Positions 1 to 64,000 of a stretch of DNA of 64,000 bases are shown piece after piece (position 1 is the stretch's first letter; every line of letters begins with the position of its first letter). The position numbers and the translations under genes were made by a program. Under the pieces are notes generated by a model. The model saw only the letters and a program-made list of their open reading frames with translations. It was not told the origin of the DNA and ran no database searches. The DNA comes from Tricharina praecox. Taxonomy: Eukaryota. Location: positions 62,001-126,000 of the forward strand of contig NW_026250418.1 of NCBI RefSeq assembly GCF_024521635.1. The letters run 5' to 3'.

Positions 1-59
1 GTGAAAATGATTCGGCTGATTGATAATTTCTTAGCACTGATATCCTACGCACCACCTCA

Positions 60-362
60 TCCCTCACCGCTCCACTAGTTGTGAAAAGTAGCAGTATTCT
101 GACTCGGACGCCTAAGGTGCGGCGCCCGGCCCCTATCACAGCGCTCTAGGCAATATATCTCACTCGGCCACCCAAGGCCCACGCCAGAAATCAGGTTTTT
201 ACTCAAGGATTGGCGGATGGCCGTCAACGGCCGTCCTGGGCCTTCCGTCTTGTCCGTCCGCTGAAAAAACCTTGACCGCCACGTCCTAGGCACGGACGGA
301 CGGGAGGCATGCCGTCCGTCTTCGTCCCAGGCCCAGTAGCGGGCACCGGCGGTCACGTCGCT
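60..362. mobile_element. Remnant of a non-autonomous repeat element (GGAC/GTCC-rich, probably hAT-like), homologous to 28487-28690
   Basis: Collinear exact words shared with 28487-28690: gcctaaggt (110 / 28532), gaaatcaggttttt (187 / 28549), gccgtccgtcttcgtcc (311 / 28636); both end in ...cgctg. Confidence 0.6.
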
Positions 363-684
363 GTCTATAATAGCCGTCGACTCGACTCACTCGGAGCGCC
401 TACGATTTGATGGCGACGATTGAGCAAGAGAGAGGGAAATGAAGGAGAAAGGAGTGGTGATAGCGGTGACGGAGAAAGGATCCAGAGGTATTGCACGGAC
501 CGCGGCGAGGACATGCTTATATAGCTGAGGGTTTCGGACTGTCGGAGAATCTACTCGATAGATATTAATCCATCACTTTCTTCCTCGGCCCTCGAACTTG
601 GTCTTCTCATTATTTGAGCAGGGTAGGCTGTTCTTGCTCACTCATTCCGTTCGTTCCGACTCGCAGCAAACACAACGTAGGGCA

Positions 685-941
685 CAGTGTTCGACATAGT
701 CCGGTTGGGACTGCAGCCCGGACCGGACGGACTGCCGAGGTCTGTTCCGGACCGCCTAAAAGTAGTCCGTCCCGTCCATGAATTCCGAGGACTGGAGGGG
801 ACTGCAGTCGACTGCAGTCCGTCCTGACCTCAAACAATTTCGGACTAGTCCGTCCGAACACCGCTCCCGGACGGACTGCCAATATAGAGTCCAGTCCGGT
901 CCGAGGCGCAGGACGGACGGGCCGGACTATGTCGAACACTG
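685..941. mobile_element. hAT-like MITE, 257 bp
   Basis: Perfect 20-bp TIRs cagtgttcgacatagtccgg (685-704) / ccggactatgtcgaacactg (922-941); CAGTGTT end typical of hAT elements; interior rich in ggact/agtcc subterminal repeats; tagggca on both flanks (678-684, 946-952) but offset, so TSD imperfect. Confidence 0.8.
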
Positions 942-1404
942 GTATTAGGGCACCCCGGGCGCGATCCAGAGCGTATTGTCCCATCACCGAGTGTCTGGAG
1001 TCAGAGTCGAGGTCCTGGTAATGGAGAGATAGCTGCTGCGCTGGATGACTGTAAACCGGCCTTGAGGAACATTGTGGAGGGCTTTAGGGGATCAATCTCT
1101 AACAGCTGACTCGGTGGCACGGCAGGATACGGCTGGGAGAGAATATTGGTAGGCGAAACGATTGTTGGGATCAAGACTTTACATCTTCGCGGTACCGCTG
1201 TAACTGTTTTTGTCCATCATCATCATCATACGATAACTTCGCAAGGAACGAGCTGTGCAGTGGGGTATGTGGGGTTCGCTTGATTCCGGGCTTCTCCGTT
1301 TGTACCGTGACGTTCGCGACAGTCGTCACCGTTTCATTACACCTACTGAGGGGCGCGAAGGATGAGGCGGCAGGGCGGTACATATAGGTGAGCAACGGAG
1401 GGGT

Positions 1405-1497
1405 GAGACCTTGTTGAGACCTTGTTGAGACCTTGTTGGGACTTGTATTTAGGAGCAGAGACCTTGTTGGGACCAGGGGGGACCTGGTGGGACCTAT
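1405..1497. repeat. 11-bp minisatellite (gagaccttgtt) x3 followed by degenerate copies
   Basis: Direct reading of sequence. Confidence 0.8.
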
Positions 1498-4400
1498 GTG
1501 TTATGGAGGGCAGACCCGATGCGGTCGTTGAACGTTGAAATGTTTTCCGTTGCTGCTTTTCTGTTCGTCTTGTCGGTCCTTCTTTTCAACACAACAGACA
1601 TCATCCTCATACACCTCTCGTTCAATTGAATCACGTTTTATATTCTCGTACCCGTTCTTGGGTCTCATTACCTGTGTCACTCGTCAAAGCCCCACCCAAT
1701 GATTCCACCTCAACCTCCGAGTGCAACGGTCGTGAAAGTCAAAGGACCAATCTTGAGGGTGGAATGCGATGTTTGCTGAAGCTGAGGGTAGGTGCTCGGG
1801 TGGAGGGGTACCTACTCTGTATAGGTTCTAGGTCGCCAGCTGAAAAGGTGACTCTTCCCTGCCAATTCCACGAATGATTGGCCATGACGGTTTTTGGAAC
1901 CCCAAATAGCACGTGGAGCGCACGCAGCCGGCCCTAGTTACATGACAGCGTGAGCTTCAGAGAGAAGGACGACGGATAAAAACCAAAGCGAAGGCGGAGG
2001 AGTGGTTGTTGAGTCAATAGGTATGTAGGAAAAAACTCCAGGTTAATACCTATATAGTCTGCACAAGTCCGCCGCACCCGGCAGTCCTTGGAGAAGTCAC
2101 ACCAAGCGCAAACAGCTAACGACACGACATGCAGGCTCCCCTCCCGGGCGGACTCGATGGGTTTCCTTGCCGAGACGAGACGAGTATCTTATCCCAGCAC
2201 AACGAGGTCCGTACACAGGTAAAGCAACCCCATACATACACAAAACCAAAGGTGCCGCGGTTTCACCACAGCCACGGATTTCAAGCCGTCTCCTCCGTGG
2301 AGCGGCCATTCCTCCGAAGCGGCTGCGGGGGGGGGGAGGAACAAACAGCCAAATACAGATGTGGGTGTACTCGATGCTGACCACAGTCATGGGAAGAAAT
2401 ACCTTATGGTTTCCACAAATTTCCGCGAGACAGTTGAGCGAATTCAAACACTTTCTTTTCCTTTCAGGAAGATGCCTGGGCAAAGGTTTCACTCCTCTAG
2501 AAAACTTGTACCAATTGGCGGAGCTCCTACACACATGTGACACAACCCAGCATACATAACTACAATCGCATGTTCGTCGGCGACCAGCTTTGACAGCCCG
2601 CGGACACCACTCCGCTGTTGATTGTTCACGTCGCAGCCCTCGCTTATCCCATCAAGCTAGGTATCATAGGTACGTCGTCCCGCATCACTCCTCACCGCAC
2701 TGCTTTTTCCACAAAGTTCCAGTAGGCATGTCATATGTGCATACATAGTTCTCTGAGAATCGGGTCACCGGTAACCATCGATTGTCGCAATGCCGCCCCC
2801 ACTGACTAACTAGTGGCCTACAGTAGATGATCCGGAACACTCATCGCGATGCGCGGTCAATTCCGACTCCTCACGGAACCCAATCAATCCAGATGAGGCT
2901 GCACAGATACTCGTATCTTGCGGACCCACGTGTAGGGCGAATATTGTCTCACCTTATTCACCCCAGCTCTTCCTTGCATCGGTGGTTGTATGTACTATAA
3001 GTGCATATCGTCTCTGGGGAGAAGCAGAAGGTGTGTACCATACATGGAGTATTTATACGCATCGAACACCGTCGGTCCTGGGTGGAATAGGTAGTTACGG
3101 GCTGCAGCTTCCAAGAGCAGACTGCGTGCACTACACGGGTCGCCAATATTTGATGCGATGCATCCTGCAGGGACTCAGACCGCAACCCCAATGCACCCAT
3201 AAGCGCGGCAATTGTATGGTTCGGATTGTCAAAACTTACCTTTATAGGCGTGTGCGGAAGGCGTCGAGTCCTGCTGGGTATGGTGTCTGAACAATTGTCG
3301 GTTTCTTTCTTTCGACATCAGCGGTGTCTCGGCATCCTCAACTCACCAGCCATACCGGTAATTATTGCTACTTGTTTGTCCCTATGGCTGCTTTGTTGGC
3401 TGTCGTCGAAGCCTTTTATGATAGGTAGGCAAGTTCTTGGTTGTATCTCGATACTTATGCACTTGGGGCTAAGGAGCTGGGGGTCCACATCGAGATTCCA
3501 AAATAGTGCGATTGCGGCAGTTACGAACGACTTGCGACGGAAGCAAAGTCCTTTTTGTCGATCGTATTCCGGTGGCTGCAGCTTGGTTCTTTTCAGCACG
3601 GCCGGTAGTTGCTGAACTGGAGGCCGTGCGCAATAGGACTAGAATCTTCGCCTCGCGTCCCGTCCTTTCTCCAACCTTTCATTCATCGCCTGAAGACTCT
3701 TCCACGGTGGAACTCAAGCCAAATACCACTCCAATCCTCTAACCAACTACCATGACAATAACAACGGCCCACGACTTATGTTGCGAAAATATCAACATCG
3801 CGACCCCCTCCCCCCCGCTCCCCGACAGCGACGGTTTCGATCCGGTAGATACGACTTCCTCCAACATTCGTCGAGTTGCCACGGTCGGTTGTGGCGAAAA
3901 GGGCCGGTTCTTGTCGGATAATCCACGAATGAACCATCAACAATTCGAAAAGTCACCATCAGCCGTGTCGCGTCCGATTCCGATGTCCGATTCCGATGTC
4001 CGATTCCGTTTGTTGTGCGGGAAGGACTACATAACCCGGAAGCTTTTACAGCCAAAGCAGCCCATGTTTCGGCCAGTGTCAACGACGCCGATGCGAGGGA
4101 CGGTTGTTCGACAGTCCACCTCCACCTCTGCCACTACCACCATTGCCCGGCCATCACCACCATTGTCCGGCCACCCCAGCCATAGCCACACAGCTCATGC
4201 GAATCTTACCATTGGCCCACACAACTTTTTCCGGAACACAGCGGAAACATGGAAGATACCATCGCTAACCACGTGGGAGACAGCATGCGCATCCCTTCTA
4301 GTCATTCGCGGCCCGTTGATTTGTGTCGGCTTCCTGGAAACACGAGACCTTGGTGTCCATGGCCGGTATTAACCTGTGTTCCCTACCATTAATGTCCACC

Positions 4401-7392
4401 AATCACAGTACGGAAACGGAAGCCTTACAGATAGCGTGGGGGCCATTTTGTGTTTCGAGCTCCTCCTCGAGATGAGACTATCAAGATACTGGGAGTTGAA
4501 TCATGATTGATCGTTTCGTATATTTTTCCGAGGGGCAGGCTGTTATTGGATAAAGTCGAAATGGTTTCATGGAGATTCCTTTGCGATGTTACACCGAACT
4601 GAACTGACAGGGTCGGGCCTTTATCATTATCACACCCGAGAAAAAGGCATTGAAGATCGCGCTTATATAGAAGCAAATTGATTCCCACCCATCTTGTGGG
4701 ACTTTGTCAATCCGGTACCATGCAGGAACGACCTACGCTACGGAGAATTAATTCGGATAAGGAAACCCACCCTATGCGTCGACCAGTTGCATCTACTGTT
4801 CCCTCGGCGAACCCCCCCGTATACACGAAACAGCTGCAATGGTTCGCTGCATCGAGGGGGAAACACTATTGCCGCGAAACTGCCGAACTCCCCAGCAATT
4901 AAGAATGCGCCATCTCCTCGCTTTCCGGACTGTTGCTGCACAACACGAGAGATCGGGTGTGCTCACCTGCGAGTGAATATCGCTGTAGCATGCAGTTCCC
5001 AGCAGGATCGAAAATCGCCACCCACAGTCGGATCTCGCTCGACAAAGAGGCTCGCTTACTGCCGCCGACTCGACGGGAACGATTCGGTCACTCTAGCCCC
5101 TTCACCTGAACGGACGAACGGGTGAGTGGCGGTGATCGATGCTGCCCTACCGGTATCCTTTCGTGAACGTCTGACGGAGACTTTGATGCCCAGCCTCAGC
5201 ACAGAACATGTATCGGGTCATCTTGGATAGGATGGAAGGGTTTCGAATGGCCGGATTCAAAATTCCATCGACGCTGGACAGAAAAAAGCGATCACATCGT
5301 CCCATTGAAACCTAGCGCCTCGACACGCCATGGGGCTTCGACTTCCAGCGAGCGCGAAATTTCAAAGTCGCTAGCATGCGTAATCCGGCAGCGACGTGGG
5401 CACATCTCCACGAGCGTTATTCCAGAGGTTTGTGCACCACCAGACTATTAAGAATGCGACACAGTGTTCTTGGACTCGAGGCTTCCACCAAAGAAAGTGG
5501 GGGGCCAGTCAGTCGTGCACCTTGCCTTGCCTCCACCGAGTGTAACGGGTGAACAAGAACGGGTCCGCACAGTTGCACAACTTCGGAACGCAATGCGGTT
5601 TTGAGTTTCGAGACTCGCACATGTCACGGAAGGCCTGCGTCAGGTGGGAGTATAAAGACCGGAGCTGCCCTAGGTTCTGGCGCGGAGCGACTTTCTGACC
5701 GTAAAGACCCGAAAGAATCCCCATCAACCTGCTAGACGCACGGATCCGGCATAGAGTTCATGCAACCCAGCCAACACGAAGTCCGATCGGCATCACTGGA
5801 TCGAGCTAAGAATGAACCATGAGAGCGGAGCCATATCATAGCCACAGTGGATTCGCGAGTTCGACGACGACTTCTTCCAATCGTCGACCTTCCATCCTTG
5901 GCCGGAACATTCCGACTGGGCGGGCGACCGTGGGCAATCGGAATGAACAGTCCACGTTCTTCCATAGTAGGTGGCAGTCGTCATAACTAACGTGGCGGAT
6001 TTCCACTAGCTGAGTAGCCACCATCCGAATTCCATGCCGGAGGTGGCGCGAGATATTAGTGCGGCGATGCTCGCTGGATCGACGTGCGCATGAAGGAGGC
6101 GAGGAACCCGCCGCCCTATAAGAAAGACCTCGTCGTCCGACCGTCGAGTTTTCTGCCCTCATCACGCGCGAAGCGAACGCGTACGTCGAGATTCCTCCTC
6201 AAATCCAGTAATGGTTCTCGTCTCCTCCCGCCGAGTTCGATCCGGGTTATTTCTTTGCAATCATCGAGAACGATCGTCGAAGGTGTGGTGGCGGCGACGT
6301 GGGCCGGCATGTAGCAACCGATCGGCCTACCCACGGCAAAATCCGAAGGAAGGACCAAAGAAGCCGGATATTTTTCATGGAAGAGCCTGTTCGGGAGTGC
6401 GATTTATAGCTCACGCTTTCCGTCGGCGGACCGACTCCTCTCGGTTGCTCTCGAAGAGGCCGGTCGCAATACAGTTCGATAGCTGTACTATAGGGAGATC
6501 TGTCACAGGCCAGTTAGAGCGTCGAGATCCAGGTGACAGGGATAAACATCACGGCTTCGCTTCGCGCCTGGGGAAAAGGGCGCTCTCGGTGGTGTTCGTC
6601 CGATACAGAGCGACAGCAAAAAAGTCGTGGGGCCGGTGGTTCAGTGTCTGTCCGAAGTTTGGAGCCTGGAGGAAGGGGATGCTGCGACACACAAATACTT
6701 TTGCAGGCGCCGCCTACGTACCTAGGCAACCGCCAAAGGAATGTGTGCGTGCTGACGGGTGTGTTCCTGCATGAAGCGCAATCAAAGGGATCTCCAGCTC
6801 AGCCGCACCGAAAAATTCTACAGTCGCTTGGACTGAATGTGAGTGCTTCCCATGCAGCATTTCAAGTGTGAAGATAATCTATTTGTATTTACAAATTCTA
6901 AGTAAATACAAATAAAAGCTTTGGGACATATGCCGCAGAACAAGAGGAGGAAAAAAAAGAAGTTGATCTGTATCACATCATCGACAGAAGCTTCCGACAA
7001 ACGGATACGAACGAACTATACATAAGTTATTATACGACGACTGATACGAACAACATAATTCGGAAAGCCAGCCGGAAATGAGGTGGAAGAGAGAAAAAAT
7101 GTCGCGTGTCGGATCGCGGGGGAAAATAAACATGATTTCGTGATGTTTTTACGGCGTTGAAGGGAGAGAGGCATGGGAACGTGTGGAGGGCCGGTGGTAG
7201 CGTGCGAAAGGATGACGATGAAGCCGAAATTATTGGACGACGGCGATGGGACGACGAAGTATTGGGAAGGAAGGAATCGAAGAGAAAAAGCTGTACGCCA
7301 CACGTTAACAATTGCCCTCGAACAACCATTGGACTCGAAGTCAATGCCAATCATGTCATGATATATCGCATAGGTCCAGTCATGAAGCCGCG

Positions 7393-7743
7393 TCATTCAT
7401 GGCGTTCCTTCTTGAGGCTGCGAGGGTTCTCGGATGGATCGAGTGTTGCCAACTTCCGCTTGGCCGTTGGGGGATGAAGAGCAGATGCAATCGAGTTGGA
7501 CGCAACGCTGCTGGCAGAGGATCCTGGGGCTGAGGGATGAGGTGGCGGAGGAGGTGGGGTAGAAGATGGAGGTGACGGCGGTAGACCGTATATTTCGTTT
7601 GGGACAGACAAGCATGCGTTGAGTTCCACTGATGACCGCTCGCAACATACGACATAGACCCTCTCAACCCAACCGGCACAAGAGATTGGTCTCGATTGGG
7701 CCACTTGATTGTTACTGCCGCTATTGCTGGGGGAATTGCCCAT
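7393..7743 (-). CDS. Hypothetical 116-aa protein; possible divergent member of the GW-x-x-RV family; MGxxxS N-terminus, Pro-rich middle, basic C-terminus
   Basis: In-frame ATG at 7743 (MGNSPSNSGSNNQVAQSRPISCAGWVERVYVVCC...PPPPPP...KRKLATLDPSENPRSLKKERHE*); GWVERVYV matches GWRERVYV of 40459-41349; GATAAAAA at 8123-8130 (minus). An out-of-frame upstream ATG at 7793 weakens the call. Confidence 0.45.
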   Translation of the reverse strand: MGNSPSNSGSNNQVAQSRPISCAGWVERVYVVCCERSSVELNACLSVPNEIYGLPPSPPSSTPPPPPPHPSAPGSSASSVASNSIASALHPPTAKRKLATLDPSENPRSLKKERHE

Positions 7744-10600
7744 GTCTTGACCGCTCCCGCTGTTGGAAACGCTTTGCACTCGTCAGGCGACATACGGAGA
7801 TGACATCGATAACGGGATTACATACGCGCCAGCCATCGGATATGCTTTGCACATGCCGTCGAAGTTTTCGGCGGTATAATCGGAGTTGGAACGTTGGTGA
7901 TTCTCTAGCACTCAGACTCGCGGCGTGGAGAGAATGCGGACCCGGAGCGAAGACAACGGCGGAGAAGGAGTGACAATTCTGCCCGGACCGGAACTTGAAG
8001 GAAAGAGCGCTGGGTCTCTGAGGATTTAGTTGGCGTTCGCTAGCTGGATATGAGAGTGAGAGTGGGTTGCATCTGGGAAATAGGGAAGAGAGAAGGCAGC
8101 AGACACTGTGGGGGGAGGGTTCTTTTTATCGGAAGCAAAGGATGGCAAAGCTCTCGTCCTGGCCCAGGCCCAGGGCCTTGTACCCTCCTGCCCTCCCCCC
8201 GCTCCACCTTCTCGCTATTCCTCTTCGCCCTCCTTCTTGCTCACCTCCCTCCCTTCCAAGCTCTCTCCCCGACACGTGTCATTTCCATTGAGATCTCACG
8301 AACATCTGGCAGTTCTCAAGCTCCTGATGGATTTTGGCTGCGCGTGGGTTGCGAAGGTCGGCTAGGCTATGCGCGTGATGTCTGCCTGCTTTCTGAGTCC
8401 ATACAATCAAGTGTCATTCTTGGTCTTCATCAGAAGAACTCGAGTGAAACAAAGGGGTACTTCGCAGCGGGCGCGTTGTGTTTTCGGGCGAAGAGGCGGA
8501 GGGTCCTGATTAGTGACAGGGAAGAGGTGTTGTCTGCTTGGCAACTCTTCTCGTCATTTTTCCATCATCCAGCGCTGACATGCACGCTCTTACAACGAAG
8601 TAGGTATATGCGGATCCAATGCGGATTTAGAGAAATTACGGGTCCGAATCGAACCGTTTGAATCGGCGGTTCAACCAACTCTGGGCCCTAGCTAATGCTC
8701 CTGGAGTGTGTCGGTTCGAAACGCGCCGGAGCACCCGTTACCAACATTTTGGGGTGGAACAATTTTGCGGGCAGGCGTTGCTGCTCCGCTGTCGTTCATC
8801 AGATGAGACCTGGGTGAAGATGTACCAGTACATACGTTAACCCTAGGTTTGCAGGGTCGAAGGCGTCAAGGTCGTATGCACATGTGGTTAGCAGTTGCAA
8901 TGCGGCAAGAGAACAGTGTTTCGGGTTTCACAGTGGAATCACCGCCTCCGACTCCGCTACATCCTAGGTACCTAGTCCATACTTCCACTCAGTGGTAGCT
9001 GCCTTCCTCCTCCCTCACCGCTCGGTTTCCGCCCCCGCCTTTATTTTTGTTCCTCAACAGTTTCATCTCCCGGCTCTCATGGCCGGATGACCTGTTGGCG
9101 GTGAGAAGGCGTGTGTTAGGGAGATAACAGCAACAAAAAAGGCCGATGAACCATGTCGGGTGTCAACTGTGAGCGGATGTTTCGTTATTGGCCCGGAGGA
9201 CAGCCGTTCGTGATGGCCGTTCGGGCCAGCCACCTCGTAGCTTTCGCAGGAATAATGAACCCCCACGCAACCACCATTGGTTTTTCGATCGATACAAAAG
9301 TACAGAGACAATATTTTGGTCTGAGTCGCAGGCGTGCACGGTCCCCGGCCCCCAAAACGAGTTGGAGGGGGGGTTGCGGAGGATCATCCACATCAGCACA
9401 CTAACATCTTCTCGAATCAAGTGCTTTCACAACTCTATTAGAGAGTAACTACTAAGCACCGACACTTGCCCAAGTACGTAGATATTCACCCGAATACATC
9501 CGTGCGTTTAAGTCGGCAATTGTATATAATTTGACACTGCAATTTGGAGGGAGTGAGATGAGGTTCTCCCTCCAACTCGACGAGACGTTCTTCATACCGT
9601 ACCACATACTACGGTGCCCATCCCAAATCAGCCGAGGATCTGATGACTTGGATCTACCGGTACCCTGCCCTCGCCCACCACCCCCGCCCCGTCAAATCGA
9701 TCGTATCGGCATAGATATCCCAATAATCGTCAAAGTGGTGGGTATGGAATGTACCTATCGGTGCATGCAGAGCAAAGCTCCCGTTGTATGTCCTGTATGT
9801 CCTGTAGAGTATAACCTGGCGGCGCGGCCGCGTGTCGTGTCGTGTCGTGCCGACATCACCGCGTTCCTGTACGGGTTCGAACTTCGTATTCTACATGCGG
9901 TCCCAAGTGCAAATACGTTATCTACCGTTCCGCGCGCGCCACCGCCGCTCCTTCACAATCCTGACATACCGGTATGGCTATGTAGATTCCGGTTAGGGTA
10001 GAGTACTAGTAGTGGGCTTCAGCCTTCAGAGGATATGGGTATATACCTGTGGATCTTGGTAGGCAATGATCTACACCTCGAGGGTGGGGGCGGGAGCGCG
10101 GCGGGGGGCGCACTACTCTCTCTCTCTCTCTCTCCCTCTCTCTTCCGGGATTACATAGATGCTCATTTCCACCGGTTCTAACTAACACGACAAGGCCTGT
10201 AACTTACGGGTACGTCAAGATTCTGCTGTGCGGTGAATCGTTTCCGGACTCTTCGGGCTGTCAAAATCAGTCAGGTACTGTACTAGTAGAGTACATACCA
10301 GGTACTTCATGTGTACGTCTGATCATCCGTCCATCGGCGGATCTATGTCTCTCTCTTCGACACAAATTACGAATCTAAGCTATGTGCAGTGTACACAGCC
10401 AAGTATCAAGTATCAAGTACCTACCAAGTAGGTCAGGCTTCACGCCTCGGAGAGTCGAAGTCGGCCCCCACCCCCATTTTCCACAAATCAATCGAAAAAC
10501 AAACCTCACGCACACGCACACGCACACGCACACGCACCGAACGGCGAATCCTGCAGCCGGGAAAATATGTAACAGACACTCTACTCTATGTAGAGTAGAG

Positions 10601-10673
10601 TGCATATGTACATATGCTGTTCAAAAGTCTTCTGCATATGTACATATGCTGTTCAAAAGTCTTCTGCATATGT
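10601..10673. repeat. 32-bp tandem duplication, each unit with a 16-bp perfect palindrome gcatatgtacatatgc
   Basis: tgcatatgtacatatgctgttcaaaagtcttc at 10601 and 10633, partial third copy at 10665. Confidence 0.9.
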
Positions 10674-12504
10674 GCGCCACCAACCTTCTCAATTCCTTTG
10701 AGATCCGGGGGGGGTAATTCTCCGGGGGTGGGGTGGGGGGTGAAGGAAGGAAGGAAGGAAGAGTCGTGGAACGGTTAAGGGGCCAGACCACCGGGGCCCC
10801 CATGGCTTTTGTGGGAATCTCCAGTATCTGTCAGGTATGCAATGGATAGGTGGGTGCTCCAGTTATGTATGACGGTGCTTTCTCTCTCTTACCCGCGCTA
10901 CTATTTCACACCTAGGTAACTATACTACTGTATGATATGTAGTAGGTATTCCATTGACTCAAGCCTCATGCAGGAAACTTTTCGGCCTGGTGATCCAGAG
11001 CTCAACACTTGAGCTCTGCGCTTGAGCTTGAGCTAGAGCACCGAGTGGGAGATGAGGGGACATGGTCCTGTGTCAACGAGCTAGCGCAAAAATGCTAGGG
11101 CCTGGCATAGGTACCGCATCTACTCAACGTATGATATTCGTAGGGGAGCCGTAAGGAGGCGGGTTATACCATACGGTACTCTACACCAGCATGGAGGATT
11201 GAGCTACCGCAGGTACTCTACATACTTTAGATTCGGGGCGAATAGAGTGTCAGTGCCAGTGCCAGTGGGAAGAGTGTTTGTGGAGGAACGTCCCAGGATT
11301 GAATGCCCCTAGCTATATTTCGCTAGCAGGATTTCCAACAAAGTAGGTAACGGGGCAGATCTGACACCAATGATCTCCGATTCTCGCTGGCTTGTAATTG
11401 GCTAGAAGTTAGATACCTAGAGCACTGTGGAACTTCCCCAGCACTTGGAGATCCTCCCGCAGGCCCGCACCAACAGAGTGCTCTCGTCACATTTTCAAAG
11501 TGATAGAGTGATGGCTCCGTGTGCACCCACCAGTACTATATTCTGCGCGAAACTTGTCATGACGTAAGGACCTCTGGCGAGTCGCACACTATCGGCGGCA
11601 GGTGTCATGATTCGTCACATATCAAACCTCTGATCCCTGAAGCCTCGGGGACGAAGTGATGATACCTATAGTACTCTAACTCATACGGCACGGGCAGACC
11701 GCAGACCGTAGAGAGGGCTCCGTCGCGGCGAGGCTGGCTGGCCGGCCGGCACTTGCATATGGGTGGCAAATCTCGAAAGAAACAAGCCGATGTGCGCTGT
11801 GTACCGTACCGGGGCACCGTACTGCATCAGCAAGTCAATCAGCGCGCGGCAGCGGCGGCGGCGGCGGGGAGGCCGATGGCAAAAATTAAATCAATTGCAA
11901 AATAAAATTCATGCGGGCTGTTGGAACTTGGGCGGGGGTCTCGTCTCACGTGGTGCTACCACAAAGTGAGTAGGTACGGTACTCTATGACGATCTAGGTA
12001 CCGGTGGTTGCCGTGCGAGGCGGAGGAAGAAGAAGAAGCAGAAGACCTCAACATGAGTGCGATACGCATACGGAACTCTACCTACCCACCCGCTTGTAAG
12101 TTCCCAGATCGCGATCCGACCGTCCCGGAGAGCGGAATGCGAACTCCTCACAAGTCGTGGGAGCAGGGCTTTCCCTCCATCAATCCATACATCTAGGCGG
12201 AGCTGGCAGGGAAGGCGGGTTTGTGGTCACTGTTCGCCATACAACACAGTTCCCACTCTAGTCCAGATAGGCCGCAGGTATGCAACAAGAAATGTGTGTT
12301 CTCTCCGCCTCTCCTCACGAGACAGCAATTGTTGGCTGTGCAAACGGCCAGCCATATTAAGAGAAAAGCAAATTCCAACCGTGTGCAACTTCTAGGTACA
12401 ACAACCAGGATTTATCCCAAACACCCGCAGCAACCCTGTATCTAGACACCCCCCCCCCCCCCCCCCCCTTCCATCTATGATCCCTCAGCTTATCCCAAGC
12501 ATCC

Positions 12505-12806
12505 CTAACAACCACCACCACCATCTCCTCCGCCCCCTCCTCCGCCATCTCCTCCACCTCCTCCTCCGCCGCTATGCGAGAGTAAGCCGACTGCTCAATT
12601 CACGGGGGGTACGAAAGGACTTACCTATCACCGCCCCAACCACCACCACCTCCCCCACCGCCGCCGCCGCCACTGTAACGACGTCTTTGCTTCTTCTTCT
12701 TCGGTGTGGCTGCAGGCTGCGCGGTACTTCCCGGTGGCTTGCGGGGGCCATATGACATGGTGTTGTTGGGATCGTTGGCCTTCTTGCTAGAGGATCCGAA
12801 ACACAT
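12505..12806 (-). CDS. Small Gly-rich protein, 82 aa, 2 exons (12806-12625, 12571-12505)
   Basis: ATG 12806; intron 12624-12572 GTAAGT...GCTTAC...CATAG; splicing joins two poly-Gly tracts in frame: MCFGSSSKKANDPNNTMSYGPRKPPGSTAQPAATPKKKKQRRRYSG11WGGDSG7DG7DG4C*; Gly codons vary (GGC/GGA/GGT/GGG), unlike a plain microsatellite. Confidence 0.75.
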
Positions 12807-14543
12807 CGTTGCTGTTGGTTGTTTTTTTTCGGAGTCCGGTTATTGGTTGGTTGGGTTGTCTGTCTGTATGTGAGTACTCGATTGCGATGGGTGAGCTGGG
12901 TGATGGGTGAGAAGTTGGATGAGATGACGGCGGCTTCTTATTGTTACTACAAAAGCTTCGCCGGCTTGTAGATTTGCCGTTGATCCGTGTTCGTATGAGA
13001 CGGAAGTTGTTCGTGCGCTTCATATCGTATCCAGTCATCCAGTCATCGCCCGGTACGTAGGTAAGGCACATATAGATGTACCGTAGCACTGCCACGACCG
13101 TGTGGTCGTGATCCAGTGAGCTCTCACGCAAGAACAACTATGTATCATAGGTACCTGATACATACAAAAACTACCTATCTACACCAATAACCCATGGAGA
13201 ACTCCTCGCGCTACGGTAGGCACTATAGTTACTGCGCACGCGGGCTGCGTCGGGATCGGTTGCTGTGGGCCCACAATGGTACTCATAGCGCCCCCACCCG
13301 TTCGCTCGCCATATTTGCGTGCGTCATGCGGGGCATGCACCTAGTTAATCTGTCATGCGTCGCTGCTGCTGCTCGGAAAGTCAGGCACTTTTTCTGCACG
13401 GCGTGGAAGCCTGGGGATGGGAAGATCGGAAACACGTTTGGAGTTTCGTGTGGACGCCTGGCGGAGTCGGTCTATCGTAGGTAAGTGCGCCTCGGCGGCT
13501 AGACGAGGCCTTTCTTCCCTTCTTTTTCTTCTCGTATAGCAATCGGCACCTGACTACCTACTAGGTAAGGTATACTAAGGTATAGGTAGACCTGCCTCCC
13601 GTCTGGAAGACATCATCCGGCATCGTCCCCCTTCCGGTTCCAACTTCGTGCACGCTCACGCTGCACACACAGTCCTGGCCGCTGCGTTTTCCGGTTCCTG
13701 CATTGACGTTCAGCAGCATGCAGCGCTCCCTCCCCGTGGGCCTATCGCTAGGCTTTGTACACACACCTATCGTTGCGCGGATCTGGCAGGAATAGGTCGC
13801 CGTCCGGTGGCGCCTGCGGTCAGCAACTGCTGTGCAGTGTGCGTTACGTTTCCGCGCTCAGAGTTGTGGTTGGTGGACGCGACAGAACTCAGAAGCGACG
13901 GTTGGCTGCTGTCGATGCGTACCCCAACACCATCTTCTCGTCGGAAGTGCATGTTTGGCTGCACCATACGGTGCAGATAGACACCGTACCATACTGCAGC
14001 CGCAAGAGGAGTGTCTAAGACATCGGCACCGACGGCCGTGAAAATCTTGTCTGCGTGAAGTTCGAAAGCTGCAGAAGAGAAGAGTCATATCTAGCCCAGT
14101 CCGATGAAACAGTGGAGACAGGGGAAGAATCTCGTGCGGATGGTGTGAGGTGGTCTGATGTGTCTTGCGTGGAGAGGGAGTGCGTGCATCGTCTTGTTTT
14201 TCGTGAGACTCCTTGACGGCGGTGCATCGCGGGGAAGTGGAAACGAAGATACAGCGGTGAGTCAAGACTTATCTGTCATCGAACGCGATCGACGGACTCG
14301 CTCTCTCCGACGTCTTGCGCGGAGAGGGGCGAGTGAATGCAACTTGAAACAATAACGTAACGGACTCTGCAGACGGAGGCGCAAAACATGAATTTTAGAA
14401 TCTAGAATCTATACATTTACTCCGTCACCGCTGGAGATGCAACGTTACACGGTTTCGATCCGAATAACAGACGCCTAGATACAGAGATAACAGAGCCAAG
14501 TGTCACTCAAACCCCGCCATTCCCCGGCGCCCTCCCGCATCCC

Positions 14544-15059
14544 TCATTCCGTCCACGGCTTCCCACCCTTGATCCCACCTAGCACCTTTCCGCCCGGACC
14601 ATCGCACTCAATCACCCACCACCTCCCGGGCTGCCACCACTCATCGCGCCCATAAGCAAGCGCCTTGCAACCTCCCTGGCCGGCATAGACTGCGTCGAGG
14701 CCCACGCCATCTCTACACTTCAAGCTGTACAGGCCCGTGGGGCCCCTAAACAGCCTGCAGTACTCGGGGCCAGTCGCAGCCAACGACGAGCGCGGGTTGA
14801 TGTACGTTTCCAGCGGCGAGGCCGACATGCGCAGTTGGAACTTGCGGGTTGCGCACACGCAGTAGAGTGTCCACGGAATGACGGCGGCGATGACGAGGAT
14901 GGCGGTCACCGTGAATAGCAGGAGCACGAGCTGTGTCGGGGAGTACGACGTGTGGCATGCACGCCTGACTTTGGCGCGCAGAGTGGGTGGCGGCCGCGTC
15001 GGCCTTATCGACGTCGTGACTGGCGCGGGAATCTCCATCGTGAAGTACTGCATCGCCAT
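14544..15059 (-). CDS. Hypothetical 171-aa single-pass membrane protein with Cys/Trp-containing C-terminal domain
   Basis: Intact ORF with ATG in accaacaccATGG context; hydrophobic stretch LVLLLFTVTAILVIAAVIPWTLYCVC; protein-like composition. Confidence 0.65.
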   Translation of the reverse strand: MAMQYFTMEIPAPVTTSIRPTRPPPTLRAKVRRACHTSYSPTQLVLLLFTVTAILVIAAVIPWTLYCVCATRKFQLRMSASPLETYINPRSSLAATGPEYCRLFRGPTGLYSLKCRDGVGLDAVYAGQGGCKALAYGRDEWWQPGRWWVIECDGPGGKVLGGIKGGKPWTE

Positions 15060-16474
15060 GGTGTTGGTGACTGATGCGGGGATTCACTCCGCCCCTCCCT
15101 TGGGCGCTTTATGGTGACTTTCTTGGACTAAGTCCTGCCCAGCTGATTGGGTTTTCATCGTGGATGATCTTACGACGGAAAAAAGATTGCCGTCTTGAAG
15201 CTTAGGAATGGCCTAGAGTACATACCGTTGGGAGAAGGACCGTCTTTACAACCCGCACGTGAGACTTTCCGTAGACGATCCAAAGTTTCAGTATATAGCG
15301 CGTTGCAAATATCAAATTCTTCGTCCAGAGCCGCCACTGCACCCACTGATTCCCCCCAAAGACTGGCTGCATTCTTATCGTTACTGCGAATAAGCTCCAT
15401 CAAGAGTGATGTTTATTTGATGGCTTAGGAATTAACTTCAATCATCGTGAAGCTTACCGTACAGAGGACACCGGTGGAAAGAAAACTGCCCTTTTCCAGT
15501 AAGTTTCCCCGTAGTCCACGACTAACGTAGATTCTGAGTTGCATCATGGTCAATCGTTGGCTTGTCTATTGCGATCAAGCTTCTATGGCCCGCCCGAGCT
15601 ACCAGTATCCTGCTGCACTGGGATTCCGGGACCGTGCGTGTGATCCCCCTACGGGCCACGGCGCATTCCTGAAGTCGCCCGGAGACATAGTTACATATAT
15701 TGGCCCAGAGCTATGGTCGATTTGTCACAGTAGGCAGGACACCCCCTCGCGTGGAATTCAAAATTTTTCTAGGTTTCTTCTTTCTGGTTGAACTTTGGCC
15801 ATTTAATTGCATGCAGCCCCAGCTAGAGTGGATTATGACAGCATGCACACACTCCCCCTCATTCCGTCGACTATCCGGATGACTACTCGGTTGGATGTAG
15901 ACAGTTGCGCCCTCGCTTCTCCCGTCTCTGCCTGGACATCACAACAAAGTAGACAGTAGAACGCACCAAGGAATATACACGATAGTTAGTGGCAGACTCA
16001 ATGAATACCTATACCTTCACGTCCTCTCACGCCATAAAGGCAGCTCGGAAGGCTCTGTCTGTAGTCTCCGTCATCAATCCCTGATAGCGCGCTGCTTGAC
16101 TCCCTAGCATCCACCGCTTGGGTACTAACTAGCCGACATTGATATTGTACGGGAAGGTAGGCCAGCATTGCCGGGGCAGTGCGGCTGCATCTCGGGTCCA
16201 CGAGAGGGATTCCAACTTCCAATTCTCGTTCAGTTGTGCTCTTCCACGGTCACAAGCTCGATATCCGGCCAGGGTGTGTCCAGCTTTGCGTTCCAAGCAC
16301 GGCAGTGCCTGAATAGGCGTGGAATCTAATTGACCGACTAGGGGCATTTCCCAGTGGGAGCTATCTCCCGAGTGATACATTGTGCGTCTTGGCGCGCACT
16401 GCTCTACCCCTCCATACCTTTACGCGTCGGCAGAGCTTCAGGTAGCTCCCCAAACCCCAGCCCCTCCACACACG

Positions 16475-17069
16475 ATGTCGACCCCGACGCCAACGCCGCC
16501 GCACCTCCCAAAGATCCCGGAAGACGTGTCGCCCGACCTGCCGATAACGCTCACCGCGTCCGTGGTCCTGACGGCTCTTCCGCGCGATGGCAAGCTCGCG
16601 TTGGACGCCGCGTCGCATCCGAAGCCGACCAAAGGTCCGTTTCCGACCCCCCCTCCCCAATTACACAGCCCCCCTCCCTCCCCGCGCCCCCAATTTTGCT
16701 GACACCTCTCGCGCGCGCGCAGTGACGCTGAAGTTCAAAGCGATGGGCAACGCGCCCGTGCTCAACAAGGACACGTACAAGATCAAAACCACGCAGCGCT
16801 TCGAGAACGTGGTCGTATTCCTGCGCCAGCAGCTAGAACTGGGCGCCGAGCAGAGCCTGCTGCTCTACGTCAACTGGAGCTTCATGCCGGCCCTCGACGA
16901 GAATGTCGGGAATCTGTGGAGTGTATATTCACGCCTCCCTCCTGCCCCTCCCCCGCTCCCCGAGTTGATGGATTTTTGACATTGATGGGGGGTACTTACT
17001 ATCCTACAGAGCTTCAAGACGGCGGATGAGCTGATCATCAACTACTCGCTGCAGAGCGCATTTGGTTGA
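16475..17069 (+). CDS. ATG12: Ubiquitin-like autophagy protein Atg12, 3 exons (16475-16634, 16723-16922, 17010-17069)
   Basis: Spliced product ...DLPITLTASVVLTALPRD...KVTLKFKAMGNAPVL...FENVVVFLRQQL...LLLYVNWSFMPALDENVGNLWSSFKTADELIINYSLQSAFG*; C-terminal Gly and Atg12 motifs; GT-AG introns 16635-16722 and 16923-17009. Confidence 0.95.
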
Positions 17070-17245
17070 GCTACATACGATACAGGATGGAATGGAATAA
17101 AACCGGCGGTTTACGGGTTGCTTTGGAGCGTGAAAGGAAGATGCGAGACAACGATGTATGTACTCGCGAGTCAAACGGTTGATGTTCCTGAGAATCGATT
17201 GGTAAAGGGCTTCACCAGCAATCACCGATGGACCTATTATCAAAC

Positions 17246-17332
17246 GGTCGCTTAGCTCAGTTGGTTAGAGCGTGGTGCTAATACATCTAGTATGCAACGC
17301 CAAGGTCACAGGTTCGACCCCTGTAGTGATCA
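17246..17332 (+). tRNA. tRNA-Ile (AAT) with 13-nt intron (17284-17296)
   Basis: GGTCGCT acceptor / AGTGATC-A; D arm TAGCTCAGTTGGTTAGAGC; anticodon arm TGGTG-CT-AAT-A-[intron]-A-CGCCA; T loop GGTTCGACCC; followed by TTTTT Pol III terminator. Confidence 0.95.
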
Positions 17333-20300
17333 TTTTTGGGTGTGAGGCGGCCGGCGAAGGTTTGTTTGATCATCATAGCTTTCCACCGTATCAGATCATG
17401 GCCCTACACACGTCCAGTTCCACCCCACTGTCTTGTTTGAGGCGGATAAATGGCCTGTAATTGAGGGTGTAGGTCGGTGCGGAGGCGAGCTTCCCCCGAT
17501 TGTGAACTTCGTTCCTTTGGACCTGTGCTTTGCCTTTGAATGGACCCATCGCTGCGTGTAATGTCACTTTAATTGTTGTACTAAGGGGAAGTTCCACACG
17601 TAATTGAACGGCTTCTCTATCATCAGGAGGAGACTTTGGCACAAGTGGGCTATATATCTTCATATTGAGCAGGGGCAAGGACCTTTCTCACACATCGTTC
17701 GATCGATCCCTTGACTCTTTCGATAGCGAACGAGGCGAACAGATACCAGACTGTGATCACCAGAACTAGTATGCCAGCTCGGCCTAGTACACATAAATAG
17801 TAATGCAGCCCTGGAGGAGTATCTACTCGCCAATTGTCTCCTAGTCACATACCAGAATGCGCAGCCTTCGTATCCACTAATTGCTGTCGTGCCCATTATT
17901 TAAACATCTCTCGTATCTGTCGGGCAGTCTATTTCGGTTCCTTGCGCACCGCGCTCCTACCTACATATATAGATCATCTTCACCGGTAATGGTCGCCCAC
18001 AAGAGGCCTGTACACCTTGACATCCCTATTCCTCCCAGCAACAATGAGTGTTCCAAAGCTTTCACAAAACCGGGTGCCCTAGCGTTCGGGATGCTTGAAG
18101 GCCGGTGCCCGAGTCCCGGGGCCGATCCAGAACTGACGGAACCGGGGTGTCCGTAAGCACACGGCATCGGCAGCGGGCATAGACAGTGTATAAAATCCTA
18201 TCCATGTACTAAATCGTATCCCAAGTTTTCGTACTGCTTTCCATCGTAATTCTGTGAATGTGGGTCATCCGATTGGTGGACATGTAAAGCACAAGGTAGG
18301 TAGTAATTCTCCGCGGCCAAGAGTACCCAGCTCTTTGAGATCTGACCGCGCGGATGGGTTACACGGTCATATGTGACATATCAGCGCAATGGCCTGAATT
18401 CGTTGTTTGCGCCCATGGGGAAGGCACGGTTTTCCAGAGGGGCGGCACCGGGATAGGTATGCCTCGATGAGCCCACGTAACACCCGTTTGACAGGTGATT
18501 CATGGGATGTGCGTTTCTGAGGCAACCAATCATTTATTCTGCTCAAAGATGTGGAGCCATGAGGCTCCGAGGACGGCCTATATATTGAAGAGCATCCTCT
18601 TTCAGGTCTGAGAAGTCGGTTTATGTGCATGGTCTATCACTCGGAACACTCTATCCAGGTACCTGGTTCTTCGATCTCGACTGCCATACCGGTGCTAAAA
18701 TACCGGCAAATGCAGCTGCGAACGGCTGTATCCCGCACCAGCAATACCTCAAGCCTGTGCCATCGAGGTCTGCATCTGTCAACTGCAAACAGCCGTTGGT
18801 GGTAAGGTGAGCAAACGCCAGGGTGTCACCAAACTTTCTTTTTCGTGGAGCCTGTAGCAAACCTTTTCGTACACAGAACCGGCACCAAAAACGGATGTTA
18901 TACCGCGAGTAGGCTGAACATGGCCCGAACTAAAGTTCCGGAAGTTGAAGATGCAGTTGGCGATAGCCCATGCCAGTGCCGGCTTCGTGCATACACATGT
19001 AAGGAAGATTGTTGGTTCCCTTTTATGCAGTGTATTGTGCTCATCTTTAGAGCTATATACCTACATAAGCTCTCCTGACAACTACAGCTGCTGTCGTCCT
19101 CCGGTGGCACACACTGCACAGTCATCCTACGCCTACGCTGCTAATGTTCAGCTCGATATGTGGGTACAGATCTCACATCCCTCCACGATTATCCCGGACC
19201 CCGCTTTGAACTCATATTTCACCGCCCTCCCGATTTTTTGTTTCCCGCGAACCGCGTTCATACTGCGTCTGCATCTTTAGGGCACATGTGATTGGCTTGT
19301 GTGCCTTGATCTACTCATTCAACAGGTGTCATAATTTCGTCATGGGGGCATCGACTCAGAAGATCTCCTCATCACCGACTTTTACTTTTACTTTTACACA
19401 GCGTCTATCGATACAAAGTGCCTACATAACTTGGTTCATCTTCTATTGTGTTTCAAACGCTACCTGGTTAACCTATAATTCGCCAGGCCTCTCTCCTTTA
19501 GGTACTCAGCGCCATTACGGGAAGTGGGCACGATATTTCTTCGGCTTCGAACAACCTCGGGGACATGGGTTCGCCAACACTACTAGTACTCTGGAGCTCC
19601 CTGTCCAGCTCCACTCCCATCAACACCGCAGCAAAACCACGATTCAGCTACCCACGGTACGAACAAGTTCGCCCGCCACTTGAAGGCGCTAGACACGGGC
19701 TTACATTCGGGTGTGGTTAGGCTTTCCGTTCCGAGCGGATTACAAATCTTCAAAGGAGTTAATTACGGACTTACCGACTGTCTTCACAGGCCGCAATCGA
19801 ATCAGTCCGTGTCGAGTCCGCATCGTACCATCCCTCTCAGCTTTGACATCTCCCAGCCGCCTCCAGCCCTCGGCTTGAAATCGAAATTTTATTTATCGCT
19901 GCGGCTCCGCGCCCCGTCGAGAGACCAATCCTCGCGACTTCATCATCATCTTCACTCTTCGTGCGCAATTTTTTGGCCGACACCGCACTCACCGCGCCAC
20001 ACCGGCGCACCCAAGAACATGCCTCGGTATGTACGTTGGCGGCGCGTTTATAGACGCGTGCGTGCGCGCGGCGGCGGAGGAATGATGCCTAGCCACGCTG
20101 GGTTTGGCGCGGCCGTGCGGCTCATGCGGCGTTCAGCTCTGCGCGCCTTCGCCCCATCATCAGGCGCACTCGTGCACGCGCGCATCCCGTTTTTCGCCTG
20201 ATATAAGGCAGATGATGTACCCCCCGCCGAAAGTCCCCGAAAGTCCCCGAAATTTGCAGCTATGTACGGAGGGACAGGAATGGAAGTGTGCGCGTGGATG

Positions 20301-22535
20301 AGTTGACCTGACTCTGAACAGCCTTCCTTTGTTATTTGTGGCTTTGGGCAGAGTATAAAGGGAGGAGCGCGGGAGGGGGAGGGGGGAGGGCGGCACTCGT
20401 CGTTTGAGCCTGCGTATCCACGGATTTGCGACAGACTGACAGACTGACCGACCGCAAGAGCCGGGCGTGAGTCCTCGGGATGCACTGGTTCTGATTCTGG
20501 TGCTTTACCTATCACTGGAACTTCGAAAACCGTTCTCGTCCCGTCGGTCCGCTCGGCTGATTGCTTCGGCTTTGTGGACACCTTTCGATGTCTGCAATTT
20601 GCGTTCTGGAAAACAACGGAGACTGACTATTACATCCACGAGGTATCACCCCGTCCGCCGCCGGCCGATGGCTAACCTACACAGAACCGGCCGGGTCCGA
20701 GTTTTGGCACATGCCAACAACACTTCCAGATCCTTCTGGCACCAAGTAACTCGATTTTTACGGCCGTCTCGGCGAATACAACCCTCTCGACTCTCGAGTC
20801 GATTAATGCATTCTTGGGGACGAGAAGGCGGATGGCGCATGGCTGAAACGGTTGGAACCTGGAACTTGGAACCTTCTTGCGACACCAAGTGTTTTCATGG
20901 GACGCCACTTTTCAGACTTCACCCAACTATGTACTGACGGCAGGGAGTCCGCGTCGCATGTGAAGTTTGTATATTTCACACGGTATATTACTTAGGAGAA
21001 GCCCCCTCTCCCCCAACTTACTTCTAATATCTATAGGTACCGCGCTCACCGCTTTCCTCCGTCTGCGACGTATATTCTCGCGATCCGGTCTTGAGAATAC
21101 TACCGCATCCATTCCTACAGGCTACCTCTGGGTCGTCTCGAGTGCAAGATTCAAAGCTGGTTCGCGTCTCGTCCATCGATTATCACCCGGACGGCATCGG
21201 TATCGGCTCCACCCAACTGCGTTCGAATGCGCGAGCCGAATGGGCCCGTCGGCGATGGATATTTGATGGGCCTGGATTTCTCGGCCGGATTGCTGGCTGC
21301 TAGCGTGGATATGGGCGGGAGGGGTGGTGAGGGGAGGGGAGGGGAGGGCCGATGGGCGGGAACGGTATGGAGTGGTTAGGTTGGGGGCATGTGGGGGTAG
21401 GGTGGGAGAGGGGTTGGCGACGGCCGGTGGCCGGTGGCTGGTGGGCAAGAGGGAACACGCGGAGGTGGGATGAGGAGGGAAGCGAAGAACGAATCAGCAA
21501 CGAACCAAACGATACGGCATACCATGAATGTGGCCAGTTGGAGGAGGGCGGGAGGAACGGTCAGTGCGGAACGGAGTAAAGTTGTGGGGAAAGTGGGGTG
21601 ATAGGAGTGGGCTGGAGAAGGAGGGGGATGGAAAGGGAAGGGGAAGGGGAAGGAGAACGAGAAGGGGGAAGGGGGAAGCAAGACCAACAAGCCGGGATCC
21701 ACGACCAAATCGATATCCACCATACGTACACGGCTAATTATTGTTCCACGATGGAAGAAACTTAGACAACGGAGAGGAGAAGGAGCGTAGTTTGTAGGAT
21801 AACGGCAAATGAGCGAGCACCGGAACTGGCGACACTATGCCAGCTAACTACAGCTGAGAGAGGGTGGAAGATACAGACCGGCCGGGCCGGTCGCAAGAAA
21901 CGCTACCGACGAGTGAGTGGATTATTCACCGACAGCGAAGGAAATGTGATTGCAGTGCGAAAATTGTGTGGAAACGACAAGAACCGAGTACCGAGTTTAA
22001 TCAGGCAGAATTACAGGACGGATCTGCCGACCCGCGAGCAGAACGGCGATGGAACGATTCAGCAAATACCCGTACCGCATGGAACGAATGGTGCCAGATG
22101 ATCATGCAACTACTGGCACCATACCCTACCCTATCACGATGATCTTGCATCATATCGCTCCAAAGGACTGTCACACCCACACACTGATGCCAGTGCCAGC
22201 TGCAGGAATCCAACCTTTCCCCGGCACTGGGCGCAAAGTAATCGCCCGAGCACACACACACACCTTTTTTATTCCGCCGATCTACTTTATTTTCCCTTCG
22301 GCGAATTCTCGAGCAATCATGAGGCACCGCTTCTATTTGGGTGTCGGTAGTTTCCATTGCGATCGACGGAGGCGAGTGGGGCCGCACATTTAACCTTATC
22401 GAACACCTTACTTTATGCAGCGTGGGGGATTAACGTCTGACCTCATAGAAGCAACAATAATCTATTCCGATAACAATGCAAATACAATACAAATGAGACA
22501 CGATAGACCTCCTATATCGACAACAGAACATGCGC

Positions 22536-22590
22536 AAAAGGAAACCAAAGGACAAAAGGAAACCAAAGGACAAAAGGAAACCAAAGAACA
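22536..22590. repeat. 18-bp tandem repeat (aaaaggaaaccaaaggac) x3 in putative 3' UTR of 22742-22927
   Basis: Direct reading of sequence. Confidence 0.85.
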
Positions 22591-22741
22591 TAGTAGCCTC
22601 CAAAGAACACACCTCACGCCAAAGGACACAACACCCACCAAAGAACACAGCAGTCACCAAAGAACACACCACATAACGCCCGTCTAATCCTCTAGTATGC
22701 ATGCACTGACGGACCGAAACCAAAACTGGACTGGCGGAGGA

Positions 22742-22927
22742 TCACGTATTCGACCCGTACCGACGTTCGAACTCCCTCAACTGCTCCATAGCGCGGTCGC
22801 CGGCGTCGTTGTGACCCGGAAGCGGCACTCGTGCAATCCAGCCGGGTACATACACACCCTGTGGAGGCGCGTTGGTGGTGGGCGGGCTGGTGGGGGGTGG
22901 GTTGGTGGGGGGCGGGTTGGTGGGCAT
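22742..22927 (-). CDS. 61-aa microprotein, GW-x-x-RV-x-x-PG family member
   Basis: MPTNPPPTNPPPTSPPTTNAPPQGVYVPGWIARVPLPGHNDAGDRAMEQLREFERRYGSNT*; first ATG downstream of the TATA at 23389-23398; accaccATG context; ungapped homology to two other ORFs in the window. Confidence 0.75.
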   Translation of the reverse strand: MPTNPPPTNPPPTSPPTTNAPPQGVYVPGWIARVPLPGHNDAGDRAMEQLREFERRYGSNT

Positions 22928-23388
22928 GGTGGTCGGTTGGGGTGGGGAGTTGGTCGGGGTGGGAGTCGAGGTCGAGGTTCGATTTGTGTGTGTGGAAGGG
23001 TTGTCGCGACGGTCTGGTTCGGCGACGAAGTGTGGGTTAGCACCAGGTGGAGGACAAAGAAGTGATGGGCGAGAAGACAAAAGGGAGGAGTATGGGGAGA
23101 CGATGGTAGTGATTATAAAGAGAAGGGTAGTGGACGACTCACTGTTCGGTGGGAGGAGGCGGCGCTGGTAGTGGTGGTGGTGGTGGTGGTGCTGGGGGCA
23201 GAGGTGGCGGAGCAGAAGGGAGAAACACGAGGGAAAAGAAGTCAAGTAGGAGGTGGTGGATGGCGACGGTGGTGTAGTGGTGGTGATAAGTGGTGGTGGT
23301 GTTGGAAGCTGTCGGTGTTGAATCTGACAAAGGATGCTAATTTGAAGTGCAGTAGTGGTGTTGAAGCTAATTTATAGTGGAAACGCCG

Positions 23389-23398
23389 TTTATATATA
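23389..23398 (-). promoter_or_regulatory. TATA box (TATATATAAA) for 22742-22927
   Basis: Followed on the minus strand by a ~460-nt ATG-free, pyrimidine/CAC-rich leader. Confidence 0.55.
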
Positions 23399-25446
23399 CA
23401 CACGCTACCTCGCTCTCCGTTACGTTCTCCCTCTGTTCTGTCTGCCAAGCTGGTTCGCACAACGGGTTTTGCTGTTAGAGGCTTGGGAGGTGCGCACTGT
23501 GGGAAGCCCTAGGTCACTCTCTGGACCTGGTCTGTCGTGCGCGCGCGGGGGGGGAGGATGATACAAGTCCATGGGGGATACAATTCGGAATGGGTAGTCC
23601 GGGCGGCCTGCTTGTTGCGATGTGCGCAAGGCGCGCTTTTTGCGCCCGAACCGGATATTCAACGTGGTGGATGTGAAGTTGGGGGCGGACGAGAGACGAT
23701 AGACCACTTCTAGTGGCTTTTGGCGCTGCTGTTGTTGTCGTCCGCGATGGAGGTACAAGTCGAAACGACCGGGCTGACCCCTACAGGCGACTTCAAAATC
23801 GGGGATAATGTTTGCTCCTTCGACTTCCGATGTTTCTGCTGCTGATACTGCTGATGCTCTACTCCGGCTTCTGCTGCGGTAGTAGTGTGGGGTGGCGGTA
23901 TGCAACGAAGAAAGAAGAATGAAGAAAAAAAGAATAAAAGAAAAAGCTGCACACTCTCACTGGAACCGCGACCTCTTCTGCTCAAAATATTTGTTTTTGC
24001 CTGCCAGCACGATGCAACGGAAGACACCAAGCCCGCTTAGTCCTGAGGTCCACTGAGCACAGTTTCTGTGTGTGCTGTGTGCACAACACGGTGCCTGCTT
24101 ACCTAGAGGAGTACCGGCAACATGCACAGCCACAGCCACTAGGACAACAACGCACGTAATTTTCTTCGGAGCGACTTCAAGAGCTGGGTCGGTGCCTAGT
24201 CCCCTCAGGTCACCTATGTAGGCACCGATCGTTGAGGCGCCACAATCATATTCCATATATCATCCTGGCTGTTCGCAAAGTGCGCTGCAAATATTTGCTT
24301 TCGAGCTCACGGCTCGTATTCCACTCCACTGCTCCTCCTCTTTCCGGCGAAGTGCGAATTCTGGGGGCTTTGAGCACTAGCGTACGTTCGGATCCCTAAC
24401 GTTCATATCGCAGATTATTTAGGTGTCGAGTCTCACCCGGGCCGATATCTAAGACGCTGGGCGAGGCAACAGACCCGAAACTCCCGCGAACGGCGTCCCA
24501 ACAAAGGTCGGAAGTCGCACACAGCACTGCAGAGCCCTAGCCTCGACTGACCTCGCTTTGTCACGCCATGGTGGCAAATTGTGTGGCGTAGGCGAGTTAG
24601 TTACACACACCAAAACGCAAACACGAATACGTTACTCTACTTACCTATGCAGGGGGCGGGTCTTGATGCCATTCCGACCGGCACGAAGAATATGAGTTGG
24701 ACGTTTGATCGATCCCTGTCCGCCCCAGCACGCCGCCCTCGGCCAGTCAGATAAAGGAGCGGCTATGTACCAACGTCTTATACCCTTCCTTCCTCCGCTT
24801 GCATAGCCCCCCCGGGTCCTCTGTCGGCAGAACCCGACCGCCATTGAGAGGAACCATCGAGCAGGAAAGCCTTACATATCACACTGTCGTCGTAGAGATC
24901 CTGCGATTGTCAGCCAATTTGCCACGAACGCCGGCCAACCAGCCAATGCCACGATCCATCTGGATACGCAATATATGTGCCCGGCATCTCCGAAGAGCTT
25001 GAAGCTACTACCTATGGCGACGCCGTGTCTTCTGGCTGGCCGCTGGCGTGGGCTCAGTGTACGTTACCTTCTCGATAATGTGTAATCTCCGCTGCCAACC
25101 TAGCTTGCGAACCACCCTCATCCTGTTGGGAGCAACCACACTCCACTTCTGCTCCTCCATTCTTCCCAATACCCCACCATCCCACACTCCCGTTTCATCT
25201 CCTCGTTACTGCAATGCATGCTGCACATCATTCCTCTCGGCCCGCACGTCTGACGTGGCAACGTCAGCGTTCCATTGGCCAGGCTTGCGAGAAAAATGCG
25301 ATGGAGCCTTGTCGCAATGTCACGTGCAACAGCCATTTGATGTACATGGAGTACATATGACGCATGTACTCTACCTGCCCCTCGTAAGGAGAACGGGCAA
25401 GGAAGAAAGAAAGAAAGGGGCGAGCCGAGTCGCTGACCAGCCGATC

Positions 25447-25771
25447 CAGTGTTCTCCATAGTCTGATCCAGACTGCAGTCCGGACGGGGCGGACTGCTAA
25501 AATCCAGTCCCGTCCGAGCCTTTTAGAGGACCGGATAAAAGTAGTCGGTCCGTGACTCCCGTCCGCCACTCCAACCACCGATAGTACGCCTCGGGCTTTC
25601 TATCGTGATTTCTGTCGCCTTGTACCAGTCTTGGCAGTCCGTCCTGTCCGACCTTACTGGTGGACTAGGTAGTCCGTGCGACAGAAACCTCCGGACGAAC
25701 TGGATGTATGGAGTCCAGCCCCATCCATAGGTCCGGACTGACTGAACTGGACTGGACTATGGAGAACGCTG
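25447..25771. mobile_element. hAT-like MITE, 325 bp, related to 685-941
   Basis: TIRs cagtgttctccatagtc / gactatggagaacgctg (1 mismatch); flanks agccgatc / agatgatc (6/8, degenerate 8-bp TSD); shared internal word taaaagtagtc and ggact repeats. Confidence 0.8.
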
Positions 25772-25912
25772 AGATGATCTAGATCTCGATCTCCAAAGGT
25801 GCGGCCCCGCTCCGCTCTGCATATTCTCCTATCTCCAGCCTTGTGCAATACATAGGTTCCGAACAGAATGGCCGAACGCAATAATTACTATTAGCGCATA
25901 GGCCGCATACTC

Positions 25913-26010
25913 TAGTGTTCGACATAGCGCTGTCCGGACTGGACTGGACTGCCAAGATACAGTCCAGTCCGAGGGCTCAGGACGGAGGGACTGGACTATG
26001 TCGACCACTG
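25913..26010. mobile_element. Internally deleted 98-bp copy of the 685-941 MITE family
   Basis: tagtgttcgacatag ... ggactatgtcgaccactg ends match the 685-941 TIRs; interior ggactgccaagatacagtccagtccg matches 873-898. Confidence 0.75.
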
Positions 26011-28289
26011 TAGGCGGTCGCGATTCTGCGCTCAGTGCTCAGTGCTCAGTGCTCGCCCAGCCTCTCCGATCACATCTGTTGTTCTTTACACTTACCTATT
26101 GTAAATTCGAGAGGACCTGGACGAACGTCCCGATGTGCGGAATCGAGCCGAAAATATTGCCAACTCCCTACGGGCCCCTTGGGACTGATGACACGTCTAA
26201 CTAGGTAGAGTGCATACAATGTGCGAGAACGGCGCATTTCCGAGTGGATGAATGACTGGATGCACTGAGGAACGGAGTCATTTCCATGTCCACGTCCTCC
26301 TCCTTCTCGAAGGTACTCCACTCTACATACAGTGCTCACTCCGCTCCGCCCAGTCCCTTTTGCTAGCCAGAATTAGCAGTTTTCGCCTATTGCGCACATC
26401 GTTGTGTGTGCACTGTGAACGATGTTTTGCTATCTAGAGTATTTCGCTGATGCCCACTGCCGACGCGTCGTCGAAATAGGGATGTGTGGGCGGATTCGAT
26501 GTCGGGATAACTAATTGACGGCGGCTGCTTGTTTCGCACTTATGCACCTAGCCCTGCAAGCCGCTAACGGTCAGCTCCGCTCATTCTCAGCCTCCGAAAC
26601 AAGGCGAGTCCTTCCAAAGGCTTCCATCACATGGCTCGTGCCTTCCTTCGCCAATCCTCAATTCCCAATCCTCAATCCTCAACACAAAGATCCTTGCCGG
26701 TTTCCAGGAATGTTGACCGGAGGATTAAGGAGAGCCTCAAAACGGCGGGGTGGGCTGTGGCCAACGGCCCAACAACGCCATGTTTTCCATTCGGTTTGAG
26801 ATTTGAGTTTAACCCTCACAAACTTGAATGGCATCCAATACATACCCGTAGTAGCCCGAACCCTCTGAGTGCAAGATAGACAGGGGAGAACATGATTGTG
26901 GGCGTGTGCACTCCCACACGATGTCGTTGCTGCGAATCGTTGACTCTTCGATGATGGCACTGGATGGCCAGGCTCCCACGAGGAGTACATAGACCGCACG
27001 ACCTCTCGGGGAAAATGGAAGCCTTTCGCTCCGCCCCCTTCCCATCTCGTGGCTTTTTTTTGAGTGTATCTTGCGGCCGATCATAGTTATCTATTCCTCC
27101 GACTCAGCTCACCTCGCCCTCCCGGAGAAGCGAGATGGACAAAAGGAGGAAAAGAAAAGCAAAGGAAAAGAAAAGAAAATACTGCGAAGTCTACATTAAT
27201 ACTCTATAATAAAGCTCTCTTGGCTGATGGGGTAACACCAGCTCCCTGCCTGCCTACCGATCGTACTATTTGTTGGTACAGCACCGTTCGCAATTGTTCA
27301 CTGTGCTCTACGTACCTATCATACCTATGGAGTACTGTACACACCACAGATAGGATATCTACGGAATTGGCTGATCTCGGCCAACACGATCGACCCATAC
27401 TGATACCCATACGGTCGGATTCCCTTTGCGCGCCCGTATGTACATGTACATTAAGTGGTTACTTTAGGTATTTATACATACCGGTAATACTTGCCTGTCT
27501 GCTGGCCATACAGATTTCAGATTTCCCTTTTACATAGGGGCTCCAGCGGCCTGGTTCGTGGGTAACTGGAGTATAGTGTGGTATGTACAATACTATACTC
27601 AGGTACTCTACACGATCTCACAGCCTGTTACGCTAGAGTCGCGTACTCTACAGCAGTCACGGCAGTTCACTATGTGGCTGCAGCCTGCAAGGCATCTCAT
27701 CCTTCGAGATGGAGGGTTCCCGCACCTCCCTCACACATTCACTCATACTATTTCATTCACACACTTTCACCCACACACTCTCACACGCACTCACTCACAT
27801 ACTTTCACTCACACACTTTCACTTACACACACACGCCACATGACACGCACGCAATCGGGTTCTCCCGCCAGCGGCCAGCCCCATCTTTGCTCCGCCCCCC
27901 CCTCCAATCCCCGATGTATCGACTGATATCCCCGAGCGTGATACGGTAGTTGAAGGGAAAAAAAGACAGCCGATGACGAAAAGAAAGGGAAAAAGAGGCT
28001 GCACGTGGATAACGTACTCTACTGCGATGTTGCTTGTTCCATATCCATATCCGAACGAGGCTATGTCACTATCTACTGTATACTGTACAGTACAAGGTGG
28101 TACATAGGTAAGTACCTGTTGCTTCTCGCCTCTTTACACGTCCCCGTGTCTAGAGGAAAGTAGAGTTCCGTAGATATGAATATGCTTCGCTCTCCAAAGC
28201 TACTAGTAGATTTTCACGTGCCTTCCACACACCTATGGTGCGTGCGGTCAAGAAAGGCCATCGATTTGCGGCTCCAATTTCAGGCCAGC

Positions 28290-28690
28290 TAGCAGCCGGC
28301 TAAAACGGCGGACGGTCCGAGCCTGGGACGGACGGGTCGGTCCCCGTCACGTGATCATATTCTTATCACTCGTCCCAATAAGGGCATACACTAGCCGTTT
28401 GCAGATACGCGAGTGAGATATAATGATATGTTTTGTGTGGGGATCAACTACCGTTGGCCAGTACAGCGCACAAAATTGCCAAGTCTTCCTCACGCTGTTG
28501 CTGTGAGAAGGAGTAGTATCCGGACTTGAGAGCCTAAGGTACACGCTCGAAATCAGGTTTTTGCCCAAGGCTTCGCAGCGGACGGCCGTCGACTGGCGCC
28601 CGTCAGGTCGTAGGGCTCGGACGGGCGGTAGGCACGCCGTCCGTCTTCGTCCAAGGTCCAGGACAGACGGACTGAACGATAGAAACGCTG
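28290..28690. mobile_element. Non-autonomous GGAC-rich element homologous to 60-362
   Basis: Shared words listed for 60-362; ggacgg-rich blocks at both ends; left boundary uncertain. Confidence 0.55.
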
Positions 28691-28706
28691 TGGAAATTAT
28701 TCTCTA

Positions 28707-30506
28707 GTGCACCAAACTCTCTTGAATTTAGTGGTTACATGTACCTACTCGGTTAGAGTATGAACAACTTTTCGCACCCGGAACTCAGCTGTTCAACAAC
28801 CATCCGCAATACCTATGGGCCGCCGATCCAGACACCACCAGTAGCGCATGAATTCTTTGGGCCATGTCCAGAATCAGGGAAGAAAAAAAAAGATATACTC
28901 CAGTAGCCTCCGACCTCCACGCTCCTCAACATCTGATAATAGTTCGTCTCAGGATACAGCTACTCCGCTCGAGATATCCGCAACATCAAGCGGTTTTCTT
29001 CTTCGATAACGCCACCAATCATGCTGCCTATGCAGAAGACGCACTCTATATACCGGTATTCAACAAAGGACGAGGTTAGGGTATCGTGATTTCTGAGTAC
29101 CTCACGCCCAGCGAGATTCTTGCATGGATTGTGGCTGTTGTGTCCGTAGGTTGCATCCTGATCGCAGAAGAGGCTGCGTACCACGAGGTCCAAGGTTGAG
29201 TCGTTCCGCGCGGAGTACGTCTTCTGCATAGGCAGCATGATTGGTGGCGTTATCGAAGAAGAAACTCGCTTGATGATCAGAATACCGCTGTTCGAAAGAG
29301 AGAATCGTCAGATCCTTGAGCTGAGCGATCATGTCATCACAAGTCCAATAGCCTTCCTTCCCAAAATCCCGGATTTGAGTACATTCCCGGAATGTATCAC
29401 CATCAGGTGTCAAGTGTTCCGAAACCATCATACCATAACCCCGTCCTTTGTTGAAAAACGGGATATGATCGTCGTCCACCCCAGCTTCACCATCAATCAC
29501 TCGTCTACTATCGGTAGAGTTGAAGGTGCATTCGTCGTGGGTAACGGGAACACGCGGGCGGATAGCCGGGGGTAGCGGTGCCGTAGGGGGTTTCCTGAGA
29601 TACGTTCCGGCAGAGAATCCGTCGCTGGTAACAGTTCGAACTGGACAAAGGTGGGTTCGAGCTGTGCGAGCTGGGGAAGGAAAACTTCGTTCCGATAAGC
29701 CACCACATCGGGCCGTTCGTGGCCGTCCTTGTACATGCCTTCCCGAAGGTCTTTCCATGAGTATCCACATCTGTGAAACCACTCGATTGCCGTCCGCTCA
29801 GCGAGTTTCTTGTCTTTGTGCTCGGGCAGCTCGGAGTCCGTCCAGAACTGTGTTACTGCGTTTGCAGAGCCAGGAGCACTACTTCGACTCTTCGAGTGCT
29901 CTCCCAAGTCGAAGAGCCGGTATGATAGAAGATTCTGTGGGCGGCGGTTCGGAAGAAGACCGGGAAGGGCAAGGATCGCTTCGAGGTCTGAGACCTTTTC
30001 GTAGACGAGCGATGTAGCCAGCCAATCAATCCTGGACTTTCTCGTCACCATGACGTGAACAGGCGCATCCCGGAGGTTGCTGAGGAAGACGCAGCCAGTA
30101 GGGTGTCGGAATGGGAGCTGAGGGAGCGAGAGGAAAGACAGGTGGAGATGAGGCGAGAGGAGAAGGAGGGTGGTGAGGTCGAGGAGCCGGGTCATCCCTG
30201 CTGTTCCTCCCCACCCCTCCCTCGTGTCATCTTCTGACGAAAAGGCAGGGAGGCGAAGGTTTGGCGAGCGGACACTTTCTTTCCCTAGCTTTATTTTCTT
30301 GGTGCGCTCTACATGTATATTGGGGGAAAGGCTAGGGCGGACGGTAGGGGAACCGACAACGGACCGCCGACTTCGGTCGGGTCTAGATGGTGGACAAGGA
30401 AACAGCGTGTGTATTACCATGGTCTAGATGAGTCACAATCAAGTAATGACTAGACAAAAAAACACTTTTGCTCTTGCCCAATAATATCTATGCAAGTTAT
30501 GTGCAC
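28707..30506 (-). mobile_element. Decayed IS630/Tc1/mariner-type DNA transposon with degenerate TIRs
   Basis: Contains the transposase pseudogene below; gtgcaccaaactctcttgaatttagtgg (28707-28734) resembles the reverse complement of 30478-30506 (gtgcacataacttgcatagatattattgg). Confidence 0.6.
29102..30050 (-). pseudogene. Frameshifted, 3'-truncated DDE transposase
   Basis: Frame 1: GEHSKSRS...ERTAIEWFHRCGYSW...GMYKDGHERPDVVAYRNEVFLP; after a frameshift near 29600, frame 2: VTHDECTF...KGRGYGMMVSEHLTP...GKEGYWTCDDMIAQL...FFFDNATNHAAYAEDVLRAERLNLGP. These motifs are typical of fungal Tc1-like DDE transposases; the third catalytic region is missing. Confidence 0.85.
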
Positions 30507-32400
30507 CCTCTCTGGCCACGTATGCACACGCCGGACGCCGAAGAGGTCCTATCGTAATCCACCTCTACGATATCGCAGATCCTACTTGCTTGAGAAGTGC
30601 GCTGCTCCTCCTCTCTTCGTCTTTAGAGTGTGCTAGACCTTCAAACTTTGGATCTCTAATTCCCTCCACCGTAACGCAGAAGCATAATCGGTTCTCGACT
30701 CCATGAAACCTACATTCCAGTCACAGTAAACTGCGGCCGTAGAGTAGATTGCACTACTTTGCGCTGTAGGCTCCCAGTTTCATCCTTCGTGTTCACCTCA
30801 AACGCTGGATGATATCCTCCGCCAAAGCATTAGTTAGGGCCGAGCCTTGCTTTAGGCTTTCTGGTAGTCATCCGCACTTCATTTGATTGAGTGACTGGTA
30901 TTTCATACAGCATAACCTTAACGTTATGGCCGGTAGAGGTCTGTATCCACAATAAAGGATTTGACAAAGAAATTTCACCACTACCAAACCCCAGAAACAG
31001 AAATGCCAGTCCGGTTCCCTCTGCCCTCGCAATCTTTGCAAGTCAGCCTCCGAAGAGGCTCGAGTTGTCCGTTTTGCGCTGTAGCGGCGCGTGGTAGCCG
31101 TCCTCTTCCCCAAAATTCACCCACTCGGTATGTTCTATTCTCAACATAGCCAGTCTGGCGGACACGGCATGGTACTCGGAAGGAATCGTCGTCTCGGGGG
31201 TTTACGTAGCTGTCGAGGCCGGGGGCCCGATGATTGGCGCGTATCTGGATCGAAGGCGGGATTGGTGAAATGCCATTGTCGTGGTTCGTCGTGGTCCATG
31301 CGCAAGACGCCGAGCCCCTTCCTTGGAGTTCACACTGCTCCTCGCCGTCGTCAGCTCTCCTCTGCACTTCATTTCACTTGGTGGGCTAAATACCTCCAGC
31401 TATGATCTCCAACCACAGCAATTCAGTCCAGGGCACCGGCTTTCGAGAGGAGCTTGAGTCACCGTCCATCGATCATCGATGATAGGCGCCCGCCAGGCTA
31501 TGACTATGAGGCCCAGCCAACACCCTCGGGGATCCTACCGTTCTTAGGCATCAGCTCGATACCTAGTTTCCCGATATATGATGCACCATCGGACTAGCGG
31601 TAGTGGGGAGGACGACTGTTTGGCAACCCGGTACGGTGTTATTAATTCTGGAGATTACTGTGGAGGCGATGATTCGTTTGTTCTTTTCCCTCATACTTCG
31701 ACGGAGTAGTCAGGGAGACGGAGACGGGTAGATAATGGCAATAGGAAGGAAGCTAAATGAGAGGGAAGTGCCAACGGCGCTGGGGGGGGGGGGGGGGGGG
31801 GGGGACATAGAAGAAAACGGCGTGTATGTGCTAGGTAGTTAGTCCTGAGCGGTGAACGATATACGCACCGGGTATCCTAGGCCTCCACTAGGCCCTGCTC
31901 TTGTAATTGATTCGCTGTGCTGGTGACATGATTCGAATCCTCATGGCGATCTCTGCTCGCCTCGTCTGGCTATCAGCTATCATTTGGTGAGGGACCGTAG
32001 AACGTCTGCACTGAGCGCCGAGACCATCAACACCGCTCTCCGCTTATAACTTATTCGAACAACTTATTACGGGCCAGTCTGACCGGAAATGATACAGAAA
32101 AGGTACGAATCCGTGTCTTGGTGTTGCCATATCAGCACCGCGCGTACAAGGCTGTGTACGCAAGCCGCCGTTTGTCCATACTTTTCCGTGGGTTTGTACT
32201 CTACATGCCATTATTCCTGCCGTGAACATTCTTGTTGTTGGCAATATGTTTCGAAGTTGCGAGATCACCACATACCGAGTCTGCGGATCCGTATGCGCTT
32301 CTCGCGAGAGAAGAAGCTCCCAGAGACGTCGCCAGCTCGACTTCCAAAGCATAGGTAATGAGGCTTCTAGGGTTTGTCCGAATGCCGAAAGCCTTATGTA

Positions 32401-33043
32401 AAGTACCAGGTCAAAAGTTTTCGTACACCTCCCCAAAAGCGCCACCACACCACAGACATATATCTGTATAACACAACAACCACACTTAAGAGAGTACTAA
32501 CAATTGGCATTTATCATGAATATATACTAATAAAGCTTCAATGAGATTTCCAGCTCGCCGGGCGGATTATTTTATGCGAAGTAGAGTGGCTTGGCGGATT
32601 TCCCTTTCACCGAGGTAGGTCATTTCCCGCCATAGATACAGCAACCATAAGGTAGTATAAAAGTATGTGGACCATTAGAAGGTCTTCCAAATCAGGTAGA
32701 GAGCCTAGATTGAAATCGGCACATAATTCTAACTGGTGGTGGTTGAGTAATGCCATATGGGAGAGAAGTTGGTGCTGAAACTGGTTGTCACGCAATAATT
32801 TTGTATGGGGGCCCCATACAAAATCTGAAATCACTCTCCAACCTGTGCACAACACCGTACCATGCGCCACCAATCCGAAGAAAAAGTCGTCAGACTTCTT
32901 ATATGTGATGCATCCTGCGATTCTAAAGCTTCTATGAAAGACTCGATTTTTTTCCGCCACGTGAAGGGTGGGTTTTGGTTACTTGAAAATGGGCCTTTTT
33001 GGTGTAAAACGGCCATCGTACGAAAACTTTTGACCTAGTACTT
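32401..33043. mobile_element. Tc1/mariner-type MITE, ~643 bp, TA target duplication
   Basis: TIRs aagtaccaggtcaaaagttttcgtac (32401-32426) / gtacgaaaacttttgacctagtactt (33018-33043), 1 mismatch; TA on both flanks; AT-rich interior without a credible ORF. Confidence 0.85.
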
Positions 33044-36000
33044 TACTATACCATCGGCATCCTGAAGAGCCAGGGCTTAGCCGTCCCAGTCTCCCGGATC
33101 CCGGTTCAGCGTAATTATTACGCTTATCCTTGTGCACATCCACGTACTCTACATACAACTCTTTATCCAAACTCCGGTAGGTAGAGTAAGTACCAAGTAC
33201 TACATATCACGCCTTGCGGACGCCATACGTACCAGCGTTAATCCTCCACTGCGGTAAGGGATATATCCGGCCAGCTTTTGACGTCGCCCCATACACGGCC
33301 TCTGGACGCACCAATTGAGCGCATGCTAAGACAGTATGTATCTAGGTGACTCCGGAGCATTGCCTATGACACGCTGCGCATGGCAGGTATTAGGTATCCG
33401 GACATGCAGCCTTTTCTTAGACATGAAGCCTTTCCTTGATCAGCAGTTTTTCATCCAGGATCTCCGATTTGAGCGAAGATTTGCATTCTACTCTAGAAAT
33501 TCCATCGTGCCGAATGACTGCAATAGGTATTATCTACTACGAATAGTGGCAGTCGCACCAAGAGGTGTCCGCATACACTTGAAGCCAGGTAGTAGATGAC
33601 AGCTGGCTTCCTACGGACGGGCGTCTTAAGTTGTAATCCCTACGTATTCCTACGACGACGACTGCGGAGTTTGAATTTCCCCGAGTAGAGTTATGCCGAG
33701 TGTGCGGCAACGTGGTGTACGCAACTGTGCTTACATACAGGTGATGTGAATATGACAACATGCCCAACTCTCGGAAACCATCGTATCCGTAGGCATGTGC
33801 TAAGATGTCGGAACGGGATTTTCGATGGCGTATATAAAGGTAGTCAGCCCTCCTGCGTGCAGATTGTTCTGAAAGGTTTCTATGCTGATGGGGGTTGGAC
33901 ATCACTCAGTTCTCCAACAAACAAACGACTCCAGCGCATGCCATCTCCCTGCCTACATGCAAACATCCAGGCCGTCCACCAATCATCATACATGACCGCA
34001 AACGACAGAACTTTCACAACAGCACTCGTACATGCTGCAAACAGCCATCCGTGTTGGGGATTTATGTAGTGAAGGATTATTTGCCATACCAGTAGTGTGT
34101 TACCAAAAAAGAGTTCAACCGATTGAGTCGACCGGCAGCGAAAACGTCGATTGCACAACAGACCGGCCAAAGGAGATGTAACCACTAGCTGGACATTCAC
34201 AGGAGATAGAGCTGTTGGATGCGCATGTCAGCTAGGAAGAGCAACTTGCACTTCCCCAACACTGCACTGGGCACTTGGAAATTGGGTGAGTGCATTCAGT
34301 ACCCACTGCTTAAGCCACCCAAGCACGTTGGAGCACAGTAGCTATTACCTACCGTATTGCACCTTCATCCGAGCTCAATTCCAAGCGACCTACATCTCCA
34401 CAATGCAAAATGCATATGGTCCACAGCGGTAGGTACGTGTTCGTTGCTCGCCCAAGCTCCGCGCTCTTCATAAAGAGTTCCTTGGCTCCTAAGGTTGATG
34501 GGGCTGTTGGGACGTGCTTTAAATCCTATCAAACCTAGCAATCCGCTTCTGTTACATACATGCCAGCAACACCCGTCGCCGCCCTCTCGAGCCTTAATAT
34601 TCCCAAAAATTACCTACTTTCGACGTCATTTGCCGTGCGATGGCATTTTCTTATTTCGTCACCATTCGCATAGTTACAGCCATCTTGACGATGGTGAAGC
34701 ACAATGTCCGAGACTCAGAGTACCCATCCTGCCTGCAGTTCAAATAATCGATTCGGTGTAGCGTCCCTCCCCTGCTCATTGGCCATGCGACTGACGCGAT
34801 CCCCGAGCCTCTGTTGCGACTCTGCATCGATCTATGAAATCATCACTGGCTCATCCGGATCTCGACATGGGGGCGCTTTTGAAGCTTCACCTTGTTTTCA
34901 GCCAACTCAGCCCTCTTCAACAGGTTTCATTTCGGAAATTTACTCCATACGGTGTTTGCTCGACATCAGTGGCCTGCCTACTTACTGCGGCGTCGATTGT
35001 CGCTTTCGAGCTTCATCTTACTCTAACCTCCTCTATCAATGGCATTAACGCGTCTTGCGTCCATGCATGTTCGCGTCCCTACAACGAGCTTAAATGCATT
35101 TATTCGGCTACGGCTTAAATTGCTAACCGTATCAAACAACCCTTACTCGAACCAGTCGCTATTGGAAACATTCCACCTTCCCCGTTATCCTCCCTGCCCC
35201 CCAGCCTTCGAGTCAGCTCTAATCCCTTGAATCCCTCGAATTCCGGCCCGACGTCGAGAGTTAACTCGGACATCAACACTTCAGCACCCACGCCATCCAT
35301 ACAAATTCCAACCGCTACATACCTCCGCGCCGCAATGCGTACGTCAACGTTCGGCGACTACACAAGCGCGATGGAGCTTTTGGCGTTGGCGACGTTCAGC
35401 TGATTCAGGCGTACGCAGCCACACCTTTCGCCTGAACCGTGCCGAAGTCATGTTGCTTTAAAGCTTCAGCTGAAGAGGAGCGTATGGAATGTGCGCAGGC
35501 ATCTCCATGATGGAGTACAGCCTGGCGTCTGTGTGCTTCGAGAATGGATATAAACAGCCGATGCAATCTCGACTCTTGGGCTACCTACTCTGCTTCGAAC
35601 CGATTTGCATCGAGATGGTTAACCGAGTTTGAAAACTTTACTAGTTAGCCCTTGCCGATATGACTGAGTCAGAAGACTTAGCCTTAGGCTCGGCCACCGA
35701 TCCTCAACTGAGGATAGCATCCGGCGAGGAAAGACTCGAATACAACAGTGACTCGCTGCAGCTGCAGTCCGACCATCTTACTTATATCGGCCGGTCCCCG
35801 TCCGTCCGTATGGGCGCAGTTTACGATTTTTATCTGTTTCGACACGGGGGGCGTTCGCATCGCCACCGAAAACGATGGATTTTGCTCACCACTTCGAAAA
35901 ACGAGTATCAATTCCATCGCCATGGCTCGCCGATTCGGGACTTTGGTCCTTGCAGTCAGTCTTGGATCCTCGGTCCAGTTGAAGGCAAGCAGTTTGGTCG

Positions 36001-36579
36001 CCTAACATGACTGAAACGTCCGAAACACCAACCGCGTGGCCTTCAGGAGGCCGTGGAAAGGATGTTCACCGAGGATGTCAACGCCAGGCAGGCTTCCCAT
36101 CGTATGTTGAAACACTTTCCTCAGGGGGGGGGGGCGAATCTGCATGCTGCGGAGTTGTAGTCACGAGCGGAGACACTGTAATCTTGACTCATAGATCACA
36201 TCATCCCGCCCATCCCCGCTCATCCCGCTCATCCCACTCATCGCAGCCATCTCACACAACCTGACACAACTTCTCTCCATCTCTGCATCTCGACTTCCAC
36301 ATCTGTGAATCTCAACTTCCCCATCACTGATGTATAGTTTCCGCTTCACCCGGTCTACTCGACTCATTCAGGCTCCAACGAATATTGGTCAGCGGGGGTG
36401 GGAGCGGGCAGTTTCGCTTGTAAGCTGTATCGCATACCCGCCGGTTATTTTTGTGGTATGTATGTATGTCGACTCATCGGCCTCCCTGGCACAGCATAAT
36501 CATATTTCATACTGATGGTTCCCAGCTCTAACTAACCGGTTGAAAGCTGCCATGACCTACGTTGCACTCACGGCGGCTC

Positions 36580-36750
36580 ACTCGGAGTCCGTATTCCTCA
36601 GTCCAGTCCGGACTGCAGCCCAGACGGCGCGGACTGCCGTCGTTCGGTCCAGTCCAGTCCAGCAAATTCTTTCGACTGTCGAGGGTCAGCCCGTCTAGTC
36701 CAGTGCTCGGTTAGACTACCTAGGTAGGTAGTCCGTCCTCAGTCGACCGC
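36580..36750. mobile_element. Degenerate remnant of the ggact/agtcc MITE family
   Basis: cagtccagtccggactgcagcccagacggcgcggactgcc resembles 709-736 and 25465-25497; no intact TIR. Confidence 0.55.
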
Positions 36751-38033
36751 AGTTGACTCCACACGCTTTTTGGAAAACGCTCCTGTCACTCGGCCATGTC
36801 AGAGGAATCACCCTGTCACTGCCATTTCGATGAAATACACCTTATCACTCAGCCTTCCGAAGGCTGGAGTCGGAAGGGGAGCTGAGGAAAGGAAGGAAGG
36901 AAGGAGGGAGGGATCACCGGAGCGATTCAGTATCACTGCGAGCGGAAGATTGTCGAGTGCGGATGCGGCGTTTTAGGGGGGCTTTGGAGAAGGCGGGAGG
37001 AGTCTAGCCTCTTTGATGATGGATCGCCACGCATAATATCAGAGTGGACGCTGGGGAAATGGATGGCCTTGGAGGGGAGGTCAATGGGAAGGAACGGAGA
37101 GAAGGCCCATGAGCGGAATTCGAATCAGTATATATAGCCACGGTCCACGGAAAAAGACGAACTTGTTGCCACGAATGAACTATGCCGGATATGAGGCAAC
37201 TACGGAAAGGGAAAGATAGGAAAGGGAGCGAAAGGAAAGGGAATAGAAGGAAAGGGAATGAGGAAGCAAAGGGAACGACGACTGAATTTAACAACGGCAA
37301 ACCAGTATAGGTACCACAATTCGCAATACATTCTCTCGTCCAGAGATCCTTTCCACTACCCGCTTCCTCGACATTGGAGCACGCCCGATGAACAGTGCAT
37401 ACCGTAGCCGAGGATGGCGTTATCCCTACCGACGACAACGATGCCTTTGAAGCTATTTGGTGACAAGCTACCAGGCATCATTCCTCTCGCGACCGTCTCC
37501 ATTCCTCTCACAGGCGACAGATCCGCTATACTAAAGTAGGCCGATGAGGATGCCGCAGGAAGACTGGAGATTTTGCGGTATCAATTATCACACTTCGGCC
37601 TTCCCCGGCCCCGTATGAGTGTGAATGGCACAATGTTGTTCTGATACCTACCATGGACCAGGGAGGAGTCGAAGGTTTATGCAACTCTCGACCACTAGAA
37701 TCCCTAACCCTACCCCTATAGAGTATTGTGACTGTCACACGCACGATAACAACTCTGTCCTCCCGCGCCTGCGGGAGTCATACATATGGGGTATCCAACT
37801 TTTCCTCATGGACGACAGTGGGTGCCTCAATTGACCGAATATCTGCTTCAATTCTGTACGTCTACTTTTTTCCCTCCTCCAGCGCACTCAGGGACGATCA
37901 TTGGCCCCAATCCCCTCGATGAGTGTTAACCATGCAATTAGGGCGGCATTTGAGTTGCACGATTGGCTCATCAGTGTCAGACATTGAGCTTGTGACATTC
38001 AAAACAACGATACATCGAGGAGGACGCGTGGCG

Positions 38034-38140
38034 TACAACAAGACGCGACTGAGAACCATATTACATATCCACGGCAGAAAAGGGAATACAACAAGACGCG
38101 ACTCAGATCCAGATTACATATCCACCGCGAAAAGAAAATA
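38034..38140. repeat. 53-bp imperfect tandem duplication in putative 3' UTR of 38384-38566
   Basis: tacaacaagacgcgact...ttacatatccac at 38034 and 38087. Confidence 0.8.
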
Positions 38141-38383
38141 CACGATAGAGAAAAACCGAGCACACGGCATCGTACAAATACACATCAAAGCTGCAATACA
38201 ACACCGACCGAAAAGAGACAACATAATGACAAATGACACCAGCAACCCCTTCCCTTCTAACCAGACCTCTAACGACAATAGAAAAAAGCACTGTCGAACC
38301 CAACCCAACCGATGCACCGAGATGATGACATGACAGCCGAGAAAGAAATAAAGAACCGAGGCGAAAATCGAACCAGATAAACA

Positions 38384-38566
38384 CTACTTCTTCGGCGACT
38401 GGAATTTGAGATCGAAGTCCCTCAATGACTGGTCGGCGTGGTTGCCGGGTTGGTTGTACCCCGGGACGGGCACGCGCTGGCGCCAGCCTTCCACGGACAC
38501 ACCGGTGGGTCGGCTGGCGGCGTGACCGGACTGCGCAGCCGCATCGGGACGGGTCGAGGAAGGCAT
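38384..38566 (-). CDS. 60-aa microprotein, GW-x-x-RV-x-x-PG family member
   Basis: MPSSTRPDAAAQSGHAASRPTGVSVEGWRQRVPVPGYNQPGNHADQSLRDFDLKFQSPKK*; TATAAAA at 38870-38876 (minus) followed by an ATG-free leader; ungapped homology to paralogs. Confidence 0.75.
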   Translation of the reverse strand: MPSSTRPDAAAQSGHAASRPTGVSVEGWRQRVPVPGYNQPGNHADQSLRDFDLKFQSPKK

Positions 38567-38869
38567 TTCGATGAAGTCGGTTGCAGTTGAGAGTTAAGAG
38601 TGGTCGACTTGTGTTTGGCGGGAGGTTGGTAGCGACAACCTAATTCGACGATGACGAAGAGGCGATGGACTCGGGCTCAGGAGCGAGAAGAGATGAGAAG
38701 TGTGTGCGGGGCGGCGATGAAGAGGAAGAGGAAGAGGCGATGAGCGTTTGCGGTCGCAATGGAAGAGATGAGGAAACAACAACCCTCTTGTACTGATGAT
38801 GGGTGGTGGTGGGGAGAGTAGCGAAGCTGGACGAGATGGGCACAACCAAGAACTGTCGAGGGTCGAGCA

Positions 38870-38876
38870 TTTTATA
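38870..38876 (-). promoter_or_regulatory. TATA box (TATAAAA) for 38384-38566
   Basis: Canonical TATA ~300 nt upstream of the ATG with a CT-rich leader. Confidence 0.55.
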
Positions 38877-40458
38877 CGCAAGCCAAATCTCTCACCACGA
38901 TTTTGCTTCGCCTCTACACGCCAGGTTCCGTGGCGTAGGGAGCAGGAGCTGGGTGCTACGGGCTGGGTACGGTGTCAGCAGAATGACCCCAGGTCCCCAA
39001 CCAGGGCCAGTCAGGTTGGCACCCAGGGCAGCGTTGAGTGATGATCAAGGGTGGGTGATAATTTTCCGCTCATTGTTTTTGCTGGATGGGTGCCGGGCGG
39101 GCAACTTCCCAAAAGTGCGCGGTCTACTTGTGTTGTGCGCACGGGATTCAGATTTGTTGGGGGGAGTGGTCGAAGTATGCGCGGAGGGATGATACAACTG
39201 CTAAGCAAACGGGTGTCGCTGTGTGCTGGTGCGGCGCCGGGCCCGGATTTCTGTTAGGTGTGTCGACGTGTGTCGGGGGAGGGAGCACGTTGGGGGAGGG
39301 AGGGAGCGGAGAGCGTTGGAGCTGGTTGCAGTCACTGATTTCTAGGCGTGGCCCGAGTGTGATCGCAGTGCTTGTCCAGGTTACACTGAAGGTGATCACC
39401 TCGAATACAGGAGTTGCGGCTTGCGATGGAATGTATCGAATTTTGCCCCACCTCAACCAACGATCAGCAGAGACTTGAGAAACTTAGCGATCGCAGAGCT
39501 CTCAATTTCCGCGCCAGCTCACTTTGCGAGCGAGACCATGCAACCTCTCCTATTCGGCGGTGTTCGTAACGCCTTACGGTTGCTACGCACCTACGTACCT
39601 GCCAGCTTTGCTGCAGCCTTCCCGGAGTTCGTCTCGACGAAGTTCTCGAGTACAGCAGAGCACAAGTCTACCCGACCCTAACCCTCATGGATCCCCGCCT
39701 TAAATCCAAGATTTGAATCAGTGTGGGGGCTTAGTTGTGACCGTGTGCACATACTCTACTCTAGGTCGCTCCCCCGTCTGGTCTTCCTAGCCAAGCACAC
39801 GCCGCACATCTGCAGTGGCAGCGGCTTGAATGGTAGTTTTTCTGCCTGATTTGATCCTCCCTCGGAAGGAAATCCACTCTACGTGCAATACATGCGCATA
39901 TGGGAGTGCTGTGCCAGTTTACCTTTTTTTCTTCCCCATCACAGCTTCGGGCCTGATGATCAGATGATTGAATGGATTTAGATATCGGCGACATCGATAA
40001 AAGATGAATACAATAGAAACAAACACGAAAAGAAAAAAGAACCCAAGGCATAATCCAAAACAGAAAGGACGAGAATATCAGACACGTTTGGACGGCCACG
40101 AGACCATTCTTAAACACCAAAAAAATCGAATGAGAGAATCGCGAGGTACCAACCGTCGGAGACATGCATGCAACCCAACACAATAGAAACAACATCCGAC
40201 AAACCCCAAAGGAAAAATGACATCGCTACATAATTCCAAAACAGAAAGCACAACGCTGAAAGCAAGCTCTTCGAACGCCCCGTCGTCGATTTAGAATACA
40301 TCAAACAGCCTGCGAAAGCCACGAACCCCAAAAGAACACCTCATCAATCATCGATGACCGGCGACAGTGATGGCGATGGCGATAGCGCAGACCGACACCC
40401 ACACCCTACCCTCGAACTCCAACACCATAACCCTCTGCATGGCACACACCTAGAGCGT

Positions 40459-41349
40459 CTACCCTGTCGAGCCAAATTGACTATCGAACTTCCTCGCGGC
40501 TTCTTTGCCTTTGTTGTCGGAGGGGCGAAAGCCTGGGACATATACTCGCTCGCGCCAGCCGGGTATATGTACACCTCTCACCTGTTGGGGAGGATTTGCA
40601 AGAGGAGCAGCAGGAGGGAGGGCCGGGCGACCAGGTGCAGACACATCACGGCGACGAGAGGACCCAGATCTGGCGTGACGACTCGAACGTCCACGATCAC
40701 TGGCTCGATCATACACGTCGGCAGCGAAGACGTTCCGACCGGAGGATGGATAGCCACCGGTACGACCACGGGATTCATGGGCACCATCGTAGCGAGTCGA
40801 TGATGAGTCACCGCCATTTCGACCGGAAGCGCGAGAAGTCGAGGGACGATGCGACGATTCAAAATCATCGGCAGGGCCATATGCTCCAGAAGCTGTGGCG
40901 TAACGGTCGGAGGATGTGCGGTACTCGGTTTGACGAGAGGATTCATGGGCACCATCATAGCGAAGCGATGAACCATCGCCATTGCGACCCGAAGCGTTAT
41001 GAGTGGGGTGACGATGCGACGACACACCATCGTAGCGAGTCGATGATGAATCACCGCCATTGCGACCGGAAGCGCGAGAAGTCGAGGGACGATGCGACGA
41101 TTCAAAATCATCGGCAGGGCCATATGCTCCAGAAGCTGTGGCGTAACGGTCGGAGGATGTGCGGTCCTCGGTGCGACCATAGAATTGTGGAGCACCATTG
41201 GGGTGAACCGACGATCCATTACCACCGCTGCGAACGGACGAGCCAGGAGCTGCGCGACGCCGCGAAGATCCATGACCGCCAGCACGGATATGAGCACCAT
41301 CGTCACGACGCGACGATCCATCTGCACCGGTGCGCTGTGGGGTAGCCAT
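40459..41349 (-). CDS. 296-aa Ser/Gly/Arg-rich repetitive protein with the GW-x-x-RV-x-x-PG module at its C-terminus
   Basis: Intact ORF; internal 81-codon-period repeat; ends GVHIPGWRERVYVPGFRPSDNKGKEAARKFDSQFGSTG*; CATAAAT at 41521-41527 (minus). Confidence 0.8.
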   Translation of the reverse strand: MATPQRTGADGSSRRDDGAHIRAGGHGSSRRRAAPGSSVRSGGNGSSVHPNGAPQFYGRTEDRTSSDRYATASGAYGPADDFESSHRPSTSRASGRNGGDSSSTRYDGVSSHRHPTHNASGRNGDGSSLRYDGAHESSRQTEYRTSSDRYATASGAYGPADDFESSHRPSTSRASGRNGGDSSSTRYDGAHESRGRTGGYPSSGRNVFAADVYDRASDRGRSSRHARSGSSRRRDVSAPGRPALPPAAPLANPPQQVRGVHIPGWRERVYVPGFRPSDNKGKEAARKFDSQFGSTG

Positions 41350-42386
41350 TGATGTCGGCCGGGTTTGAGGTTTGAGGTTTTGGGACGGTAGCGAAGAACT
41401 CAGCGACGACGGAGGGATTTCAGGACCAGTGTATGGCGAAGAGGGTGATGCGCCGTTTCAAAAATGTGAAGTGAGGAGTAAAAGTAAAAAGAAGTGTGTC
41501 GAGGAGGGGGGAAGCCTACCATTTATGCAACCTTCTCACTGTTCACCTCTGGATATGGATTCTATGCCAAAGAAGCGGAGGGGCGACGTCCTGGGTGTGG
41601 TAATGTGCCGTGTGCGCAACCCAAGGTCGACTCAGGTTCGGTCCGGGCTGTGGCGGCGAAGATGGGGTCAGGCATGTTCGGGTTTCTCTCGTTGTGCGCA
41701 ACGCTTTCTCCATTCAGATGGGTCGTTGCCGTCATTCTCCTTTCTCAACCCGGTCTGCGCGTTGATGAACAGGTATGGAACCAGGGTGATCAGAACCAAC
41801 ACGAAAGGACCGACAACCTCGTTGAAGATGGTGTTGCTGAGCTTGGCACGAGGGATATCGCCGGCGAGCTTCTCCGGGGGGTCTCCGAGGGCCTTGCGCT
41901 TGTAACCAGTGATACGGGTTGACGGGCTGCACGTTGGGGCAAAATTAACATGAACGCGACTTCGGCTGCTGCTGGTACTGCTGCTGCTGCTGGCCCGCCG
42001 CTGCTGTCGATGTGGCACTGTGAAACAAGTGCTGGTATTGCCAGTGTTGCTCGTTCTGGCGTTGCCGCTGCTGCTGCTGATGCTACGGTGACGTTGCTGG
42101 GTTGCTAGGCTATTGGATCGCTGGACTGCCGAACTGCTGTCGGTGGTCGGTGGTTCTGCTGATTACCGCTGTCGTTGTTGTCGGTGATGATGTTACTGCT
42201 GCCGTTGCTAGTAGTATTTGTCGGCAGCTCATCGTAAGCGTTCTAAGATGCTACCATCGAGATAGCTAGGTAAATAGGGGGCAAGCGGGGGAGATGCCCG
42301 ATCTGCCCGCATGAGCTCTTGATCCATGGAAAGATGGTTACCCGGCTGTCATCGCACCCTGCGGCCAAAGAATAGTGAGAGTAACT

Positions 42387-42505
42387 ATCGTCCCCAACCC
42401 CATCATCCCCAACACCATCGTCCCCAACACCATCGTCCCCAACACCATCGTCCCCAACACCATCGTCCCCAACACCATCGTCCCCAACACCATCGTCCCC
42501 AACCC
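42387..42505. repeat. 15-bp minisatellite (atcgtccccaacacc) x8
   Basis: Units start at 42387, 42402, 42417 ... 42492. Confidence 0.95.
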
Positions 42506-45500
42506 ATTCAGGTGCTCCATCTCTAATAGTAAAGCGCTAGAAGCCCCCCCGCTAGGTACCTTCCTGCAGAGCGTCCTTCGGGATGGACACACGCTATTCC
42601 TCTAGTTGGTGGGATTCCTTCGACCCAATGGCTGGGTGGTTGGATTCACACTCAGTTCTAAGCGCAACGAGTACGTCGGCCGTCGTCGGGAAGATCATAC
42701 GCGCCTTATTTTGATCCCATCCGTGATTCGCTTCGCCTCATTTCTGATGTGTACAGCTGTGCGAATGCTGGAAGACTATTCAGCACATTCACTCACGATT
42801 GGAATCCTCATTGTCGGTCGTCCGGAGCGAGCGTCCGTTGTGCTGGGAGTCACAGGTGTGGCTGTGACTGCAGCCAGCACACACACACTCCCTCATTATT
42901 CCTCGCTCGTATGTGAATGTTTCCGTTCGCACCGCCTCCCACGGCCGGAAGTTTCCATCAAACGCACATACCCACACCGTCTCCGGCCTACGGTTGGGCA
43001 TGAGCAAAAGGCAAAGAGGACGGTTTCCTCGGATCATCCGCCACGAGACAAGTGGACAAGGCTGTGAAAAATTATGGAACGATGATGATAGCATGTATGA
43101 TAATATCTACGTACGAATTCCACCCCAATCACTCGGCGACATGCATGCTTTCTTGCGAACAGCAAGTTGATGATCTAGTACCATACCTGCATAACTACCG
43201 CCTGTGTTCGTTAGAATGCTTGAGTTCTCTGTTCGTGACTCCTTTCTCAACATATAGAGTACCGGTAGGTTTGGGAACAGAAGGCCGGCGGCTATCGTGC
43301 ACGGTGACGCTGACAAACCTGTTTTCCGAACAAATTCCGGCAATAGCAATCCATGTACAGTGCTCACTGCTCACGATGGCCAGATGCCACCTGAATCCAC
43401 TTTATTGAGTAGCTGGCTGCGTAGGTAGATAGAGCCTGAAGCCCCATAGTCAATATACATACCTACGGTCTCGACTCAATGATGCATGGGCCGTCATGCC
43501 TTGCCATAGCAGTTCTCAGTTGCTGATGATCATAGATCCACCCAAGGGCTGCACAGGATCCACCCTCCCCTCAACCTTGCAAGACGATTGGGCTTGACGC
43601 ACGGAATATGTCGACGAGTGGTTGCCATCCTGACATTCGGGCTTCACTTGGATCCATAGGTGCCGTACATACATACCTCCATACCACAACCCTATCACAT
43701 GGGCGACGTCGTAACTATCCTCTTCAGACACAATTGTGGATTACTCTATGCGCACAGCCCCACCACCGGTATACATGCAAGCCGGGTTTGCACCTTAGTC
43801 GTTTCAAGCTGGGTTTCCCCATAATTTCTCGTTAATTCACCATCCACGTTGTCTAACTAGGGCCCGCGGATGCCACTAGGTTTTGGATTTGCGGGATCAA
43901 CTAACGAGCGGGAACTAGAGTAGAGTACCCGTATCCACTCTGCGTTACTATGTACCGGTATGAACTACCGGTATGAATTACCGGTATAGGTAACTACACG
44001 GGAAGGATTAAGCAAGGTTAAACATGGTTGTCTACGACTTCATCATCGCTCACCATATACGTACCTACCGTAGCAGAACCGAGACCGCGTACACCACGTT
44101 CCTACATACCGGCAGAAACTATGGGAAAGGGAGGGGAATGCATGTAACTACCTAGCTCTCCGCGAATCACGATAGATATCCGGCTCTTCAAATCTAGCCC
44201 TAAGGGGCCTTTTTTTTGAGGCATTATGGATGGGCGTGATGCCGGGCCACGGGTCTAGGTCGTGCTCCGGGTGCCTCGGAAGGCGTATCCCTGATCTGGG
44301 TTTGAACCCCGATTATGGTGGATATTTCTGACAGAACTGGGGGAGAGCGGTTTTCCATGAACTCGGAAGCCGATGGGCCAAGGGCCGAGAAGAACTGTGA
44401 CACGAGCTTCGGCACTAGGTGAAGATGACTGGCTCGCTCCTTTCCTTCCTTCCTGCGGCTCCCATCTACCTAGAGTACCCTGAATGTTTTTCTTTGCCTT
44501 TTTTTCCTCCTCTTTTCCTCCTTTTTTTCTTCTTTCCCCTCGTCGCTTGTGTTACATCCTACAACCAACTGCCATCCCCTCATGGGACAATACCGAAGTC
44601 CGTCGGCACTGCTCGGCAAGGAAGAATGATCGGTGAGGGCCGTATCCACCTGCAGGCCGCGAACAAGCGGCACGTTTAGCAGTTGTGGCCTGCCTACTGC
44701 CTTACCACCGCTCACCGCCGAGACTTATCATCCCTCCTCCTCCTGCCGGCCTCAACAGTTATCGCTACTTGCGGAGTGCAACATCCTACATACGTCTGAT
44801 ACCCCGCGCCGACCAAAACGTCGAACCAACAGCCATCCAGATCAGGTAGGGACCGCGGGGGCTCGACCAGTCCCTCAGGGATTCGGAGCCTCGCGGCGTC
44901 CCGGCATATCTAGCGATACACACAGCAGAGAGGAGAGCAATCTGAAACGCCGACTAAGTAGCAAGCAGGTATGATGTCGGTAAGTAAGTCAGCAAGAAGA
45001 GCAAGCCAACAAGCTGACAAGCATACATACTGCTCTAGCAAGCCCAGCAATTACCGCGACCTCATCCAAACCCCGCGTGTTCTCTTCATACTTGGCAGAA
45101 CCTCTACCTTAGCTACATACCTACCTACCTGGGTCCCGAACACGAGCCCCAGCTCGAGCGCACGTAACTACGCACCTACTAGGACGCTGTTTCCCGATGA
45201 TTTGGCGAATTGCACTGCACTGCACTGCATGACACATGTTGAATTCACGAAGGCACGCATCTGCACGCCGAGGCTGCTCTTGGCGCTGTTGGTTATAGCC
45301 TTCCTTTGTGTCTATCGTCTTTTGTGTCACGCCTGCGCCCCACCCGGGAGACAGGACGGAAGCACAGCAATTCGATTCGAAAGGCCAGGCTGTGGGAATC
45401 CGATCGTCAGGCGTCTTTTCGCAGACGACGGATGTGCTTTTCTGTCCTGCGGACTGGCTGACGGGGCATTCATTCCTGTTCCCTACCGGAGCTCACGACC

Positions 45501-45629
45501 GGTTGGTTGGGAGTAGGTAGTGAGTAGGTAGGCATGCCGCAGCTCTATAGTAGGCACATCGACAAGAATATGGGTCCCGTGAGCGATTTGCCATACACAG
45601 CCCAAGCAGCCTGTAGGCATGGATAACGA

Positions 45630-45793
45630 TCGATTGGGGAGCCCGAAGGGAAGAGGAAGGGGATGGGGATGGTCTCGTCCTCTGTGAGCTCGTTGCAAGT
45701 GGCCTATCTCGATTGGGGAGCCCGAAGGGAAGAGGAAGGGGATGGGGATGGTCTCGTCCTCTGTGAGCTCGTTACAAGTGGCCTATCTCGATT
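45630..45793. repeat. 79-bp tandem duplication (1 mismatch)
   Basis: tcgattggggagcccgaagg...gtggcctatc at 45630 and 45709; the junction hexamer tcgatt recurs at 45788. Confidence 0.95.
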
Positions 45794-47230
45794 CTCGAGT
45801 GCCCGCCGACCTCCAGCTTTGGAGGCAAAGTGGTGCAGGCAGGCAAGCGAGATTTACGGATTACCATATTTCACTGGTCTAGGGCGAACTGCGTGAAACC
45901 GTGACTTATTGGTGGTGGGCACTGCCGCACTAGGGAAGCTCCGTAATGACCAGTGACCATGAATTGCGAGCTGCTTGCAGAGATCCTTAGTCGGTTTGTA
46001 TGTAGAGTAGAGTACGTATGAAATGCTAGCTGTCAGTGCAGAGGCTGGGTGGAGTGGGTGGCCTACCTACCTACTAGCAAACATAGATCACCAAGTTGGC
46101 GATTCGGCGAGTCTTACCACTCCCTCGGTGTTTTGTGACCCACCGGTCGTTTTTTCCATCTCCAATACCACGGTATGTACCTAGGCGGCTGCCTACCCCA
46201 GTAGTCATCTATTCGGTGGGGAGTCGGGAAATGCCCCACCCCCCTGCCGGAGACCGCGCGACTCTCGGTATATCCCCCGAAATCCGTGTAGTAAGCCAAA
46301 AGGAATGGGAAGCATACTACGGTACTAGTAGGTGCTCCGTGTCCATCCGGGGTGTCCGCCGCCAGTTCGGCCGACCTAGGTAGGTACCCGTCGAGCTTTT
46401 TGTTGGCTTCAGCTTTCAGCCTTCGGCGCTCTCGTGAAAAATGGGTGGAAAATGACGTCGCCGCTAACGACGACGGCGGTGAGGGCGAGGGCAGTTAACG
46501 ATGAGTGTGACAGTGGCAGTGGCAGTGAGTGAGTAATGGCGGTCTGGAAAGCTGCTTCCGCGCATCTAGAGGTTAGATCGCAGCGCCGTCGCTGTGGTGC
46601 ACTCTAGAGCTCGCGCGCTCGGGATCTTCCCGGGTTTCGGAGTGTGGTATGTGCCACCCACCGACCGCACCGCACTGGTTACTGAACTGCTCGAAAAAGA
46701 AAAGAAAAACATACGACCGCTGCTAGGCTGTGTAGGTACATACTCTACACGTGTGGCAGTTCCTTGCATCCTCGGGGTCGCTCGTTACTAGGAGGATCCG
46801 GCGAGTTACGCGAAGCGCGAGGTGCCGGCGGCAAATCTCGTATCATACTCGGCACTCCTTCCCTCGGGGTGGTCGCAAAACGGTGTAGAGTAACTAACCG
46901 CAAGGGACGATCCGGGAAGCGAAGGGATGACGAGTCTTAACTCGTGTGTTTCACACCGTTCGGCCCCGCGTCACTGTCTTGAATTCCAGCTCATTCTCCT
47001 AATCTTATCGACTGTGCCCGGTCAATGTCTCGGGCAAAGCCTAAAAGGTTTTATTTACTTCGAAAGTGCTCGGGGAGTTGGGCTCACAGTCACAGTCACC
47101 CCCTCGGAGATGGAGGGGCGGACGGACGGACAGTGCAGGGAACGGGGAACGGGGAAGAAGGCAGCAGCTCCGTTCCTCTACCTACCACAGCGAATCGACG
47201 CATCAAACTTATGTAGTAGTTACGTAGCCA

Positions 47231-47320
47231 ATGTGCTCGATGTGCTCGACGTGCTCGATGTGCTTGACGTGCTCGATGTGCTCGACGTGCTCGATGTACG
47301 AGATGTACGAGATGTGTTTG
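47231..47320. repeat. 9-bp minisatellite (gaYgtgctc)n drifting to gatgtacga
   Basis: Direct reading of sequence. Confidence 0.9.
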
Positions 47321-48448
47321 ATTTCAATTTTCGGCGAAATGTGCGATTTTGCACGTTTTCCGGCTTTCGGGCTTTCGGTAATGCGCTCTGCGACGCACCT
47401 CGCCAGCCAAACCCCCCCTCCCGGGCCTCCCCCGGCGAAATCCAGATCTTCCCCAGCCCCAGTCCTGCTCTACTCTGCGTCACACTCTACTCCCTAAACT
47501 CCGCCCATTTCAGCTAAGGGCTTTCCCTTACGAAGCGAAACGAAACGATCGTCATCGATCCGTGAAGCATGTACTACCGTACTACGGAATCTGCTTTGGC
47601 CAAAAATGCGGGCCGCATGCTAAAACAAGTGTCGTGACTCGTGATGCAGTCCGGTACCCCCCCCCCCCCCCCCACCCCTCCGGTTTGGCTAAGGCTTGGA
47701 AGAGTTTAGAGTGACCGGGCGGCTTCCTGTGGCTGGTTTGGTTTGGTTTGGTTTGGTTGAGCACCACTTCTCGATAACATACATCATGCGATGACTCTTA
47801 GCATGGCCGAGAACTCGCTCCCTCCGCCCCAGCTGCAAACAGGCAGGCAGGGTACTTGCGAAAAGAGTGGGATGGAATGTGCAGCACATCTCCACGTGAA
47901 CGCCCAACCTTGAACCGAGCAGTGTACATTCCGGTAGTGATTTTCTGGCGTAGGCGAGAACTCGAAGTATGTGGCCGTCGACGGAACTCGGGACGTTGGG
48001 ACATTTAGGTGGGGGTTGGTTCGGGTTTCACCAAGTCCCGCCCCACCGAAGGAACGTTAATGTTGATGGCAGTGAGGGTGATCCAGATGACGAGGGTGGT
48101 CTGGCAGTGAAAGCGATCGCTCTGCAAGAGTGCTGCAGAGTTGGTGCATCGAGGCCATCCGCATTCCATTCCTCCAGGCTCCGAGATTCCGCCCATTCCT
48201 CCGCCCATTCCTCCCAGATTCATCATTCCGTTGCCTGCTGTGAAGCGAGGATGCCCGTTGTGTGTCTACCTACATGGGACAACCGGCCTCATTGTGGAGA
48301 GTACACACATAATGTACTCTATGCTGCCTGCTGCCTCCGATCACTGCAGTAGATAGTTAGTCCCAAGTTTCAACGCCAGGGTGTAGAGTATAGTAGGTAG
48401 CCCATCTGGCAGTAGAGTAGCTGCAGAACTACTCTAGAGAAGGTACTA

Positions 48449-48509
48449 TCTACTGCTACTGCTACTACTACTATTACTACTACTATTACTACTGCTACTA
48501 CTACTACTA
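48449..48509. repeat. (CTA)n-type microsatellite
   Basis: Imperfect cta/ctg/tta run. Confidence 0.9.
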
Positions 48510-49320
48510 TGTACTCTATTCGGGAAGGATGGCAGCCGCGGGTCCACTCACTTTCCATTCTTCCTCTTTCCAGTGTCCACCTCTCAAGTTCTCAACCGTC
48601 GGTACTGCACATACCGGTAACTGCATGCACATCCTACACACATTTGCGGTTCCTCTATTCCTTTCGCTTCAGCCTGCTGCCCACGAGTCTGACACCCCCG
48701 TCCGGCGCCTTGAGTTGACGTCGGCTTACCGTCTTACAAGTTGCGGGTCAGGCAAAAGAGAGCATACACGGCACGCCACTTTGGAAGTTTGGATAAGGCA
48801 AAAATTAAGTCGGTAGGCAGGTAACCACGGCCTCGTCGCGAAAGCATCGGTATGCAAGTAGCTAGTTTCCTGTCGGATAGGGCGAAATCTCCAAGGGGCG
48901 CAGCGAGCGTGCTTGAAAGAAACCTTGCAAATCTTCGCTCCTGTCCGGGCCCCGTTGCTGCTGCACGGTTGAGACGTGGTCGTCCGCAGTAGCAGTTGAG
49001 TAGGTCTAATAATAAATCTCTACGTGCCCCTCAGGCTCCGGGCCTCCGGTCGATGACACGTGCGGAATGGGGCGTCTGCAACTGGGCTTGACGCGGAGTC
49101 ACGTTCTTGATATGTATTTATTTACCGGTATATACTCCCTATGGTGCTCTGCTGGTACCGGTATGTAACGGAATTCACACCGTGTCCCGTGTTACAGCTT
49201 TCATAACAGTACGATTAGTAGTAGTGGCTGTGGGCACACACACACAAATCACGCGTCATCTTCACTGCTGCTGGGCGTATGTAGTCGTTAGAATACCGGT
49301 AGGTATGTCATGTATGTAGG

Positions 49321-49633
49321 TTGGGGACTCCTTGAGTCAATGGGGTGGGAGATTCGTGGAAAAGTCGAATTAATTACAAAACGGGTAATAAGTAGCGATT
49401 TTTGAGATGTTTTTAGCAAAAACATTGGGGAGCGCCCCACCAAAATTACCGTTTTCTAAATTCAAAAGAAAATCAACCACGTCTTCTAAAATCCAAAACT
49501 CGTCATTCTATGATTCTAGACACCCTTATCTATCCGAAAATAACGTCCTTTGATTTTCTTTTGTGGTTTTGTGGGATGAGATAGGTGTGAAAGTCGGGGG
49601 TGTTTTTCCATCGGTTACAGGAGTTCCCAACAA
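49321..49633. mobile_element. AT-rich MITE-like insertion with 8-bp target duplication
   Basis: tatgtagg direct repeat at 49313-49320 and 49634-49641; inverted ends ttggggactcct / aggagttcccaa; interior markedly more AT-rich than the flanks. Confidence 0.6.
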
Positions 49634-52600
49634 TATGTAGGGATGGCTGCCTGGTTCGAATTCAAGCTTTTGGTCCCAGACGGCTGGCCCGTCCATGTCC
49701 TTTGTCGACAGTCGGCGAACAACCCTGCGCCGATTTGTGCGGGGGCTATGGCCCTATGGGTCGCGCCGTTCTAGACTTTCAAAGAGGAGGGGAGTCGGAA
49801 GGATTCGGAGGCTGGCGGTGTATGTACTGTACCTATGTTTGTATGATGTATGTATGAGGTATGTATAGTACGCTCACTTTTGCTGCGGAATCTGTCAAGA
49901 CCATTAGTATGCAGGTATGCATCGTCAAGCTTGATCACGAGCGGGATGCACCGTGTAGAGAGTGAGAGCTCGACTGGGGGCGCCAACAGGGAACCCCGCC
50001 ATAACCACAGCCTATCAATTGCCTTGCAATCGCGCAAAAGACGCGGATCTCCTGCCCGACCGAGCTAGCTGCTCAGTCACCGCTCGTGTGTCGTGTCACT
50101 GTTTGGCTCGCGGTTGCCAACAAACGGCGAGGGGGCGCCTCCTCATTCTGCTCCGCACAGGTGCGTGTACGCACTCTCGCATCCTTTTTTTTGGATCGTC
50201 ACTACCCTTCTCACGCCATTGCAGCTTCTCCAATTGCAGTTTCTCCGGCGACTCCATGACTGCGTATGTAGATGACGCTTATTCGCTGGAGGGCTTATTT
50301 CCTATGTAGTATACATCACTCGTTACACAATGCATCATCGCGGCGTGCATCAACACAAACAGATCCGCAACAAGCAATGATTAAACTGAAACCGAAACCA
50401 AAAGAGAACCGCACGGACCACCAGCTGTCTCCACGTAACCCGCACGACCCCGCACGCCACAAGCATCTCAGGGGAGGGCATGGTGTGGTTGCCAGCCCCG
50501 TGACCGCAGGCACATGCATGCCACCACACTGCACATCTCCTCCATGCTTGCTCTGGCGACCCGTAACCCGTTTGCCCTCGGCCGGTAGTGTTTCATCTTC
50601 GGGTGAACCAATAAACGCTTTTATCCGCCTATCCTCAGCCCTCTCATCTTGAGCCAACTTCGAACTTGTGCGTGCGTACCGAGTTAGGTATCGTTCGATC
50701 CATGCCGGCTGTCTCGCCCCTAATCGAGTACATATATACCTAGTATTGAGGGAGAGCGGGGTAGAGGCGCCTCCGTGTGTATCGGAACTGGTGGGGAGGT
50801 GAGAGCAGACCGTGGAGGCGGAGTGGTGTGACCCGGATCAGCCTCGAAGAGGAGGGTAAACATTAAAACTTGTTCTTATCTTGTTCTTGCTTTTGTTCAT
50901 ATCACAAATACGCACACAATTGATCACCCATTCTTTGTCTCATCACGTTTTTGGGTCTCTTAATACGTACCTACGAAACAGCCCACTGCCTTCCCCGCCT
51001 CCCCACCTCCCTCCCTTCTTCCTCACATTGCGCCGCCATCTCCCGCATCCTTCATTTCCATATTGCAGCTGTTGATCACATACTGCAGATGCAATGCACA
51101 TCGTATGTATGTAAAGTACATACATACGCCCTGCCTCCTCCCGATCCGCTGTGACCCGAGAGCGGCTCACCATCCGAAGCGGCGGGGCGGATTCTCCAGA
51201 GTCCACAGCCTTGTGACAATATCTACCGTCGGCGTTCGGAGGGCTTGCTGCCAAGACCGAATCCGCCGAACCGGCTGGCTGGCCGGTGAGCGAGTCGCAG
51301 CCTCAAAGAGATACTGCTTTTCTCTGTGTCAGGTTGCGTCTCCTCCCAGCCTTCCCGAACATGAACGCACTCGCGGGCAGTTCGCAAGGAAACCGGAGTG
51401 CTCAGTCACTCAACCATTCAATCATTCACCCACTCATCCACTCAGGTAAAGTCGGAATCGTACGTTTGTTCTTAGGCCCATACTCCCTAGCGAGTATAGC
51501 AGGTACTCGGTGACTGTGCATACATGTGGATCAAGCGTCCGTGCAACACTGGAACGAAACTGCTATGACCAACTCCCTACGTCCCTCTCTCCGGCCGGTG
51601 ACAATTCTGCGGTGTGAGGGTGCAGAAACGGGGGGGAGGGGGCTTCTCCGACCAGAGGATTTTTTATGACGGAGTTGAAGACTCATATGTACAATACACA
51701 CGAGGACTCTTTCCTCAGTTACGCGCGTAATGGAACCTGCCGCCCCACCGCTCATGCGCACATCGACACCAACACCGAAACTGAAACCGACACCCCCCAT
51801 AATGCCCAAACACGACGCAGTTCGATAGGTACTGCACCCCCTCCCCCCTCCCCCCCGGAAAGGAAAGTCGGCAGAAAAGAGCTATATACTCCACACCTGA
51901 AGTTGCACGAGTGATTCAATTACATACGTAATAACGGATTGGGGATACCGAAAGAGTAATAATATAAGGATTCGGTGCCTATACTATTACCTAGGGCACA
52001 TTCAAGCTTCAAACTCGGTGTCTCACCGTGCCTGAGCTAGCGGACGATCCTGCGCTCGGATTTGGCGTGTGGGCACAGGTGTGTGGGATCCGGTTCTAGA
52101 TTTGGCCGGAGTTGGCGCGAGCCGGGGCCGGCATGTCTTTCGCCATTGGTCGCTGGGGATCGCTGTGCGTATTTTTGTGAGAAATGACACCAGTACGATG
52201 GTGCCCCAGAGGCACCTGTGAGCGACTCAGGCGCCAGCGGCCAGCCCCACCAACCCGCAACCACCCACAGTCCACCAGATGGCAATGCTTGCTCGGCAAT
52301 CGACACAAATGCGCGGATCTTTGATCAAGCCTGGCCAGCTGGCCGCCCCGTATCCGTGCGCTAAGACAGCTGGCCGCTCTGTATTCGTGCGTTAAGAATA
52401 AACGGACTGAGCGGTTGTCTGCTGGCCGCCGCTCCGCGACTCGCGAGCGCTTTTTTTTCTCTTTCATTCTTTCTTTCTATACGCTCCTCGTCAACGATGA
52501 GCGCACGCTCGTACGCTCGCACTTATCGCACTTCTCGCGCTCTCCCCACTCTCCCCACTCTTCCACTCTCCGTCCCCCCCGCCCCCCAGCACAACGGTCG

Positions 52601-53508
52601 AACCAGCTTCTTCTCCAATGTCAACAATGACGGACCGATGACAGCGAGAGTGATACATGGCTGTGTTTGGTTTGGCCTCCACTTATCGCACGCCCCAAGC
52701 CTCCGTTACACAACAACGGCTTCTCGATTGCGATTGAGGCTGCGTCTTGTGATTATTACGAAGCAAGGGAGCAGTTGGGTGGAGGATTAGCATGGAGAAT
52801 CCGCGAATGCGATGTGCAGCTGCGCCTCTCCTTGGATAGTCCTGACGGTTCACCGACTGGACTGCCGCCCACCCCAGAGGAGGAGGAGACGGAGAGTGGA
52901 AGATGCGGAGGGAGGGACGGAGGCCAATTCACCGCCGGAAAAAGTTGTGGCATATTTGTCAAGCGCGATTGACATCGCGCTGAACAAGAGATAGGTAGTT
53001 TACATCCGTGATGCATAATCGTTTTCATGTTTGGATTTCTCTCTGGATGGCCGCGGGATCTCGGCTGTGTCCCGGGGAGAAGGAGGCGGTGGCGTCTAGC
53101 ATAGCAGACAAGGCCTGCGGCTAAGTAGCTAAACCAGCCAGCGAAAACAAGGCCGAGGTGAAGTCTACGAAGCAAGGGATTGTCCACAGTGTCCCCACAC
53201 ACACATACATGCACCCGATTGCAAACGGTCGCGGCCACGATACGATCGATGGTGGGGTTGAGGCTTTTTGCACACAATATTTCGTGGCAGAATCAATGTC
53301 CAATGACCCCCAAAACTGCACGTCAGAGAGTGCAATTCCTCCCCCCCCCCCCCCCTCCCCTCCATCCGCGCCAAGTTTGTAGTGAAGGACGGTAGCGGAG
53401 AGTGAACGAAGGGGGGCACATAGAAGCTTTGAGATCCGCTCTTTAAAACCGCAATCTCTCATCGTTACCATCACAATCACCACCATATTCCCCAATACAT
53501 ACCGCGCC

Positions 53509-54410
53509 ATGTCGACAGTAACCTTTCGATTGACCTCGGCCACACACTCAATCCCGATCGACGTGGATCTGGCAGCTGCTAGGCAGGAATTTGTCATCGA
53601 CGGCCTCGTCGTGCTCCAGCATGCAGTCCTGACACCCGACGAGATCGATTTCATCATTGGCGGCGCGGCAGCCCGCGCAACCACGTCAATCTCACATCTC
53701 GGCACTTCTTACCGCGTCGAACTGCAAGGCGGACGATACCTTGACACCAACCCTGGCGACATGTAGCAACCCCTCCCCCGCCCTCCCCCCACGTCCGCGC
53801 CTCGCTAACGCGTCTCCGATGCATAGCGTCCTCTCCAACCACGCCCGCATCAAGAACGACCTCATCGCCCGCCCCCCGGCGCCCGCATCCCCAGTTCCTG
53901 CCCACCGCCAACTGCGGCCCCCGAAGACGTGGTACTGCCCGATCCCGGGGTGTTCTAGCAGCTTCAATCGCAGCGACAATCTGCGCCGGCACCTGAAAGA
54001 CGTCACACGGGGGCCACAGCACATCCAGTACGTGGCGCGACAGCCCGACGCACCGATAGTTGCACCGAGTAACCCCCCTCCTCCCCCCATCCCTCTCGCC
54101 GTCGCCGCGACTAATCCCGGTAGATCGAGTCAACACCGCGGTCGAGCGGCTAGCATCCCGCTACCCGAGCGTAGCGCTGGTGCCGGAGGCGCGCGGATTC
54201 GAGGAGGTCCCCGACGTGGAGGACAAGTTCTCGGCCATCTGTAGGGGCGTCCATGCCGTGTTGGCGAAGGAGTTTCCCGAATTCAACCTGTGGGCCGAGG
54301 TAAGGTTCGGCGGGAACAGAGCGGACGAGGACGCTGCCGTCGCCACCGCCGCTGCCGTCGCCGCCTCGGCCGCCGCCGCGGGGAGCTCGACCAGGGGCTC
54401 GATGGCGTAA
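53509..54410 (+). CDS. Hypothetical protein with a single C2H2-like zinc finger, 3 exons (53509-53762, 53827-54068, 54124-54410)
   Basis: Introns 53763-53826 (GTAGCA...GCTAAC...TAG) and 54069-54123 (GTAACC...ACTAAT...TAG) join three ORFs in frame; WYCPIPGCSSSFNRSDNLRRH finger motif. 3' end could differ if GTAAGG at 54300 is a donor. Confidence 0.8.
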
Positions 54411-57400
54411 AGGCGATGCGTGTTCGACCGCGAGCGCTCGCGGGGGTGGGGTCATTGGATGAAGAAGAAGAAGCGCAGGGGGTCGTTGGCGCCGTTGGGT
54501 TGAATGTTCTCCATTACGTTCGGTTGTGTCGCGCGCTGCTAAACCGGAGGCCATCCTCTGGAAAAGAAGAGGAGAAGAAAGATGGCATGGAGGGGCCGGA
54601 TCACGCTTTGTAAGAATCTTACGTACTCTTTTTTCTTTTTTTCTTTTCCCTGAAGGCGCTTCGGTGATTATGCGAGTGATTTACTATGCATCTACTTTTG
54701 TGACAGGAGTGAACGGTTTGGAAAGATGCTGGCTGGGGAATTTCGTTAGCAAGAAGGCGTATCCTAATGGAATCGATTAGTTACTGAAATATTGTTCGAT
54801 CGAGTTGAAGCAGAGTCAGTGGGTAAGCATCCTGTGAGTCTGTTCCGAATACGATAACTACCAGGTCGTAGTTGTATCTCAAAAGCCGTTGCCCACTCAC
54901 GTCTGCGTGATTGTCGGCACCGTATATACTGGTAAGCGCGGCAGCTATCGATGCCACGACGGAAGCTTCGTCGTGATAGCGATCAGCACTAGGCACTGCT
55001 GGACGGTACCGAATGGTATGTACTCTATCTATTCACCTAGAGCAACAAACAACGTATCATTCTTAACGGAGACCCCAACTGCCACATGTCCGTACGCGAT
55101 AACCGTCAGTACCGAGCGGTGCTAGACGGTAATGAAGGATACTTACCTAGAGGCTAGAGCAGCAAGGAATCGACGGTTGTCTGCATCGACCAACATAGTA
55201 GTATGAGGTATGTACCATCGCTTCCGACCGACCTATGCTACAAAACTACCTACTGACCGAACTACAGATGAAACGGCTACGCGACGGCACGTGCGAGAGA
55301 CCTTTTGGGCCCGCAGGATCCCTATCCGACAATGCAATGAAGACGAGACCTCGCCAGCGAATTCCGGGAGCCAACTGGGATAATATTTTTCCACGAGGGT
55401 TTGCGCCGACCTCTTCAGCAATAATGGCATGTAGTCACTCGGCTCCATTGTCCTCATCCCAGCAGGATCCGGATTGCTTGTTTGCGCCGATCAGGTACGT
55501 GCATGCCATATCAAGGCGCGGCGGATGAGGCTCGTGTCGCAGTCAAGCCAGTCATTGGCTGCGACTCTCCGCGTCATGCAGGGTGGTTACATACATAGTG
55601 GCCCCGCGCGGCCTGCTCGGAGATCCTCAAAACCATACGGCACCTAGATCCCTTTCGCCATCGCCACTGGCCTCGCCGTCCCCCAGTAGGTCTCGCAAAC
55701 GAGCTCGCCGAGTTACGGCACGAATGCGCGGGCAGTGTCAGCATGTCAGCGATGTCCCGAGTGAAGAGGAAGCTCTGTGACTATATACACCAGGGTTGCA
55801 GATCTAAGCTCTCGGTGCTGTGGTGGAGCAATCCGTCGTAGTTCTCCGCAGCGAAGCCGGTCCCAGCTGCTTTGAGTCGGTTTCGGTCCTCTGAGTCCAC
55901 TCCGTGATTAGGGGCGATACCAAAATTCTATACAGGAGTGCAAGAGTACAGCAAGTTGGAGAGGCGTCTGGTTCGGGGCAGTAGTTAAGGGAGCGCATCG
56001 GGTGGCCCTGGCCCCGGCCTCTGAACCGAACAGAAGGAACGCAGGCGGACAGTCGACTCGACAACCTGCATCGCTATACTCAAGGCTCAAACCTTCGAGG
56101 TTTCTCTCGCCGCCGATAACGGGTGTGTGCCCATTACCCATCTCACCTCAGTGTGGAATCTGGACCGCTCCAAGGGCGGTATTAAAGGTCCATTACTTTC
56201 GACCTTCGAAGGAACTCCACCGGAAGGCGCGCAAGGACGTCTATCTAAGTATCGAAGGCCTTGCGGCGAATCCTCAGGCGGTCGGTTATACCGCCAGCCC
56301 AGACGTCAAAGCTGGATGCGATGAGAGTTGCGCTGGTTCGATCTGGTATCCAAGTCGACAACGAACATCGAAAAAGATTTCCCGTCGGCGTTCAAGAACT
56401 CCAGCTGAAGCCTAAAGGCCGCCGAGTCGCCGATCGACCAGGAGCTCGAGGAAACTCTGCAGTGGCTGTCTCCCACTAGCACCACAGCAAAGACACCGGG
56501 ATACCGTATCAAATCTCGAAGGCTGCCAGGAACCGGGAAAGGTACCGTATTGTGGTGTGTGGAGAAATATTGCACGTCTCATTGTGGTCGCTAGCTGTAT
56601 TTTCCAGTTCGAAGTTCGAGCGTGGTTGCTCATCTGCTTCGCCAGGAGATGTCCGGGGAGAACCCCAGAACATACAGTGGCCTACCTGTACTATGGCTAT
56701 CCGACTCGCCGGAGAACGTGGGTGAGTGAATAGGACGTTGCAGACAATCGTGCTAATGTGAATGGGATATTGAATGGAACCCTGCAGTCGATTGAGCTGG
56801 GTGAGCGAACGGAAATTGCAGGCACTCGTGCTGAATGTGAATGGGATATTGAATGGGACATTGCAGCTTACAGGACATCTCAAAGCGGCAGCTTCGCCTT
56901 GCTTTACATGCACTTCTTTGGTTCTCCTTGGGAATATCTGGTAGTAACTGTTGTTACCTACTGCCATCGGATGGGAGTTTCTACTTGGGTTTCTCTCCTT
57001 TCCGTACACACGGGAGAGGTAGGGGCCACGGTTATAATCAGCGGCGGTGGGCCGGTGGCGACCGAGTATGTATGATTGTGAGCATCACTGTTATTGTTAA
57101 TTGGAAGCTGGTGGAGACGGCGTTGCAGTGTGGGGTGCGTGGATTTGTGGCACGCTGGCGTGGGCGGCGATCGGCGAGGGGGGCAGTCGGAGGAGCGGTT
57201 GGATGGGATGGATGGGGAGGCAAGTGTGGGAACGAGTGTGTTCCTGTGAGTAGTCCACTAGCCGTTCAGAAGACCGGTGGTGGGTGCTTGGAACATTCGG
57301 TGCGGTAGCGGGTCCAAGTTCGTTTTTCTTTCTCACTTTCACACACACTCTCTCTTGTACCGGTAGCTCCTAGGCCTGAACATACCACTTCACTTCTCTC

Positions 57401-58152
57401 CATCTCCATCGTTCCAGTGATCACTTCTACGAGTCCTTTCAACAGCTAGAGGCAATGGCACGCATGGGTTTCTTTCGTCACCTTTATAAACCCTGGTTTT
57501 GTTTTCCATTTCAACTTTCATTCTGTTGAAAGATCCGAGAAGAAGTGCGCTGGTCCGCTGGAGCATTGGCATGTAACTAACGGCCTCACCGTGAATGAGT
57601 CGTGGGAATCCACGGGCTTATAAGTCTCCAAGTAAGAAATCCAGCCCAGCGAAAATATGAATGAATACCTAGAAGATCAAAGAAGATCATGACGCAGACA
57701 CAGCACAGCAAAAGCATCAATAGGCACTCATGTGGGTCATGATTTCACGTTCGCATCCCCCCACGTCTCGTTGGATTTCCGTCTCGCGAAATAAAAATGC
57801 CCCATCAACACCCTATAGCATAGGTAACTGCAAAACTGTGCTTTTCACTCCTCCGTTTCGTGCTCTTGGCGACTCCCTAACACGCGATGACTAGCATTTC
57901 TAAAAAGTTGTCGGCCTGTCGGGTCGCGATTTGTCTGGCATGGTATGTACCAAGGTGGTATTTCCCCCCACCAGATCAGTATCGCTGCTGATTCCGCCTC
58001 CCTTCGTCCCCGCGGATGTTCAGACGAATGCACTAACACGGGAGAGCGGCATTAAATAGATGTGTAATATTCAGCACATACGCAAAGTCTCGCTACAGTA
58101 GGGAATAATATCTACATTCCAACACTCTACTTCACTCAGTACAGCCCGCCCC

Positions 58153-59620
58153 TCATGTACCGCTTCTTCCTCCCTCAAAGTCGCCAAGCTCATACTCATC
58201 CGGATATGCATCCAACACTCTCCTCAGCTCCTCTTGCTGCTCGAGCAACTCCGGCGTGGTCTCCTTGAACACATCCGTGAATATATCCTTTACCGGCGGT
58301 TTCTTCTCCTTCTCTGCCTTCGCGAAAGCCTTGAGCACGTCCTTTCTCACCTGCGTCCTAAATTCTGTTTCCTCATCCGTGCTCCACCACTTCTTCACCT
58401 CGAGCCACTTTCGGAAGCGCGTGATGGGATTGTCTCTACGCTTCCACTCCTCAACGTCGACTTTGGCGCGGTAAGCGAACGAGTCGTCGGATGTGGAGTG
58501 GTGGGAGACACGGTATGACATTGCTTCGATGAGCACTGGTTTCTGCGACTCGGAAGCGATCTTGCGCGCCGCCTGCGTAGCTGCATATACTGCCATTATG
58601 TCGTTTCCGTCCACACGGATGGTTTCGATTCCGTAGCCCATACCGCGGGAGGCAATGCCATCGCCTTTGTACTGTTCCAACGTCGGAGTGGAAATGGCGT
58701 ACCCGTTGTTGCGGCAGATGAAGACTACCGGGCAGTCACGGGTTGCCGCTATATTCAGGGCCGCGTGGAAGTCGCCTTCGGAGGCCGCACCCTCACCAAA
58801 GTAGCAGACGACTATATTACTGGAGTTTTCGAGCTTCATGGCGTAGGCGGCACCGACGGCGTGGGGGATTTGCGTGGCAAGGGTGGAGGAAATTGGGTGC
58901 TGGCGAAGTCTTAGTATGGTTGGGAGAGGCAGGGGAAGACAGGCCGTACCAGGTGCAGACGTTCGCTCATGTAATGAATCGGCATGTTGCGGCCTTTGCC
59001 ATAATCGTGCTTGTTGGCAAAGAGCTGGTTCATGAACTAGGTCTTTGTTAGCAGGTAGTAATCGGGGAAGGAGGAACAGGAATACTTCGTCTAGTGTGTA
59101 TCCTCTATACATCAACGCGCCCTGCTCCCGGTACTGCGAATAAATCACATCGTCGGGATCCAGCGCCGCCGCCGAGCCAACCGAGATGCCCTCTTCTCCT
59201 GCAGAGACCATATAGAACGAAATCCTCCCCTGCCGCTGGGAATCAAACCTATTACCGTCAGCATCCGCATCGCCACATCTTCTTCCGGGGGAAAGGGGGA
59301 ACCGACATAATCAGGTCCAAAACAGAAGTGGTGACCATATCCATATACATCTTCCTCGCCTTCTCCCGATCAATGCCGAGCTGCACCTTGTTATCGACGA
59401 CTACACCCTCAGCATTGATATACCGATATGTGGGCATTGCCGGGACATCCTGCGGCCGATGGAAGGTGAGTTCGTTCGTGAAGCGGGATTCTACCGCGCC
59501 AGGGAACCGGACCGTGTCCGAGTCTGGTGCCTGGCGGATGCCGCGGGCAAGGGCGGAGGCAGTGAAAGTTCGCCTTTGGAGTGGGAGGAGGCGGGCATTG
59601 TTTATGTGGAGACGGCTCAT
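58153..59620 (-). CDS. BCKDHA: 2-oxoisovalerate (branched-chain alpha-keto acid) dehydrogenase E1 alpha subunit, mitochondrial; 4 exons (59620-59307, 59248-59086, 59036-58950, 58899-58153)
   Basis: Arg-rich presequence; SQRQGRISFYMVSAGEEG, QYRE, GRNMPIHY, ISSTLATQIPHAVG, TPP-binding FGEGAASEGDFHAALN...NNGYAIST, YRVSHHSTSDDS; GT-AG introns with CTRAC-like branch sites. Confidence 0.95.
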
Positions 59621-62600
59621 CGTTGTTGGAGGGAATTGAGGAATGCTTTCTTGGAAGGAGGGAGAAAGGGAGTTCCGCGAGCTGGGGAGAGAGGTACCCT
59701 ACAGGGACACATGATCAGACGCCGGCGCGTTCGGTTATAAGCGGAGGCGGGGTGAGGTACCTGGACCTAGCTACGCACCTAGCTCTCAAGGAACCCAAAT
59801 GCCATTGAGCTTGCCATCAAGCATCTTCCAAGAGATACCGTCTACACCAAGATGGATCGACAGAGAAAAACTCAATCAATCAGTCGACCACCGTGGCCGT
59901 AGCCAAAAGGATTTGAGGTCCACGGCCTGGCAGGGATAAATGCTATTCTCGCTTCGCGTACTCTAAAACTTTATTAACACGTGATTTCTCGGTAACTGCC
60001 GCCATCACTCGTGTCCTCAAATCGCTCGTCAAAAGCTGTTTTGCGCATCAGCAATAACTAAAGGTCTCATACACTAGACAGGCCGATGAACCGGCTCAGC
60101 TACTCAGCCGGTCGACTGGCACATTAGTCAAGACTCAAGTAAGATCACTCGACATGAGAAAAAAGATACAGGAGAATGACAAATAAACTAAGAGGAGGAA
60201 ACGACAGGCTCAAAGATCGAGTTGTGGCATTATCTCAAACACTCATTTATTACAGGTAACAAGTATGAGCTGCATAGGCCATTCCCGAAGTCGCAGCTGC
60301 CATTCCCACGACGACCGCCATGGGCAACCACACCCGTCCCCCTCAGACATCACCCGGCACGGCACAAAAACACCGTCGTTGCCCTCGACGCAATGCTCAT
60401 TTCCATACAATCATTGATTAAACAAATGCATGCTCATTCTGATGCGGCATTTTCATTGTTGAAGTCTTATTCAAGAGATCTCATCGTAGAAAACGCTGTG
60501 TCGGGGCGTCGCTCCGGGGCATTTCTGAACGTAGGTGACTCCAAAATTCAATAAACCACAAGGCTGCGACCAAGGTTTGATCTACCTAGCCAAAATTCAC
60601 ATATCTCGATAGCAGAAGATGATTCCGGCGTCGATCTGGGTGTTGCTGGGGAGAGAAGTGTCGTCAAAATGTTAAACTCTTGAGGATATTTCCCACAAGT
60701 CCTTTCCATTTGGAGCTCATAAAATGACGTTTAAAGTATGTATGATTTCGAAGGGGACCAGAAAAGGTCAACTTATGGTATGTATTATAGAACACTTGAC
60801 TGCCAAGATGAAGATGTTCTGAAGCTTCTCGGACATTAGGAAAAAAAGATGAGCTCATGACTGAGCTCACAATGGGTCACAAGTTGGTTCGAATCGTATC
60901 GTCCGGAACGTTCGTCACTACTAATAGTACACTCGCACGAAAGGGACATTACGAACTCTGGAAACTACTGTAGATCATTAATGTGAGCTCACAGAGAAGG
61001 GACCCATCCAATCACTGCGGGTGGCTGGGCTGGCCAATTGGAGTGACGATCAGCGTTTGAAATTCCGTTTTTCGATGGATACGTTGTCCGGAAACGAGCC
61101 ACGGGCCGAGGGATGATATGAACCTACCATACACGTCTAGGACTCGCTGGGAACCGGAAATACCAAAGGCGGGGTGCGGGTGCGGGGGATCTGCTAGCTC
61201 GATTGAAAGCCGAGGTTTCGGCCACTTTCTTACCCTTGTGCGCATCCCGCGCTGATTTTGTTCATCGAATCGGAAGGGTATCCCAGCGAGCAGCTCGTAT
61301 TAGTTATCTCAACGCGTGAGCTCCTACCTATCATCTCCGTGGGCTTACGCTCTGGAGAGAATCTGCCGAGGACATTCGGGACGTGTATATACATGCAGTA
61401 CATATCTCCGTGGACGCCTCGGCGCTTGGTGCACTCAAGTAGTGGCTCTTCCGGATTCGCGGCGGGATCAATGAATATGCGTTTGGGTAGTCATGGCGAT
61501 GTCTCGGAGAGGGTGTATTACGTTTCTGAGCCGTATCCATGAGAGGAGCATGAGTAGGATAGATGAGGGATCGGATAAGATATGGGAGGAGGGACTAGTC
61601 GGATCGGTGGGTCGGAATGGTGGTGAGAGCCGGACTAGCCGAATCGGGTGGCACTGAACGTTGTAGGCAGCGGAGGACAGCAATATGAGGCTCTTCGAAG
61701 TTGAATACAACCTCAACTTCTCCATCATCCCTCAATTTCGCCGTTTCCCTTCCAGGGCTGCGTTACTATTGTATGTACTTACCGTGATCCCCGAACGGGA
61801 ACGCGTGTTTATCCAACCTCTAGCAAACGACAACTTAGTTTCGGGCCTACCTATCTTTTTGCTTCCGAGGTGTCTAGCCTGCTGATCCGCGCACCGCAGT
61901 AGCCGTTCCACCTTTCCACCTTTCCACCGTTGCTTGCGCTCGTCACCGTGCCGTCCACGGATTCGGATACGGTACCTCGCACTCGACAGCCTGTATGCCC
62001 GCCCGCGGCACACCCCCGACCGCTCCTCGGTTTCCCGGACCTCTGCAAAAGCGGTCGGCCGCGAGAGGTATGTACATTATGTACCGTACCAGGTGTTCCG
62101 CGCGCAGCGGTGGGACTGGTTGCAGTCTTGCTCCCTTCAGTCTTCAGCTCATTGTTGGTACAGGCAGCCAGGTAGCGGAGGGCCATGGACAGCCTGCTCG
62201 GCGCACCGCAGGCCTCAGGTCGGCCCGGTTTGGTACCGGTACTCCACACGCCTAGTCCCGAGAGCGAGCGGGTTTCAGTCGTTGCCAAGCTGGAGCAGCC
62301 GGGCAATACGCCGCCCCCACCTGGACTTCCAGCATTGCTTTACAACTTTACATACGTGGGGGGGTCCTCCGTCTCACTCCACGTCACTCGCGGTCGGTAC
62401 TATATTCTAGTTTGCGCCCACTACTCTCCCTCCCCCACCCCACGGGGTCTCTCCCGGACTGGACCGGACTGGAGCGTCCTCCACAACGCACAGCTTTCGT
62501 CCCCGCCCTCTGCTCCCTGCATCTTACTATAACTAGTACCTACACAGCCGCCGCGCTACAGCGCGTTGACATCACTCGATCCAACCCCTCTCCTCCCCTC

Positions 62601-63574
62601 CTGATGAGCAACGTACATAGCGGCGTCAGGATTTACATCATCTTCCCGTCACAGTTCCAGACCCCCTCGTCCCCGCCGTTCCAAACCCTCTGCGAACAAA
62701 AAACAAACAAACAACGGGGCTAGACGCTCATCCACTAGATATTCCTCCGCTGGGGATTACGTACGAGCCCTTGGGTCGCATCACATCGCGTCACATCGCA
62801 TCACATCACATCACATCACAGCGGGTGGAGGGGAGGGCAGGCGGGCGTGGCAGGTGGGCCGGGCCGCCGGGAATGAATCATGGTCTAAGGCTGGCTGGGG
62901 GTCACAGACGTAGCCACCAAGTCCTCTATTACTCCAGTTTCGGGGTCAAGTCCGAGATGACTACCGTACGACGATGCACTGCACTGTCCTTTGGTCCTTG
63001 GGGACGGGGTACTTCGAAGCTACATCGCCGGCCGACGAGAGGATGGTCAGGGTGGTACATACGTATGTGAACGTAATGTAGGTTGGAAGGCCGGTCGAGG
63101 ACCGGCCGACCAAACAAACGGACCGTCTACATCCACGCCAGCGACGTCTAGGACTCTACGAGTACACACATACAGAGGATGCAGATGCGGATGTGGATGC
63201 GGATGTGGAATTGAATTCCCCCATCAACCCTCCCTCGTCGCCATGCCATGCCGTCCGTCACGTTCGAAGTTGCCTTCCTGGCCACTCAATCCAGGTGTGA
63301 TGCATACGTGCACCCGGTTGTGCAGTTTCTTGCAAATCCACAGTTCGCAATTGGCAATTCGATCTCTGGAGTGGCCCGGCGCAGTGAAAACGAGAGCAAA
63401 AACGCAAAAAAGGAAAACGCCAAAAGGAAAACAAAGGAAAACAAAGGAAAACAAAGGAATTCACAGTAGCAGAAGCAGCAGCCGTGGCACACGTCAGCCA
63501 GCCAGCCCGTATGTCGTCTGCCTAGTCTGTCCAGTCAATCCACCGCTGCTGCTGCTGCACCCCACAATATGCAA

Positions 63575-63655
63575 TATGCAAGCCACCACACCACACACAC
63601 CACACCACACGCACCACACACACACACCACACACACACACACCGCACCACCAACC
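63575..63655. repeat. CA/CAC-rich low-complexity tract
   Basis: Direct reading of sequence. Confidence 0.8.
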
Positions 63656-64000
63656 CAACTGCCGTCCCGCTTCTCGTCTCGTCCCGCTCAACGAACGAAC
63701 GAGCGAACGGAGGAGATATACGGGGCAAGCCTGGGAGAAGCAGGTACCGACCCGGGCGATCGTACAGTCTAGAATCGGGGGGGGGAGGGGGGAGTGTGCT
63801 TTTAGAGTAGGGAGCAGCTACCCACGTACGTCGGTAGAAGTCGTGCTGGCTCTCTCTCTCTCACTCGCCGCCCGCTGGTAGATGTTGCAGGAAGATTTCG
63901 CGGGCCAAACACACGTGCGTAACTACCTCCGTGGAGCTATCCCAGTACCTAGTACTCTAGAATAGGTATCATGGCTGCCTCAGCAAACCATGTCGGCAGA

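Follow-up and report, generated by a model that had tools for sequence, protein, structure and literature searches.

Three open reading frames on the minus strand of the analysed window (64,000 nucleotides of Tricharina praecox DNA) end in a common 36-residue C-terminal module, and on balance they probably constitute a real, taxonomically narrow and undescribed protein family, in which the module would act as a fold-on-binding anchor on a disordered body. The frames of 61, 60 and 296 amino acids, whose coordinates and translations were reproduced exactly as quoted in a preliminary description of this DNA, are designated here ORF1, ORF2 and ORF3, and their translation gives the following features:

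22742..22927, minus strand: ORF1, 61-aa member, (PTNPP)-type repeat followed by the module
22751..22858, minus strand: ORF1 module, 36 residues
22866-22924: in-frame 15-nt tandem repeat encoding the N-terminal part of ORF1
38384..38566, minus strand: ORF2, 60-aa member, family start MPSS, short linker and the module
38396..38503, minus strand: ORF2 module, 36 residues
40459..41349, minus strand: ORF3, 296-aa member, start MATPQRTGAD, Ser/Arg/Gly-rich body of ~250 aa and the module
40468..40575, minus strand: ORF3 module, 36 residues
40782..41224, minus strand: tandem duplication within ORF3, in frame, with a 243-nt period (81 codons) and 89% identity across 200 nt

The three modules align without gaps over 36 columns with 11 invariant residues (G1, V2, G6, W7, R10, V11, P14, G15, R28, F30 and S36) and end 2, 3 and 2 residues from the stop in ORF1, ORF2 and ORF3 (NT-stop, PKK-stop and TG-stop), as had been described; the codons quoted for the invariant pairs were also correct (RV as CGA GTG, CGC GTG and CGA GTA; PG as CCG GGT, CCG GGG and CCA GGC). 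Throughout the family the module follows the pattern G-[VA]-x-[VI]-x-G-W-x-x-R-V-x-x-P-G, then a helix, and the stop is reached 0-3 codons after it in 8/8 sequences. Codon conservation among the paralogs is lowest at position 3 (0.47-0.53) and highest at position 2 (0.61-0.69), with synonymous differences in 5-6 of the 14-17 codons for identical residues. The matrix of module identities resolves three subtypes, with 9-17/36 identical residues between subtypes and 21/36 (ORF1 and the outside protein P0005), 19/36 (ORF2 and its ortholog) and 19/36 (ORF3 and the P0007 type) within them.

Similarity among the three ORFs is beyond chance. Using each as a single phmmer query against the window cut into 2055 six-frame pieces, the other two were retrieved at E 1.1e-9 to 8.7e-5, with no further piece better than E 0.23, and P0005 as a query matches all three (7.8e-13, 3.5e-10 and 1.7e-5). 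An HMM built from the three modules, which had been proposed as a check, returned these ORFs as all the window members; a fourth copy is absent, further matches starting at E 0.13. ORF2 and ORF3 are tandem neighbours at a spacing of 1.9 kb, and ORF1 lies 15.5 kb off, and is therefore the sole dispersed member; thus, the designation of a dispersed family holds for ORF1, but the family is half tandem. Similarly, the term microprotein suits ORF1 and ORF2 (~60 aa) but not ORF3, which at 296 aa is too long. As to its general content, the window contains TATA promoters, short introns (GT..AG, with branch sites of the form CTAAC) and regions with homology to APG12 and glucan synthase, which together point to a fungal host.

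The family architecture has three parts, namely a conserved start (M-P-S-S-x-R / RTGAD), a variable middle and the C-terminal module. The start motif is common to ORF2 (MPSSTRPDA), ORF3 (MATPQRTGAD) and P0005 (MPSSSRTGAD), and recurs in the protein of locus L003 (MSPPYRTGDD) and in the ORF2 ortholog (MPSSGHPDA). ORF1 lacks it. The earlier view that the N-termini are unrelated is thus not fully correct. The middle part is hydrophilic, mostly basic, of very variable length and made of in-frame tandem repeats, which are also present in P0005 and, as GQST repeats, in the ORF2 ortholog; ORF2 has a pI of 10.0 and ORF3 one of 10.6.

No named family could be matched to the module, in agreement with its initial designation as unrecognised. 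Pfam-A gave 0 families for 3/3 proteins, although E values up to 10 were admitted, and likewise 0 matches for ORF1 and ORF3 when their frames were taken from stop to stop; a profile of 6 modules retrieved 0 chains from PDB sequences at E up to 10; the best Foldseek match against PDB had E 7.7, obtained using a query model with a pLDDT of just 66. The ESM Atlas offered no usable feature match for ORF2 or for the ORF3 module, and its structure rows, all matching on a helix, did not exceed TM 0.41. The string RVPVPG had no occurrence in a literature search. Full C-terminal carriers number four among 1.84 billion representatives, one being the ORF3 protein of the window, and the same carrier set was returned by three word-indexed protein searches. 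Long family members span 194-319 aa, with P0005 (194 aa) the closest relative of ORF1. No carriers of 27-102 aa were present in the large protein collections searched, in which ORF3 is the sole window member; thus, as predicted, the short members are absent from gene catalogues and protein collections, and the 296-aa ORF3 is present there.

Several candidates were rejected. P0009 matched the profile, but proved an unrelated repeat protein once its sequence was read, and P0006, P0008, P0011 and P0012 were set aside from the match table alone; all five match sub-stretches of the profile only, 4-13 times each. The motifs PTS1, PY-NLS and SH3 class I were dropped by reading the sequences, whose C-termini are SNT, PKK, STG, YGL, FKR, FNR and RRA. 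PP1 docking by an RVxF motif has the consensus [RK]-x(0,1)-[VI]-{P}-[FW]; it was discarded, with the invariant R-V followed by P-V/L/T-P-G or Y-V/S-P-G and no F/W at the required place in 8/8 sequences.

Concerning structure, two independent AlphaFold2 runs (ORF2 and ORF3) agree in predicting a helix of 13-14 residues (residues 42-55 of ORF2 and 280-292 of ORF3), preceded by a short GW turn and a bridge, with pLDDT of 61-80 in the module and below 52 in the remainder. For ORF3, residues 1-240 have pLDDT 41-52 and no predicted secondary structure, and residues 241-296 have pLDDT 61-80; the ESM Atlas model of P0003 has a pLDDT of 0.37. These predictions for two paralogs are consistent with the proposed extended part plus helix on a disordered tail. 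A homodimer prediction with two copies of the ORF2 module (residues 18-60), run without controls, scored 0.00 and counts neither for nor against dimerisation.

All three loci are deeply covered by two RNA-like runs, X1 and X2; the RNA check suggested for the short ORFs thus gives coverage of the loci irrespective of strand. These runs behave as RNA, since 8/12 joints have GT..AG or CT..AC ends, and their depth spans 0.76 to 1361 over 19.3 kb. Depth is 418 (X1) and 803 (X2) in the ORF1 bin (22400-23043), 705-817 (X1) and 518-554 (X2) in the ORF2 bins, and 1361 (X1) and 1152 (X2) in the ORF3 bin. X1 contig 6 and X2 contig 11 both span ORF2 and agree with it at every position, no splice joints were found inside ORF1, ORF2 or ORF3 in X1/X2, and a 151-nt contig of a soil RNA run matches 40278-40428, immediately beyond the ORF3 stop, with 0 differences. 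Upstream of the ORFs the following elements, with putative roles, were located:

23389-23398 and 23371-23376, minus strand: two TATA boxes upstream of ORF1 (positions -471 to -449), putative promoter
23014..23142, minus strand: putative intron of 129 nt in the leader of ORF1 (GTGAGT ... CTAAC ... AG)
38871..38876, minus strand: TATAAA, putative promoter element 310 nt before the ATG of ORF2
41521..41527, minus strand: TATA-like CATAAAT, ~175 nt upstream of the ORF3 ATG, putative promoter element

Reading the sequence from the TATA boxes down to the ORF1 ATG revealed no other ATG. The putative leader intron is unconfirmed, because no joint occurs at 23014..23142, contigs break at the neighbouring repeat 23152-23204 and an X2 contig starts inside the putative intron (23123). 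The TATAAA of ORF2 is followed by a CT-rich, ATG-free leader, and the ORF2 ortholog in locus L001 likewise has ATATAAG ~300 nt upstream of its ATG and a CT-rich leader.

This ortholog is found on a collinear metagenome contig of a diverged relative, which carries the ORF3 ortholog P0007 (loci L001 and L002) and, ~1.5 kb downstream on the same strand, an uncalled 64-aa ORF (L001, 8496-8690) corresponding to ORF2. L002 is collinear with the minus strand of the window over 6 blastn segments, two of which coincide exactly with the C-terminus of ORF3 and the coding sequence of ORF2. The neighbouring gene in the relative has 68-79% protein identity to the window, and most of the surrounding 20 kb is no longer alignable. 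Identity between ORF2 and its ortholog is 122/180 (68%) in the coding sequence versus 46-50% in the flanks (leader 156/315, 3' flank 50/109). Gaps of 15 and 3 nt occur in the coding sequence, and gaps outside it are of 5, 10, 1, 2, 5, 3 and 4 nt in the leader and 1, 1 and 19 nt in the 3' flank. The dN/dS check gave omega 0.46 for the ORF2 pair (pN 0.285, pS 0.483, Fisher p 0.017) and 0.35 over 234 codons for the ORF3 pair (p 6e-10), with 0.63 in the last 60 codons of ORF3. Judged by synteny, the ORF2 and ORF3 types predate the split from the relative and were kept side by side there, which upholds the notion of old paralogs under protein-level selection. Constraint on ORF2 and on the ORF3 end is only moderate (omega 0.46 and 0.63), which counts against our best explanation. 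So do the plus-strand spliced RNAs near ORF2, the loss of F30 and R28 in the ORF2 ortholog and the differences between the variants L003 and L001, all described below, as well as the lack of the start motif in ORF1, whose nearest relative is 194 aa long. L002 ends ~8 kb past the ORF2 ortholog, too early to reach the position of ORF1, which in the window is 15.5 kb from ORF2; the missing ORF1 ortholog in these loci is therefore uninformative.

Different explanations can be weighed against these data. It is rather doubtful that the long form of the ORF3 type alone works, with ORF1 and perhaps ORF2 being transcribed, drifting relics that lost the repeat body. Such a view would account for ORF1 lacking the start motif when its closest relative P0005 has both start and repeats, for the lack of any called 27-102 aa member in the collections searched, and for the degraded helix half of the ORF2 ortholog, in which the otherwise invariant F30 is now V and R28 is lost, and for the omega of only 0.46. 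It also draws on the near-neutral substitution pattern between the close variants L003 and L001, where coding sequence and flanks differ at equal rates (10/729 and 13/912), 8/9 codon changes are nonsynonymous, the stop is shifted by two codons and indels alone spare the coding sequence (0 versus 12 columns). However, ORF2 retained its start (MPSS), end (PKK-stop), frame and short length in the relative despite the mostly unalignable 20 kb, a TATA box and a long ATG-free leader precede both short ORFs, and their GC3 (0.74 for ORF1 and 0.79 for ORF2) is similar to that of the APG12 and E1 exons of the window, all of which argue against decay.

Self-association of the module, by which disordered bodies would be assembled into oligomers or condensates with no different partner docked, is unlikely. 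It derives support from the presence of the same module in three paralogs co-expressed in the RNA-like contigs, and from the predicted amphipathic helix with aromatics on a low-complexity Ser/Arg/Gly/Tyr body, an arrangement typical of condensate-forming proteins. A function of the conserved element at the RNA or DNA level, as a non-coding RNA or a regulatory site, with incidental frames, is highly improbable. In its favour, ORF2 and its ortholog share an identical 19-nt stretch in the module region, cross-species matches are also obtained with antisense frames, and spliced RNAs of the plus strand lie beside ORF2 and may cross it (joints 37855>37942 and 39049>39368, GT..AG on the plus strand). 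Against this, the best and longest translated match is in the sense frame (E 3e-14 over 66 residues versus 1e-8 over 40 in antisense), paralogs vary most at codon position 3 and encode invariant residues by differing codons, the module stands 0-3 codons from the stop in 8/8 sequences, and coding gaps come in multiples of three.

The preferred reading of an anchored, disordered family thus envisages that the module alone would be unable to form a globular domain and would fold upon binding. Docking on a conserved cellular partner would fall to its N-terminal half, rich in Gly, Trp and Pro, and to the hydrophobic stripe along the helix (positions 27, 30 and 34), the repeat body would provide a tunable, hydrophilin-like disordered mass, and ORF1 and ORF2, being nearly module-only, would occupy the same partner without a body, following the logic of microproteins. 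The bolder proposal that the tail is a new fold-on-binding anchor which tethers fast-evolving, repeat-built hydrophilin-like proteins to a single conserved target in the cell, with the ~60-aa paralogs as competitive regulators of this tether, is quite unlikely; if true, a filamentous fungus would possess a built-in microprotein circuit that current annotation overlooks.

Hydrophilins are a physico-chemical class of stress-linked disordered proteins, with Hsp12p as a yeast example. The criteria quoted for them in PMC11277543 are Gly above 6% and a hydrophilicity index above 1.0. Gly content is 8.2, 8.3 and 13.9% in ORF1, ORF2 and ORF3 and 8.2-15.6% in four relatives; with the index assumed to be minus the Kyte-Doolittle mean, 3/3 window proteins lie above the threshold (GRAVY -1.03, -1.04 and -1.26 for ORF1-3) and 0/4 relatives do, falling just short (-0.82 to -0.93). 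Like hydrophilins, ORF1-3 are predicted to be disordered and are abundant in the RNA-like contigs; unlike them, they have no sequence relation to Pfam families, LEA and HSP9/HSP12 models included, carry a conserved Trp/Pro/Gly module at the extreme C-terminus and are mostly basic. The family is best read as narrow, fast-evolving, disordered, hydrophilin-like proteins, known here from sequence and RNA-like cover, and a physiological role in stress or desiccation protection is a guess.

MicroProteins are small paralogs that retain just a larger protein's interaction module and work as competitors. ORF1 (61 aa) and ORF2 (60 aa) resemble them in having little beyond the module common to the 194-319-aa members, but the long members contain no recognised functional domain to regulate, and the resemblance is one of sequence alone; the short form may instead be ancestral, with repeat expansion having produced the long ones. 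KEX2-processed repeat proteins and dikaritin-type RiPP precursors are also small, tandem-repeat fungal proteins often missed by gene callers. In contrast to these, ORF1-3 have polar N-termini (MPTNPPP, MPSSTRPD and MATPQRTG) with no hydrophobic signal sequence and, like P0005, no KR-flanked repeated cores, both judged by reading, and what is conserved in them is one module at the C-terminus instead of the repeat.

Like the unannotated fungal short ORFs and taxonomically restricted genes reviewed in PMC11413187, ORF1 and ORF2 are short, lineage-restricted and missed by annotation. They have, however, a longer annotated paralog and, in the case of ORF2, a syntenic ortholog, and therefore are better supported than a lone short ORF, beyond statistical candidates. 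The locus is thus a concrete case of conserved fungal short ORFs overlooked by gene callers. If the tail is a docking element, the family would show how a single small, constant module is joined to disordered repeats that expand freely, with possible regulation by module-only copies; even if it is not, this abundant, lineage-restricted family merits a family model for annotation.

Three open reading frames on the minus strand of the window end in a common module of 36 residues, and the coordinates and translations given for all of them in the preliminary description were confirmed on retranslation:

22742-22927, minus strand: ORF1, translated, 61 aa
38384-38566, minus strand: ORF2, translated, 60 aa
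40459-41349, minus strand: ORF3, translated, 296 aa

The module aligns without gaps across these ORFs, with 11 invariant columns, and is followed by a tail of 2-3 residues. In single-sequence phmmer searches of the six-frame translated window (2055 pieces in all), each ORF recovered the other two at E values of 1.1e-9 to 8.7e-5, and no further piece fell below E 0.2; P0005, a module-carrying protein of unrelated source, also recovered all three ORFs, and no fourth copy of the module was found in the window. Nucleotide identity between the paralogs is only 56-62%, codon conservation is lowest at position 3 (0.47-0.53) and highest at position 2 (0.61-0.69), and the synonymous codon differences described earlier proved correct on checking. 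Judged by these alignments, the similarity is beyond chance and lies at the protein level rather than in a DNA repeat.

A profile of the three modules, searched with HMMER against 1.84 billion representative proteins with a cut-off of E 1e-3, matched nine proteins at that value or better. A complete module at the extreme C-terminus is present in four of the nine, namely P0003 (the window's own ORF3), P0005 (194 aa), P0007 (319 aa) and P0010 (197 aa). The remaining five matched sub-stretches of the profile repeatedly; the one examined, P0009, is a repeat protein without relation to the family. Among 5.8 billion proteins, three word-indexed searches again recovered these carriers and no module carrier of 27-102 aa; thus, public data contain very few members of the family, and its short members are nowhere called as genes. 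No matching Pfam family, PDB sequence, PDB fold or Atlas cluster was found. The analysis demonstrates a real, narrow and previously undescribed family, which includes old tandem paralogs and, as one member, a short conserved ORF overlooked by gene callers.

Long members of this family have similar starts (MPSSSRTGAD in P0005, MATPQRTGAD in ORF3 and MSPPYRTGDD in the P0007 type) and a body rich in Ser, Arg, Gly, Asp and His. The longer N-terminus predicted for P0007 was rejected as an artefact, since this extension is in another frame in L003, a 98%-identical variant of the gene. ORF2 starts with MPSSTRPDA and hence joins the family start to the module through a linker of 12 residues. The bodies are built of in-frame repeats, such as a 243-nt duplication with 89% identity in ORF3, a repeat of ~43 aa in P0005 and three GQST units in the ORF2 ortholog. 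At the start of ORF1 stands a (PTNPP)-type repeat, encoded by a 15-nt tandem repeat, and the pre-module stretch of ORF1, SPPTTNAPPQ, is similar to APPATNQPPR in P0005.

P0007 is encoded in two metagenome loci of a diverged relative, L001 and L002, which are identical over their overlap. L002 is collinear with the minus strand of the window in six blastn segments:

52.4-54.4 kb of the window: three segments in one gene
40513-40674: one segment, the ORF3 C-terminus
38437-38568: one segment, the ORF2 coding sequence
~36.0 kb: one segment, a patch

In the protein-level comparison, no conserved pieces were found in 21 kb besides the neighbouring gene (68-79% identity), ORF2 (48%) and ORF3 (34%). 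The ORF2 ortholog is an uncalled 64-aa ORF (L001 8496-8690) in the same orientation as P0007 and ~1.5 kb downstream of it; it has MPSSGHPDA at its start, a module of the ORF2 type (EGW..RVP.PG.NQPGNH) and PPKK-stop at its end. Between the window and L001, 122/180 positions are identical in the ORF2 coding sequence (gaps of 15 and 3 nt), 156/315 in the leader (gaps of 5, 10, 1, 2, 5, 3 and 4 nt) and 50/109 in the 3' flank (gaps of 1, 1 and 19 nt).

The main rival explanation holds that the short ORFs, above all ORF1, are drifting relics. ORF2 and its ortholog give pN/pS of 0.285/0.483 with an omega of 0.46 (Nei-Gojobori; Fisher p 0.017), and ORF3 and P0007 an omega of 0.35 over 234 codons with uncertain alignment of the body, and of 0.63 over the last 60 codons. 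Module identity is 21/36 for ORF1/P0005, and 19/36 each for ORF2/ortholog and ORF3/P0007 type, as compared to 9-17/36 between these three groups; a tree of the modules supports the ORF3-type clade only. In the ORF2 ortholog, the otherwise invariant F30 is replaced by V, and R28 by S. L003 and L001 differ at 10/729 coding versus 13/912 ungapped flanking columns, eight of the nine codon changes are nonsynonymous and one is synonymous, and the stops lie two codons apart (KR* versus KRRA*); indels alone spare the coding sequence, with no gap columns versus 12 in the flanks. At this short range, substitutions look neutral, and this pattern together with the loss of F30 and R28 indicates that the family evolves fast.

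Expression was assessed on region 22400-41700 in two sequencing runs, X1 and X2, which contain 98% of the query words and whose RNA status is inferred from their behaviour: 8/12 joints have GT..AG or CT..AC ends and depth per bin varies between 0.76 and 1361, and hence both behave as RNA. Depth in X1 and X2 is 418 and 803 for ORF1 (bin 22400-23043), 705-817 and 518-554 for ORF2, and 1361 and 1152 for ORF3, as compared to <4 at 32.1-33.3 kb. ORF2 and the 3' part of ORF3 lie under contigs with zero differences, and no joints fall inside any of the three ORFs in X1/X2 contigs. A soil metatranscriptome contig of 151 nt also matches 40278-40428, just beyond the ORF3 stop, with zero differences. As contigs are strandless, transcription of the three loci, possible on either strand, would hold only if X1 and X2 are RNA. 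Spliced plus-strand RNA was observed at 36419-37942 and 39049-39368, with the following introns:

36420-36546, plus strand: intron (alternative 36455-36524)
37856-37941, plus strand: intron
39050-39367, plus strand: intron, in X2 only

The latter two introns imply that this RNA adjoins, and perhaps overlaps, ORF2. In its spliced sequence, read from 36547 to 38700, no long ORF was convincing; the transcript may be non-coding or antisense and converge on ORF2 or overlap with it.

As read from the sequence, a TATA or TATA-like box precedes each of ORF1-3 by 175-470 nt and is followed by a CT-rich leader in which no ATG occurs ahead of that of the ORF itself; the ORF2 ortholog shows the same arrangement as ORF2. 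A candidate 129-nt leader intron of ORF1 (23142-23014) is confirmed by no joint in X1/X2 contigs. Window introns are short, GT..AG, with CTAAC branch sites, and GC content is 47-58%. Only 3/139 six-frame window pieces of at least 110 aa match Pfam: a pyruvate-dehydrogenase E1 exon, an APG12 exon and a 64-residue part of the C-terminal region of 1,3-beta-glucan synthase. Taken with the introns, these matches suggest a filamentous fungus as the source. GC3 of ORF1 (0.74) and ORF2 (0.79) is comparable to that of the APG12 (0.76) and E1 (0.62) exons; it is 0.44 in ORF3, where T-ending codons are numerous.

The glucan-synthase fragment (41671-42162, minus strand; best match ~41730-41925) immediately precedes ORF3 in the same orientation, aligns to the Pfam Glucan_synthase model (819 positions) at positions 719-782 with E 1.4e-9 and contains a CAG/Ser-Gln-rich stretch preceding the match. 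It is absent from L001 and L002, no second glucan-synthase piece was found among window pieces of at least 110 aa, and it is probably a gene relic. The motif TGCGCACA occurs 260-700 nt upstream of all three ORFs on the ORF strand:

23621-23629, 39134-39141, 41611-41619 and 41693-41701, minus strand: window sites
L001 7956-7963, plus strand: site upstream of the ORF2 ortholog

Its distance is 540 nt to the ortholog versus 568 nt to ORF2. Three of the four upstream window sites read as TTGCGCACA, which occurs five times in the window versus 0.59 expected; the upstream motif may be a common cis-element, but TGCGCACA occurs 10 times in the window overall. On the gene strand, tandem repeats of GTTCTTTGG / TCCTTTGG type lie 3' of the ORF1 stop (22535-22673) and GGTCCTCTTCTC units 3' of the ORF2 ortholog (L001 8740-9090), and at ORF2 and ORF3, copies of TTCTTT/TCGG are scattered; these are a candidate 3'-UTR element.

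AlphaFold2, run on ORF2 and ORF3 with family alignments of 8 or 7 rows, predicted alike a short helical turn at G-W-x-x, a bridge and one helix (residues 42-55 in ORF2, 280-292 in ORF3), on a single face of which the conserved hydrophobics at module positions 27, 30 and 34 lie by reading. Mean pLDDT is 66 for ORF2 (module 70-73) and 50.5 for ORF3 (module 61-80), with 41-52 and no secondary structure in ORF3 residues 1-240. The tail would act as a fold-on-binding anchor or, alternatively, as a self-association element. With Gly at 8.2-13.9% and GRAVY of -1.03 to -1.26, all three window proteins agree with the glycine and hydrophilicity criteria for hydrophilins quoted in PMC11277543; pI is 6.5, 10.0 and 10.6 for ORF1, ORF2 and ORF3, respectively. 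The family itself is without name or model, and its general kind is already known, comprising disordered proteins restricted to a lineage and short fungal ORFs that lack annotation (review PMC11413187). The body would be a tunable disordered, hydrophilin-like mass, and the paralogs reduced to the module may compete with the longer members.
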